The notes under the pieces: generated by a model | Told to the model about the DNA's origin: nothing | Databases searched by the model: none | What the model saw: the letters and a program-made list of their open reading frames with translations, nothing else | In this document: positions 1 to 64,000 of the stretch, in pieces | Position numbering within the stretch: position 1 is the stretch's first letter | Layout: every line of letters begins with the position of its first letter | Position numbers and translations under genes: made by a program | Virus record (IMG/VR): IMGVR_UViG_3300034152_000478 | Span: 86,883 to 150,882 of that record | Strand: one strand, 5' to 3' | Origin: a virus | DNA length: 64,000 nucleotides

Positions 1-24
1 GTGACTCATAATACTCCTGGACTC

Positions 25-516
25 TCAAGAACGCTTTTGCCGCTTCTTCCTTCGTGTCGTATCTGAAGAAGATGATGTGCCTTGTGATTTGCTTGACTGT
101 AAATCCCATATGTTCTCCCCCTCATCATTGGGTATAGAAAAATCCTTGACTCTATCATCAAAGTTTTCCGCAAACTTTGGGTCCATTTCCGCCATTAGCT
201 CAAACTGCAAAAGCGTCATTGCACACCACAAAACAGACGACAAATGATGTTGTCCATCTGTAGCATCAAATCGATGTCCCACCTTCCATTTTTCAAGGTG
301 TCTTTGAAGTGCCGCTATAACACGACCAAACTTCATTCCTTTGCGCCAATTGTTGTCGTCGTACTTCTTGGCTCCAATGGTGTAGACTCTTGCCAGCTCA
401 TTCAGTGGCATGACTGGAATCAGGTCGTACCGCATTTTACCTTGATCGTACTTGACTCCTTCCTTCAACTTCTCCTTGCTCATTCTACCCCCTAAATATC
501 CTCGGTTAACTGCCAT
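25..516 (-). CDS. dATP/dGTP diphosphohydrolase-domain protein (DUF5664-like)
   Basis: KYDQGKMRYDLIP...ELARVYTIGAKKYDDNNWRKG...ALQRHL...DGQHHL signature; true start probably MSKEKL. Confidence 0.85.
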   Translation of the reverse strand: MAVNRGYLGGRMSKEKLKEGVKYDQGKMRYDLIPVMPLNELARVYTIGAKKYDDNNWRKGMKFGRVIAALQRHLEKWKVGHRFDATDGQHHLSSVLWCAMTLLQFELMAEMDPKFAENFDDRVKDFSIPNDEGENIWDLQSSKSQGTSSSSDTTRRKKRQKRS

Positions 517-1478
517 TGATTTCTGCGCAAGCTGTATATGGGGATCTCTCCAATGTCGTTATACCTTGTACTCCATCTCATGCGCAGAACATTGTATTCA
601 TGATCGCGTAAAAGTTTGGCGGCCTTTCTTGCGCCACTTTCTCCTGCTTTATCGTTGTCGTATGCTATAATCACATTCTCTATCTTAAGATTGCCAAGCA
701 GCAATATCTGCTCCTGAGAAATGCTACTTCCCAATGTGGCCATGCTGTGGTGTATGTTGGCCGACTCAAAGCGCAAAACATCCAGCGGTCCTTCTACCAG
801 TATAATAGCGCCCTTTTTGGGTTTGACCGCATGTATGTTATACAGGTTGACATTAGACTTGAACCCGATTGGTAGGTGTAGCCACTTAGGTCCGCTATCG
901 CTTTCGATTACTTTACGCGCACTGAGACCGACTACCCTGCCATGGATATCGAATATCGGGACGCTGAATCGATGCAAGCCTGCTACGCTGTGTGTGCCCA
1001 CCAGATATTTTTGTTGTACATGTGCCGGTATGCCGCGAGAAGTTGCATACGAACTAAACATAACCTTCTGGGGGTCCATATCCAGCTTCTTTTGTGAGTT
1101 GTGTGTAGTCCGTTTGTAATTACGACGCATCTCTTGGCGTCTTTCGATTGCTACGTCTTTATTAGCTTCGACTATTTGATTAGCTATCTCACGAGCCTCT
1201 TCTCTTGTGCAATCCTCCATGGCCATAATGAAGGCCAATGCATCGTTACCATGAACATCATGACATCGATGAGAGAAACAATGCCACGTCAAGAATTGGC
1301 AACTCCACACAAATGCTGTCTTATTATCTCCTTTGTGCACTGGGCATGGGAGTCTAAGCTGCTGATCATCCCAGCGAAATGCATCGCCAGGACCATAACC
1401 ATAATATTGCAAAACTTCTGGGAAAAGCAACCCAATGCGCTTGTAGGCTTTAGGGCTGAGTGTCTTCTTGGTCGTCAT
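492..1478 (-). CDS. dnaG: DNA primase (CHC2 zinc finger + TOPRIM)
   Basis: CPVH...WHCFSHRC zinc finger; ILVEGPLD and YDNDKAG TOPRIM motifs; adjacent to helicase. Confidence 0.92.
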   Translation of the reverse strand: MTTKKTLSPKAYKRIGLLFPEVLQYYGYGPGDAFRWDDQQLRLPCPVHKGDNKTAFVWSCQFLTWHCFSHRCHDVHGNDALAFIMAMEDCTREEAREIANQIVEANKDVAIERRQEMRRNYKRTTHNSQKKLDMDPQKVMFSSYATSRGIPAHVQQKYLVGTHSVAGLHRFSVPIFDIHGRVVGLSARKVIESDSGPKWLHLPIGFKSNVNLYNIHAVKPKKGAIILVEGPLDVLRFESANIHHSMATLGSSISQEQILLLGNLKIENVIIAYDNDKAGESGARKAAKLLRDHEYNVLRMRWSTRYNDIGEIPIYSLRRNQWQLTEDI

Positions 1479-2820
1479 CGCTAAGTAATCTCCATACTCC
1501 CATGTCTCTGAAGTGTCCGCACGATTTGTCTGCTTCTACACTGACATATGAATTTGAACCAGCGCCCGCTCCATAGCGCGACTTTTCCACTACAAACATA
1601 TGATTTCCCTGATCTCTACCAAGATTCATTTCTTCTGGAGTTTTCATCAGGAATTTTACGGCAGCATCAGCCGGGTGTGTAATGCGATCGGTAATAGCGA
1701 AATCCATTTCTCGATTGAGCTGGCCGGTGACGATCATTGCAATGTTATACTTGGCAGCCAGATTGTGCAGTGCGTCTGCCTGTTTGCCAGCCGCCTCATA
1801 TTCCTTGGTTCCTCTCTCACTGTGTATTGCTTTGAAGTAGTCGTAGATAACCAGACTTCTTTTGTATTTGCCATCGTCATCAAAGCCAACTTCTTTGTTA
1901 ATAAAGCGGTGCACCAATCCAGTGATTTGCTCCACAGGCATATTACCGACGTAAGTCCAAAACAAAGGCAGCTTGGCCAGTTGCTCTTGTGCTTTCTTAT
2001 ATTTCCTGACTGAACTCTCTACGCGCTGCCAACGACCAGTTTCCAAATCTTCGAATCTGAGCTGAGTCATGGTGGCTATCATGCGTATTGTCTGTACTTC
2101 GTGAGGCAATTCTGTATCCAGATATAATACCGGAATACCTTTCATGGCATTATGGATAGCGGCGAACATGGACAGCAGGGATTTGCCAACGCCTGTACGC
2201 GCCCCCAGAAGCGTCACAGTGCCTCCTCGACAACCCCCACCCAAGAGCTTATCCAGGGAGGGGAAGCCCGTTGAGAGCCCTCTGACGGGCTCTGAAGCCA
2301 TGAGAGCCAGTACGTCTTCAACACACTGCCCCAGGTTGTACATAGTGTCGTCTTTGACTTTGCGGGAAACAAAGTCGTATATCATCTTCTCAACAGCATA
2401 CACCGAGGCCAGAGCGGTCGGGGCTTCTACCATGGCAGTTTTGGCTTTGCCGATAATATGGAGCAGCTCCCTCTTAAATGAATAATTCTTAATAATCCCA
2501 GCATAGACCAGGACATTCTCCTCATCCACTTCTTCCTTGCTCAGTTCAGTTGCAAGATTGATCGCGCTATTAGCGCCGACGCTTTTAGCATCCAGGTCGA
2601 AGCCGAGTTCTTGGCCTTTGGCTACCACACTGAGAGGTTCAACCTTGTGGTTGTTGTAGTGCAACTCTTTGATGATCTGGTAGATATCGCTATGGCACCC
2701 CGCATGGAAATCAGAATAATCCAAATAGATATTGTCTATCTCCGCGATTAACTCAGGATGCTGGATGAGAATAGCCAAAAGAGCATGCTCTACGCCAGTG
2801 TCGTGCAGGTCTTTCTTCAT
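1450..2820 (-). CDS. dnaB: Replicative DnaB-like helicase
   Basis: N-terminal DnaB domain (EHALLAILI), STGFPSLD, Walker A GARTGVGKS, IYDY, QLNRE, KSRYG. Confidence 0.93.
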   Translation of the reverse strand: MKKDLHDTGVEHALLAILIQHPELIAEIDNIYLDYSDFHAGCHSDIYQIIKELHYNNHKVEPLSVVAKGQELGFDLDAKSVGANSAINLATELSKEEVDEENVLVYAGIIKNYSFKRELLHIIGKAKTAMVEAPTALASVYAVEKMIYDFVSRKVKDDTMYNLGQCVEDVLALMASEPVRGLSTGFPSLDKLLGGGCRGGTVTLLGARTGVGKSLLSMFAAIHNAMKGIPVLYLDTELPHEVQTIRMIATMTQLRFEDLETGRWQRVESSVRKYKKAQEQLAKLPLFWTYVGNMPVEQITGLVHRFINKEVGFDDDGKYKRSLVIYDYFKAIHSERGTKEYEAAGKQADALHNLAAKYNIAMIVTGQLNREMDFAITDRITHPADAAVKFLMKTPEEMNLGRDQGNHMFVVEKSRYGAGAGSNSYVSVEADKSCGHFRDMGVWRLLSDDDQEDTQP

Positions 2821-3290
2821 CGGCGTTCACCTACCCTACGCTTTAGAATATCGCGCAGAATGCTGGCATGCATATTGATTGATACAGGCAAGCCCTCAAT
2901 GCGTTCAGCCTTCATTTGATATTCTTCCACCTTCTCTCGTAGGCCATTTAGCTCTTGATCTTTTTGACAGGCTACCAGAGCCCTCTCCTCTTTGCTTCTT
3001 CCTTCAATTTTGTGCGCCACAAACACCTTGGCCAGTCTGTCATTATATAGCATGTTGAAGTACTTGTAGCGTGACCTTGCCTTGTTGTACTCGTTTGTGA
3101 GGAACATTGAATAGCGAGACAGAACTAAAATAGCCTCTTCAAGTTCTGCAAGATCGATTGTTAGATAGGTCTTCTCCTCTCTGGCCATTATCTGATGTAC
3201 GTAAGTCGGATCGCCAGACACATAAACCAACGTGCGCTTAGTCCACGTCTTCAGTTCTTCACCTATTCGCTCAGACATCGAAACCTCCAC
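2817..3290 (-). CDS. Helical protein, possibly UvsY-like recombination mediator
   Basis: Coiled-coil character, size, and position between RecA and helicase. Confidence 0.35.
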   Translation of the reverse strand: MEVSMSERIGEELKTWTKRTLVYVSGDPTYVHQIMAREEKTYLTIDLAELEEAILVLSRYSMFLTNEYNKARSRYKYFNMLYNDRLAKVFVAHKIEGRSKEERALVACQKDQELNGLREKVEEYQMKAERIEGLPVSINMHASILRDILKRRVGERR

Positions 3291-3678
3291 GAATTAATCC
3301 TATCACTGATGATACGTCACGCGCCTCTGCATCCTTGATCCGTATAAGCGTAAAATCATTAAGCTCACACAGGCTTTCTTTCTTGCCATCGTTGCGCTTG
3401 TATCTTCCAAAGATTGCAGCATTCTTGTGAAAGTGCTCTACGAATTCATCATGCTGCCTGCCATCCACTTCTATCGCAATATTCAACAGTGGTATTAGAA
3501 AGTCGAAATACACACCGTCGATGTAAACCTCTGCATATATGTCCACACACGGGAACAGTTGCTGCAGGGCTTTCAGTGTCAGCCGCTGCGGACGAGACAT
3601 ATTGATAGCGCGTCCAGTCTCTGCCGCTTTCACCAGGCTGATATTAACTAATCTCCCGCAAGTATCCTTAAACTTCAA
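3271..3678 (-). CDS. DUF559/Vsr-like endonuclease
   Basis: FDFLIPLLNIAIEVDGRQH...D..KE..C...FTLIRI motif. Confidence 0.8.
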   Translation of the reverse strand: MKFKDTCGRLVNISLVKAAETGRAINMSRPQRLTLKALQQLFPCVDIYAEVYIDGVYFDFLIPLLNIAIEVDGRQHDEFVEHFHKNAAIFGRYKRNDGKKESLCELNDFTLIRIKDAEARDVSSVIGLIRGGFDV

Positions 3679-4669
3679 GATGCTCTTTCAGGTCTTTCAT
3701 AAACTGCTGATAAAGCTCTGCGTCTTGATACAGAGCATTAACAAACCTGGCTTCACCTTGGAACTTTTGGTCGGCATATTCATACCAGGCTCCCTTGGTT
3801 TTTACCAGGTTAAACTGCATAGCAAGATGCATCGCATCCCAACGACCATCAATACCACGTCCGTATATCAACGGAATTTCTGTCTCTTGAAACGGGGCTG
3901 CGTATCCTGTCTTCATTGTCTTTACGCGAATATAATGACCAACAGGCTTTCCACCTCCGCTTCCCTTGATTATCGTTCCACGTTTGAATCTGATTATATT
4001 ATCAGAATAGAATTTGATTGCCTCACCACCGGGGGCGCTTTCCGGGTCTCCATAGCTGACCATTTTCATGCGTATTTGATTCATGAGAATCAAAGCAACG
4101 TTGTTCTCCTCTAAGAATCCAGCTATCTTAGGCAGAAAGGTGCTGAACAGTTTTGGTATAGGTGCATAGAAATCTTTCTCTGTGCTTTCTTTTAGCTGTG
4201 CTGAACTAATACAAGCAGGAATTGAGTCAAGGACCACAATGCTATTTGGCGACTGCTTGACGATAATCTCAATCACATCGGCTGCTTGTTGTCCGTGCTC
4301 CGGGCGAAACACTTTCCCTTCCAGCTTGCTCACATCCAGGCCGTGTATCGTCTCCAGCAATGATCGTCTCAGCCTACGCTCTTGATCAACATAATAGCCG
4401 ACTATTCCTTTCTGTTGACCCTGTGCAATAATACTGAGGCCCATTGAGGTTTTACCTGCACCATGGCTACCGAATATCTGAGTCACCCCAGGTGCTATGC
4501 CGCCACCTATAATATGGTCCAGAGAAACACTCCCCGTGCTCACCATAAACGATGGCGCAAGAGCCTCAATCGAACGAGCAATGCGCTCGCCGCACTTTTG
4601 CTTTACCAGGTCTACGACAGCGATTGCTTCATCAATCTCGTCAGGCGTCTTCTTCCTTCGTCCCATCAC
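3668..4669 (-). CDS. recA: RecA/UvsX recombinase
   Basis: STGSVSLD, GSHGAGKT, VVLDSIPA, NQIRMK, PGGEAIKFYS, KGAWYEY, KFQG. Confidence 0.95.
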   Translation of the reverse strand: MMGRRKKTPDEIDEAIAVVDLVKQKCGERIARSIEALAPSFMVSTGSVSLDHIIGGGIAPGVTQIFGSHGAGKTSMGLSIIAQGQQKGIVGYYVDQERRLRRSLLETIHGLDVSKLEGKVFRPEHGQQAADVIEIIVKQSPNSIVVLDSIPACISSAQLKESTEKDFYAPIPKLFSTFLPKIAGFLEENNVALILMNQIRMKMVSYGDPESAPGGEAIKFYSDNIIRFKRGTIIKGSGGGKPVGHYIRVKTMKTGYAAPFQETEIPLIYGRGIDGRWDAMHLAMQFNLVKTKGAWYEYADQKFQGEARFVNALYQDAELYQQFMKDLKEHLEV

Positions 4670-5195
4670 CTTCTCCTAAGTGCTGTGTAGCTTGGAAGAC
4701 ATTGGCTGGCTTCTGCTTCGTAGTAAGCTCTATCAGGGCTTCTTCAGCGAACGTATCTCCATTCGCATTTTCTTCTTCTGCGTTTACCAGCACTTGTTCA
4801 ACTTCTTCTTCTTTGATTAGGCACTTGTATTGCTTCAATACTGGGATAATAAGTTGGAATGCAGTAATTCCTGGCTTACGTTTTATCATCCCAAACATCA
4901 TTTTCTTGATTGCCAAAAACTCATTGCGCAGACGCGACACTTTGGCCTTCTTTGTCCAGAAGTACGGCGGCACATTCTTAAATCCGTAGCGCTGCACTAT
5001 TATCCATTCCGCAATAGCATCCATAAGATACCATTCACGTTTGGGGGTTGTAATAGACCGCAGCTTTAGAGTTGTTCCGTCGCCAACTTGATTTTTAGGA
5101 GGTTCCCATCTTGGTCGCTTTGATCCCGATTTCACTTTCATAAAAAGGCTCTGCTCCTCTCTTGACTTCATTCTGTAGGAAGTGTCCATCATCAC
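4641..5195 (-). CDS. Hypothetical protein
   Basis: ORF tiled in operon; start uncertain. Confidence 0.55.
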   Translation of the reverse strand: MMMDTSYRMKSREEQSLFMKVKSGSKRPRWEPPKNQVGDGTTLKLRSITTPKREWYLMDAIAEWIIVQRYGFKNVPPYFWTKKAKVSRLRNEFLAIKKMMFGMIKRKPGITAFQLIIPVLKQYKCLIKEEEVEQVLVNAEEENANGDTFAEEALIELTTKQKPANVFQATQHLGEGDGTKEEDA

Positions 5196-5514
5196 TAAAC
5201 CAAGTGCAATATGTTTTCGTCACGCCTTTTGGATGCCTGGCAGTCACCCCATAGCATTTGCGCATAGTCTGCTTGCCGGTTCTGAGTGAAGCTGCCACAT
5301 CATAAAAGACAAAGAAGTAGCATTGATTGTTTCGCTTGATTTGATGCGCTTCTCCATCTTGGGAATAGACTGTCATTTTACTAACAGTCAGGCCATGCTC
5401 TATGCAGTAATCACGCAACTCACGCCATGCGCTGATCTTGTTTTTCTCATAATGGACGCTGCCATCTGAAAGCGTGGTCTCAAAATGCACCGCTGGTACG
5501 CTGATGCTTGCCAT
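5095..5514 (-). CDS. Hypothetical protein
   Basis: ORF with GGGGAA RBS, tiled in operon. Confidence 0.6.
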   Translation of the reverse strand: MASISVPAVHFETTLSDGSVHYEKNKISAWRELRDYCIEHGLTVSKMTVYSQDGEAHQIKRNNQCYFFVFYDVAASLRTGKQTMRKCYGVTARHPKGVTKTYCTWFSDDGHFLQNEVKRGAEPFYESEIGIKATKMGTS

Positions 5515-5528
5515 ATATTCCCCCGTTG

Positions 5529-6209
5529 CTACTCAGTCTTTTTCCTGTATGCCAGGATAATCTCCCTTACTAATCCTGCTCGCATAATATCATCTTCTGT
5601 GAACTCTACGACGCCTACTTCTCTCAGATTACGCAGGCGATCTAATGCATCTGCCATACCATTGATGTGTTTACGAATGTCCGATTGATCAAGGTCTCCG
5701 CAGATTATTATCTTCGATCGATCATCCATTCTGGTTAATACACATTGCATCTGACTTGGCTGTGTATTTTGTGCTTCATCGACAATAACAAACGCGTTGC
5801 GGAATGTGACACCCCTCATGAAAGCGAGAGGCATGACATGGATGATGTCTTTGTTGATTAGCTCTTCGACTACTTCCTTAGGTAGCAATTGACAGAAGTT
5901 GTCATAGATCGGCCACATGTATGGGCTAATTTTCTCGGCGACATCTCCTGGTAGGCTCCCTAACTTTTCACCTGCGCATTCAACAGCAGGGCGAGTTACG
6001 ATGATCTGTTTGACGCCACCCTTGCCGTTTTTCAGAAAGTAGTAATCAAGCGCTTTACAAACTGCCAGAAAGGTCTTCCCCGTTCCAGCAGGCCCAAGTC
6101 CGAACACAATTCTATTCTTGTCTATTTCCTCCAGGTATGTTTGCTGTGTTTTTGTTCTCGCGTCATATTCATAGTTCGGTCTCTTTGGGGCCGACTTTTT
6201 TTTGCTCAT
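5529..6209 (-). CDS. phoH: PhoH-family ATPase
   Basis: GPAGTGKT, VTRPAVE, LPGD, AFMRGVTF, DEAQN, GDLDQSD. Confidence 0.95.
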   Translation of the reverse strand: MSKKKSAPKRPNYEYDARTKTQQTYLEEIDKNRIVFGLGPAGTGKTFLAVCKALDYYFLKNGKGGVKQIIVTRPAVECAGEKLGSLPGDVAEKISPYMWPIYDNFCQLLPKEVVEELINKDIIHVMPLAFMRGVTFRNAFVIVDEAQNTQPSQMQCVLTRMDDRSKIIICGDLDQSDIRKHINGMADALDRLRNLREVGVVEFTEDDIMRAGLVREIILAYRKKTE

Positions 6210-6272
6210 GCACGTACCTTCAGAATAGTACCCAATTCATGAACAGTAAACAACGAAAACAGCTTGCTTAGA

Positions 6273-6560
6273 TTAGATATCTTCTCGATATGTCTTAGTT
6301 ACGTTGTCTTTGTCCAGTGTCGACGCGCCCACTCGTGGGTACGTTGCTGTCACTTCGCGGCCATCCAGTTCGACGGTGTGATCATGTTCATTCTCATTCC
6401 ACACAACACCACTGGTTGGTAAAGCATCCGCTGGCCACTGCCCTGTTGGTTCAGGATCATATCCGTAGTCTTCGTCCTTGCTATGCACAGTCACATAGGC
6501 TGGCGTAGACACAGGATATTTGTAACTATTGTAGTCTCTACTTACCCATATCTGAGGCAT
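6273..6560 (-). CDS. Hypothetical acidic protein
   Basis: ORF with AGGAG RBS. Confidence 0.6.
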   Translation of the reverse strand: MPQIWVSRDYNSYKYPVSTPAYVTVHSKDEDYGYDPEPTGQWPADALPTSGVVWNENEHDHTVELDGREVTATYPRVGASTLDKDNVTKTYREDI

Positions 6561-6563
6561 TGT

Positions 6564-7064
6564 TCACTCCTTTGTCGTTGGTAGAGAGTTCCAAAAATCT
6601 TGAGTTTCTGCATAAATCTTGACGGCCTCCTTCAACTGTTCTGGGTTTCCACGGATAGCGTTGGGTTTTATAACAGCTTGGACCCAGATGTGAAGGTCTT
6701 CATCTTTAAGTACGTCATCTGCGAAGTATGCTACTACTGGTTTTCCACAGTAATGAGCAAAGGCAATCTCGGTTGACGTACCAAATCCAGTATGCTGATT
6801 CAATATTGCTAATAGCAAATCACAATCAGCGACCGCCCTAAGGTCTTGGCAGAGAACAGTTTTCGCCAACTCCTCCCAATCGTCATCGTAGCGTTTAGCC
6901 TCACTCAGGCTTTTGTATTGGCTGTTAATATCGAAGTCGCAGGGGTCTATTAGCTTTACTGGCAAGTCTGATAATACAGCCTTCACATTCTCCCTAATCG
7001 ACCTACCTCCATCCGGCGACTTCTCAATCGCACCGGCCAGGTAGACTTTAATCATATCGTTCAC
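6564..7064 (-). CDS. Nucleoside 2-deoxyribosyltransferase-like / nucleotide N-glycosidase
   Basis: VYLAGAI...QDLRAVADCDLLLA...GTSTEIAFA. Confidence 0.85.
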   Translation of the reverse strand: MNDMIKVYLAGAIEKSPDGGRSIRENVKAVLSDLPVKLIDPCDFDINSQYKSLSEAKRYDDDWEELAKTVLCQDLRAVADCDLLLAILNQHTGFGTSTEIAFAHYCGKPVVAYFADDVLKDEDLHIWVQAVIKPNAIRGNPEQLKEAVKIYAETQDFWNSLPTTKE

Positions 7065-7734
7065 ACTCCCTCAAATGTGGTCTAATGAATCCTCCGCAAA
7101 TTTCTATTAAGCCATGCTGCCAGTCAGGCATTGCCACATAGTCCTGGACCATCTTGCACAAGCAGCCACTCTCAGCCGCTGTAATCACCTTCTTGTTGCC
7201 GAGTGTCCTGTGTTTAATGGCAAGACGATGGCTGTGCCCTTGGACAGTAGAGACGCCGTAGCGACCCAAATTGTAGCTGCATGTGCTTTGCCCATACTTG
7301 ACACCATGGAAAACGAGTACATCCTGCTCATGGTAATACTCGCCATCTGCCACGATCTCCCAGTTCTTAGGGACTCTTAATAGTTCAGCGAAGGTGAATT
7401 CCATAAGGTCGGCAAATTCTGGGGCATTGCGCCATAGGTATTTCTGCAATCGCCGCTCGTGATTACCTTCCAAATAGACCACCTGGCAATGCTTGAGCCG
7501 CTTGGCGAACATGGCTATAAAATCCCTGGCTTTTGCTATCTCTTCCTTAAAAAGCACCCGCTTGCTGGGATGTTTAAGAAACCTACTAATAGCATTGAAA
7601 TCAACCAGGTCTCCAAGAAGTATTACCTTATAGGGACGCAATCTTGCCACAGTACGCAACGCCCACTCAACTGCTGCTGGGTCGTGGTCTGGGCAATGGG
7701 CATCACCCAGAACAATAGCTCTCTTGTTTGACAT
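7048..7734 (-). CDS. Calcineurin-like metallophosphoesterase
   Basis: GDAH, GDLVD, GNHE, FHG, GHSH motifs. Confidence 0.9.
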   Translation of the reverse strand: MSNKRAIVLGDAHCPDHDPAAVEWALRTVARLRPYKVILLGDLVDFNAISRFLKHPSKRVLFKEEIAKARDFIAMFAKRLKHCQVVYLEGNHERRLQKYLWRNAPEFADLMEFTFAELLRVPKNWEIVADGEYYHEQDVLVFHGVKYGQSTCSYNLGRYGVSTVQGHSHRLAIKHRTLGNKKVITAAESGCLCKMVQDYVAMPDWQHGLIEICGGFIRPHLRECERYD

Positions 7735-7748
7735 GTAGTGAACCTCTG

Positions 7749-8045
7749 TTAGTCTTGACCTTTTTCAATCGTCTTCACATCATCACGTCGTTTTACTGCG
7801 ATGTGAAACTTCTTGTTAGGCTTCATCTGGTCAGGCATTGGGCCAACATTCGGGTCCCATGTATCATTCCCCAGCTCTTCCTGGGTAGGCTTTTGGGGCT
7901 CTGCCTTATCTCCAGCAATCAGGGTCAAAATCGATCGCAATTCAGCTACTTCCTCTCTTAGGGTTGCTACTTCTTCTTCCAGTTCATCTAACTTTTTTAG
8001 TCTCTTTTGCACTGCGGTTGCACTGATAATGTTCCTCTTAGCCAT
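7749..8045 (-). CDS. Hypothetical coiled-coil protein
   Basis: ORF with GGAGG RBS, heptad pattern. Confidence 0.55.
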   Translation of the reverse strand: MAKRNIISATAVQKRLKKLDELEEEVATLREEVAELRSILTLIAGDKAEPQKPTQEELGNDTWDPNVGPMPDQMKPNKKFHIAVKRRDDVKTIEKGQD

Positions 8046-8875
8046 TAAGTTCCTCCGAGAATCTTCTTTCCTAACTCAACTTGCTTAAGCTCTTTAATTA
8101 TCGATGTTACAGGAATTACGCCTGCAACAAAATATCCTGGGTCCCATGTGATAACTGCGAGACCGATTAGTTTGCCAGTCTTCTTGTCGTATACTCCAGC
8201 TCCAGACACCCCACCAACCAAATCCATAGTGATCAATATGGTGTCTATATACTTTCCTATATGGCTGTCTTGATGTCGACAATTAAACCGGGCAACATTG
8301 CCTGACAAATATACTGGTGGGAGACCATAAGGACAACCAATACAGAATGTCTCTTCTCCCACTCTTATATTATCAAACTCTTTTACTGTAGCCAACTCAA
8401 TAGTCGGCATATTAAGCAAGAGCTTGGTTGGTTTCTTGACTGACAATTTCAGTATTGCCAGGTCGTTTTGCTCAAATCTCAGCCAGCCTTGACATTTGTA
8501 GTCTTCATGGCCCGTTCTTCTATCGCTTCGATCATACTGCCAGCAACACAGCTTCATTTCGACATTGCGAATATGTCTGTATTTCCCTACTTTGACTAAG
8601 CCCAGATCAACTACATCCTTCTGGCGTGTAATATGATCCGCCGTTAGGAAGTATAAGACTAATACCCCGTCTTTCGTAGTCTCTTTGTAAATACACGTTG
8701 CTGTACCACAATTGCCGGTTTGTATGTTGGTGGCCTTAACGACAGCTTGTAATACGAGCTGTGAATGTGGTCGAAAGTTAGGTTTCTGAGTTGTTACCTG
8801 CGGACATTCCTGACAACAGGACATAAGTAATAGAACCGGCACCACCAATCCAATGGCCAGGTGCTTGGCTATCAT
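8045..8875 (-). CDS. Trypsin-like serine protease, probable lipoprotein
   Basis: Signal peptide with LLLMSC lipobox; LTADH, DLAIL, GVSGAGV catalytic triad motifs. Confidence 0.85.
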   Translation of the reverse strand: MIAKHLAIGLVVPVLLLMSCCQECPQVTTQKPNFRPHSQLVLQAVVKATNIQTGNCGTATCIYKETTKDGVLVLYFLTADHITRQKDVVDLGLVKVGKYRHIRNVEMKLCCWQYDRSDRRTGHEDYKCQGWLRFEQNDLAILKLSVKKPTKLLLNMPTIELATVKEFDNIRVGEETFCIGCPYGLPPVYLSGNVARFNCRHQDSHIGKYIDTILITMDLVGGVSGAGVYDKKTGKLIGLAVITWDPGYFVAGVIPVTSIIKELKQVELGKKILGGT

Positions 8876-9135
8876 TTAACTTCCTTTCGATAGGGACATT
8901 GTCGCACGTCACTAACTTTCCATGCGTTGTTTTTAGTGTACATGACATAGCAGGCGTGCTTTTTGTACGTACATTCATAGCCTTGATCGAAGCAGTGTTT
9001 CGGGCTATCTTTTAGCACCGCTCGTACTAAGTCTACGAGGGTGTGTAATAGCCCTATGTCTTCTGGATTAAGATGATTCTTGCGCTTCAAGAACAAGCGC
9101 AACAGATTGATCGCTACTGGTAACCACTGATGCAT
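8872..9135 (-). CDS. Hypothetical protein
   Basis: Overlapping ORF in operon. Confidence 0.5.
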   Translation of the reverse strand: MHQWLPVAINLLRLFLKRKNHLNPEDIGLLHTLVDLVRAVLKDSPKHCFDQGYECTYKKHACYVMYTKNNAWKVSDVRQCPYRKEVK

Positions 9136-9574
9136 CTTCCAGCCCTCCGAGAATCCAATCGCAACCTTCGATTATACCCTGGAAGAATGCCCTGATAAGA
9201 ATGACAGCCTCTGGGCTGAGTACGTCATCATCAAGAACCTTGTAACCGATAAGAATGTCAAATGCATCCTTTAGAAATGGTCTCAAAAACGGCGGGACTT
9301 TCGCAAACAGTAGATTCGCCGTCGAAGGATTCAACACAACTTCCTCGTTGTCTAAGAACGCGAGGACATTAGTGGAGATATCATCCTTCAGTAATCTGGC
9401 GATCCTCTGGCGGTCTTCCTCGCTGTCGAGCAATTCTGTGATGCACGCCATCGTACCAGTTCTTGCCGCTGCTTTGACAAGGATTTTACCTTGATGAACG
9501 TTAATTTGTTCGAATAGTGCACAACTGGGCAACAGCGCCAAGATTAATAGTAAACTGATAATACGAGTTCTCAT
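9068..9574 (-). CDS. Putative lipoprotein
   Basis: MRTRIISLLLILALLPSC signal/lipobox. Confidence 0.6.
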   Translation of the reverse strand: MRTRIISLLLILALLPSCALFEQINVHQGKILVKAAARTGTMACITELLDSEEDRQRIARLLKDDISTNVLAFLDNEEVVLNPSTANLLFAKVPPFLRPFLKDAFDILIGYKVLDDDVLSPEAVILIRAFFQGIIEGCDWILGGLEDASVVTSSDQSVALVLEAQESS

Positions 9575-9583
9575 TGTTCCCCC

Positions 9584-9922
9584 CTAAATCTGATACTGCA
9601 GCAAGGCCGCTTCCACACGAGCCTTTAATACTTCTGCTGCCATTTCGGTTAGACCAAGACGATTCATTTCATTCCTAATATATGATATTGCCTTAGCCAA
9701 CTTTTCACCGCTCTCAAGTCTCTGTGAGTGTTTGGTCTCTAATGTGCGAGCCAGTTTTTCTACAGAAGTAACTGCCGTAACCACCAGTCTATCAATCAGC
9801 TCCTCTTGGTTGATGTATTCTTCCAACTTGTACTTTTTGACAAGCTGCCTAACCACCCAACCAATAAGGGCAACCAGTACTGGAACGGCAATTTCAAGGA
9901 TAACAGGAAGTGCTCCCTCCAT
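9584..9922 (-). CDS. Putative holin (LL-H-like)
   Basis: One N-terminal TM helix then AV.SVEK...GEKLAKA...ARVEAAL pattern. Confidence 0.65.
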   Translation of the reverse strand: MEGALPVILEIAVPVLVALIGWVVRQLVKKYKLEEYINQEELIDRLVVTAVTSVEKLARTLETKHSQRLESGEKLAKAISYIRNEMNRLGLTEMAAEVLKARVEAALLQYQI

Positions 9923-9923
9923 T

Positions 9924-10670
9924 TTAGCCTCCTTTAAGCTTTTTCTTGTTCACTTTCTTGGTAAGAGTCTCGATTGCGTTGGCGGCTTCTTCCTCAGTGA
10001 GGACATCCACCTTGTCGATAGCCCTTCCTACTACTTTAGATACGTCATCCAGCGTAAATAGCCCATTATCTATGAATTTTACCTTAATATGTTGCTTCTG
10101 AATCGGCGTCAAAGGCCCTGTGCGATCCCTAACCTCCTCAAGGGTGCACATTTCAATCCCCAACGCACGCCGCAATGCTCGGCCGAGAGCCCGCGTTTCC
10201 GCCAATGCTGTTGTGTACCGATGAAATCCGTCTCTGGCATTGCCAAGCCGACAATCAGCAGCGCCGCACCAGCTTTGACCATTTCTGAAATAAACAGTCG
10301 CCACCACAGTAGCACTCCATTGATTTTCTTTCTGAGGTGATTGCACCACCTCAACGTCATAGCCATTCATTCCGGCATGCTCTCTTGCGATACGAACCAG
10401 GGCATTTACAGTAATGTAGTCGCTACCGTCGTCACCCTGCTGAATGTCATCATCCCGTAGGAATTCACTATAATCTACTCTGTTTTTTGGCTCTTTCTTA
10501 ATCTCTTTAGATCGAGCCTCAAAGTCATTTTTGATTTCTTCCAAGACGGCTTTTTGTTTGGCCGGGTCGAGTTGACTGAACTTCTCAAAGTTCACAGCAA
10601 TTGTTTCCAGCCGAAGGATCGGGTCGTCGCTTTTTTCCATTTTCACCTCACCGAGTAAAAGGTAATCCAA
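9924..10670 (-). CDS. Single-strand annealing protein (Rad52/ERF-like)
   Basis: YITV..L..IA...ATVVATV...TALAETRALGRALRRALGI motif; start probably MEKSDD. Confidence 0.7.
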   Translation of the reverse strand: MDYLLLGEVKMEKSDDPILRLETIAVNFEKFSQLDPAKQKAVLEEIKNDFEARSKEIKKEPKNRVDYSEFLRDDDIQQGDDGSDYITVNALVRIAREHAGMNGYDVEVVQSPQKENQWSATVVATVYFRNGQSWCGAADCRLGNARDGFHRYTTALAETRALGRALRRALGIEMCTLEEVRDRTGPLTPIQKQHIKVKFIDNGLFTLDDVSKVVGRAIDKVDVLTEEEAANAIETLTKKVNKKKLKGG

Positions 10671-11652
10671 AAACTCCAGTTATCTCATCTGCAGTCAAAA
10701 CATAACTGCCCCTATGTCGCACAGTTCGCGAAGCAGCGTAGTTAGCATGTCGCATTGCATGATACATGCCAAGCCCATCTGCTTTATAACCACTGCGTGC
10801 TAAGGATAGCGCCAGAAATGATATTACTGTATCTCCAGCACCACAAGTATCTGCCACCTCTACTGTGTGTGCCTCTTGATGCTGTAGTAGTTCGCCTCTT
10901 TGGTATAGGTCCATACCGGCAGCCCCTTTTGTGTGTAGTAGGAATGTATCTTCCAGTTGTTCCGAGAGTTCATTGGGCTCCAGGATGGTCTTTTCCATCT
11001 CTGCCTGATTAGGGGTAACAATGGTCAAGCCCTTGATAGATCGATACGTAGGTCGCTTGGGATCAAGTATTGTGAGAACGCCGCGAGCATTGCACAAATC
11101 CACTACGGACTGTATAAAGTCATCGTCAAGAGTACCCTTGTTGTAGTCTGAAAGAATAACCAGGCGCACATTCCACTCAGTTAATAGATGGCCAATTGCT
11201 TCAATCCACTGATCACGCATTAGATCATCGACATTGATTTCATGCGGCTCCAGCTCTTTGTCGAGACGACAGACTTGCTGCCCTGCCCAAACGCGTATCT
11301 TAGTCGGAATAATGTAGTCTGGACAACCGAAGAGGCCACGATCGACAATATTTTGTTCGCGCAACATGAGGCTAAGCTGGGTTTCTTTTAGCGCCAAGTC
11401 GGGCGCTATGTGTCGTTCTTCATCCAGATATATAAAAACACACTGTTGGTCGCGGGCGATCTGGGCTGCGACATTGGCTGCTCCTCCAAGACTGTATTCG
11501 TCTTTGTTGAACAGGCAGACTGGTACCGGCGCTTCTGGACTAATGCGTGTGCTTTTGCAATCCCACTTAACGTCCAGCATGGCATCGCCGATTACCATAA
11601 TACTACTGTCCATCTTTACTCCCCTTGATTGCTCTAAACACATCGCTGACAC
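10648..11652 (-). CDS. HldA/RfaE domain I-like heptose-7-phosphate kinase (PfkB family)
   Basis: IGDAMLD, RISPEAPVPV, LGGAANVA, ILSDYNKG, DPK, TPN, DTCGAGDT; likely start 11613 (MDSSIM). Confidence 0.9.
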   Translation of the reverse strand: MSAMCLEQSRGVKMDSSIMVIGDAMLDVKWDCKSTRISPEAPVPVCLFNKDEYSLGGAANVAAQIARDQQCVFIYLDEERHIAPDLALKETQLSLMLREQNIVDRGLFGCPDYIIPTKIRVWAGQQVCRLDKELEPHEINVDDLMRDQWIEAIGHLLTEWNVRLVILSDYNKGTLDDDFIQSVVDLCNARGVLTILDPKRPTYRSIKGLTIVTPNQAEMEKTILEPNELSEQLEDTFLLHTKGAAGMDLYQRGELLQHQEAHTVEVADTCGAGDTVISFLALSLARSGYKADGLGMYHAMRHANYAASRTVRHRGSYVLTADEITGVFGLPFTR

Positions 11653-12040
11653 TGGTGCCGTTCATGTTCTCAATCATCATGATTTCATCAGCGTATCCAG
11701 CACCGGGCAGATGCGCGACCTGCGTATGTTTAAGTTCGTGTGAGTGAAAAACAATAAGGGAGTTTTCCGAATCTTTAATGCAGCGCTCAAAGAAGTCTTC
11801 AGCGTATCGGTCGAGGTCTGGATCAGAAACAATCTTAACACTATCGACACAACCCAGCTCCAACAGTATCTCACGCCGCTCCATCGCGGTTAGCGGCAGA
11901 CATCCCTTTTTCTTGATGGTGTAGTCGTCGTCATTGATTAGGACGATAAGCGTGTCACAATGTTCCCTACAAACCTGAAGAGTCTTCACATGATGTGGCA
12001 TGAGTAGGGCAAAGCAGCCCATCTTGATTCCGTATCTCAT
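11603..12040 (-). CDS. HldC/RfaE domain II-like nucleotidyltransferase (degenerate HIGH motif)
   Basis: GCFALLMPHHV, DTLIVLINDD, KKG, ERREIL..LGCVD, C-terminal TSVS. Confidence 0.7.
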   Translation of the reverse strand: MRYGIKMGCFALLMPHHVKTLQVCREHCDTLIVLINDDDYTIKKKGCLPLTAMERREILLELGCVDSVKIVSDPDLDRYAEDFFERCIKDSENSLIVFHSHELKHTQVAHLPGAGYADEIMMIENMNGTSVSDVFRAIKGSKDGQ

Positions 12041-12477
12041 CTGTTGTCAGGACTCCTGCTTTTAGTGAAGCGGTAGCTATCTGCCGGATCGTCGTGGGTA
12101 GATGCTTCGATAAAAACATTCAACTGCCCAAGACCCGTAAAACGATGAGGAACAAGATGGTTAATATACACTGCAGCAGTGCCATATTTCTCATCTAAAA
12201 CAAGAATTTGATCGGGCTTTGTTAGATCAACTCCATGAGCCTCTGGAACCAGCAAACCCTCCTCATCGCGCAACCCTGGAGGACAGACTAATTCCTCCCA
12301 GAGTTCTATCATAATAACGCCTTTAGTGACAATGAACATCTCTTTCTTCACATGATGAAAATGCACACTACACTGAGCCCCTTGATCTACGCCCATTCTT
12401 TTAACACAAAATTCCTTGTTGCGTAGATGGCTCTCATAGCCCCATACTTTATCGACGTGTTTAGTTTCAGGCATCAT
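12037..12477 (-). CDS. Cupin, sugar-isomerase-like
   Basis: VDKVWGYE, CSVHFHHVKKEMF, PHRF, EASTHD..DSYR. Confidence 0.8.
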   Translation of the reverse strand: MMPETKHVDKVWGYESHLRNKEFCVKRMGVDQGAQCSVHFHHVKKEMFIVTKGVIMIELWEELVCPPGLRDEEGLLVPEAHGVDLTKPDQILVLDEKYGTAAVYINHLVPHRFTGLGQLNVFIEASTHDDPADSYRFTKSRSPDNR

Positions 12478-13004
12478 ACAGGATAAACCTCCAGGAGGTA
12501 TTCCATGGCATCTTCAAGCGTAGGTACGACAAGCGAGGCCGCCTGCGTTACGAAGGCGTGGTCGTGGCAATTGCCCTTGTCTTCCATGATGACGAGACAT
12601 ATCTTGCCAAGCTTTTCGGCCCAGGCCAGCTCGAACATGGTTCCAATGCTGACAGTCTCAGCCTGAGCCAGATTGAAGATAACAATGTCAGCTCGCTCCA
12701 CATCACACTTATCTCGACGGTAGATAGCCTGGTCTGAGGAAATACCAAGTCGGTCACCGCCCGGCGTATTATCTTGCGGATGAGCCTTAAGCTTCCTCTT
12801 GCGACTTAGGAATTCTTTGCCACGCATGGGTGAGTATGCTTTGTAATGGCCGCTCTCTTCCAGCTCTTTCTTTACCTGCTGCCTCCAGCCAGTACAACCC
12901 TTATAGCTGAGTCCCGTAATAGGACCGGCCAGATACACCATCAATCTTGCTTCTCTATCCAGCATGTTAGCCTCCTTTAGACTATAAACAGTTTCTCTTT
13001 CCAA
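12474..13004 (-). CDS. Nucleoside 2-deoxyribosyltransferase-like protein (second copy)
   Basis: VYLAGPI, WR, SPMRGK, RDKCDVERADIV, SIGTMFELAWA. Confidence 0.85.
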   Translation of the reverse strand: MERETVYSLKEANMLDREARLMVYLAGPITGLSYKGCTGWRQQVKKELEESGHYKAYSPMRGKEFLSRKRKLKAHPQDNTPGGDRLGISSDQAIYRRDKCDVERADIVIFNLAQAETVSIGTMFELAWAEKLGKICLVIMEDKGNCHDHAFVTQAASLVVPTLEDAMEYLLEVYPV

Positions 13005-13390
13005 TCTTTTGGATTAAGGTCTCTGAATTTTCGACAAGTGTAATTCGTACCTCCGCTGGCCTTGATATCAAATGGCAATACAGCACATGCTATTAAGATA
13101 TCGCAATAGGCCGCTATTTCATTGTTTCTCTCATAGTAGCGCTGAGGGCTCGGCTTATGATTACTTGGTGGAAATATGAGTTTCGGTATCCCATATTCAT
13201 CTGCGATTTGCTCAGCAAACTTGTCGCCTCCCTCAGGACAACCTCCGGAGCATATCCAATCACCTTCTTTGTAAAACTCCCAGAATTTCATTAGAATGCA
13301 AGTCAGATCCTTGCCTTCGTTACGTTTACGTGAACCAATGATGCCGATTACTTTACTTGCAGCATTCCTGGAGGAGATTAACAATATCAT
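12977..13390 (-). CDS. SLOG-superfamily (DprA/YspA-like) protein
   Basis: IGIIGSR, SGGCPEGGD, RNNEIA..CD.LIA, SGGT. Confidence 0.75.
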   Translation of the reverse strand: MILLISSRNAASKVIGIIGSRKRNEGKDLTCILMKFWEFYKEGDWICSGGCPEGGDKFAEQIADEYGIPKLIFPPSNHKPSPQRYYERNNEIAAYCDILIACAVLPFDIKASGGTNYTCRKFRDLNPKDWKEKLFIV

Positions 13391-13687
13391 TTAGCTATCG
13401 TCAGCAAAAATGCCAACGTCTCCGTTCTCTTCGATCTTCACATCTTCATAAGGGCCAGCCACCTTGCGGTAGACTTCCAGCTTGGCGCATTCCAGAACGC
13501 CTACAATCTGCTGAATGCGAGCATAGCGTACACCGGGAGTCAGGATCAGGCGGTGCACAATCTCAGTAATGACATAGTTCAGAACTCCGTCATACTGATC
13601 TTCAGGAATGGCTGTGGTGATTCTATTGACCAGCTCCTGGATCTCATCCTCTAAAACTGTTCGTTGGGTTTGTTTGATGTACGGCAT
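13391..13687 (-). CDS. Conserved phage protein (DUF6899-like)
   Basis: MPYIK...GVLNYVIT...GVLECAKLEVYRKVAGPYED.KI.ENGDV. Confidence 0.75.
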   Translation of the reverse strand: MPYIKQTQRTVLEDEIQELVNRITTAIPEDQYDGVLNYVITEIVHRLILTPGVRYARIQQIVGVLECAKLEVYRKVAGPYEDVKIEENGDVGIFADDS

Positions 13688-13690
13688 AAA

Positions 13691-14089
13691 CTACTCCTTT
13701 ACTGGCTTTTCTTCTCGTAACAAATCTCCTCTATGCTCTAAACAGGCTATTGTAAGAGCAGCTACTTTTACTAAGTCTTTAAGCACTTCTTCTTCATGAA
13801 CTATTTGAGCATTGGATGGATTTTCCTTGTAAGCATCTAATACGAGCCTTCCGCCAGCTCCTCCGAGAAACTTACTCTTAGCTCTATTAAGATAGGCTTC
13901 TATATAAAGAACCCATTGAGCTACATGGTTCAATTCGTCAAAAGACAGAGTATTTTCTGGTCTGTCACTATCATACATAGAATTTTGATAGGATCTTTCC
14001 TTATTGATTAATTCGAACACTTCTTCTCTTTTCATGTTTTCTCCTAAAAGTTCTGACTGATAACTGTACCGAACGGTGCCGTACCCCAT
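13691..14089 (-). CDS. Hypothetical, MazG-like all-alpha protein
   Basis: I.KERSYQ...W...LVKVAALTIACLE; likely start MKREEV. Confidence 0.5.
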   Translation of the reverse strand: MGYGTVRYSYQSELLGENMKREEVFELINKERSYQNSMYDSDRPENTLSFDELNHVAQWVLYIEAYLNRAKSKFLGGAGGRLVLDAYKENPSNAQIVHEEEVLKDLVKVAALTIACLEHRGDLLREEKPVKE

Positions 14090-14889
14090 TTGCCTGCTCT
14101 ATTTCGTGCAACCACTGCTTCAATGTTCTTCAGCTTCTCCTCAAATATCTTGTGATTGCGAGCCGAGTTTCTTGCCATATTCATATGTGCTACACCATGC
14201 CAAAGATGAATGGCAGAAAAGTCTTCGTAGCAGGCTTTATAATCCTGGAGACCGACTTCACGCAAGGCATAAACCCACCAGTCCTCATCTCTCGCCCAGT
14301 TCTTTCCGGCGAAATCTTCATCGTATCCACCAGCTTCAATAGCCGCTTCTCTTGGGTAAGCTACGATCCAACCAGATTTTGGTGATCTTATTGGAATTTT
14401 GAATTGGTCGTACATTTCCAGGATGTTGGCTTCTCTGCATACTTTTTCGTGCAAAAGAAACTCATTCACTCTGGTCGGCTTGAATGCAGTGCTCTCTGAG
14501 GAATCCCACACCATGGCAAAGTTCAGGGCATTATCAACGCCCTCGCGGTATGGCTCCAAGGCATAGTATATAAAGTCTTCGCTGATCCAGTGATCGGCAT
14601 CAGTAGTGCAACACACTTCTCCGATGGCGTGACGAAGGCAGATGTTACGAGGCAAGCTTGGATTAGTCCATCCATTGAATGGCACGAAGATGTAGTGTAA
14701 TTTGAATGGCGCGGTGTTGAGATACCCCTCCATGAATTCCCTTGTTCCATCCGGGCTGTTGCCATCAAGCACGATACATTCAAAATCAATACCAGGATTG
14801 CGTATTTTGTTAAGCTCTAACCGAGCCAAGAATGCTTTTAGATGTGGTAGCCTATGATATGTCGTATGGATAATTGAAAGCTGTGTCAT
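14044..14889 (-). CDS. Glycosyltransferase family 2 (GT7C-like C-terminus)
   Basis: SIIHTTY, LDGNSPDGT, RN..LRHA.G, DADH, GGYDEDF..W..ED, HLWH. Confidence 0.85.
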   Translation of the reverse strand: MTQLSIIHTTYHRLPHLKAFLARLELNKIRNPGIDFECIVLDGNSPDGTREFMEGYLNTAPFKLHYIFVPFNGWTNPSLPRNICLRHAIGEVCCTTDADHWISEDFIYYALEPYREGVDNALNFAMVWDSSESTAFKPTRVNEFLLHEKVCREANILEMYDQFKIPIRSPKSGWIVAYPREAAIEAGGYDEDFAGKNWARDEDWWVYALREVGLQDYKACYEDFSAIHLWHGVAHMNMARNSARNHKIFEEKLKNIEAVVARNRAGKWGTAPFGTVISQNF

Positions 14890-15542
14890 TCAGGAAACTC
14901 CAAGTTGAGAGGCGGTTGAAGCACCAGCATCTCTGGATTAAAAACAGTTGGCACATGCGCGTGGAGTAGGCCGTAGATAAATTGCGCTATCTGACGTATT
15001 TCCCATTGCGCATGCTTGTCGAGACGAAGGCGCAAAAAATCCCACCAGCCCTGCAATGTGCCGCTTACCACCATTTGTGTTTTGCATGCATTTGGCAGCA
15101 CGAATCTGGCATCTTCTCTTTTGAATTTTTCTCTTAGCTCATTATAGAATTGCCAAAGCCTCAGCATACATCGGTGGAATAGCTCTGGCATAGCGCCCTT
15201 GTCAGTTCTTATACTATCAGGCAGAACATACTCTGGAAAGTCTTCTGCACACCAGCGCTGGCTGCGCTGAAGGTATCTAAGGTGGGCATGTCTGACAAGC
15301 TGATGGCTGCAGGCGCGACTAATGCCGCTAATCACGAAGGAACAGTGAGCATGGCTGAGAATGGAGAAATGACCTTCTCTAAGTCTGGCGGGAAGGAATC
15401 GCTTATACGAATCCTCGGTCATTTTGTGCAGCGTATTGTAACAGAAGCGAGCACAATATTCGAGGTGTCGCTCAACATCGGGGGTGAGCCCACGAATGCT
15501 CACAGATGGGTCCATGAGCTGTAGATATCCACTTGTCTCCAT
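14886..15542 (-). CDS. thyX: Flavin-dependent thymidylate synthase
   Basis: GHFSILSH, ISRACSHQLVRH...SQR, EDARFVLPNA, LRLDKHAQWEIR. Confidence 0.93.
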   Translation of the reverse strand: METSGYLQLMDPSVSIRGLTPDVERHLEYCARFCYNTLHKMTEDSYKRFLPARLREGHFSILSHAHCSFVISGISRACSHQLVRHAHLRYLQRSQRWCAEDFPEYVLPDSIRTDKGAMPELFHRCMLRLWQFYNELREKFKREDARFVLPNACKTQMVVSGTLQGWWDFLRLRLDKHAQWEIRQIAQFIYGLLHAHVPTVFNPEMLVLQPPLNLEFPE

Positions 15543-15565
15543 TTTCTATCCTTGCTGGCCGATTC

Positions 15566-16117
15566 TTACGGCTTTCGCCAGGTTATACATATCACCTTGG
15601 CTATAATGTCCTTCTTCTTGATCGGCCCATAGTCGCGTGAGTCCATGGACCTTTGACGATTATCCCCCATGACCCAGTATTCATTTGATCCCAGCGTATA
15701 AGTTCTCGATCGTACTTTTAGCGGCTTGTAGTCATAAAGGTATGGCTCCTCCAGAACCTTTTCTCGTCCTCGAATTGACTGAACGATAATACCACTCTTG
15801 TTGACCGTAACAGTTTCGCCAGGCAGCCCTATTACCCGCTTGATCACATCCACATCAGGACGATTGATCGTTATAATGTCTCCTCTATCCACATTGGTTG
15901 TGAGATAAGTGACACACATGTCCCCATGATTCAAAGCAGGAAACATCGAAAAGCCTGATACCTGACAAAGACGAATCTTACATAGTATGAATATGGCCAC
16001 GGAAAGCAGGATGGCCAATCTGATCCATTGTGTGATGTTAGTTTTTGCGCGGCAGCCTTTTGAGTTGGTCGAGGATTTTTCCTGCATCATTTGCAAAGCC
16101 TCCCGTGTAACACGCAA
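15566..16117 (-). CDS. lepB: Signal peptidase I
   Basis: TM segment, SGFSMFPAL (Ser), IKRVIGLPGE (Lys), MGDNR..SMDSRDYG; start uncertain. Confidence 0.9.
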   Translation of the reverse strand: MRVTREALQMMQEKSSTNSKGCRAKTNITQWIRLAILLSVAIFILCKIRLCQVSGFSMFPALNHGDMCVTYLTTNVDRGDIITINRPDVDVIKRVIGLPGETVTVNKSGIIVQSIRGREKVLEEPYLYDYKPLKVRSRTYTLGSNEYWVMGDNRQRSMDSRDYGPIKKKDIIAKVICITWRKP

Positions 16118-16814
16118 CTGAACAACGGTTTAAATCTGCACTCCAATAAGCTTCTATCAATTGCGGCTCATGAAACAGGATAATGTTGGGTACGTTGTAT
16201 ATGAATGCCGCGTAGCCGAGTAGTCCATCGGGCGCTATAACTAAGCTGGCTCCCAGTGTGTATCGCAATGCTTCCAGCAGGGAAGTCTTGCCACGATGGT
16301 CCTCTATAATACTATCGGTCCAATTTGCTGGTCGACTACCAACTTTTTTCCCTAAAAGCACAATTTTTTTGCCGATAAATTCAGCCAGCTCATTAATACA
16401 TTTGTTTGTGAGCCCCCTTGTGCCACCTCCGCCATCGGCCACCAGGGCCACGTAGTCGCCGCGTGATACTTCTACGATCGGCATGGGTACGTCAATACAT
16501 AGAGCGTCCACGCACGTTGTGAGGGCTGTAGCGACGTTCCAGACGCGCTTAGGAACCACACTCCAGAACTGGCCATTTGGATAGCTATTGACAGTGTATT
16601 GTAAACATACACCATAGCCACGAGCAGCCTGAGAGACCAGTTGCCAATATTCTCTCAATGGCTCTTCGTATGTGCTGGCCCTACGCTCAGCCTCGAAGTG
16701 GTCGTAATAGACTCGCTGCCCAGGAGGTACGGTGCGACGGATGATGTTTAGTAGCTTGCAGCTTAAGATGACACTATCACCCAAGCCTCCGCTACCTATG
16801 AATCTCGTCTGCAT
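16038..16814 (-). CDS. Glycosyltransferase family 9 (heptosyltransferase-like)
   Basis: GGLGD at N-terminus; DHRGKTSLLEA...ASLVIAPDG...A...NVPNIILF. Confidence 0.7.
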   Translation of the reverse strand: MQTRFIGSGGLGDSVILSCKLLNIIRRTVPPGQRVYYDHFEAERRASTYEEPLREYWQLVSQAARGYGVCLQYTVNSYPNGQFWSVVPKRVWNVATALTTCVDALCIDVPMPIVEVSRGDYVALVADGGGGTRGLTNKCINELAEFIGKKIVLLGKKVGSRPANWTDSIIEDHRGKTSLLEALRYTLGASLVIAPDGLLGYAAFIYNVPNIILFHEPQLIEAYWSADLNRCSVACYTGGFANDAGKILDQLKRLPRKN

Positions 16815-17458
16815 TATTCAAAGTACTCCAACTGAGGAAAAAGCGTCGTCGGATCTTCGTGGTAATGATAATGTATCTTGCCAACCCAGTAGTGACGGAT
16901 CTCCCAAATGTGCCTGAAGCCTCTCTGTCCGTGTCCTTCCCACATGGCATTGAATACCGGATCTCGGAAAAGTTTCTGTTCAAACAGCTCTGCCATTCGC
17001 TGCAGAACGCTATATTGTGGTCGCTTTGCTATATGTAGTACGCCCTCTATCAGCCTACATAGATTCACATGGCCAAAATGTGGCTTGGCTGTCATGAATT
17101 CGAAGTCGCTACCAGGCAGCGCAAAGAAGCCTCGTTTGCATGTACGATTTATCTGCCTAATGGCCGCAGGTAGGTCTTCAATGTGCTCAAATGTGTGACT
17201 CGAATACATAAAGTCGAAGTAGTTGTCTGGATAATCACGCAGCACTGAGACTGCATCGCCCTCCAGCAACTCTCTATCTCCGACATTCAATCCACGTCTA
17301 TGTCTCTGGGCGTTCGTGTCCACCATGTCGATGATGTGCGTCGCCTTCGGATATGGCTTATCACCTCCACCAATATCCACAACACGATCATTAGGCCCAA
17401 TTCCGAAATCAATATGTAAAAGGCCAGCATATCGTCCGTCTCCTGTGAAGAGTTTCAT
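16814..17458 (-). CDS. Class I SAM-dependent methyltransferase
   Basis: VVDIGGG; FDFMYSSHTFEHIED. Confidence 0.85.
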   Translation of the reverse strand: MKLFTGDGRYAGLLHIDFGIGPNDRVVDIGGGDKPYPKATHIIDMVDTNAQRHRRGLNVGDRELLEGDAVSVLRDYPDNYFDFMYSSHTFEHIEDLPAAIRQINRTCKRGFFALPGSDFEFMTAKPHFGHVNLCRLIEGVLHIAKRPQYSVLQRMAELFEQKLFRDPVFNAMWEGHGQRGFRHIWEIRHYWVGKIHYHYHEDPTTLFPQLEYFE

Positions 17459-18324
17459 TTAACTCTCCTCGATAGAAAATCTGGCAGAGTAGGCGATTGA
17501 AAACCTGCGGCTCCTTTGTGACCTCCTCCACCTCTTGCCTTGCACATTTCTCCGCACTCAACATGCTCTTTGTTGCTATACAGTGACATTGTGTATTGGT
17601 TGCCATCAAAGACGAATGAAACGCAGAGATCATACTCGTCCAGAAGACCACCAAAAGCCAGAGAAGAAGCTCGACCGAGATTTATTGCAAACACACTGTA
17701 GTCTTCCAACTCAGTTTCAAATCCCCACGATTTCACATATTCCTTGTAAAACTGACTCTGGAATTTCTGTGCGATTTTCCCAGCTTCTATACAGTCTGTC
17801 ACTGCTTCCAGTGCTGCCTCTTGGCTGTAGTCAATAGCGAAAAGCTTGCTCCACACTTCCTCTTCGGGACCAGTTTCTCCCATCTCTATGCCCATTTTGA
17901 ATGGAATAGTATCTTCAATGGAATGAATCCAGCGATCCCAGTCATCAACGATTCTCAGCGCAAAAGGAATACTCACTTGCGGCATTATATATTGCCAGGT
18001 CAACAATGCGCCACATCCATCTTCGCTGCGTACACCAGGTAGACTGTGTTGTACGCCTTCTGGATCACCCTTAATAGCTGTCTTATGATGGTCAATCCAC
18101 GTTACATGTCGAGTTATAGCCAACAGCTTGTCCCAATCGCCGGGTTTTTGCAATGAGAAATCTATAATCCAAACTTCTTCGCCAGGCTCAATGTCATCAA
18201 ATGGCACTTCCCTATTGTAATCCATTTCCACAAACTTAATTGTGTACTCTTGGTGGCTTAAGCTTAGGCGAACCACGGCAGCAGCCGCACGTCCATCAAG
18301 ATCATTGTGATGTAGAACTATCAT
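17455..18324 (-). CDS. DHH/DHHA1 phosphoesterase
   Basis: HNDLDG, IDFS, IDHH, GGGGHKGAAGF. Confidence 0.9.
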   Translation of the reverse strand: MIVLHHNDLDGRAAAAVVRLSLSHQEYTIKFVEMDYNREVPFDDIEPGEEVWIIDFSLQKPGDWDKLLAITRHVTWIDHHKTAIKGDPEGVQHSLPGVRSEDGCGALLTWQYIMPQVSIPFALRIVDDWDRWIHSIEDTIPFKMGIEMGETGPEEEVWSKLFAIDYSQEAALEAVTDCIEAGKIAQKFQSQFYKEYVKSWGFETELEDYSVFAINLGRASSLAFGGLLDEYDLCVSFVFDGNQYTMSLYSNKEHVECGEMCKARGGGGHKGAAGFQSPTLPDFLSRRVK

Positions 18325-18652
18325 CTTGTTCCTCTCTCAGATTGTTTAGTAGATCATCCAGAATCATCTTTACTTCTTGTCCAGGTCCTTCGTTGGCTAT
18401 TATCCAGTCCCGCTGTAGGACGATGGCTCGATCACTATGGTGTCGCTTCCAAAATGCGGCATCCATTTCGAAAGGCATCCAACCAAAGCAGCGTATGCGC
18501 AACAGCCTTCCCTCCTTGAAGAAGCCTGATGGTATATCTATTTTGCCATCCTCTGGAATCTCATCACAAAATATCAATTCGCTATTAACAGGCTTCTCAA
18601 AGTTAGGTTGCACGATAGCAATGATTGCACCCGGCAATGTTCGCACAATCAT
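18302..18652 (-). CDS. Hypothetical protein
   Basis: ORF tiled in operon. Confidence 0.5.
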   Translation of the reverse strand: MIVRTLPGAIIAIVQPNFEKPVNSELIFCDEIPEDGKIDIPSGFFKEGRLLRIRCFGWMPFEMDAAFWKRHHSDRAIVLQRDWIIANEGPGQEVKMILDDLLNNLREEQDDSSTSQ

Positions 18653-19383
18653 ATGATCTTCCTCTTTTTGAGATATTTAACAACTTGCTTTACGCACTGC
18701 TCAACAGTTTTCGATTCTGTATCTAATTTAAGCTCTGCTTCATAAGGTATTTCATATGGATCATCCACGCCAGTAAAACCCATTATTTCGCCACGTCTTG
18801 CTTTGGCGTACATACCTTTCACATCGCGACGCTCACATTCTTCAACTGAGCAATCAGCATAAACCTCAATGAAGTTGTACATGCGTTGGCGTAGTTCTTC
18901 ACGTGCCTCGCGGAAAGGCGATATGAAAGTACATATAGTAACTACTCCATTGCGAGCTAAGCGCTCAGCCACAAAACGAATGCGTTGCAAGTTCTCTGCT
19001 CGATCTTCTTTTGAAAAGCCCAGATCAGATGTCAAGTCTTCCCGTACAATATCTCCATCCAGACGTTCAACTTTGACACCAGCTTGTCTTAGTCGTTCGG
19101 CTGTGGCATCTCCAACGGTAGTTTTGCCAGAACAAGGCAGTCCCGTGAACCAAAGCACACAGCCAGTATCTGTCGTCACCGAGAATAGCTTATTGAAAAC
19201 GCAGTCGTATGCAAAGTATACTCCAGTTTTTGCTGTTTCCATTAAAAGACTAAACGTCACAGCCACATGAACGCTGCCAGTCAGGATGAATGACCCAATG
19301 AATTGGAATATCAGTGCAAATATTCTGTAGAGCCCAGCTTTAGTGAGTAGAATTCTGGGCTGAAGTTTTCTCCAATTCTTCAT
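18649..19383 (-). CDS. cysC: Adenylyl-sulfate (APS) kinase with N-terminal DUF2061-like membrane domain
   Basis: WFTGLPCSGKTT, LDGDIVR, LGFSKEDR, FISPF, RDVKGMY, FTGVDDPYE; two hydrophobic helices at N-terminus. Confidence 0.93.
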   Translation of the reverse strand: MKNWRKLQPRILLTKAGLYRIFALIFQFIGSFILTGSVHVAVTFSLLMETAKTGVYFAYDCVFNKLFSVTTDTGCVLWFTGLPCSGKTTVGDATAERLRQAGVKVERLDGDIVREDLTSDLGFSKEDRAENLQRIRFVAERLARNGVVTICTFISPFREAREELRQRMYNFIEVYADCSVEECERRDVKGMYAKARRGEIMGFTGVDDPYEIPYEAELKLDTESKTVEQCVKQVVKYLKKRKII

Positions 19384-19763
19384 ATGCTATCCTCCAACTC
19401 GTCAATGATTGCCTGTACTTCACGCGGCACCTCGCTGGACAAGCCAGCCCTGATCTCAGTGCCGGAAATACGCTTGACATCTTCGGGTGCTTCCACAATG
19501 TAGTATCCGACTTGTCTGCCTATAATCACACCATCTATGTCAGGTATGATAATCACCTTTAACAACCCAGACCGCAGCTCGTCTTCATAGCAAGCTTCTA
19601 TCATTCTCTTGCGTTGGAATGCTGACCATTTTTCATGGCCGTCTCTAACTGCCACACAAACTGGCTTTTTGTTCATCAGGAAAGTGTCGATAATGTGTTT
19701 ATGTCCACAGTGGAATGGACTCCATCTGCCAATGAATAGATTATACTTCACAAACTCCCCCAT
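19380..19763 (-). CDS. Small HIGH-family nucleotidyltransferase (ATP-sulfurylase-like motifs)
   Basis: IGRWSPFHCGH and ISGTEIR motifs; overlaps cysC start. Confidence 0.7.
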   Translation of the reverse strand: MGEFVKYNLFIGRWSPFHCGHKHIIDTFLMNKKPVCVAVRDGHEKWSAFQRKRMIEACYEDELRSGLLKVIIIPDIDGVIIGRQVGYYIVEAPEDVKRISGTEIRAGLSSEVPREVQAIIDELEDSI

Positions 19764-20659
19764 ACGATCCCATTGTGTGCTAAATCAGGCACGTCTAAAA
19801 TCCTAATCTCGTGGCACTGATTCACTTTCTTGATTTCAGTTGTCCCAGTTACTCTTAGTTGATGGTTCAGCTCAGTGATGTGAATTGAATGGCTTCCTAC
19901 GCCTCTTACTACTCGTGGACAGTGCGTCGATGAGCCGACCAGTATTCTGTCCTTGCTAATAGCAAGTCCCCTTGTATATTTGCAATCCCCCTTATAGACC
20001 AACTCTTTGGCTCTTGCTCCACGTCGTTTCTGCATATTGTAGCGTCGTATCATAGACTTTGGCGAATGACAGAAGTACATAAAGTCGCCAACGATCGCCA
20101 CATTGTGCAATTGTGAGCCGACATGGACATTGTCAAGCACCTTAGTGAACCCAACATCGACACATTTAATGTTGCTTGGAAACTGGTAATTATGCTCGAC
20201 CACCCAGAAGTTTCCATCTTGTTTCCAGATTGAATTCAGGTGATTGTTCTTGTGGTTTTTATATCCTTTCTTGTCGTTCCATTTTCTGGCAAATCCCCAG
20301 GTGTATGGCTTAGCAAAAACGCCGCTTGTCCGCATGCGTTCTATGCGACCACGATACGTATTTACTATGTACAGCATTGAAGTTTCTGGATCATAGTAAG
20401 CCTGATGTACGCCATGGATCTTTGTCGGATATGTAGCTTCTACTTTGAATTTTTTGTTGAGTATAGCCACGGTGTCTGTTAGTTTTCTGTCACCGCTTCT
20501 TTGGCAGACGAACAAGAAATCTTCACTCCAAGATACACCAAAACAGCTATCCTTAAAAACCTTTTTGTACCTTCCTTTATGCACCAAAAATAGACCGCAG
20601 GGTGTTGCTACCAGGTATCTCAAATTTGAGGCTGCCATATCAATACACCTATTCCGCAC
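19748..20659 (-). CDS. Beta-propeller protein 1 (DUF4915/ASST-like)
   Basis: FGVSW, VHQA, NHLNSI, LHNV, TRGLA, DLAHNG. Confidence 0.6.
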   Translation of the reverse strand: MRNRCIDMAASNLRYLVATPCGLFLVHKGRYKKVFKDSCFGVSWSEDFLFVCQRSGDRKLTDTVAILNKKFKVEATYPTKIHGVHQAYYDPETSMLYIVNTYRGRIERMRTSGVFAKPYTWGFARKWNDKKGYKNHKNNHLNSIWKQDGNFWVVEHNYQFPSNIKCVDVGFTKVLDNVHVGSQLHNVAIVGDFMYFCHSPKSMIRRYNMQKRRGARAKELVYKGDCKYTRGLAISKDRILVGSSTHCPRVVRGVGSHSIHITELNHQLRVTGTTEIKKVNQCHEIRILDVPDLAHNGIVWGSL

Positions 20660-21318
20660 CCTACTTTTCCATCAGGTCGCCTATGGCTGATTTCTCTTGT
20701 CTCAAACTGTCTCTTCACTCCCTCCCAGACTCTCCAGACGCGGAACTTCGGCCCGTGCTTATTCTTGATATCATGGAACACGATAATACCGCCAGGTCTG
20801 ACAAAACTTCGGTACATACACCAATCCTTGCGGCAGCCAGCTTCCGTATGATCACCATCTATAAACAACAAATCAAGCTGACGACACTTTAGTGCAGTCT
20901 CTACGGCATCTTGGCTCTCAATCTTATGAGAATCACCTATTATGATTTCATGTTTGAAAGTCGGCTTATGTCTCGGAATTGCTGACACAACACTTTGACC
21001 CGTGCCTTCCCACTGTTTGGGAGTCGGCATATCCATCCCAATACCAAAAACATTCTCGCTTTGCCAGCTCAACACATTGCCTATCAGCACAAAGTTGGCA
21101 CCATAGGCCAGCCCTATTTCCATGAAGTTAATCTGCTCAGTGCGATCTTTTAGATGGTTAGTGGCAAAATCCAGGAAGTCTACTATCTCCTTTTTGCGCT
21201 GCAATGAAGACTGAATCTTGCCTGTGACTTTCTTGAAATACTCAAGACGATCATATTCTGCAGCTATTAACTTCTTGTTCACTTGTGTGCTCCGAACGGA
21301 ATGCCGTTGTGCGCCCAA
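20620..21318 (-). CDS. Methyltransf_24-family SAM methyltransferase
   Basis: MEIGLAYGA, GDSH, DLLFIDGDH, RPGGIIVFHDI. Confidence 0.85.
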   Translation of the reverse strand: MGAQRHSVRSTQVNKKLIAAEYDRLEYFKKVTGKIQSSLQRKKEIVDFLDFATNHLKDRTEQINFMEIGLAYGANFVLIGNVLSWQSENVFGIGMDMPTPKQWEGTGQSVVSAIPRHKPTFKHEIIIGDSHKIESQDAVETALKCRQLDLLFIDGDHTEAGCRKDWCMYRSFVRPGGIIVFHDIKNKHGPKFRVWRVWEGVKRQFETREISHRRPDGKVGCGIGVLIWQPQI

Positions 21319-22145
21319 TCCAATTCCGAAATGAGTCGCAGACAGAATACCTGGTTCACTTGTGGTAATCTGATTACGTCTCTGATTTCCAGCGTCTCCT
21401 GGTCGACAATGGTCACATATCCAGCTCGATCATCTTTCCTCTCTTGTGGGGTGCCCCAGCATGATTGGCCTATCACGAAGAAGTCTGAGCCCACTGCGAA
21501 CCCACGAGGATAATCCTTGAAGTGTGGTTTGGGCAAATGAAACTCCTTGCGGCCGACTATTTGCTTGGTCGCCATGTCCATTTGAATCAGCGTGCGGTCC
21601 AATGACATTAGGCTGTACAGCATGCCGTCTCTAATGAAGATGTTGTGACCCTCGTTTTCAAGCTGGTAGGTATTGATTGGATGTTCAAGATCACTGTCAT
21701 AGAACTCTTGCACCCTGCAGTTGAAGTCACGCTTCCCATTCTGCTCACCGACATAGATACACTCGCCATATCTGTAGATCGAATTAATATGATTCCAGTT
21801 GTCGGATCGCCCGGTGTAGTTGAAGCTGGCAAATTCGTGCACCGCTGGGTCCCAAATCTCTACTCGGTTGCGGTCGGTATTAGTCATATAAAGTAGCTCG
21901 TGCTTGTCATCATACAGTGCTTGATGAACACGACACACGCTCTTTGCGGGCACTTTGTTAAGTAGCCGCAGACTGTGGTCAAACAGCCAAATTTCCGTAT
22001 GTAGCGTTGGATGTCGATGACAAACATACAGAGTGTATTCGTCCCAGCTAATGCCGTAGCAGGCTCCTCGCTGGACGAGGTGCACATTCTGACCGTCCAC
22101 GAAAAAGAGGCCGCGTGCTGTTGTTACCAGTAGTTTAATACTCAT
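21279..22145 (-). CDS. Beta-propeller protein 2
   Basis: YGISW, VHQA, NHINSI, GHNI, PRGFA, DWAHNG; paralog of 19748..20659. Confidence 0.6.
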   Translation of the reverse strand: MSIKLLVTTARGLFFVDGQNVHLVQRGACYGISWDEYTLYVCHRHPTLHTEIWLFDHSLRLLNKVPAKSVCRVHQALYDDKHELLYMTNTDRNRVEIWDPAVHEFASFNYTGRSDNWNHINSIYRYGECIYVGEQNGKRDFNCRVQEFYDSDLEHPINTYQLENEGHNIFIRDGMLYSLMSLDRTLIQMDMATKQIVGRKEFHLPKPHFKDYPRGFAVGSDFFVIGQSCWGTPQERKDDRAGYVTIVDQETLEIRDVIRLPQVNQVFCLRLISELDWAHNGIPFGAHK

Positions 22146-23029
22146 AGTACTATTCCGTTATGTGCCAGGTCAGGTTCTCCCAAGGCTCTCACTTCGTATA
22201 CTTGGTTGCCTTTGGGGATACAGACTGAGCCAATCTCTTTGAACTCTTCGTCCATCTTAATGATCCAGGCGTCAAATAGCTCCATGCGCTTCTCTCTGCC
22301 ACAGTGCATTGAAGCTCCCATTAGGAAGTAGCCGTCGCAGCGAGCAAGTCCCCTGGAATATGTACGCGGAAAGGCATCTTCAAAGCTTCTGTTTTGTACA
22401 ATACGATCTTCGACCATAGAGTACTTGGCTATCTCACTCGTCAATGATACGGTTGTATATATGAATTCGCCTTCAACGTACACATTGTGAATCTGACTTG
22501 CAACCACCCATGCTTGTGGACGACCCACTATCTCAGGAGGCATCTTAATTACCCTGGAAGGATGATGTTTCTTGTTGTGTTCACAGGACCACCAGCATTC
22601 GCCATCAAACCATACAGAGTTAATATGGTTGTAGTCGCAGCCTGCTACTGGGGTCCAGTTATTAACCAGTATCTTATTGCCAGCAATATCAAAAAAGTCA
22701 ACACGATTCTGGTGTGTGTTGGTTACGGCGATTGTCTTGGTTTTTGGATCATAGTGTGCTTGATGATTGTCTTTCACTTGTGGCAAATGCACTTCATCCA
22801 TCACGCCGAAATCTTCAGGGTGCAAGGAGACCATTTTAGTTTGAGTATTTTGATTTATCCGCTGAAAAGCAAAGATTCGAGTCTTGCTCCAGGTTAATCC
22901 GTAGACATGTCCCTCATAGACCAACTCACAGTCTCTACCATCTATGTAAAAGATGCCCCTTGGTGTCGTGGCTAAGCAGCGCATCATATTAAATACTCCC
23001 TCCAGTTGTCTCTGATTTCCGGCAACCAA
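22142..23029 (-). CDS. Beta-propeller protein 3
   Basis: YGLTW, NHQA, NHINSV, IHNV, SRGLA, DLAHNG; likely start MMRCL. Confidence 0.6.
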   Translation of the reverse strand: MVAGNQRQLEGVFNMMRCLATTPRGIFYIDGRDCELVYEGHVYGLTWSKTRIFAFQRINQNTQTKMVSLHPEDFGVMDEVHLPQVKDNHQAHYDPKTKTIAVTNTHQNRVDFFDIAGNKILVNNWTPVAGCDYNHINSVWFDGECWWSCEHNKKHHPSRVIKMPPEIVGRPQAWVVASQIHNVYVEGEFIYTTVSLTSEIAKYSMVEDRIVQNRSFEDAFPRTYSRGLARCDGYFLMGASMHCGREKRMELFDAWIIKMDEEFKEIGSVCIPKGNQVYEVRALGEPDLAHNGIVL

Positions 23030-23835
23030 TCATCTGTAAAGTCCACAAGTTCGTTGGGTAGTGCGACAGGCTGATTTCTCAACGGCTCTGTTTGTCCTTC
23101 AGCAAATCCATCTATTGTATTGCCCTGTGATGGCCAGCGTAAGAATCTCTCGTTGTACCATTTCGTTAGGCTTGGTCTATCAAACGTGAGCACTTTATCT
23201 CTTATAAGCCGGGGATGTTTTACCCAGCACAAGTGAGTCATTTGCGAACGCTTCCTTGACAGCGAGACACGCCTATCCTTTATGACATCTTTACCATCAA
23301 CCAGAAAATGATTAGACGCAGTATAACGCCCGCCTTTCTGAAAGCGGATAAACCGTCCCAGGTGCGACGCAGGGAACCACCAGCGAAGATTGTAGGCATA
23401 CTGATATTCTCCAATCTGTACGTGTTGAACCTCGTCATACATGCGGAAAATGCGCAAGATATCCCAGAGTCCCTCGCCCCCATAGAATTCGTCAGTGTCC
23501 ATAAGATGAATCACATCACCAGGCTCTATGTCTGAAAATTCCAGCAGGTAGTTCTTGTTAATGCCATGTTGAGCCTCTCTACTGTGCCCACGCATTCTTT
23601 CTATGGGAATAGGCGGTGCTATAAATATCTGATCAGGATACTTGGCCTCCATTTCCTTCAGTACAGCCATGGTGTTGTCGGTTGAGCGTTCTGGAAGATT
23701 CCGGTTGATAGCAAGCGATCCTTCTGCAATCAGAATTCTGTCGATATGCTCTATCCGATTCTCTATTACTCGTCTTGCCAGGTCTTCTTCATTGTAGACT
23801 TCCATTAAGCCTATAACACGCATATTATCCTCCAA
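22984..23835 (-). CDS. Glycosyltransferase family 2-like
   Basis: VYNEED, STDNT, MDTDEFY (DxD). Confidence 0.75.
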   Translation of the reverse strand: MEDNMRVIGLMEVYNEEDLARRVIENRIEHIDRILIAEGSLAINRNLPERSTDNTMAVLKEMEAKYPDQIFIAPPIPIERMRGHSREAQHGINKNYLLEFSDIEPGDVIHLMDTDEFYGGEGLWDILRIFRMYDEVQHVQIGEYQYAYNLRWWFPASHLGRFIRFQKGGRYTASNHFLVDGKDVIKDRRVSLSRKRSQMTHLCWVKHPRLIRDKVLTFDRPSLTKWYNERFLRWPSQGNTIDGFAEGQTEPLRNQPVALPNELVDFTDDWLPEIRDNWREYLI

Positions 23836-24427
23836 CGTACACTACACCAAAACCATGAAAGCCAGTGGTATGCTTACAGCGCTTACGGATTTTCTCCCAG
23901 GCTTTTTTCGGCTTGTTGTTAACATCATCGAACACTATCAGTCCACCCTTTCGGACCAATGGCCTATACATGGTATAATCTTCCAGACAGCCCTCAACAC
24001 TGTGATTACCGTCTATGAACAGGAGATCAATCCCACGACCCTGTAGATCATCCTTGAGTTTATTTAGCGTTTTCTTTTCGTGTGAGTCGCCCTCAATAAT
24101 TCCCCATAGGAACTGTGGATTTAAGGCTGCGACTGCTTGGTCTGGGGGTAGCGTAGTGTGCTTATCATATGTCATATTGAAGATATCTATGCCAATTGCC
24201 ACTACTGTTTTGCCAGCTTGCAATAGACAGTTTCCAATCAACACAAAGCTGCCACCCATGTGAACGCCTATCTCTACAAAGACAACTTCTTTCTGTTCCT
24301 TGAAGTGCTGTAAGATAAAATCAACCAGCCTGCAGGCACCATGCTGTGTTTGCATAATGACTTCTCGGCGATCCTTACGCCCCTTGAGCAGTCGATTGAG
24401 TTCTTCCCTGATTTCTTTCTCGTTCAT
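23825..24427 (-). CDS. Methyltransf_24-family SAM methyltransferase
   Basis: VEIGVHMGGS, GDSH, DLLFIDGNH, KGGLIVFDD. Confidence 0.85.
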   Translation of the reverse strand: MNEKEIREELNRLLKGRKDRREVIMQTQHGACRLVDFILQHFKEQKEVVFVEIGVHMGGSFVLIGNCLLQAGKTVVAIGIDIFNMTYDKHTTLPPDQAVAALNPQFLWGIIEGDSHEKKTLNKLKDDLQGRGIDLLFIDGNHSVEGCLEDYTMYRPLVRKGGLIVFDDVNNKPKKAWEKIRKRCKHTTGFHGFGVVYVGG

Positions 24428-25056
24428 GGCTTACTAAAGAAAGTGTCTCCCTGACATTTGCCCGTTGCTTTATAGCCGTATGGGCGCAGCAGGGCTAAGG
24501 CTTCTTCAGCCCCCACCTGATGGGTTTCGATGCAGAATACTCGCGGCAAGACCGGACAGTCCTGAATACCACGAAGCGCTGCCAGCTCATTGCCTTCGAT
24601 ATCCAAAACAAACAAGTCGACTTCTGTTATTCCATGTCTTTCTATTAGTGTCTTGTAGGTTATCGTGTTTACTTTATGGCGTTCTAATCGAAGCTCACCC
24701 CTCTTAAGTGTGTCCCATATCTCCCACTTGTGCTTGAAGACAATCGACCCTCGTCCTGTCATTTTGTTTTTGTTGTCTGATTCATTCAGAGGCAGCATGA
24801 ATTCTACTTCTTCGTCGTCAGCATCACTCAGCGCATACTTAAGATTGAGACAGTTAGGCCGGTTCTTTTTCAGAGCACTGAAGCAATAGGGATTACATTC
24901 AATATTAATGCCGTGCCACTCGTTCTTCGCCTCAAACCAGCGACAGGTGCTGATAAACTTTCCATCATTGGCACCACACTCTATGAAAGTGCCACCTTTA
25001 TGCTTGCGTAGCCAAGGGAATCTCTTCAAAAGGGCTTCAGTCAGCTTTGTTTTCAT
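24424..25056 (-). CDS. FkbM-family methyltransferase
   Basis: FIECGANDG, IECNP, LDIEGNEL. Confidence 0.88.
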   Translation of the reverse strand: MKTKLTEALLKRFPWLRKHKGGTFIECGANDGKFISTCRWFEAKNEWHGINIECNPYCFSALKKNRPNCLNLKYALSDADDEEVEFMLPLNESDNKNKMTGRGSIVFKHKWEIWDTLKRGELRLERHKVNTITYKTLIERHGITEVDLFVLDIEGNELAALRGIQDCPVLPRVFCIETHQVGAEEALALLRPYGYKATGKCQGDTFFSKP

Positions 25057-25987
25057 TGCGATAGCGATTCTTTACCCAGTCTTGTTCTGGTCGATAGAAT
25101 GTGTTCAAAGCCTGGACCACCTGTAAGATGGCAGGGTCAAGCCCCAGCTCTTGACAACATGCCTCCAGCGCCCCAATGTCTTTCATGAAGCAGCTCCCAC
25201 CGGCACCACGCAGGCCGTCTGGTCCTGGCACGTAGGTGTGCGAAGGACCAATGCGATCATCGAGAGCAATGCCTCGCCGCACTACATCGTAATTACATCC
25301 AAGCATGCCAGCGATATCGTAATAGAAGTTGAAGAGCATTAGCTTGGTAAACAATGTGACATTAGATCCATATTTGATTAGCTCGGCCGCCGTGTTAATG
25401 CAAAGAATCAGGCGATCATCAAAATTACAGACATGTGGATTGGTGTTGATTCTGCGTAGGACATCCACCAGTCTCGTGTCATGCGCTTCATCGCTCCCAA
25501 TTACAACCCTTGTGGCATCCATTAGTGTTCCAACAGGATCAGCTTCGGTCAAGAATTCCGGGCTGAAGTGTAAATGTAGGCCACGAAATTGTGTAGCAAA
25601 TTTACTTGTTGTGCCTGGTGGCACCGTAGACTTGATGCACACAGGTAGGCGTCCATTCGCTTCTATCGCGTGCAGAATGTTCAGCTTATTGAGAACATCC
25701 TTGACAATAGATAGATTGGCTTTCTCACATCGTCCATCTTCACAGTAAGCCAGTGGCGGAGTTGGCACACATACCAGTACGATATCTGCACGTTCTACTA
25801 AATGATTCAGCGAAGGAACCGATAAAGGCAAATTCCATCCTGGAAATCTGCGTCCAAAATTAGGCTCTATATCATAGATAATGACGTTATGATATCCTCG
25901 ATTTCTTAATGCCACATAGTGGGCAGCTCCCACAAAACCGCCACCAACAATTCCAATAACTGGCCCAGGGAAATCTTCGCAGCCCAT
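25037..25987 (-). CDS. ugd: UDP-glucose/GDP-mannose dehydrogenase family (lacks C-terminal domain)
   Basis: GGGFVG, CVPTP, KSTVPPG, SPEFL, AELIKY..N, GAGGSCFMKD. Confidence 0.9.
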   Translation of the reverse strand: MGCEDFPGPVIGIVGGGFVGAAHYVALRNRGYHNVIIYDIEPNFGRRFPGWNLPLSVPSLNHLVERADIVLVCVPTPPLAYCEDGRCEKANLSIVKDVLNKLNILHAIEANGRLPVCIKSTVPPGTTSKFATQFRGLHLHFSPEFLTEADPVGTLMDATRVVIGSDEAHDTRLVDVLRRINTNPHVCNFDDRLILCINTAAELIKYGSNVTLFTKLMLFNFYYDIAGMLGCNYDVVRRGIALDDRIGPSHTYVPGPDGLRGAGGSCFMKDIGALEACCQELGLDPAILQVVQALNTFYRPEQDWVKNRYRNENKAD

Positions 25988-25990
25988 AGT

Positions 25991-26731
25991 TCACCTCACC
26001 ATAATGCGATCAAAGCGTACAACACCTACGCCACGGTCATGTCCGTTGCCAAATACCCAGTGTTTATAGAAATGTGAAATGCGGTTCCACAACATTACGC
26101 CTTTATTAACATAGCAGCCAGTAACATCATGAACAGCCACAAGGCCACCACTTTTAACCATGCCTGTATAGTAGTCCCAATCGTGATTGCAAGTTGGGCA
26201 ATCGTGTCCGCCATCAATGTAAAGCAAGTCAAGTCTCCGCCCTCCTCTAAGCGCTGCGATCTGTGCACCGTGTATGGTTTCCTTCTTGGTAGAATCACCC
26301 TTGACAAAATCCCAGGTGAACTTAGGCCCAAGATTCTTAATGCACTCATCAGCCCCCATCAGTTTCTGGTAGGCCCAGCCACGTCCAGGTCGCTCTGGAG
26401 TCGGTATCTCTGGCATGTCGACGGCAATCCCGTGCACCTTGCCAAAGGCTTTCATTAACATATTGCCCATCAAAACAAAGTTGCCGCCACGATTAGTACC
26501 TATCTCCATAAAGACAATCTCGGAAGGATACTGATGGCGAAAGTAATCTATCATGAATTGCGTGCATGCCAGGGCTTCTCCTTTGCGCTGCATAATACAG
26601 TCAGCAGGAGGACATTTGTTACCCGTGAACTTCACGATCCGTTCATACTCAGCGGTAATATCCGGGATCATGCTTCCTTTGTTGATAATGCGCTTGATCA
26701 GCGCGTCACTTTGCTCTCTGGTGAAGTCCAT
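25991..26731 (-). CDS. Methyltransf_24-family SAM methyltransferase
   Basis: MEIGTNRGG, GDS, DLLYIDGGH, SGGLVAVHD. Confidence 0.85.
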   Translation of the reverse strand: MDFTREQSDALIKRIINKGSMIPDITAEYERIVKFTGNKCPPADCIMQRKGEALACTQFMIDYFRHQYPSEIVFMEIGTNRGGNFVLMGNMLMKAFGKVHGIAVDMPEIPTPERPGRGWAYQKLMGADECIKNLGPKFTWDFVKGDSTKKETIHGAQIAALRGGRRLDLLYIDGGHDCPTCNHDWDYYTGMVKSGGLVAVHDVTGCYVNKGVMLWNRISHFYKHWVFGNGHDRGVGVVRFDRIMVR

Positions 26732-27127
26732 CTATTCCCCCTTGACTCCTTTAGCTAATGCCTGTCTGTATTTGTCGACTTTGTCAGGATGTCTCTTCTT
26801 GTATTCCTGAAAGCTTTTCTTCCCCTTGCGGCGCTCGGCAAGAACTTCGTTGCTATTCTCTTGCTCTTGCTTTTTTTCTTCTGTGCGCTTTTCATGCGCC
26901 TCGATATCTCCAGGATGCTCGCCAGTTTTCTCGATCCGTATGTCTTTACCAGGCCAGCCCTCGCCTTTGAAGACTACATTGGTACTAAAAATACGGTTCA
27001 TTTGCGTTTGACATTCTTCACAAATCATTTCCTCAGGCGGACCTACATCTATTGGTGCTGAGAAAGATTGCGTGTTGCCGCAATTGGCGCATTTCCATTC
27101 GTATATCATTTTTCCTCCGGGTCCCAT
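26732..27127 (-). CDS. FmdB-family zinc-ribbon protein
   Basis: YEWKCANCG...CEEC...M.RIFS...VFKGEGW. Confidence 0.8.
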   Translation of the reverse strand: MGPGGKMIYEWKCANCGNTQSFSAPIDVGPPEEMICEECQTQMNRIFSTNVVFKGEGWPGKDIRIEKTGEHPGDIEAHEKRTEEKKQEQENSNEVLAERRKGKKSFQEYKKRHPDKVDKYRQALAKGVKGE

Positions 27128-27582
27128 TGGCTCCAGCCATATGCGCCTTTGTGTGGACCTTCATATTCTTCAATGAGTATACCTGCTTCTGTCATTATTT
27201 CAGTCGACAAATCATATTTTGAATCTGGACGATCCGGTTTCTCCAGGTACACGAGCCGTTTAATGCCAGCTTGTATTAAGTCAGTAGCGCAACGCACACA
27301 AGGATAAAGAGTCAAGTAAAGAGTCCAGCCTTCCAAGTCTTCCTTGGCGTTTAGCAGCGCATTATCTTCAGCATGTATTACAAGATCGTACTTGTGTGGC
27401 CGCTTCCATCTTTCAACAGTATCTTTGACGCCTGCGGGAAATCCATTGTAGCCAACATAAACCTTCCGATTATCAGGACTGACAACAACTGAACCAACTT
27501 GTGTGTCTGGGTCTTTCGATCGCTCTTTGATAACCAGAGCAACATTCATCCAAACCATATCCCAATCCCAAGGTTCTCTCAT
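27106..27582 (-). CDS. dCMP deaminase
   Basis: RSKDPDTQVG, GYNGFP, HAEDNA, PCVRC. Confidence 0.92.
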   Translation of the reverse strand: MREPWDWDMVWMNVALVIKERSKDPDTQVGSVVVSPDNRKVYVGYNGFPAGVKDTVERWKRPHKYDLVIHAEDNALLNAKEDLEGWTLYLTLYPCVRCATDLIQAGIKRLVYLEKPDRPDSKYDLSTEIMTEAGILIEEYEGPHKGAYGWSQWDPEEK

Positions 27583-28523
27583 TCGTCCGCCTTTCTATAC
27601 ACCCTTGTCCCTAAGAAATAGTTGGCCGACTTGCTCATGGTACCAGGCTCCAGCTCGCTAATAGCAGCGTCCATAATCCCAATGCGACTGTCTGCCATGT
27701 CGGCAATATGTAGTAGTTGTGCCTCTGGTGTCGCAGGCTCAACCGGAGAGCCCCATTCCATTTTACCATGATGCGCCAGCATACAGTGAGCCAACTGAAT
27801 GAATTCCTCTTTTGTTAGTGTCAGATTGTTTTCTTCTATGCATTTGATTAACAGTTCATAGCCAATAACAATATGGTTGACGAGGCTCCCAATCAGCGTG
27901 TAGTCGATAGAAAACTGATCCACTGTATAGGTGGGTACTTTACCTATGTCATGTAATAGTGCAGCAGTTAATAGCAGGCTACGATTGACATGGTTGCCAT
28001 ATACGTCTGCCATTTTATCGCACAGCATAGCAACGTGAACAGTGTGTTTCAGAAGACCACCAAGACAAGCCTCGTGCACCTTTGCAGCGGCCGGTGTGCG
28101 ACATAGATCCTCGCCATACTTCTTAAGCATAGCAATTAGAACCGCCTTATAGCGCTCGTTCTTGATCTTGCGCATAAGCGCTCCCATCTCTTTTTTGTAT
28201 TCAGCAATTTCTGCTGTGTCAAGAGAGAGTAGCATGTCTTCCATTAGCTCGGGAGACGGCTTTTCTATTCTGGTGACACGACTGGTATTGAGGCTTTTGT
28301 TGTTTTTGAATTCGTTCACAGTCCCCGTAATAGAAACCACATCTTTGTGCTTCACACCACAGCGTTCAAGATCCGTATCCCACATGAAGCAACGGACACT
28401 CTTGCCGCCAGCAGATACCAGAAGCTCAACGTATGTCTTCTGGGTTTTGGTTTTCTTTTCTTGGATGCTGTCAACAAACCCCTCGATAGTAACAACTTCG
28501 CCTGCATTCTTCTCAGATAACAT
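27579..28523 (-). CDS. yhaM: YhaM-like 3'-5' exonuclease (OB fold + HD)
   Basis: N-terminal OB fold; PAA..HE...GGLLKHT, LLHDIGK, HHGKMEWGSP, ADMADS. Confidence 0.88.
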   Translation of the reverse strand: MLSEKNAGEVVTIEGFVDSIQEKKTKTQKTYVELLVSAGGKSVRCFMWDTDLERCGVKHKDVVSITGTVNEFKNNKSLNTSRVTRIEKPSPELMEDMLLSLDTAEIAEYKKEMGALMRKIKNERYKAVLIAMLKKYGEDLCRTPAAAKVHEACLGGLLKHTVHVAMLCDKMADVYGNHVNRSLLLTAALLHDIGKVPTYTVDQFSIDYTLIGSLVNHIVIGYELLIKCIEENNLTLTKEEFIQLAHCMLAHHGKMEWGSPVEPATPEAQLLHIADMADSRIGIMDAAISELEPGTMSKSANYFLGTRVYRKADE

Positions 28524-28525
28524 TT

Positions 28526-29560
28526 CTACGCCTTCCTCTTCATAAACTTCGCGTTTTTCTTAAGCTCGAACAAGTTTGTAGCGCCGACTAAGGATAGGCC
28601 AGACTTAATCTCGCCAGCCAGACGCCTGATAATAATTTCGCTTTTCTCCTTTACTGGGAGAATCTTGCTGCCTCCCTCTGGCGCTGTGCCAGGCTTGACC
28701 CCGCCTTTGCGTAGCTTTTGAGCCTGCTCAGAAGCCATGCCATAATACAGCGCTTTCAGCTCCCCGTTAATGACAGTGAATCCCTCGGGTGGACACCAGC
28801 TTGAACCCGCCAGGAGACCACCTATCATGACTGCATCAGCTCCCAAGGCTAAAGCTTTGGTCATTGATCCACCAGCGACATGACTGCCGTCAGCTATAAC
28901 AGTGACTATCCTGTCGCCAGTTTCTGCTATGCGTGCGCCATCTACACATTCCGCCAATGAGGTTGCAGTAGGAACACCTACGCCTGTTACTTTCAGCGTC
29001 CAGCATACAGAGCCTCCCCCATTGGTTGCTCTAATGCAATCAGCGCCAGCTTCAGCCAGGTCTTTTGCTCCCTCGTAGGTAGAAACATTGCCAGCTATTA
29101 TCTGTAGCTTGGAGTAGTGTTTCTTGATGTATTTGATCATAGTGATGACGCGTGTGTAGTGCCCTATGTTGACATCAATACACACAATGCCAGCCAGTGA
29201 AGCCAGGGCTTTGAGTACTTCTTTACCCTCAGCTCCCAGCCCGATAGCAAATGCTGCATATTTTTTGGGAACTCCACCTTTGCGGATCGCCTTCATTTCT
29301 GATACAAGAGTTTGGGTGTCGGCCCAGCGATGAAGGATGCCAAGGGCTCCGATCTTATACATTCGGATGCACATTTTGGAGCCACAAACAGTGGGCATGG
29401 GGGCAGCTATAATGGGGATCTTCAGCGTAACGCCAGGTAGAATCTCGCTGTAAAGCTTGACGTGGCTACGCGAAACCACTTTTGATAGGCGGGGACGAAC
29501 CGTCAGCTCGTCGTATGTGTATCCCCTTTGTAATCCCTCTAACTTGTCTCTTGCTCCCAT
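28526..29560 (-). CDS. IMP dehydrogenase / GMP reductase family (no CBS domains)
   Basis: IPIIAAPMPTV, GILHR, AGNV, GGGSVC.T...GVGVP, IADG, YYGMAS, PEG. Confidence 0.9.
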   Translation of the reverse strand: MGARDKLEGLQRGYTYDELTVRPRLSKVVSRSHVKLYSEILPGVTLKIPIIAAPMPTVCGSKMCIRMYKIGALGILHRWADTQTLVSEMKAIRKGGVPKKYAAFAIGLGAEGKEVLKALASLAGIVCIDVNIGHYTRVITMIKYIKKHYSKLQIIAGNVSTYEGAKDLAEAGADCIRATNGGGSVCWTLKVTGVGVPTATSLAECVDGARIAETGDRIVTVIADGSHVAGGSMTKALALGADAVMIGGLLAGSSWCPPEGFTVINGELKALYYGMASEQAQKLRKGGVKPGTAPEGGSKILPVKEKSEIIIRRLAGEIKSGLSLVGATNLFELKKNAKFMKRKA

Positions 29561-29563
29561 AGG

Positions 29564-30181
29564 CTATCCTATTGCATCGATTAGATTGTATGCATGCTTG
29601 AAGATTTTTAGATAATCTTCCCGGCTTAATCCACCTCTCAATATATACGACGGATGGTATGTGGCAAAAACCATATACTCATAGCCGGTATAACCAGCTT
29701 GTATCCCAAACAGGCGAGCTTGTCTCAGCTCTCTGTAAGACATTTCCTTCACTTCATCAGTGATAGCGAATCGCTGGAAAAACTCACAGGCCGTAGCTCC
29801 CAACGCAACAATAGTAGCTGGATTAGTGACAGTAATCTCATTCCACAGATAGCCATTACACCTGGCAATCTCTGTAAAGTTGGGTTTCCTATTACCTGGC
29901 GGCCTACACTTTACCACATTTGTAATAGCATAACTTTGAAAGCCTGCCTCCTCCATGGTTGCTCTCAGCAATTGGCCAGCTTTGCCGACAAATGGTATTC
30001 CTTGTTCATCTTCATCCGCGCCAGGAGCTTCGCCTACAAACATAACCACTTTGTTACGGATACCCATTCGTATTTCGCTTTCAAGATCCGAGCAGCCAAC
30101 AAATCTGTAATCTATACCGACTACCTGTTTGCAGTGTGTGCAAAGATCGCAACAGTTACAATGGGCTATCTTAAAGTACAT
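29564..30181 (-). CDS. Uracil-DNA glycosylase family 4
   Basis: CxxCDLC, VGEAPGADED..G.PFVGKAG, NVVKCRPPGNR, TYHPS; start set at MYFKIAHC (30181). Confidence 0.9.
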   Translation of the reverse strand: MYFKIAHCNCCDLCTHCKQVVGIDYRFVGCSDLESEIRMGIRNKVVMFVGEAPGADEDEQGIPFVGKAGQLLRATMEEAGFQSYAITNVVKCRPPGNRKPNFTEIARCNGYLWNEITVTNPATIVALGATACEFFQRFAITDEVKEMSYRELRQARLFGIQAGYTGYEYMVFATYHPSYILRGGLSREDYLKIFKHAYNLIDAIG

Positions 30182-31301
30182 GGGATAATCTTGATTTTCC
30201 TCTTTCGGTGCAGACGCGTCTGTTCGTATAGTCGTCACCGTTCTTATTGAGAATGCGAGCCTCGATCATCTTGTGCAGCGTTCGCTTCAGTCGAGTCGTA
30301 GTGGTCATATAACCATGATCCTCGCAATGATTAGCAACCTGCGCAAAGGATGCTCTGTTGCCATTGGTTTCAATGAACTGATACACGTGCCGCTCAATCG
30401 GAGCCATTACGAGAAACTTGGCCGGGTTGCAATGCACAGTTTTGTCGACCAGATCCTTGGCGACAGCGAGCAAAGCATCGTCACCAAGCAGATCAGACAC
30501 GTTACACAGACGCTTGAGAAACGTCAGGATATCTATTACGTCATTCGCCTGTCGATAGAGAGCCTTGCCCGGCTCCAAATTCTCAGCCGCCTTCTTCAGG
30601 AATAGTTGCTTGGCGTACTCAGTCTCATCATCAGTGAGATTGTGGTCACACACAGAAAGCATGGCGTCCTGTAGTGCGTGCCACTCTTCCTGGGTCGGCT
30701 TCTGTCTGGTATCTGCAGTCGAGAAGAATGCCTCGTCGCTATCGTGCTGAGCCTCAATGTAACACAGTGTGAATCTCTCCAGCATGGCGACGATATGATC
30801 ATTCAGAGCCTTCTTAAAAGGTATTCCGTTGGTGGCTCCCAGCAAAACACCCGTGAACGGAATCGAGCTGGTGTTGCCATGCTTCAACCGGGACAGCGCA
30901 CCAGAGGCGATCTGCTTCAGGATGTTAATGTGCATAGCGGTATCTGCATCCAACTCATCTACAACTATTACGGCATCGTGATGTTCGACCAGCAACTCAA
31001 ACAGTCCAGGACCAGTAGATATACCAGACGGCACCCAGATTCCAAGCTGGTTGCCATACTGATCGACCTTGTGCAACTCCAGACCGTAGTAAATGCTCTT
31101 CAGGGTGCTCGTCTTGCCGCCGCCACCCTGGCCGACAGCCAGCACACCCTTGAATCCATTCTCAAACGACCTGCCGATACGAGGCGCATTGAATACACCT
31201 TGCAGTGTCAAATTGTATTCTATGCGGGCACGCAATGCTTTCAGAATAGACAATGCGAACTCGAAGTTTTCAGTCTTCCTGATAATTTCCAGAATGTTCA
31301 T
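30171..31301 (-). CDS. AAA+ ATPase (MCM/SF3-like) with C-terminal winged helix
   Basis: GQGGGGKTS, VVDELD, LLGATN (sensor 1), AMLERF (Arg finger). Confidence 0.65.
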   Translation of the reverse strand: MNILEIIRKTENFEFALSILKALRARIEYNLTLQGVFNAPRIGRSFENGFKGVLAVGQGGGGKTSTLKSIYYGLELHKVDQYGNQLGIWVPSGISTGPGLFELLVEHHDAVIVVDELDADTAMHINILKQIASGALSRLKHGNTSSIPFTGVLLGATNGIPFKKALNDHIVAMLERFTLCYIEAQHDSDEAFFSTADTRQKPTQEEWHALQDAMLSVCDHNLTDDETEYAKQLFLKKAAENLEPGKALYRQANDVIDILTFLKRLCNVSDLLGDDALLAVAKDLVDKTVHCNPAKFLVMAPIERHVYQFIETNGNRASFAQVANHCEDHGYMTTTTRLKRTLHKMIEARILNKNGDDYTNRRVCTERGKSRLSHVL

Positions 31302-31314
31302 GGCATCACACCTT

Positions 31315-32133
31315 TCAGATGTGCAACTCCTGCAGTCGCAGGCTAAAACCTCTGTCCGTCCAGAACTTCATGTGCATCATGGTAGCATACAAACAATAGG
31401 CTGCATGCTCGTGTGCCAACTCATGCCGCACGACTCCTGGCGTAATATATATCTCCTCCATGCTAAGGCGCTCAAGAGGACGGTGCCCGTTTACCAGGCG
31501 AGCCTTCAAGTCCTTAGAATGGATGGCGACAAATGCATCGTACATTCTCTTTAATAACTTCTGTATTACCTCCTGCTTTAATGGCTCACGTCCAGAATGC
31601 ACCGACAGGACTCGCTTAAACTCTCGCAGATCCATCGTTCCTCGAAACGCATGGAAGATCCTGCTTATGTCTAATGTCAAAGGAAAAACTATGTTGTGAG
31701 ACTTGTCAGTTTTCACTACAGGACCGAGCCCGTGCATCTTATCTGGCACCACATGATCGTAAAGATGAAAACAAAAGTAACCAGTCAGATAACCTCGCAG
31801 TGCCTTGGTGTCAACGAGCAGTTTAGATACAAGCTTTTTACCGAACCAGTATTTGTATGTTTGTACGACCTGACCACCATCCTCTGCATTATCCAGCAGC
31901 CACTTGTCGGCAGCTTCGTGCTTGCCTATTTGTGGTATTCCTAAGTAGGACGCCGGGTGTTCACAGCTATTAAGATACTCGCTCCACAGCATACAGTGGC
32001 GCATTAAGTCTCGATAGTTAGGATCATTCTTCGCATGAACCCGCACGTGACTCATTGCATCAAGTAAAGCTATGCACCTATCGGTGTCTTCCATTTTAGG
32101 AAGGATGGTGATGAAGGGTCCTATGCTCCCCAT
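31315..32133 (-). CDS. Hypothetical protein (C-terminal HExxH)
   Basis: VVRHELAHEH motif. Confidence 0.5.
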   Translation of the reverse strand: MGSIGPFITILPKMEDTDRCIALLDAMSHVRVHAKNDPNYRDLMRHCMLWSEYLNSCEHPASYLGIPQIGKHEAADKWLLDNAEDGGQVVQTYKYWFGKKLVSKLLVDTKALRGYLTGYFCFHLYDHVVPDKMHGLGPVVKTDKSHNIVFPLTLDISRIFHAFRGTMDLREFKRVLSVHSGREPLKQEVIQKLLKRMYDAFVAIHSKDLKARLVNGHRPLERLSMEEIYITPGVVRHELAHEHAAYCLYATMMHMKFWTDRGFSLRLQELHI

Positions 32134-32671
32134 TGAAAAACTTGAATGCCCTTATAGCTTGCGCGGGTCCAAGTGTGTTGTCATCAATCGTGATACCCGC
32201 ATATGGTTTTATGGTCTCAGTCCAAATCTTGAAACGCTTAAGTCCGTACTTGTCGAGCAGTTTTTGTAGCTGCTTCTTATGCCATGCAGCTTCACATTGC
32301 CCGCCGACAGTCATAGGGTCAAGACGACATGTCCAAACGTATATCTCGTACTCTTCTGGTAGCTGTAATAGCCAGTTGATCAGCGGCCAATTCAATTTGC
32401 CGAACCAGGGATACTCATTGACAGCCAGTGTATCGTCCATATCGACAAAGACACGCTTTTTACCCACCTCATAAAATTCATCAGGATAGACTGCATAATC
32501 ATGAGAATTGATGTCATTGTGATCGTACAGGCTGGTTTCGTCGGAATCTTCTGAGCTTTCTATGCTAATGTTGCCACACTTACACGTCCAGTCTGATGGA
32601 TAATGCGTGGCTTCTTTGCAACGCAGGCATTTAATAACACCATGACCTTCAAGAAGAGAAGTTTCTATCAT
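32096..32671 (-). CDS. HAD-superfamily phosphatase with N-terminal Zn ribbon
   Basis: CLRC..CKCG; FVDMDDTL, WTCR, KP, IDD. Confidence 0.75.
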   Translation of the reverse strand: MIETSLLEGHGVIKCLRCKEATHYPSDWTCKCGNISIESSEDSDETSLYDHNDINSHDYAVYPDEFYEVGKKRVFVDMDDTLAVNEYPWFGKLNWPLINWLLQLPEEYEIYVWTCRLDPMTVGGQCEAAWHKKQLQKLLDKYGLKRFKIWTETIKPYAGITIDDNTLGPAQAIRAFKFFNGEHRTLHHHPS

Positions 32672-33006
32672 TGCAAATCTACTCCGAAGCAGGCAAACGC
32701 ATCGTTCTCGCCTTCGTGGAATTTGCGCCTTGACTTCTTAGCCAGCTTAGCCCAGGTTCGCATTTCCAAATCAGCGCTATGAATCCTTGCGTAACAATCC
32801 AAGCATACATCTTCGCGTATGTCTTCGATCTCTACTTGATTGCCACAGTGCGGACACTGAATCATTCGACTTGCTCTTTCGGTTGTGTTAAAATATACAG
32901 CTCCAAGCCAGCCGCGCTCACAGTCTCATATGCACCGTGTATCATCGCAGCCAGCCTGGCGGAACATTCCACCAGCATTCCAGCCTTAAACCAAAGCAGA
33001 TAAGTA

Positions 33007-33396
33007 TTATTCACCAAACGGTAAATCTCCAAAGTCCAATCCGTCGAACGGGCTCCCATGTTGTCCGTAAGACTGCAGGTTGGTGCCACCCTCCTCCGGG
33101 CTAAATCGCAAACAAATATCAATGTTCGGTGATGTCAATACCTGACGAGGTATCTTTCCGATACAAGCCAGCAAGGTAGTAATGTGCTCCATGCTTTGTT
33201 GTACCGTCGAGTTAATTGCTGCTTCACCTCCAGCTCCCTCACTGAGAGTGTTTCTCAATAGCTCGCACAGCATTCTGCTGATATGCGCCTGTCCGTTTTT
33301 CACACCCACTGCAAGTGACAGCAGGTTATAGACTGTGTAGAAAACTTTCAGCGGTATGTGGAGTGTTAGTTCGGTCTTGTAGTTTTCACCTTCCAC
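33007..33396 (-). CDS. Hypothetical protein
   Basis: Tiled ORF; neighbours 32668..32865, 32862..33122, 33386..33622 and 33531..33713 are similar small hypotheticals. Confidence 0.5.
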   Translation of the reverse strand: MEGENYKTELTLHIPLKVFYTVYNLLSLAVGVKNGQAHISRMLCELLRNTLSEGAGGEAAINSTVQQSMEHITTLLACIGKIPRQVLTSPNIDICLRFSPEEGGTNLQSYGQHGSPFDGLDFGDLPFGE

Positions 33397-33719
33397 ACCA
33401 AACCTCTATCATAGTTCTGTCGTAGCCGCGCCCTTGTCCCAACTCCGTTCTATGTCGACGAATGAAGTAAGTGTGGTTCTTGATGCGCTCAACCACCTCG
33501 GCATACCAACGCATCCAAAAGTCTGTGCCTTTATACCCTTCCGCCTTTAGTAGTGTCGCTGTTCTGAAAGTACCGATCCAAGTGCGCTCGGACATGACGT
33601 ACCTCTTTGAGAATGTCGCCAAGTCTGAAAAGACAAAGTGTCAATATAAAGACAGTAAGGACGCCAATAGGCATCACCCAACCAAGTATATCACGCACTT
33701 CGTTTGTTGTCAAGTGATT

Positions 33720-34079
33720 TTATTCCTCTCGCGGATTAAATTGCTCTAAGATATCATCATAGGTGGCTTCTTCAACTTCGTCTTCGCCACAGCAAGAAGG
33801 ATCGACAGCAACCTCTTCGTCAATAGCAGGGCCGTCAGGATCAACAGCAGGAACGTCGAGCACTGGTTCACCAGTGTCGGTAGCTCGGACTCCAGCGACT
33901 TCAGGAGCCTCAGGGGCGGGGGACGCCCCCACTTTCTTTTTGGGCGTTCGAGGGGCGCGTGTCTCACGCACGTTGTTTTCTCGATTGGCACGATAGAGAC
34001 CCCAACAGCCTTCGCAGTCTGTGCGTGGCTTACGTAGTCCTTTATAAGTTGGGTGCTCAGAACACTTTACTTCACTCAT
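33720..34079 (-). CDS. Small Zn-finger protein with acidic tail
   Basis: CSEHP.YKG..KP..DCEGC; AGGAGG RBS; first gene downstream of promoters. Confidence 0.6.
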   Translation of the reverse strand: MSEVKCSEHPTYKGLRKPRTDCEGCWGLYRANRENNVRETRAPRTPKKKVGASPAPEAPEVAGVRATDTGEPVLDVPAVDPDGPAIDEEVAVDPSCCGEDEVEEATYDDILEQFNPREE

Positions 34080-34131
34080 TTCAATCCCTCCTTACAGTTG
34101 GATGTGTACACATAGGCAAAATGTCCTCTAT

Positions 34132-34155
34132 TATAATATCGGTCCGATTTGCCAC
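34132..34155 (-). promoter_or_regulatory. Repeated motif GTGGCAA-N6-CCGATA-N-TATA (candidate alternative-sigma promoter)
   Basis: Same motif at 55448-55471; variant at 38937-38955; all intergenic. Confidence 0.55.
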
Positions 34156-34183
34156 TTGACTTTAATCTTTTTCCCTTTTTAAT

Positions 34184-34212
34184 ATTATACCATCTTTTCC
34201 CAGATTTGTCAA
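34184..34212 (-). promoter_or_regulatory. Consensus sigma70 promoter heading the 34-kb operon
   Basis: TTGACA-17-TATAAT with extended -10 TG. Confidence 0.85.
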
Positions 34213-34298
34213 ATGTATGGTTTTCAGACACCGTTCGTAGAAAGCTGTCAGATCGTCTGTATTGGCTTGTAATCGCACCCTACTCAGAACATTCGGGG

Positions 34299-34335
34299 AA
34301 AAACGAGAGCCCCCAGGGGCTGCCTGAGGGCTCTT
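34299..34335 (-). terminator. Rho-independent terminator after tRNA
   Basis: AGAGCCCTCAGG-loop-CCTGGGGGCTCT followed by CGTTTTT. Confidence 0.8.
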
Positions 34336-34374
34336 GGCTGGAGGACTGCGGCCCTCGGACTTCTCATTGTGTAA

Positions 34375-34449
34375 TGGAGCGGCCAGCGGGACTCGAACCC
34401 GCATTGTCGACTTGGCAAGCCGATGCACTACCAGTTGTACTATGGCCGC
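34375..34449 (-). tRNA. tRNA-Gly (GCC)
   Basis: Full cloverleaf: GCGGCCA/TGGCCGC acceptor stem, TCGGC-TTGCCAA-GTCGA anticodon arm, GGTTCGAGTCC T arm, encoded CCA. Confidence 0.97.
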
Positions 34450-34503
34450 CTTATTATCTGTAATACGTCACAGAACCAGTCCGGCTATTACTGACCCTGC
34501 TAA

Positions 34504-35082
34504 TTACTCAGACATATCCAGACTGATTAGTACCTTCCCAACGCGCAGCGGCTGGTCGCTGATATGCACGATCTGGCCACCACTAATATAGTGCTTGTGG
34601 AATGTGCCCTGCGGCGTCTTCCAGTACAGATACCTGATTGAGCTACCATAGGTGCCATCGTCCTGGATTACCTCGGTCGTGCGACGCATCTGTCCGCTGA
34701 TCTCCACCGGGATACCACGAAGCTCATAGCTACAACTCTGATTGTCCTGCGCTGCAACGCTGTAAGGCTTCAGTCGCTTCCCGGAAGATGTCACCTTGCC
34801 ATCAACAGCCGAGTAGAGAATGACATCGCCACTAAAGGCAGAGATAACATACAGGTGCTTAATAGAGCCCGGCCTGTTGTCTTCCCTCAAGCGATGAACG
34901 ATGTTGCGCTGTTCAGCCGTCATGCCCTTGGCATCAGTCTTAACAATGTCGTTGGTGACTGAAACCTGACGCACGCCAGACTCAGTAGTGGGCTTACTTT
35001 CCTCTCCACTGGGACAACCAGTCAGAGTAAGCAGCACGATTACTGCCGCAAGAATAGCAAAAACAAACCAAACGTTTCTCAT
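34504..35082 (-). CDS. Putative lipoprotein (conserved phage type)
   Basis: LTLTGC lipobox; GKVTSSGKRL...DDGTYGSS motif. Confidence 0.65.
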   Translation of the reverse strand: MRNVWFVFAILAAVIVLLTLTGCPSGEESKPTTESGVRQVSVTNDIVKTDAKGMTAEQRNIVHRLREDNRPGSIKHLYVISAFSGDVILYSAVDGKVTSSGKRLKPYSVAAQDNQSCSYELRGIPVEISGQMRRTTEVIQDDGTYGSSIRYLYWKTPQGTFHKHYISGGQIVHISDQPLRVGKVLISLDMSE

Positions 35083-35094
35083 AAGTGACCTCCT

Positions 35095-35565
35095 TTATCG
35101 AGTAAGGTAAGTAGCAAACTTGCGAGGCAAAGGCTCCAGGTTAGCCGGTAGACCTGCAGGCATCTGTCCAGCATTACAAAATGCATAGTTGAACTTGGCC
35201 ATTTGTGCATTGTAGTCGGCTGCCAGGTTGTTGAATTGTGACTTGACCGCGACAGTTTCTGCTCGACTCATAGCGTAATCCTGTCTCACATCTCGTGGCC
35301 AATCTTTGCGGTCCTCACCATAGTTATCCACAAAAGACTTGACGTTCTCTTCAAAGACAGCGATCTTGGATCTCATACTGTCCAAAGCAGCAGCCTGATC
35401 CTTGAACCACTCGTACTTCTGGAGCAGCCTGGTCGGGCTAAACTCTTTCTTTGCTACGTTAATAGCATCCTTTGCGAACCAGCCGACAAGGCTGGCAACG
35501 CAACCGCCCGCCACCAGAATGACCACACACATTGTGATGCCTAAACCTAAAGCGACTTTCTTCAT
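35095..35565 (-). CDS. Membrane-anchored coiled-coil protein
   Basis: N-terminal TM; YEWFKD...ADYNAQM motif; paired with the neighbouring lipoprotein. Confidence 0.6.
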   Translation of the reverse strand: MKKVALGLGITMCVVILVAGGCVASLVGWFAKDAINVAKKEFSPTRLLQKYEWFKDQAAALDSMRSKIAVFEENVKSFVDNYGEDRKDWPRDVRQDYAMSRAETVAVKSQFNNLAADYNAQMAKFNYAFCNAGQMPAGLPANLEPLPRKFATYLTR

Positions 35566-35592
35566 GAAACTACCTCCGTAAAAGTGAAACTA

Positions 35593-35937
35593 CTACTCTT
35601 CTTTGAAAAAGGGATGTCGTTTACAAAAGAAGTCTGGCGGCGAGTGTCGATCATGCATTTGCATACCAGGCTCGTGACAGCAGCCAAGCCCAGCTTCTTC
35701 ACGTGATATGTGTCGCTCTCCCCTGTCGTCCCAAATTGTACCAAAGTGTTCCCAATACTCACAGGTGCGACAGCAAACGTCCTCGCCAAGAGTAAGCTGT
35801 TTGCCTTCGGCAGCTTTGACTATTAATCCGTAGAACTGGTCTGTAGCCCTCTTAAGCTTATACAAAGCTGGCAGATTTTCTTCTACCTCTTTCAGCAGCT
35901 TGACCATTGCGTCGAGGTCTTCTTGCTTCATGACCAC
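35593..35937 (-). CDS. Hypothetical protein (Cys-rich C-terminus)
   Basis: ORF with GGAG RBS. Confidence 0.5.
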   Translation of the reverse strand: MVMKQEDLDAMVKLLKEVEENLPALYKLKRATDQFYGLIVKAAEGKQLTLGEDVCCRTCEYWEHFGTIWDDRGERHISREEAGLGCCHEPGMQMHDRHSPPDFFCKRHPFFKEE

Positions 35938-36191
35938 TCCTAATCAGGTGGCAGCCAAGTCTCAATAAGTTTCGGCTTCGGTCCAGACAGATCGTATTCG
36001 CAACATTCGTTTTCTTCTGGCACGGTATCAAACAGGGCGCACACCCCGATACCGCACAAACATCGAAGTGTCAGGTGATTCAATCTGCTTGATATGTCCC
36101 AGGTTTGCTGCCCTTTATACCAACGTGGTTCGACAGTAAATACATCATAGTCGTCCCATTCTTTATTGTATGTCAACCAAACTATCATGGC

Positions 36192-36620
36192 CTATTCCTC
36201 GTCAAATGTCACAACGAAGCTAATCGAATTAGACTGGTCAGATTCAAGCCCGTTGCGGAAGTGTGTAGCGTACAGGTCGTATGTGCCTGCTGCCAGATTG
36301 TACTGTTCACGCAAGTCTTTGAATGGTACTCGTGTCGTGCCAGGCTCTACCTCCAGTGTGAATCCGTTTGAGAAGTATAAGTAGGTACCATCGATGTTGG
36401 TATCGCCCTCGTCCCAGGCAATCACACCGTGCCAAATAGATGCTCGCGTCGTTGCCACGATCTCCCCGGCCTTGTACACGTGCATGGTATAGACTAAATG
36501 GCCGTATTCTTCTGGTGTATCTACAATGGTGCCATGGGTCGCACTGCCACCCACCACGATCCTTTCACCCTGCTTGACAACAAACGAATAGAGTAGCGGA
36601 CTATGCCCATTCCAGGACAC
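36192..36620 (-). CDS. Hypothetical beta-rich protein (Ig/FN3-like end)
   Basis: GTG start; C-terminal NGLESDQSNSISF. Confidence 0.4.
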   Translation of the reverse strand: MSWNGHSPLLYSFVVKQGERIVVGGSATHGTIVDTPEEYGHLVYTMHVYKAGEIVATTRASIWHGVIAWDEGDTNIDGTYLYFSNGFTLEVEPGTTRVPFKDLREQYNLAAGTYDLYATHFRNGLESDQSNSISFVVTFDEE

Positions 36621-36847
36621 TTCAATTCGCCTTCGGGCGTCAGAATAAAATCACACTCCTTGTTCTCATTGTATTCTTCACGGTATTCCTCTGCACTATC
36701 GTGGAACTCCATGTATTCCATGGGTGGCTGGTCTTCGCCACCGCAGTTTTCCATATAAGGCAGGAGAGCCTTGCGGACAGCCTCTTGCAGACCCAGCTCG
36801 TTTACCTTTTCGTTGGAAAGCTTAACCAGAACAGTAAAGTGTGACAT
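36521..36847 (-). CDS. Hypothetical phage protein (MSHFTVLV type), possibly truncated
   Basis: GGAG RBS; 100-bp overlap with next ORF. Confidence 0.45.
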   Translation of the reverse strand: MSHFTVLVKLSNEKVNELGLQEAVRKALLPYMENCGGEDQPPMEYMEFHDSAEEYREEYNENKECDFILTPEGELKCPGMGIVRYSIRLLSSRVKGSWWVAVRPMAPL

Positions 36848-36856
36848 GATTGCTCC

Positions 36857-37138
36857 TCAAGTTTTTCTTCTTGGCCTCTTACATTTCAAAAACGTCGGGC
36901 ATTTTTTTGGTATTACAAACGCTGTGAATCTTTCGCCCAAGCCCGCTTCCGGTTGATTCTTAACTGCCTCCGCCAGATCGCTATTGGCAAACCCCAGCGG
37001 GATAGCGTAGTCTCCCCAGTAGCAGGCATACAACTCGTCATCCAGATATTTTCCTCCGACTTTGCCGCATGAACACCATCTAATCTCCTGCGCCATTTTT
37101 ATTACGTCGGAGCACTTCGCGCATAGCAGTAACTTCAT
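36857..37138 (-). CDS. Small Cys-rich phage protein
   Basis: CAKCSD...WCSCG. Confidence 0.55.
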   Translation of the reverse strand: MKLLLCAKCSDVIKMAQEIRWCSCGKVGGKYLDDELYACYWGDYAIPLGFANSDLAEAVKNQPEAGLGERFTAFVIPKKCPTFLKCKRPRRKT

Positions 37139-37619
37139 CTTCTTCTATCTCCATTTCGCAAATCTCATGTATAAACACGAGCTTTGCCCGTGACAAATCT
37201 CTCTCTTGCAACAGTCTACTCGTGGTTTTAGTTTTGACATCCTGGCTTACTTCAAGTGAAGCAACTTTGGCTTTGAGTTTCTTTTCTTTCTTCTGTGCCA
37301 GCAATAAGCTAATACCGAGTAGTATGTCGCATACAATCGCAACAATACCAGCACCAATAATGATGCCGAATATTCCTTCAGGTAGTGTTATCATTATCTC
37401 ACTCCATCGAATCCGTCTTTATAACCCATGAAGTATGTCAAAGCATCATGGGCATTGGCGAACTTTCTTTCCTGACCATATCTTACGAAGATCAGCACCA
37501 CACTGAAGTCTCCGTCACTTATTTCCGAGTGCACTTCCTCCAGTAACGGCACTCGTTCGTTGAATGCACTCAGCACTTCCTTTAGCGTTTGAATCGTGCT
37601 CTCACTCATGGCTGCCTCC

Positions 37620-38303
37620 TCACGTAATATTGAGATCGCTTTTACTTAGGCTAATCAATTTGTGATAGCGCCGCCAGTAGACTTTATCTGTCATGCCAGC
37701 GCCCTTTAGTTTGCCGTCCACTTGATTTTCAAGAATATAGCCTCGACCCAAACACTGCATAACGAGCTTACGGATTGCAGGCAAGTCCAAGCCCAATCGC
37801 TCTGCTTGTTTGTGTGCCCATTCCCATGCTTTCAATTCATGGTACAGGGTATAGTTGTCGTAGTTGAGTTTCGTGCCGAGATCAGTGACAATGTGTCCCG
37901 CCTCGTGCAGTGTCAATCCATATACCTGGTCCCGTGGTAGTGTGCCGGTGAAAGCCATTACTATCTGGCTGTTGAAAATCTCGATCCCCTCGAACGGCTT
38001 CCGCACTATGTCAATGTCTTCCTGTGCCAACTCCATCAGCATCATTGCAATCGGTGGATGTCCTTCGACGGCAATGAAGCACCAGCCGAAATTCTTGAAA
38101 AACTCCAGTATGGAAATTCCTATGTCGTTAAGGAAGTAATCAAGGTAGCTGCCGTGCCGGTAGATTATGATTGCGAAGAGGTTGTCCAGCTTCGCTCTTT
38201 CCAGCATGGCATCAAACAGGGCGTCGTCGTGATGCCCGTATACCTTGTCGCTTTCTTTGGAATCCCACTCCTGGAAATAATAGGCTATCTTGTACCTTTT
38301 CAT
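37620..38303 (-). CDS. HExxH metallopeptidase-like (ImmA/IrrE-type) protein
   Basis: LHEAGH ... ELKAWEWA. Confidence 0.55.
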   Translation of the reverse strand: MKRYKIAYYFQEWDSKESDKVYGHHDDALFDAMLERAKLDNLFAIIIYRHGSYLDYFLNDIGISILEFFKNFGWCFIAVEGHPPIAMMLMELAQEDIDIVRKPFEGIEIFNSQIVMAFTGTLPRDQVYGLTLHEAGHIVTDLGTKLNYDNYTLYHELKAWEWAHKQAERLGLDLPAIRKLVMQCLGRGYILENQVDGKLKGAGMTDKVYWRRYHKLISLSKSDLNIT

Positions 38304-38682
38304 CTAATCTCGATTGGCTGTAGGTTCCGGTTAAAGTAGCCATGATTATCACAGCGCCAAACCATTCTCCCTCGCCCGCCTCGAATGCACAGACGCACGA
38401 TCGGCATCTTGGCACTACACTTGGGACAGGGCTTTTCGACTCTCTGAATTGGTGTGCCAGCTTGTTTCTTAGCCATTCTTAAACCCGCAGACAATAGCCG
38501 CGATGAAAATCACATTGATGAACAGTAGTCCTATCACACCCATCATGATCGGGTCTATGTAGTCCGATAGAGTTTTGCCTTTAGAACGCTCTTCCTTAAT
38601 GATGCCTACCAACATCTTAATCATGAAGAAGTTGGCTGCTACCACCAGTATAATTAATGCAATCACTACGATGATCTGCACC

Positions 38683-38922
38683 TTACTTCTCCTCGTGATG
38701 GACTATCTTGTGACAGTTAGCACAGAGAACTATACACTTCTTCATTTCTTTCATAGCCGCCGTAAAAGACTGACGAGCCAGGACAGCTACGTTTGCTTTC
38801 TTCGTGTTTCCATCCACGTGATGATATTCGTGTGTCCTCCAGTCTCTATTGCCGCAACGTGAGCACACCTGCTGTATGCGCCAGTTGTGGAATTTTATCA
38901 GAGCTTTTCTGCGATTCGACAT
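38683..38922 (-). CDS. Small HNH endonuclease-like protein
   Basis: CSRCG...EYHH.D...KCIVLCANCHKIVH. Confidence 0.8.
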   Translation of the reverse strand: MSNRRKALIKFHNWRIQQVCSRCGNRDWRTHEYHHVDGNTKKANVAVLARQSFTAAMKEMKKCIVLCANCHKIVHHEEK

Positions 38923-39181
38923 CTTGTCTATCCTATTATCGGTCCAATTTTCCAGTAGACTACGTTAATTTCCTTTCACCTTTCACTTTCTACCAGTTTG
39001 GCTTCTGCCAGCGCCTCGAACAGCTCCCTGTAAACTGCCTGTATTATGTCCAGTGGGTTCTTGTCTGCCCCGCTGTCGATAGTGCTCATAGCGGATTCGA
39101 CCGCTGCCTTCAGGATAATAGCGGTACGTTCTCCTTTACGCCTCTTCATTCCTTGTGTGAATGAGTATGCTTCACTTGCCA

Positions 39182-39598
39182 TTAGTCTATCTCTTCATCG
39201 TCCTCGGCCCACGGCTGCCTTTCCTGGAGAAAGACCACCTTCACCTCTGCTACCTCGCCGTTCTCAGTCCGGCGAATATAGACAGGATAGCTCCCATCAC
39301 CCATGCCGGTTCGCACGGTAACGCCAAGTCCAGGGTGCCCCTTCTGGTAGCTGAACTGCTGATGCCCCCTCTTGAAGAAGCCACCAGCGTGCAGAATGCT
39401 GCAGAACTCTTTCCAGTCTTTCGCTGGATGTTCATCGGCATCCGGCGTGACACAGTAACAGGGATCACCGACCCAGCAAAGCCCAGCGTCTACTCCGATT
39501 CGTCCGACTTCTTCCCAGTCGTAACACATCCTGGTATTGCCTCCATGTGAAAGGTGTGATATCTGTAGTCTACCCGCCACTCGTGGCCGTATTGACAA
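39182..39598 (-). CDS. DUF4241-like protein
   Basis: IGVDAGLCWVGDPCY...TGMGDGSYPVY; likely start MCYDW. Confidence 0.65.
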   Translation of the reverse strand: MSIRPRVAGRLQISHLSHGGNTRMCYDWEEVGRIGVDAGLCWVGDPCYCVTPDADEHPAKDWKEFCSILHAGGFFKRGHQQFSYQKGHPGLGVTVRTGMGDGSYPVYIRRTENGEVAEVKVVFLQERQPWAEDDEEID

Positions 39599-39992
39599 CG
39601 CATTTGCAGGCGGATCTCGTTACCTCCCTTGGGCGGCGGAACCTTCCAACCAATACTCATTAGCGTAGTCCCAGTCGTGCCACAGCGAGGGCAAACTGTA
39701 CCATTACTCCACTCGCACTGCTCCTCATACACCGTTGGCATATCCTTGACCCTCCTCTTCTTCAGGACAGTCGGCTATCTCCAGCCATATTTCACCCTTG
39801 TCAACGCCGATCTGGATCGGCCCCTCAGCCTCCACAAACTCTCTCAGGGCTGCCAGGTTCTCTATTTCCAGCTCCCATCCATTGGCTGGTTGTCCTGCCT
39901 GGTTTTTGTTAGTGCGCTCAGCTCCGTAGCATGGGGCTTGCCATGCCCGCCTGGTTGTGTGCTGACTGCGCCGCGAGATTTCAAACTTCACT

Positions 39993-40409
39993 CTACTTCT
40001 CCTTGGTGCGCTTCTCAATGATCGCAGGATTAACCGGCAGATCGATCATTCCTGCTCCCCACAATTTCTCCAACCTCTCCAGCAGAAGAGTACACAATGC
40101 GTCTTCTATCGGTGTCTTCCAGCCGAAGCGTTTGATTATTAGCTCGTACAGCGTTATGACAGGAAGAATCTCATCAGAATACTCATCGCATTTCTGATGT
40201 TTGACATACACCATATATGCATCTTGTGGTTTTATCCGGTAGGTCCCAGTGTTTGGTTCTCTTTCGCTATTTTTAATAGCCGCCTCCCAGGAAGCTTTCA
40301 AGTCCTCGTCGTGTTTTGCCAATTCATCAAGGTACCGATAAAACTCATAAATCCTCTGCCGCATTCTGGTCAGTCTCATATTACACCTCGTCCGGCGGAT
40401 CGCTTTCAA
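39993..40409 (-). CDS. Hypothetical protein
   Basis: Tiled ORF. Confidence 0.5.
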   Translation of the reverse strand: MKAIRRTRCNMRLTRMRQRIYEFYRYLDELAKHDEDLKASWEAAIKNSEREPNTGTYRIKPQDAYMVYVKHQKCDEYSDEILPVITLYELIIKRFGWKTPIEDALCTLLLERLEKLWGAGMIDLPVNPAIIEKRTKEK

Positions 40410-40758
40410 CGTAGTCTACTTCGTCCTGTAGGGCCTCAGCCAGCAGCTCGAACGCAGCCCGGTCTCTTAGCTCCTCTGAGTCAGCTCGCAGGATCTTATT
40501 GTCCACCTCTATCTCGGTAATGATTCGCTCACTGTCGCCTTCCTCCTCATGACAGCGCTCAGGCGGACCGTGTATCTTCGCAGGCAAATACCACCACTGC
40601 ACATCAAACTGCACTACCACCTCCACAGTGTCGCCCATGAAGTAGTGCTGCAGCAGCTCCCAGTCTTCCTCGGACAGCTCAGTATCGCCGATCATGGCCC
40701 GTCCTTTAGCCCATGTTACTTCCAAGGGTACGCTGTCCTGATAGAAACCGCTTGACAT
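40381..40758 (-). CDS. Hypothetical acidic protein
   Basis: Start reassigned to MSSGFY (GGAGAG RBS); GPPERC.EEEG motif. Confidence 0.55.
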   Translation of the reverse strand: MSSGFYQDSVPLEVTWAKGRAMIGDTELSEEDWELLQHYFMGDTVEVVVQFDVQWWYLPAKIHGPPERCHEEEGDSERIITEIEVDNKILRADSEELRDRAAFELLAEALQDEVDYVESDPPDEV

Positions 40759-40848
40759 AACTCTCTCCACAGTAGGAAAATTAGTGGCGGGGTGGGCGGC
40801 GGCCAATTTTGGCGGCGGCCACACCCCGCATTCCGAATGAAGGTGCAA

Positions 40849-41823
40849 TCAGTTTGTAGGAGTCTTCGCCAGCTCCCCGGTCGTGAGAAGCTTGAACGCC
40901 TTCTCTTTGAACTGCTCGCCCGAACCGAAGGTCAGGGCCATGGCGCGGCGCTGCGCTCGCTCCAAGCCTTCCGTCTTCCCTTCCCGGTAACGCTTCTCAT
41001 GGTCAGCGTACTCGGTGGCGGCATTGTAGAGCCCGTAGAAGGTGCCCCGAACGCCGGGAATGTCAGTGCCACGTCCACCCTCGATTAACTGGTGGAGACG
41101 AGACTTGTTAGCCTCCCAGGTGCGAATCCGCCCTTCCTGCTTCGTTTCAGGTTTGGGGAGCATCTTGTCGACGAAGATCGTAGAAATATTGGTGTTGGCG
41201 ACACGCTCAGTCAGACCCTTCAGAGCCTCGCCAAACATATTGTAGTACTTCTGTGACCACAGGACAGCGTCACGAGCCTGCGTCAGTCGATCCTCGTAGT
41301 TGACGGTATGGCGAATCGTGAAGAGATTGCGGGTCCGTCCTACGATACCGGCGATCTGGTTTGTACAGACGAAACGGTGGGCCATAGGAAGACCGAGAGC
41401 CGAAGAGCCACCGTCGAATCCGTTGAGAAACAACATGTAGAGGGCGACGCGATCACCCTGGATAACTTCCATGTCTTCGCTCATGCGAGCCAGCAGCCAC
41501 ACGCGACGGTTGCCGTCCAGCGTACCGCATGCCTCATACTCGCAGTGCCCCTGCTCAACAGCCGGGTCCAGGAAAGAGAAGACTTCGCGGTTCTGAATGA
41601 TAGTGTAGCCAGCTCCCACGGCTCGCCTGGAAAGCTTTTCTCGGCCACCCTCTTCCAGATCGCGCACGATAGCCCAGGAGTCACCGTCCTGAGCACCATC
41701 CTCGAAGAATAGGGGAAGCTTGTAGGCTTCAAAATTCAAACCGGCCTGGGTCAGGATCTCCTCGGCAGGAGCCTTGCTGTCCTCAACTCTCTGGCCAGTT
41801 TCCAGCAACGTTTCGACACTCAT
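40849..41823 (-). CDS. DUF932/DUF945 (TIGR03299-like) phage/plasmid protein
   Basis: VG..YTIIQN, G.RVWLLA, NGFDG, RFVCTN, IRHT, GTFYGLYNAATEYADH. Confidence 0.88.
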   Translation of the reverse strand: MSVETLLETGQRVEDSKAPAEEILTQAGLNFEAYKLPLFFEDGAQDGDSWAIVRDLEEGGREKLSRRAVGAGYTIIQNREVFSFLDPAVEQGHCEYEACGTLDGNRRVWLLARMSEDMEVIQGDRVALYMLFLNGFDGGSSALGLPMAHRFVCTNQIAGIVGRTRNLFTIRHTVNYEDRLTQARDAVLWSQKYYNMFGEALKGLTERVANTNISTIFVDKMLPKPETKQEGRIRTWEANKSRLHQLIEGGRGTDIPGVRGTFYGLYNAATEYADHEKRYREGKTEGLERAQRRAMALTFGSGEQFKEKAFKLLTTGELAKTPTN

Positions 41824-41877
41824 AAGTTACCTCCGTAGTTTTGGGTGTAGTAAAACTTTTAATTACCTCTCTATTCT

Positions 41878-41905
41878 ACTATACCATATTCTGGGGAAAA
41901 GTCAA
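41878..41905 (-). promoter_or_regulatory. sigma70-type early promoter
   Basis: TTGACT-16-TATAGT. Confidence 0.7.
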
Positions 41906-41906
41906 A

Positions 41907-42308
41907 TTAATTCTCTTTCATGAGCTGGCCAAGTACCATTAGTCCAGCCAGCATGTCCAGTTTGCGCTTTTCGGCCTTTTCTTTGGCCTTCTTCTTTTTC
42001 TTCTTGTCCTCCTCGTTCTCTCGCGTCGTCAGGGCCACGAGGTAGTTGCGCAGATCCTGGTCCGCGAGCCTATCAGCGAGACTCTCAAAGAACTTCCAGG
42101 CCCAGCCAGGAATGTTACCATGAATATTGATGTAACGATCTGAGAGAGACCGTACTGCCCTCGGCACCTTCGTCTTGAACCGCTCTGCAGCGTCTTTTAG
42201 CGCAGCTTCCAGCGTCTCTACGTCCTCGTGAGACAGGTGAGCCCGCGAATGGCGAAAGAAGACATAATCGAACGGGTTTGAAACGCAGGAATCCTTCAGC
42301 CTTTTCAT
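41907..42308 (-). CDS. Hypothetical protein
   Basis: Start MKRLKD with GAGGAG RBS. Confidence 0.55.
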   Translation of the reverse strand: MKRLKDSCVSNPFDYVFFRHSRAHLSHEDVETLEAALKDAAERFKTKVPRAVRSLSDRYINIHGNIPGWAWKFFESLADRLADQDLRNYLVALTTRENEEDKKKKKKAKEKAEKRKLDMLAGLMVLGQLMKEN

Positions 42309-42432
42309 TGCTCTCCTCGTTGAAAGGGGTGGCGGAGCCAGGCTAACGCCCAGCCCCGCCTGGGTCAAATCCCGTAGGGTGGAGCCCCTACGCCGAGGCT
42401 CCTACTAACACCATGCCCCGCAGGACTAATGC

Positions 42433-42780
42433 TTAGGCTATTTCAAATGTAATGCCAACTTCTGCCAGCTTAGCGCTGATACGCTGCGCCTCAGTCTTCT
42501 CCAGGTTTTTAATTAGTGCTCGCGGCATAAGGCTCTCAACAAAATCTTTTGCCTGCTTGAGACCCATAGATGTGACTGATCGCACGGCCTTGATGGCTTT
42601 GATCTTGTCGCCGCTATAGCCAGTCATGTACAAGGTGACTCCCTGTAGCTGATCCATCATAGCCTCCAAACTGTCGGCGATGGCACGCAGATGCAAAACT
42701 GCTTCTGGAAGATCAGTAATCACCAGATCGATGACACCTTCACTGAACTCTCTTCGCAGACTCAGCTTCAAACTACTCAT
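42433..42780 (-). CDS. Ribosomal protein bL12 (L7/L12) C-terminal-domain protein
   Basis: KIKAIKAVRSVTSMGLKQAKDFVE..P...K.EA..I..KL.EVG. Confidence 0.8.
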   Translation of the reverse strand: MSSLKLSLRREFSEGVIDLVITDLPEAVLHLRAIADSLEAMMDQLQGVTLYMTGYSGDKIKAIKAVRSVTSMGLKQAKDFVESLMPRALIKNLEKTEAQRISAKLAEVGITFEIA

Positions 42781-43106
42781 GATTGTCTCCTTATTTTCTC
42801 AGTAATGGCCTCGCGGATATCCTCGTCCTGAGGGTTCAGTCCAGCCTTCAAGGCGGCAGCACCAGCGCCCATGACAAACATGTTCGTATCTACACTCTTG
42901 CTTCCGAACGGCCCTGACTCAGCAGCCAGCTCAGCAAGAAACTCCTCCTTAGTCTTCGGCTCAGAGCCAATCACGATGCCGTACATTTCAGCGTGTGCTT
43001 TGTTGCGACACACACGTCTCCGACACGCACCACGCCACTCGTCGATCGCCCGAACTTCTTTGTCGCAGTACTTGCACTGAGCCATTTCAATCTCCTCGTT
43101 ATCGTT

Positions 43107-43841
43107 CTACCCTATTATATCACATGAAACCTGGGTTGTCAAGAGCAATTCTGGAAAATTTAATCTTCGCTGTAAGTTGTGTAGTATTACGTAGTTATCG
43201 TAGGCCCTGGCTGCGTCCCCCTCGGCAGCGAACATGCCGATATACTGGATTTTCCCAGCGTGACGTATCCTGGCCTCCCACCTACTCCTGCTGCCTCGCC
43301 ATGTGACGCCTATGAAAGACGATTTACCGCGTCCGCTGAAGTACCGTGCCCTGGCTTCTTTCTCCTCGGCTATGATCTTACAACGCTTCTCAAGGCGGAG
43401 ATCAGGGAAATTTATCTCTTGTACCATGCAGTCGTAATGCAGTGCCGCCCGCTCAGCAGTGAACCATGGTCCTGCGTGTTGGGTATAGCCATCTTCTTGA
43501 ATCCAGAATGAGAAATACACCAGATAGAAAGACTTTACCCCTACATAATTTCTCGAATCGTACTGACGCATTGTGTAGATGTTCACAGAGCCCGGCGCGA
43601 TTCTCAAGTTCTCTTTCCTGTTGTCCAGGCCATTCCCATTCAGGTGTTGTATCTGTCGAGGATCGCCTCGTGTCAGTCCCATTATCATTCTGTGCATGCT
43701 GGTACCGAGAGCAGTCATGGCGTACTCACGCGCCCCTTGTCGCTGCACATACCACTTGCGCTGAGACACAAGCTCATGGTCTTCGTCGTCGACCAGGGCA
43801 TGTTGATCGCCAGGTGACTCAGTAACCTTGACAGCCTTCAC
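43107..43841 (-). CDS. HNH-AP2 endonuclease
   Basis: ALVDDED, MHRMIM, HLNGNGLDNRKENLR, SSFIGV.W...WEARI...AARAYD...LNFP. Confidence 0.88.
   Translation of the reverse strand: MKAVKVTESPGDQHALVDDEDHELVSQRKWYVQRQGAREYAMTALGTSMHRMIMGLTRGDPRQIQHLNGNGLDNRKENLRIAPGSVNIYTMRQYDSRNYVGVKSFYLVYFSFWIQEDGYTQHAGPWFTAERAALHYDCMVQEINFPDLRLEKRCKIIAEEKEARARYFSGRGKSSFIGVTWRGSRSRWEARIRHAGKIQYIGMFAAEGDAARAYDNYVILHNLQRRLNFPELLLTTQVSCDIIG
43114..43142 (-). promoter_or_regulatory. sigma70 promoter
   Basis: TTGACA-17-TATAAT. Confidence 0.75.
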
Positions 43842-44311
43842 TGTATTCGCCTCCGGTCCTTCGGTGTTTCGTCGTAGTTGATCCAGTATTCAGCACCATT
43901 ATCTTGTGGACAGTAGCAGATCCACCGCAGTGCTGCGCCATGCACGAACGGAAAGACAACATAGGCCCGCTGCATTTCCATAACACGCCCGCCCATTGCC
44001 TCGATCTCTTTTATATATCCATGCATGGCAGTTATCTTGTTGTTCAAATCACCTTGTGCCGCACTGACTTGCTCTTTGACTATCTCTTGCTCTTCCGGCG
44101 TCAAGTCTTTCGTCGCTGTCTTTTCCAGGTTAGTAAGCACATTGCGCAGGCGAACGACATTAGCCCAGCACTCTATAATGCTGTTGCATATCCTATCGAT
44201 CAGGGGAACTCGCCTGTTAAATTCTTCGACCGTAATAGCCTCTTGTTTCATTAGAACCTCCGCAACATAAAGGAGGGTTTCAGTGGTCCAGCCAATTCTT
44301 CTTCTGCACAC
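43838..44311 (-). CDS. DUF2203-like protein
   Basis: T.EEFN..VP.I...coiled coil...VVFP...ICY....EYW; likely start MKQEAI. Confidence 0.6.
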   Translation of the reverse strand: MCRRRIGWTTETLLYVAEVLMKQEAITVEEFNRRVPLIDRICNSIIECWANVVRLRNVLTNLEKTATKDLTPEEQEIVKEQVSAAQGDLNNKITAMHGYIKEIEAMGGRVMEMQRAYVVFPFVHGAALRWICYCPQDNGAEYWINYDETPKDRRRIQ

Positions 44312-44570
44312 CAGTGAGAAATGTCAGGCTGGATATTGTATAACTCTGCTAACTGTTCTCTCTCCATGGCAAACAAAGTATCGTAGTACTCTCGATCGTC
44401 AGCTTGTATCTCTCCAATTAGTTTTTGGAAGTAGCCTATTAAATTCTCGAAGCTTCTTATCCATCCTGTCCTGTCCCAATAGCCATCGTAGACAAGATAG
44501 CCATTGTCTTTCAGGTAGATAAATAGAAAGGTGTCGAGAATCCTTAGTTGCCCCTCAGTGATGCCGGTAT

Positions 44571-45161
44571 TCACGAAGCCTCCTTTTGCGAGTAGCGAAC
44601 TTCCGGCAGTATTCCTTGACTGGTAAGAACTATCTGGAACTTCTCTCGCAACTTGCGAAACAGGTAATAGGTGCGCCGCACCGTTTCCCCGATTGCCTCT
44701 GCGATCTGCGGCACGCTCATACCATTGTAGTACATGAACATCATGCCGCGCTCGTCGTGTTTCTCGATCAGCATTTGCAAGTCCATGCGCAGGTTAAGTT
44801 GATAATCCATGAGGGTGGATTGACTGTTGCTGCCTGATGGCTTTGCCTGCACTGGAGTATCTTCTTCGTCGGCATTCAGGAAGTTAGAAGCCTTCTTGTA
44901 GTTAATAGGATGGATGGTTTGTGCCAGCAGATTAGCGAGCCTGAGTTTCATGTCCTGCTTCATGAAGTACTCGACCGCATCGAGACTGGTAACGTCGTCA
45001 CGATCCAGCATATTGTTGTAGGTCATGAGAATCTGTAGACACATTTCCTGCCGCATGTCTTCCTTTCGACAAATTGGACTGCCAGGCAGAGCATAGATTT
45101 TCTTCTCGATCCAATCAGCCAGGTTTGCCAGGAAGGTTTCAACTGGCGGAAGGTTCTTCAT
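44571..45161 (-). CDS. ECF sigma-factor-like protein
   Basis: EDMRQE region-2-like; MYYNGMSVPQIAEAIGETVRRT region-4 HTH. Confidence 0.6.
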   Translation of the reverse strand: MKNLPPVETFLANLADWIEKKIYALPGSPICRKEDMRQEMCLQILMTYNNMLDRDDVTSLDAVEYFMKQDMKLRLANLLAQTIHPINYKKASNFLNADEEDTPVQAKPSGSNSQSTLMDYQLNLRMDLQMLIEKHDERGMMFMYYNGMSVPQIAEAIGETVRRTYYLFRKLREKFQIVLTSQGILPEVRYSQKEAS

Positions 45162-45663
45162 GTTGATTCTCCGTTGGTGGATTAATTTGTTTTTCGATAC
45201 GTCTAATAGCTACACGCAGGCTTATCTTTTCGTTCGTCCAGTAGTCGTGACCTCGTACTCTCTGTTGGTTTTTTTTGTCAAGGCTTTTTGTTAGACTAAA
45301 TAGTGCTGCTGCAACTACTCCAACAGCGATCCAGCTAAGTCCAAGCTGCGGATTCCAGAACAACACAACAGCAAAGCAGACACATGACAGGCCCAGATAA
45401 ACATAGGCGAACATCAGTCAGCCTCGATTGTCCCTTCAAGGTTGATGCAGATTTCCGTTTCGCCCTCCTCGAACATCTCTCGAAGCTGGCTATGAAATTC
45501 CTTGCCGAACATGTCCAGCATATCCCCGTGGATTGTGAAGCAAAGATACTTACTGACGAAAGACGCGGCAGTGCTTCTTTGCTTACTGTATACATGGAAC
45601 ATTTCAAAGTCGTACTTGTCTCGTTCGATCCAGACGGTCATGTTAGTTCTCCTGTACAATTGA

Positions 45664-46047
45664 TTAGACATATGGAAGGGAGACCTTGTCTTTCCAGATC
45701 CAGTCGCTGCCTTCCAGAATCTCCTCGTAGATTTGACAGGCGATCTCGCACGATGCCTCGTTTCTAAGATCGTACTGTCGGTCCTTATACGCCAGGGCCA
45801 TGTTGACTGCTAACTGCAGGAAGATCCCGAACAGAGTTTGCTGCAGCGTGCGGTGATGCTGTGATAGCCACATTGCCAGCTTAGCTTTGTCGAGCCCCAT
45901 CACATTGACTGCGTCTGTAATCTTCTGCGCAACTACGTACTCGTGCTCGTCTCTACTCATTACTCGATTCTCCTGCTTTACCTGACATAGGGAAGTTGCC
46001 CTGGATCTTGCCGCAGTCGAGACAGTAGTAGAACTCGATATAGTCAC
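45664..46047 (-). CDS. Hypothetical phage protein
   Basis: HRTLQQ...YDLRNEAS motif; likely start MSRDEH. Confidence 0.55.
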   Translation of the reverse strand: MTISSSTTVSTAARSRATSLCQVKQENRVMSRDEHEYVVAQKITDAVNVMGLDKAKLAMWLSQHHRTLQQTLFGIFLQLAVNMALAYKDRQYDLRNEASCEIACQIYEEILEGSDWIWKDKVSLPYV

Positions 46048-46183
46048 CGCCGCCTATGCCGATGTCTTCCGGCACGTAGCCGTCGTGTTCCTGCCCGTTC
46101 GGGTACCCGACAAAACACAGATCGCTCGTCTTTCCAGAGACGTGGGCAATCATAACAGATTCACAGTGTTTGCTGTCACACAT
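45953..46183 (-). CDS. Small Cys-rich phage protein
   Basis: K.SDLC...GYVP...GGGDYIEF.YCLDCGKIQG. Confidence 0.6.
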   Translation of the reverse strand: MCDSKHCESVMIAHVSGKTSDLCFVGYPNGQEHDGYVPEDIGIGGGDYIEFYYCLDCGKIQGNFPMSGKAGESSNE

Positions 46184-46425
46184 TAGTCATCTTCTCCCAC
46201 TGCAATGTCGGCCAGGTGGCGAATGGCCTTCTCCAAATAGTCGTCGACCAAAGCATTGAAGTCGCCTGCACCATAACAGCCTCGTTCGATTAGCTTGTCG
46301 CGGATTCGATTGCGTAGTATTTCGAGAAGGTCCATTACTCTGCCTCTGTCATTCTCTCAATCGCCTGCCGGATACCTCGTGAAGCAGGTGACTCTTGTTT
46401 GCTCAGGTAGTATGCACCTATTAAC

Positions 46426-46454
46426 AGTATAGCACACAAACCGAGGATTGTCAA
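46426..46454 (-). promoter_or_regulatory. sigma70 promoter
   Basis: TTGACA-17-TATACT. Confidence 0.75.
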
Positions 46455-46685
46455 GAGCCTAACCATATTAGTCCTCTTTGATGATGCCACGCAGCTCGTC
46501 TACGTACTCAATCAGCATATCAAGTAGATCATCGGTTTGCATTTCGTCATAGCCATGCCGATTGACAAACTTGCCCAACGCTTTGCGCATGTCCAGCTCA
46601 CGCTGGGCTTCTATTGCAGCAGCTTCGTCGACATAGTGGCGACCGTCGCTGGTCTGCCACATTTCAACTTTTTTAATAGCCATGA

Positions 46686-47216
46686 TTATTCCTTGATTCT
46701 CGCTCTTATCTCAACGCCAGTATGTTGTCCCTTTACAACAAAGAAGCTTTTTGGAGGCATGACTTGCCCTCTTGAATCCTGCCCTTTCCAATTTCCCTGC
46801 TGAGTAGCGTAGTGGTGTAGCTCCACATAGCCATCGTTCATTATATCGCCGATCTCAAGATTGACATCAGTCTCAGTAATCGGACCTTTTACTACCACGG
46901 TGCCGACTGCATCCTTCTTAATGAAAAGCCAGAATAGATTCTCCATGTTTCACCTCAAACAGGAAGGATATTCACCTCTACCATTCCGCCCGACAGCACA
47001 AAGAAAGACTTGGGCGGCATGTTCTGTCCTTCGTCGTTCTGTCCGTTCCACCCACATTCCTTTATGATCGAATGAGCATACAGCTCAACGTAGCCGTCAT
47101 GTAAAAGGTGAGACACCTTCTGCGAGACAACTGGCAGACTGCGCGGTCCATACACACAAACGCTTTCGCTCTCCTCATGCCGAATGAAAATCCAGCATAG
47201 TTTTTCCGGTAGCATT
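46686..47216 (-). repeat. Two tandem paralogous small genes
   Basis: 46686..46946 (MENLFWLFI...GYVEL...WKGQDSRGQVMPPKSFFVV) and 46955..47216 (MLPEKLCWIFI...GYVEL...WNGQNDEGQNMPPKSFFVL). Confidence 0.7.
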
Positions 47217-47229
47217 TTACGCTCCAAGG

Positions 47230-47751
47230 TTAATTGTCGAACCAGAAGATGATGCGGGTGGCGTACCCCATCTTTTCCAGCGCTGCCATGGCAGCAATCG
47301 TCGCCTTCAGCCCGGCGTGCTTCCACTTCACGCGAAGATTGACCTTGCGTAACTCGGTTAGTGTCATCCAGGAAGCGCTGTGCCAATCGGGATGGGTAAT
47401 CAAGTCGTCTTTGTGGACCGATCTTCCTTTAGTGTCTCGGATCTTGGAGTATCCTCGGTCGACATATTTCTGAGCCTCTTTGATAGTGATAAAGCCTGGC
47501 TCCCTGTCCTTTGCATATTCATTGTTTGCACGCAGATAATAGTGCCGGATCGCACCGCCACCGAGATTAGTTGGCACGCCTCGTCTTGCAACAACAGGTC
47601 TAACATCATCATAGTTGCGCACACCAGCCATGATTGCGAACAGATCGTAGCAACGCTCCCAGTTGAGCCCTTGATAGGCCAGCGTTTGCCACCAGATACT
47701 GTCTTCTCGCTTGTCTGCAAACTCAAGGTGGACGTGAATGTCGCAGCCCAT
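47230..47751 (-). CDS. Conserved hypothetical phage protein (MGCDIH type)
   Basis: MGCDIH...R.Y.LFA..AGVR...RG.P...HSASW.TL.EL...RIIFWFDN. Confidence 0.7.
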   Translation of the reverse strand: MGCDIHVHLEFADKREDSIWWQTLAYQGLNWERCYDLFAIMAGVRNYDDVRPVVARRGVPTNLGGGAIRHYYLRANNEYAKDREPGFITIKEAQKYVDRGYSKIRDTKGRSVHKDDLITHPDWHSASWMTLTELRKVNLRVKWKHAGLKATIAAMAALEKMGYATRIIFWFDN

Positions 47752-47909
47752 GTTATCCTCCTGTTATTTCCCAGCCCGGCTGGACGCCCTTCAGATTAAA
47801 GTAAGCTTCCATCTCAGCTCCCGGCTCAGCGTCCGGCGCACCGCTCTGAGAAGCCTCCACCATTATGATCTTGTTGTTTTCCAGCTTCCAGGTTTGTACC
47901 TTGCGGTCA

Positions 47910-48317
47910 CTAATGTGAACCAGCTTGGCTCGCATGATTAGGCTCCTCTGCGATGACTTCTGTCGGCTCGAACCATTCCAGTGCTACTGTGCCGTCTGGC
48001 CACTCTGCTCTATCTGACAGGCTGAGTTTTCCACTATCCGCCCATGCTTGTACAATCAGCCTGGACGTAAATGCGCCGCCTGTAAATGCTCTCCACTTTG
48101 GAAGTCTGCGCTTTTTACCTATCCCTTTTATAAGGGTATGTCCTGAAGTCATCCATCTGCGGGCTTCCTGCTCGGTATTGAATGCCAAAATGCCACCAAC
48201 AGTAGGATAAGATCGCATCCCACACTCATATCCGATAGCCAACGGACTGACTGGGTCGTTGCACGACCGCATGCTCCCACCTGCCATGCGCGTTACTACT
48301 TTCCAGTATGTGCCCAT
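47910..48317 (-). CDS. Hypothetical protein
   Basis: Tiled ORF. Confidence 0.5.
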   Translation of the reverse strand: MGTYWKVVTRMAGGSMRSCNDPVSPLAIGYECGMRSYPTVGGILAFNTEQEARRWMTSGHTLIKGIGKKRRLPKWRAFTGGAFTSRLIVQAWADSGKLSLSDRAEWPDGTVALEWFEPTEVIAEEPNHASQAGSH

Positions 48318-48713
48318 TAGTCAATCTCGAAAACGTCGCCCAGCTTTTCCTCGGCCTCTGTGAGCACCTCAGCGTGTCTGTGCAGCGTCGTGGGTCCACG
48401 CTTACCGTCACTGTACTCAGGCCAGTCATCAGGATAGATCCAGCGAGGATCTCGCAGCTCAGGCAGAGCCCGTGATTCAACAACTCCCATAGCCTGAACA
48501 ATAGCAGCCCAGACGCTCCAGCCTTCACCATCTCTACCGTCCATGTGTACGAAAACAAACCGCATTAGTCGACACCTACGTCGTAGCCTTTGCAGCGCGG
48601 ACACTTCACCTCGAACGTGCGCGGACCGAGAGTCCGTTTGAACTGCTTGCCGCACTCGTAACACTTCAACTGTACTTTCGACTTCATGCTCACCTCCGCT
48701 TCGGTTCTACTCT

Positions 48714-48741
48714 ATTATACCACACCGAATGGAAAAGTCAA
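48714..48741 (-). promoter_or_regulatory. sigma70-type early promoter
   Basis: TTGACT-16-TATAAT. Confidence 0.72.
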
Positions 48742-48753
48742 ATTAAAATCTCT

Positions 48754-49242
48754 TCACTTATTGATTTCATGCAGGATCGCAACCTGTCCACCACAACCCA
48801 CGTGATGGGCGCTGCGCTTAGCTATGCTCCGGGCCTTGCGCTTCGTTACCTTGAACTCCTGCAGGCAAGTCAAACAGGTAGCCGTCTCGCTTCGTGGCTG
48901 CCTTCGATTGCGCTGTACGTTAAAACCATGACAACGCCTTCCGTCGCCGCCGATCGCCAAGCAGATCGCCCGCCACACCCTGCCATGGCCGTGTCCTTTA
49001 CCTACAAGCAGATGGGCAATCTCGTGCCGCACCGTCCTGTCCAGACCATAAAAGTTAGCAGGATCAGAGAAGATCGCTTCCGACAACTCAACCAATTGCG
49101 TACTGTACGTTGCCCTCCCCGCGCACGTGTGCATTCTGGTATTGAGACAGAAAGTCATGCCCCACAGCTTGTCCTTCCACTGCGGAAACTGCTTAGCCAA
49201 CTCGTCTCTGATTCGCCTGGCTTCCTCGATAATCTTTGACAT
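48754..49242 (-). CDS. SprT-like zinc metalloprotease
   Basis: RM.T.AG.A, TVRHEIAH, GHG.VW, C-terminal Zn ribbon. Confidence 0.88.
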   Translation of the reverse strand: MSKIIEEARRIRDELAKQFPQWKDKLWGMTFCLNTRMHTCAGRATYSTQLVELSEAIFSDPANFYGLDRTVRHEIAHLLVGKGHGHGRVWRAICLAIGGDGRRCHGFNVQRNRRQPRSETATCLTCLQEFKVTKRKARSIAKRSAHHVGCGGQVAILHEINK

Positions 49243-49268
49243 GCTTTTCTCCGTTGTGGTTCTATTCT

Positions 49269-49296
49269 ATTATAACATGCCCAGCGAGAAAGTCAA
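49269..49296 (-). promoter_or_regulatory. sigma70-type early promoter
   Basis: TTGACT-16-TATAAT. Confidence 0.72.
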
Positions 49297-49501
49297 GTTA
49301 AAAGTTGTTCACTGACACAGCGCTCACAGTAATACGCCTGAAATGATCCGCCATCCAGATCAGCGTACATGCGATACATGCTACCTTGCGACAGCAGTTC
49401 GACCCGCCTCCCACACTTGCAGCATGTCAGAATGAAACTGCGTATGGCAGCCTCACGACCGTACAGCCGTGGCGTGCGAGGAGGCAAGACGGGCTGCAGA
49501 T

Positions 49502-58415: not shown

Positions 58416-59264
58416 CTATAGACTTTTGGTGGTTTCCCGCGTTTCCGTCGTTTCCCTAATTCCCGTTTCTGGATTGCGCGATGTTTCGTGACAGAGACCG
58501 CACGATGTACACTTTCCGGTTTGACAGCATACTACCCTATCCTGATAGACATTGGCGGTTTTCTGGGTCAATTTCAAGTAGGATGCGTGATTCGTGCGGT
58601 ACGTTTTTAGACCGTCTATCGTGTTACCATGGTATAGGGTAATGATGTCGGACACATCGGCAAGATGCGCATCGTCTTCCGATAGCATAACGCATCGTAT
58701 CCTATACTTCCCAGGATCTGAAAACCTAAGCTTGATAGCTTCCATTATGTCTGTCGACCCTACCGAGTCTATAGACAATTGGATGCGGTCCAAAAGATCG
58801 GACAATCGTTCGATGGTGCTATATTGTTTTGTAATTGCGTGAAGGTTAAAATATTGGCGCATCGTTGCAAGGATAGGACGCCAAAAGGATACCGTTTCCC
58901 GTTCCACATCGGATAATGCGAAAACCCGAATTGAAAACCTATTAAAACCATAGACTTTCAGGATTTTCTTCAATTCCCTACAAAACCTATGGACAATGTC
59001 AAGATCGACGGCGCAATCTTGGAAAACCTTACCCATGAAAAAGCCGGTTTTCCCATAGAGCTTATAGAGATTCGCTTTGTAGCAGTAGGCGCATGGTTTT
59101 CCCTCTTTTTCCTTAGGGCAATGGTTCGATGCGTCAAGGGAAACCAGGGTTTTCCTATTGTACCGGACAAAACCTATACCTTTTTTGTTGTATCGGCCAC
59201 AGAGATTCTTGACCTTACGATGAAGGTTTTCTTCACGTTTTTTTGTCAAATGTTTGTACATCAT
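58416..59264 (-). CDS. Gp88-like / radical-SAM-like Cys-cluster protein
   Basis: HCPK.....PCAYCY, IRV...SD, ITK, QLSID, C-terminal C...CTSCGLC. Confidence 0.55.
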   Translation of the reverse strand: MMYKHLTKKREENLHRKVKNLCGRYNKKGIGFVRYNRKTLVSLDASNHCPKEKEGKPCAYCYKANLYKLYGKTGFFMGKVFQDCAVDLDIVHRFCRELKKILKVYGFNRFSIRVFALSDVERETVSFWRPILATMRQYFNLHAITKQYSTIERLSDLLDRIQLSIDSVGSTDIMEAIKLRFSDPGKYRIRCVMLSEDDAHLADVSDIITLYHGNTIDGLKTYRTNHASYLKLTQKTANVYQDRVVCCQTGKCTSCGLCHETSRNPETGIRETTETRETTKSL

Positions 59265-59642
59265 CTTCTGCCTCCAGTAATGCGGAAAAGATGTCCAGGA
59301 AGTGGACGCTTTGCCACGATGTAAAAGAAGTAGTCAATTCCCATTGTCAAGATAATGGACAAAAGACCGACACAAAGATAGCCCATGGTTTACTCCTATC
59401 GTAAATGTTTTGGCGGGAAGGTTTTAGGTGATTCCCAGCACCATAATGGTTAATTACTGAGGAAGGATAGCAACGATTTCGGAAAGGATTTTCACAACGA
59501 CGATAACCGCGATCGTACCGAAAACCAATGCACTTTTGTAGTTTCTCATTGTTTTGCCTTTCTGTTGTGGTTGCCGTTTCTGTTTTCCATTCTATATAGA
59601 GTATACACCATAATCAGGAATTGTAAAACGCGTCAAGAAAAA

Positions 59643-59799
59643 TAAGTCTATACAGGATAATAACTTAGAGTCTATTACAAAAGATTAATCTTGGGATTTC
59701 CCGGTTTTTCCTCTGGATTGCTATAAGTAGTTATTAGCTATTAACTTAGGACAATGAGTTATGGGAGGGGACTGTAAGTATAGAAAAGATAATAACTTA
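59643..59799. repeat. Three TAAGT-N15-ACTTA spaced inverted repeats
   Basis: 59643-59667, 59724-59748, 59775-59799. Confidence 0.8.
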
Positions 59800-60281
59800 C
59801 AACCACATAGATACATCATCACAGACTATCGGTAGGATGTCGCATGGTATACTATATAGAATATATATTAAGACAAATAGCGTGCCCAGGAATCGATTGT
59901 GAAAAAGATTTAATAAAACCCTGCTTGGTCCGCAATATGCATCAAGACAAATAGCATACCATACAATGCATAGTAGAATAGTAGGGAATGGATTGACTAT
60001 AGGATCGGTAGGAATTGTAGGGATCGGGGAGTCTATAAAAAATATTATCTATGTATACTCTACAGGAATAGTAGACTTTAATCGATACACCATCCGAATC
60101 TCTACTAAGTATATAGACTCTATTTTCCCCACAGAATCTGGAATGTCTATAGGGGGGGTAGGGTTTTTCGACGGTTTAGCGTCTGCTAAACTGAGGGGGG
60201 GGTGGGGGTACCCACAACGATACCGGCCCCTCTCTCCGTAAAACCACCACCTACATAGTTAAGCCCTGTGTTGGTGGGGGT

Positions 60282-60551
60282 TTAGGAGAAAGAATTTTTC
60301 GCTGCGCTGGCCTTTATATCGCCTATTAACTCAGTCACCCGTGTACAAAGACCGTTTGCGTCAAGGTTCCACGCCTTGTAATCCTCAACGGCTGCCAGGA
60401 GGCTCGTAGCGGCGTCTGAGGCGTCTTCCTGTAGCTGCTTGAGCTGACATTCGGGACACGTCCAGGAGTCGTCCTCGACCAGCTTATCGCCGACACACAT
60501 GGCTGCTTCCCAGCGGTTGGTTTTGCATACCTTGCAAGTGTAAATTATCAC
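60282..60551 (-). CDS. Hypothetical Zn-ribbon protein
   Basis: CKVC...CPEC. Confidence 0.5.
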   Translation of the reverse strand: MIIYTCKVCKTNRWEAAMCVGDKLVEDDSWTCPECQLKQLQEDASDAATSLLAAVEDYKAWNLDANGLCTRVTELIGDIKASAAKNSFS

Positions 60552-61361
60552 CGCGAAATCTCCTAACGGGCAACGAGACCAATGATGGCTAATATGAGGA
60601 CTGTGATTATACCAACGGTTAATAGCTTGAACCAGGCTGGTATGCTTGTCTGATGGTCCCAGCGGACACTGTTGTCGCCCCAGAGGTCTCCACCGGAGCT
60701 TACTTTCCAGAAGTCTTTTTTGTTTGGGTCTTTATTCATGGCGGAATTCCTAATGTCGCCAAAATCGTGTGGCGTTTTTCCAACGGATTGCTCCGCGTTC
60801 CATAATGGGTGCATCGTGGCCAATTACCTGACTCTTACAGCGTGGACAGCATGTTTGGTCATCACATATTGCGACTCTGCAGCATTCGGTAAAAAACGTG
60901 CTGTTGGTGCCCCTTGGTTGGAGAGGTATTATTTGAACAGCCATGGCACAAATCTCCTCAGTCCATCGGGTTAGAAAACGGACCGAACTCTTCTTCGAAC
61001 TCGCGTGATCGCCGGATGGCGTCTTCCTCGTTGCGCCTGCGGTTGTTCTCTTCGGTGCCGTAGTCGCAGCGTCCACACATACATGGGTTGCAATCACAGA
61101 AACGACAATACACCATAGCTACTGCTCCTCTCCTAAAAGCTCGCGATAAGATGTCATAAGCTCTCGGCACTCTGCGCACACAGCTACTACTGTCATGAAA
61201 TATTGTCGATGTCTAAGCCAGCGGTCTACTACTGCCTTTTCTTCTTCGCAAAAATCGCATTGTCCAACATATGTCTTTTCTGGCATGATTTGCTAATCTC
61301 CAATCGACAGCGCAGGTTTCAATATATAGCAGGAGGGAACGTTCTTCTCTGGTCATGGCTA

Positions 61362-61712
61362 TTAACCCTTTTCTGTATGAGTTAGTGGTCCGTATACTTG
61401 GTGTCCACACTTGACACAGAAGAAGCCCTGCTTAGTGTAGCGGCTCGTGTCGTGAAAGCATATGGCGCACAGCTTTATTTCCTCTTCGTATCTACACGAT
61501 AGCGTTAAGAGCTGACCAGCCAAGTTGACAGCCTTTTCGACAAGTTGATTGTGGGCTGCTACAATCTGATCTAAAAACTCTCGTTCTGGCAGATGGAAGT
61601 AGGCAATCGGCTCCTTAGTTTTGGTACAGCGAATTGCGAAGACTTCTGTGTCTTCAGCAGGACCAAAGCGGTCTGCTGGCTCTATTCGAGTAAACACTTC
61701 CCACTTGTTCAT
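61362..61712 (-). CDS. Hypothetical protein
   Basis: Tiled ORF with C-terminal CxxC..CxxC. Confidence 0.5.
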   Translation of the reverse strand: MNKWEVFTRIEPADRFGPAEDTEVFAIRCTKTKEPIAYFHLPEREFLDQIVAAHNQLVEKAVNLAGQLLTLSCRYEEEIKLCAICFHDTSRYTKQGFFCVKCGHQVYGPLTHTEKG

Positions 61713-63175
61713 GGTTCGAGTCTCTTTAATGTTTCCAGGTGCGGGCGAGTTTCTTCAGTCAGGTTTCTAACTTGGCGGCGACCGAATGCACGGATGAAGC
61801 GGCCAAGAATCGAATCTTCTGTGTCGCTATAAAAATCCTTGAATGCCTGGATAATACCTTCCTGCAGTTCGACCGGCGTCATATGCTTGGGTTGTATGAT
61901 TGCGTGCTGGCCGTCATACAGGTGCCAGTCGTGCGTCAGGACGCGTCCCTCGGCTTCGAGACGTGCTGCTAAGGGTGTGCCTGGTAGCGGCGTCAGGGCC
62001 AGAAATTGGGCCGTACCGAGCTTCATTTCTTTGGCAAAAGCGACTGTCTCTCTGATGGTTTCTGGCGTGTCTACATCTGAGCCCAGAACGAATGTGCCAT
62101 GGAGGAAGATGCCCTTTGCATGGAAGCGCTCGATAGCCTCGCGGTTCTTCTCCAGGGTAGATCCCTTTCGCCACTGGCGCAATGCTTCGTTGCTGATAGA
62201 CTCAAATCCTATTATCACAGTCTCCATCTTGGTTTTCTTCATGAGATCCAGTAGGTCGTCATCGAATGCTGCCTCTATACGCGACTGACAAACCCAGCGA
62301 GGAAATTCCAGTCCTTCGGACAGGCAGCGGCTGAGGATCGCCTTGGCTCGATCTGGATTAGCGGTGAAGTTGTCATCGGCAAAAAAGACAGGCGCATTAG
62401 TACGCTTCAAATGATGTCGTATTAGCTCGATTGAACGGTCGATTGAAAGACAACGATACCGGCTGCCGAAGTTCTGGATGATAGAACAGTACTCGCAATT
62501 GTGCGGACATCCGCGTGAGGTTATAATGGTCTGATGAGTTATGTAGTCGAGCACGTTCTGAGGTAGGTTTGGGAACGGTAGGGCATTTAGCCCTTCATTG
62601 GTTAGGAATTCACGTGGCGGATTAACAACGACCTCTTTCTCTTGCTTATAGGCAATTCCCTTAATGTCACTTAAGAATGGTCTTTCGACATATTCGTTTA
62701 GTCGATATAAAAGCTCGATCAGCGTGTAGTCTCCCTCCTGCATGACCACGATATCGCCATGTTGAAGTGCCTCTTTTGGGAAGGCAGACACATGAGGGCC
62801 GCCAAAGATGATCTTAACACGAGGGTTGACTGACCGTATGAAATCCGCTAACTGATAAGAAGGAGATGCGGTTCGCGTGATAACTGAAATGCCAATCACA
62901 TCCGACTTGCAAAAGCGATCCCAGTCGGCGGATCTCAACAGTCGGCCACTTCGATTAACTACAGGCGTCATGGCAACTGTGTCAGAGAAGCCGCTTGTTT
63001 GTGCTATCGCAGCCAAATGATCAACGCAGCGGGCAGGAAGACGATAGAGTGAATAGAAATCTGTAGACAGATCGCCCGATAGCTGCCCGTTTGACAGCGC
63101 TGGCAATTCAACAAAAGTGATAATGAGATTCTTTTCCACTTTTCTGCTCAAAATGTTGCGCCACACTCGCCACAA
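61709..63175 (-). CDS. B12-binding radical SAM protein
   Basis: DVIGIS, GGPHVS, EGD, TSRGCPHNCEYC, FADDNF, IGFES, LTPLPGT. Confidence 0.92.
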   Translation of the reverse strand: MWRVWRNILSRKVEKNLIITFVELPALSNGQLSGDLSTDFYSLYRLPARCVDHLAAIAQTSGFSDTVAMTPVVNRSGRLLRSADWDRFCKSDVIGISVITRTASPSYQLADFIRSVNPRVKIIFGGPHVSAFPKEALQHGDIVVMQEGDYTLIELLYRLNEYVERPFLSDIKGIAYKQEKEVVVNPPREFLTNEGLNALPFPNLPQNVLDYITHQTIITSRGCPHNCEYCSIIQNFGSRYRCLSIDRSIELIRHHLKRTNAPVFFADDNFTANPDRAKAILSRCLSEGLEFPRWVCQSRIEAAFDDDLLDLMKKTKMETVIIGFESISNEALRQWRKGSTLEKNREAIERFHAKGIFLHGTFVLGSDVDTPETIRETVAFAKEMKLGTAQFLALTPLPGTPLAARLEAEGRVLTHDWHLYDGQHAIIQPKHMTPVELQEGIIQAFKDFYSDTEDSILGRFIRAFGRRQVRNLTEETRPHLETLKRLEP

Positions 63176-63417
63176 GCATCGCCCTCTCCAGTGTCAACGT
63201 GTAATGTTCCACTGCAACATGGGCAAACCTTACACATTACTTTCAGGTAGTTGCGCTTCCGCCACAAGAAAGCAACAAACAGAGAGGCTGTCATAGGTAT
63301 TGCGGGCCATCCTACTCCCATATGGTATGAGGCAAATCCAACAAACCCAAACATAAAGGCCCATATGGCAACAAGAAAAGTACTCATTAATAGATCGAAA
63401 CTAATTATTCTGTACAT
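63148..63417 (-). CDS. Small membrane protein
   Basis: Two TM helices plus CxxC motifs; AGGAG RBS. Confidence 0.5.
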   Translation of the reverse strand: MYRIISFDLLMSTFLVAIWAFMFGFVGFASYHMGVGWPAIPMTASLFVAFLWRKRNYLKVMCKVCPCCSGTLHVDTGEGDACGECGATF

Positions 63418-63574
63418 TGCTTTCTCCTAAGTGTTGTTTGCATGGTTGGTTTTTGTGTACCAGCGTTTTCTTTAATCGACAATATATAGCTTGAAATGTT
63501 CTGCAGCTCCCACTGCCATCTGATCCTTCTTTGGGCCATGTGGCATACTGGCAACGCATATCGCAAAATTGCAT

Positions 63575-63889
63575 TTAGTTGCCCCACTTGTCCAGTGCTT
63601 TTTTAGCTATCTCAGCCATGGTGTGCATGGCAACTGTAGCGGGACCGACATCGATTAACTCAGGACAGTTAGCAGTTAGATTCTCACACTCTTTATACTT
63701 AGATAGAATGTCCTTAAGCGCCTGTAGAAGTTCTCCTATTGCTTCGTGAGTGTCGCAGGCGTCGCATATGCTTTCTGAGCGTTCTGCTGCCAGTCTTTCT
63801 TCGCGTTCACGGAGGCTCCTCAGAGCGTGTTCTCGTGCTTCTTTCCGTGTGATTTTGCGACCTGGCTTTTCATCCATGATTTTCTTCAT
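63575..63889 (-). CDS. Hypothetical protein
   Basis: AAAGGA RBS. Confidence 0.5.
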   Translation of the reverse strand: MKKIMDEKPGRKITRKEAREHALRSLREREERLAAERSESICDACDTHEAIGELLQALKDILSKYKECENLTANCPELIDVGPATVAMHTMAEIAKKALDKWGN

Positions 63890-64000
63890 GGCGATATGTC
63901 CTTTGTCTATTTTGGTGGCAAGTTGCCGCTGGGGATCGCAAAGCCGTGTGATTCAATCTTATAGAGCCAACCTCCGTCTCGTAGAAGACCCTTTCTGCCC

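Follow-up and report, generated by a model that had tools for sequence, protein, structure and literature searches.

A candidate phage glycan-tailoring operon with a putative PAPS supply and three propeller paralogues as possible sulfotransferases

PAPS synthases and Sat-CysC proteins, exemplified by PAPSS1 (1X6V) and the Aquifex protein (2GKS), link an HxGH-superfamily adenylyltransferase with an APS kinase, either as a coupled pair or as a fusion. Aryl-sulfate sulfotransferases (ASSTs), such as EcAST/AssT (3ELQ) and Cpz4 (9KF6), are six-bladed propellers with a His-lined centre that take aryl sulfates and not PAPS. The ASST-type Cpz4 sulfates a sugar hydroxyl within a biosynthetic pathway (PMC13426309). 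Other propellers that bear comparison are the SGL family (SMP-30/gluconolactonase/LRE) and DUF4915/TIGR03032, a group of uncharacterised bacterial proteins of which no mention was found in the literature searched. To our knowledge, no propeller enzyme that uses PAPS is known. Furthermore, NrnA-type DHH/DHHA1 enzymes, among which we count B. subtilis NrnA and M. tuberculosis CnpB, are taken here to have pAp phosphatase activity.

The gene string

The window analysed is a 64,000-nt stretch (positions 86,883 to 150,882) of the uncultured phage record IMGVR_UViG_3300034152_000478, a ~151-kb genome (150,882 bp) that CheckV rates as 100% complete. At 17455-26731 it holds a string of 13 minus-strand genes that abut or overlap, adjacent ORFs sharing 1-46 nt or being separated by gaps of 0-3 nt, which agrees in every gene and coordinate with the contiguous, overlapping set listed by a first-pass annotation. 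The string comprises a DHH/DHHA1 gene, a 116-aa ORF, an APS kinase, a 127-aa nucleotidyltransferase (NT), three propellers, four methyltransferases (three Methyltransf_24 and one FkbM), a GT-like gene and a truncated Ugd-like gene, and it is flanked by a fifth methyltransferase (Methyltransf_11/23):

16814-17458, minus: class I methyltransferase, flanking and operon-like with the string (PF08241 2.1e-8; 4-nt overlap with the DHH gene)
17455-18324, minus: DHH/DHHA1 phosphoesterase, 289 aa, candidate PAP (3'-phosphoadenosine 5'-phosphate) phosphatase (phrog_4771 'DHH phosphoesterase', 4e-43)
18302-18652, minus: 116-aa ORF between cysC and the DHH gene, with no Pfam, NCBIfam or PHROG match
18649-19383, minus: APS kinase carrying a hydrophobic DUF2061 domain at its N terminus (PF01583 2e-59; TIGR00455 above cut-off)
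19380-19763, minus: nucleotidyltransferase of 127 aa with HxGH and ISGT motifs, a candidate for a minimal ATP sulfurylase (APS-kinase fusions and adjacency)
19748-20659, minus: propeller paralogue 1, 303 aa, or 296 aa if ATG 20638 is the start (26% identity to paralogue 2, motifs kept)
20620-21318, minus: SAM methyltransferase, Methyltransf_24, CmcI-like (PF13578 2.5e-12)
21279-22145, minus: propeller paralogue 2, 288 aa, the modelled one (six blades in AF2)
22142-23029, minus: propeller paralogue 3, 295 aa, likely start ATG 22987 behind GGAGG (paralogy, motifs)
22984-23835, minus: GT-like protein with a DTD motif (weak GT17, E 0.0026)
23825-24427, minus: O-methyltransferase, Methyltransf_24/rhamnosyl O-MTase-CmcI-like (PF13578 1.9e-16; PF04989 1.4e-9)
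24424-25056, minus: FkbM-family methyltransferase (PF05050 1.5e-17)
25037-25987, minus: nucleotide-sugar dehydrogenase-like protein without the C-terminal UDP-binding domain (PF03721 and PF00984 only)
25991-26731, minus: SAM methyltransferase, Methyltransf_24 (PF13578 1.5e-9)

The NT gene overlaps cysC by 4 nt and propeller gene 1 by 16 nt, and these three are part of one translationally coupled string. The 116-aa ORF, for which the Atlas gave no usable match and a model of pLDDT 0.38, could be either non-coding or an orphan. The neighbours of the string are early and metabolic genes, with no tail genes among them, and the surrounding region holds many genes of nucleotide metabolism.

Proposed PAPS supply, use and recycling

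The APS kinase assignment is firm, as the protein matches APS_kinase (PF01583) over residues 74-221, scores 215.6 bits against TIGR00455 (cut-off 138.7) and displays the P-loop, LDGD.VR, FISPF and KARRGEI..FTG motifs. It had been described as a membrane-fused CysC, in keeping with a DUF2061 domain at residues 14-60 and one unbroken hydrophobic segment, spanning about residues 11-47, with room for two spans.

The neighbouring NT has weak CTP_transf_like and NMNAT matches (Pfam, NCBIfam), and matches no Sat family, PF01747 included, over the cut-off. Its closest solved relatives by sequence are archaeal NMNATs (E 2e-6), and its fold resembles NMNATs (Z 10.1; 24% identity to MJ0541) more than ATP sulfurylase (Z 7.0 and 6.9 for the Sat catalytic domain, which has this fold too); it is not a member of the Sat family. 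It differs from the PAPS synthases in having, in place of Sat, a candidate adenylyltransferase of ~120 aa that is NMNAT-like. Compared with NMNATs it is ~45 residues shorter, ~25 of these between the IPDI and ISGT motifs, where we presume the NMN pocket to lie and where Arg83 is invariant in the NT family.

The NT has 156 IMG/VR matches, and the neighbourhoods taken in comprise 79 viral loci, with 49 NT-bearing records covered. An APS-kinase-family gene adjoins the NT or is fused to it at 73 of the 79 loci, the fusion proteins showing 54-60% identity to the 127-aa NT, and APS_kinase exceeds the Pfam cut-off in 48/49 records. In addition, Sulfotransfer_3 is over the cut-off in at least 24 of these records, usually no more than 1-2 kb from the kinase, and phmmer detects a sulfotransferase at 27 of the loci. 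That the NT and the APS kinase form a putative unit supplying PAPS is well supported by these comparisons, and the nearby Sulfotransfer_3 genes suggest that the unit serves sulfation. The earlier proposal of a PAPS supply thus has comparative support, although the NT that was labelled 'mini ATP-sulfurylase-like' is NMNAT-like and not Sat-like.

The present locus shares the NT and kinase families and the DUF2061 companion with these phage cassettes, but here DUF2061 and a full-length APS kinase are joined in one protein, the pair is accompanied by three propellers and a DHH gene, and the propellers occupy the position of the classical sulfotransferase. Neither Sulfotransfer_1/2/3 nor a phage-type sulfotransferase was found in the whole 150,882-bp record, and the genome likewise contains no Pfam ASST match and no PAPS reductase. 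The remark that no classical sulfotransferase is visible consequently extends to the entire, complete genome, with none elsewhere to account for PAPS use, and as judged from its gene content the genome is without an alternative PAPS consumer or route.

As to recycling, the DHH protein resembles NrnA-type enzymes in size (~290-310 aa) and in its DHH and GGGGH motifs (DHHA1 GGGH). However, it scores 19.5 bits against Pfam DHH, under the cut-off of 28.1, phmmer finds no PDB relative, and it differs in lacking co-occurrence with the PAPS module elsewhere: a DHH gene lies within 10 kb of the NT at 0/79 loci, which leaves the recycling step that had been proposed without co-occurrence support.

Propeller fold, active site and context

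Pfam and PHROG give no match, and NCBIfam no significant one, for the three paralogues of ~290 aa. The AF2 model of paralogue 2 is a six-bladed propeller of 24 strands (pLDDT 87.3, pTM 0.88), and paralogues 1 and 3 probably adopt the same fold, given 26-30% identity and retention of all motifs; paralogue 1 keeps HQA, NHLNSIW, EHN, HNV, RGLA, IR and DLAHNGI. The earlier count of three propellers thus stands on a model for one and on identity for the other two. The unnamed, distantly DUF4915-like family numbers 1332 clusters, and in 106 sequences of ~27% identity H74, N121, R214, G215, R270 and H279 (paralogue 2 numbering) are invariant. When aligned to SGL, these residues fall on canonical central active-site positions, which, going by the SMP30/gluconolactonase literature, we read as the sites of metal binding and catalysis; the invariant His, Asn and Arg are predicted to lie at an active site. 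Together with the SGL positions and an ASST motif, the invariant residues suggest that the propellers are enzymes, and no signal peptide or fibre domains were found in them.

Similarity to ASSTs extends beyond the blade number and the His-lined centre. Two VIA matches align 258 residues at Z 20.7 (15% identity) and 254 at Z 20.8 (14% identity), and the D..H.NS around ASST His356 and the H-E/Q around His252 are matched in the propellers. In contrast, the phage proteins have no Pfam ASST match, lack the N-terminal beta-sandwich, signal peptide and long insertions (288 aa versus at least 570), have no established equivalent of sulfo-His436, and carry extra invariant Arg214, Arg236 and Arg270 and a C-terminal DxAHNG tail. 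Moreover, hhalign favours SGL (Prob 97.5, E 7.6e-12, 234 columns) over ASST (E 7e-6, register ambiguous by one blade), so that, at the level of profiles, the likeness to ASST is not specific and that to lactonase propellers is at least as strong. Both SGL Asn positions are retained as N121 and N168, but the three phage propellers have no Pfam SGL match, the Glu and Asp that we presume to bind metal give way to Tyr/Phe and Arg, and three blades gain a His. Because Glu is replaced by Tyr and Asp by Arg, an anion-binding centre is predicted. As for DUF4915, several family members have sub-threshold PF16261 matches (best E 8.6e-7) and the nearest Atlas clusters partly bear this domain, whereas the three phage propellers, and the genome as a whole, have no PF16261 match; this link explains nothing yet because DUF4915 is itself uncharacterised. 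The suggested comparison with AssT and DUF4915 thus returned a fold match to the former, but a profile preference for SGL and no DUF4915 match.

Sulfation genes accompany the propeller family in 4 of ~13 contexts, and the linkage is above chance. One propeller (P0033) is fused to Sulfotransfer_3, L006 and L003 each have a classical sulfotransferase gene that overlaps the propeller's, and in L005 an APS kinase lies 1.5 kb away; these other contexts hold either a classical sulfotransferase or an APS kinase only. A propeller that has a classical sulfotransferase fused to it or next to it is not needed in that role. Methyltransferases and GT2s are the commonest neighbours (9 of ~13 contexts), and P0121 is a propeller-methyltransferase fusion. 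Neither an APS kinase nor a sulfotransferase was found in the propeller phages G050 (100% complete) and G205 (84% complete), and propellers were found in 0/49 NT-bearing IMG/VR records.

A tentative sulfation pathway and its rivals

We tentatively read the locus as a glycan-tailoring operon with its own activated-sulfate supply and with the propellers as sulfotransferases. The NMNAT-derived NT would adenylylate sulfate to APS, and the DUF2061-anchored kinase, an APS kinase by family, would convert APS to PAPS at the membrane. In what is the weakest link, at least one of the three cytoplasmic DUF4915-like propellers would move the sulfuryl group from PAPS, or from a PAPS-charged carrier, to sugar hydroxyls, in a centre where invariant His, Asn and Arg replace the lactonase metal ligands and possibly via a sulfo-histidine as in ASSTs. 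The DHH/DHHA1 enzyme may then clear the inhibitory by-product PAP. If true, sulfate would be added by an undescribed propeller enzyme that takes the role of the usual sulfotransferase. Such an activity is conceivable though doubtful: the active-site positions and sulfation links favour the original claim, but the constant methyltransferase and GT partners, G050 and G205, and the stronger likeness to SGL tell against it, which makes the overall lead interesting and partly supported.

Somewhat unlikely, in our view, is that the propellers partner the methyltransferases in some other reaction, with anionic sugars or phosphorylated sugars as substrates. They could be hydrolases or esterases, could act on uronates as lyases or C5-epimerases, or could transfer a phosphoryl group to give a product that is methylated next; PAPS would be used by a host sulfotransferase or an unrecognised phage protein. 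The constant methyltransferase neighbours and the one fusion, the SGL/SMP-30 profile, a His/Arg/Asn/Tyr centre that would also suit carboxylate or phosphate, the Ugd-like gene inside the operon and the two phages without sulfation genes all accord with this reading; however, the SGL Glu and Asp ligands are substituted, sulfation genes stand beside propellers far more often than expected of a rare function, and the PAPS module of a complete genome would be left without a phage-encoded user.

It is improbable that the NT-CysC(-DHH) trio works apart from the glycan genes, whether as an auxiliary metabolic module raising host PAPS or sulfur assimilation or with the NT as an NMN adenylyltransferase that salvages NAD and just happens to adjoin a kinase. 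The NT's best matches, the missing Sat-family match, the plentiful nucleotide-metabolism genes and the frequency of DHH enzymes in phage DNA metabolism (phrog_4771) would fit, but the NT is shortened at the presumed NMN pocket, where Arg83 is invariant, it accompanies APS-kinase-family genes and classical sulfotransferases in dozens of phages, PAPS reductase is absent from the genome, and the trio is embedded, with overlapping ORFs, between propeller and methyltransferase genes. Even less probable are non-catalytic propellers with a binding or structural role, for example lectin-like adaptors or virion parts, that are decorated by or recruit tailoring enzymes. Six-bladed binding modules (YWTD, NHL, Kelch) are common and head the fold-match lists, and the methyltransferase and sulfotransferase fusions could signal a targeting domain; yet central His, Asn, Arg and Asp that stay invariant at ~27% identity point to fixed chemistry and not to a variable binding surface, the genes lie among early and metabolic ones, and signal peptides and fibre domains are absent.

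Under the sulfotransferase reading, the acceptor would be a glycan that the adjacent GTs assemble and the five methyltransferases O-methylate, on the host surface or on a virion glycoprotein. The Ugd-like protein retains the N-terminal and central domains and a GGSC motif, at residue 263, whose Cys is at the position of the family's catalytic cysteine, but it scores 126 bits against TIGR03026 (cut-off 189.8); the suggestion of a uronic-acid-containing glycan is weak because the protein has no UDP-binding domain. The GT2 label given to 22984-23835 is not sustained, as the protein has a weak GT17 match and no other. Homologues of this protein adjoin propellers in L007 and L011.

The operon-like string and its surroundings

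The window spans bases 86,883-150,882 of an IMG/VR virus record that is 150,882 bp long with a CheckV completeness of 100%, and its genes are tightly packed and lie almost throughout on the minus strand. All thirteen genes proposed in the first-pass annotation were found at 17455-26731 (-) of the window, where neighbours either overlap by 1-46 nt or are separated by 0-3 nt, and they therefore form one operon-like string. DNA-level relatives of the region were absent from 50,697 deposited phage genomes.

Genes and regions of the window referred to in the text
6564-7064 (-), nucleoside deoxyribosyltransferase-like gene
10648-12477 (-), overlapping trio: PfkB-family kinase, cytidylyltransferase-like protein, cupin-isomerase-like protein
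12474-13004 (-), nucleoside deoxyribosyltransferase-like gene
15566-16117 (-), 183-aa ORF
16038-16814 (-), 258-aa protein
17455-18324 (-), DHH/DHHA1 phosphoesterase (DHH)
18302-18652, 116-aa ORF
18649-19383 (-), APS kinase (cysC)
19380-19763 (-), 127-aa nucleotidyltransferase (mini-NT)
21279-22145, propeller paralogue 2, 288 aa
56001-58000, region of low G+C

The clear methyltransferases are three Methyltransf_24 proteins, one FkbM protein and one flanking class I methyltransferase. Two sugar-related assignments stood only in part: the presumed GT2 of the string bears just a weak resemblance to a glycosyltransferase, and the presumed Ugd carries the GGSC cysteine motif but lacks the C-terminal UDP-binding domain. 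The latter protein matches PF03721 and PF00984 only and stops at residue 316, FkbM being the next ORF; it is thus short of the three domains of UDP-glucose 6-dehydrogenase, and scores 126.4 bits with TIGR03026 against a cut-off of 189.8.

Around the string lie replication and nucleotide-metabolism genes (primase, DnaB, RecA, PhoH, ThyX, dCMP deaminase, a GMP-reductase/IMPDH-family, a UDG-family and an HD protein) and further sugar genes (PfkB kinase, cytidylyltransferase-like protein, cupin and GT2). Together with the two nucleoside 2-deoxyribosyltransferase-like genes, the last five of the first group make up an unusually rich nucleotide-remodelling set. The trio at 10648-12477 resembles a split HldE-type sugar-nucleotide module. 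The 183-aa ORF, placed between thyX and the GT-like genes, combines a hydrophobic N-terminus with a GDNR..S.DSRDYGPI motif, and looks by eye like a signal peptidase I (S26), while the 258-aa protein has no Pfam match and its GSGGLGDSV start recalls by eye the GT9 heptosyltransferases. At 56001-58000 the G+C content falls to 0.373, compared with ~0.46-0.55 in the flanks.

Proposed sulfate activation and PAP removal

The APS kinase is a member of the CysC family, as it matches PF01583 (2e-59; 200.5 bits, with the cut-off at 21.1) and TIGR00455 (215.6 against 138.7) and contains the P-loop, DGD..R, FISP and KARRGEI..FTG motifs; its N-terminus is a DUF2061 hydrophobic segment. The adjoining mini-NT had been read as a mini ATP-sulfurylase-like protein that would make PAPS together with this kinase. 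The family of the kinase and the conservation of the pair agree with that reading. PF01747 (Sat-type ATP sulfurylase) gives no match at E<=1, and the PDB profile search returned no ATP sulfurylase and matched the NMNATs 2QJT (E 2e-6) and 4YP7 (E 4e-6). Similarly, fold comparison of the model (VIA) ranks the NMNAT 1F9A (MJ0541, Z 10.1) above the ATP sulfurylases 1V47 (Thermus, Z 7.0) and 2GKS (Z 6.9); the acceptor-side loop of the model, residues 81-110, is of low confidence. The GRxxPxHxGH and ISxT motifs of NadM/archaeal NMNATs are present as GRWSPFHCGH and ISGTEIR. Since its nearest relatives in both sequence and fold are NMNATs, the mini-NT is not a member of the Sat family. It also differs from full-length NMNATs, with an NCBIfam equivalog score of 31 bits against cut-offs of at least 127 and an overall length ~45 residues shorter, ~25 of these in the acceptor region. 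The segment from IPDI to ISGT spans ~20 aa, compared with ~45 in 4YP7, and contains an invariant Arg83-x-x-Gly-Tyr.

A conserved phage module of nucleotidyltransferase and kinase, often with a sulfotransferase, exists in uncultured phages. There are 156 confirmed IMG/VR matches to the mini-NT and none among the cultured phages of INPHARED. Standalone homologues measure 117-142 aa, and homologues of 282-304 aa (54-60% identity) carry the domain as a fusion with an APS kinase. An APS-kinase-like gene adjoins or is fused to the mini-NT in 73 of the 79 retrieved IMG/VR loci, and 48 of 49 mini-NT records have an APS_kinase match above the Pfam cut-off. Furthermore, a classical Sulfotransfer_3 gene scores above the cut-off in 24 of these 49 records (in 30 at E<=0.01), in most cases no further than 1-2 kb from the kinase, and phmmer finds a sulfotransferase in 27 mini-NT loci. 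A canonical ATP sulfurylase was seen in none of 50 mini-NT records, and the sub-threshold PF01747 matches of mini-NT relatives (10-14 bits, HxxH region) fall inside the mini-NT itself where checked. Given the pairing, the adjoining sulfotransferases and the lack of a canonical sulfurylase in these records, the economical reading is that nucleotidyltransferase and kinase make PAPS for the sulfotransferase. We lean, by a small measure, towards an ATP sulfurylase-like function of the mini-NT. A canonical sulfurylase adjoining the phage cassettes was also considered and none was seen: the 576-aa product that recurs beside them is a tail sheath protein, and a 315-aa one has no PDB relative.

The DHH protein, which had been proposed to recycle PAP, contains the HHNDLDG, IDHH and GGGGH motifs and thus the DHH and DHHA1 catalytic motifs of NrnA-type pAp phosphatases; it matches phrog_4771 (4e-43), its Pfam DHH score is below the cut-off, and no close solved relative was found. 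Its gene is overlapped by the 116-aa ORF at one end and by a methyltransferase gene at the other, with cysC one gene away. Motifs and position are in keeping with the proposal, but its companionship with the pair does not recur elsewhere, as a DHH gene lies near the nucleotidyltransferase-kinase pair in none of the 79 related loci. A role as PAP phosphatase would fit the position and not the co-occurrence, and we hold it to be less likely than not.

The propeller family and its conserved centre

The AF2 model of paralogue 2 has six blades and 24 strands (pLDDT 87). The three window propellers belong to a large family with an enzyme-like invariant centre, for which an exhaustive profile search gives 1332 clusters at E<=1e-3, 680 of them reaching E<=1e-10. 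In 106 members with a mean identity of ~27%, H74, N121, R214, G215, R270 and H279 (paralogue 2 numbering) are invariant, and Q75, H119, H167, N168, R236, D276 and N280 nearly so; all three window paralogues keep the conserved residues. All ten clusters sampled are from metagenomic sources. Two other members are known so far in IMG/VR, and none was found in the cultured phages of INPHARED. Scanning 185,579 species genomes by motif, which covers ~12-14% of motif variants, gave no member, only 33 unconfirmed pattern matches and 4 chance matches; the Atlas protein cluster resource lists bacterial members, and absence from cells is not claimed.

A distant relationship to DUF4915/TIGR03032 is likely from the sequence comparisons: PF16261 does not match the window propellers and gives at best 28.9 bits among their relatives, below the cut-off of 35, while their Atlas neighbours partly carry PF16261. 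Literature searches on DUF4915/TIGR03032 and on phage sulfotransferases returned nothing.

Aryl-sulfate sulfotransferases (ASST) share the six-bladed propeller domain, and 3ELQ aligns with Z 20.7 (rmsd 3.0, 258 aligned), but many unrelated six-bladed propellers score higher. The best match of the fold search is a YWTD propeller (Z 25.7), with EcAST and Cpz4 at Z 20.7-20.8, and Foldseek ranks generic propellers of the WD40, YWTD and designer types first. ASSTs work in the periplasm and possess a signal peptide as well as an N-terminal beta-sandwich domain, whereas the window proteins (281-296 aa) consist of the propeller domain alone and lack a hydrophobic N-terminus. PF05935 and PF14269 find no ASST at E<=1 in the whole window genome, and the profile of the 106 members finds none in the PDB at E<=10. 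ASSTs take sulfate from aryl sulfate donors by a ping-pong mechanism; their catalytic residues are His252, His356 and Arg374, with His436 carrying the sulfo group. Aligned by hhalign with ASST-family proteins from Bacteroidota genomes, onto which the E. coli catalytic residues were mapped, the propellers pair H74-Q with His252-Glu and D..H119.N121S with D..His356.Asn358S (Prob 84.5, E 7e-6), in a register one blade off from that obtained via SGL. The reversed control gave E 0.24, and the C-terminal half alone E 0.07. The SGL/SMP-30 family is the better match (Prob 97.5, E 7.6e-12), and ASST aligned with SGL likewise yields E 7e-6, shifted by one blade. Specific homology to ASST was dropped after this control, and the likeness is therefore one of superfamily plus one shared motif.

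The SGL alignment places the invariant residues at canonical central positions, and in this way, rather than by measured distances, it agrees with the earlier expectation that they cluster in an active site. The SGL positions aligned to Tyr/Phe30, N121, N168 and R214 are, we presume, the SMP30-type divalent-metal ligands Glu, Asn, Asn and Asp. Both Asn have counterparts in N121 and N168, but Tyr/Phe30 replaces Glu and R214 replaces Asp, and the propellers add a His on three successive blades. The alignment thus predicts a metal-free, cationic pocket that would be fit for an anion.

Genomic contexts and possible reactions of the propellers

Only ~13 independent propeller contexts could be counted. 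A methyltransferase adjoins or is fused to the propeller in nine of them, GT2s are frequent, and sulfation genes occur in four.

Propeller contexts with sulfation genes
Window string: APS kinase and mini-NT
L005 (related locus): APS kinase 1.5 kb from the propeller, no mini-NT
L006/L003 (related loci): propeller gene overlapped by a gene whose 576-aa product begins with a classical sulfotransferase domain
P0033 (propeller-family protein): propeller-Sulfotransfer_3 fusion, PAPS-binding motifs apparently intact

By eye, the long C-terminal part of this 576-aa protein (L006:250-1980) looks GT9/TPR-like.

According to the first-pass annotation, the string encodes a loop in which the mini-NT would make APS, the propellers would stand in for a sulfotransferase, DHH would clear PAP and the acceptor would be a methylated glycan; this is a reasonable hypothesis, to our mind more doubtful than probable. 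Its observation that a classical sulfotransferase is not visible extends to the whole 150,882-bp genome, in which classical sulfotransferase, ASST, ATP sulfurylase and PAPS reductase were undetectable, also with an HMM built from phage sulfotransferases. Sulfation genes beside propellers are far above chance for a rare function, in a small sample. Foremost among the alternatives, in line with the frequency of adjoining methyltransferases, is a different propeller reaction that would be coupled to methylation. Three of the four sulfation contexts either have another sulfotransferase or lack part of the donor genes; two propeller-bearing phages, both near-complete, have no sulfation genes, and none of the 49 mini-NT-bearing phages has a propeller. 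The linkage to sulfation is repeated, yet not obligatory.

The donor of Cpz4 is a pyrone sulfated beforehand by the PAPS-dependent Cpz8. Cpz4 puts sulfate on a sugar hydroxyl, and EcAST follows a ping-pong mechanism via sulfo-His436 (PMC13426309; bioRxiv 10.64898/2026.10.08.757636). A relay of the Cpz8-Cpz4 type would explain the propeller-sulfotransferase fusions by analogy, but not the window genome, which has no sulfotransferase. The most far-reaching proposal is that the DUF4915-like propellers are a new cytoplasmic sulfotransferase class that would pass the sulfuryl group straight from PAPS to His and then to sugar hydroxyls. In this phage the propellers would replace the classical P-loop sulfotransferase and draw on a minimal ATP sulfurylase of NMNAT descent; we consider this unlikely. 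The Campylobacter MeOPN pathway, which employs the APS-kinase-like Cj1415 and a nucleotidyltransferase, was considered and rejected as a model: the cluster and flanking genes scanned with Pfam show neither a glutamine kinase nor an amidohydrolase.

A PAPS-using propeller sulfotransferase and a mini ATP sulfurylase, if real, would bring together two unrecognised enzyme activities within a single operon. Sulfate transfer by the propellers would give a function to an unnamed family of >1300 sequence clusters and a second, unrelated fold to PAPS-dependent sulfation, and APS synthesis by the 127-aa enzyme would be a new, very small route of sulfate activation in many uncultured phages. Either activity would mean that phages tailor glycans by sulfation and O-methylation with their own donor supply, and phage glycan sulfation would bear on host recognition, superinfection exclusion and biocatalytic sulfation. 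Failing both, it would still be a tidy phage glycan-methylation operon beside a PAPS module that the locus represents.

Two observations concern the related cassettes. In 18 of 62 distinct loci (L062:12125-13855 among them) the cassette of sulfotransferase, APS kinase and mini-NT is only a few kb away from a tail sheath gene and so inside the virion module. On another contig, a 471-aa methyltransferase-sulfotransferase fusion (L054:3733-5148) matches both the window FkbM and the phage sulfotransferase, and adjoins the kinase-nucleotidyltransferase pair.
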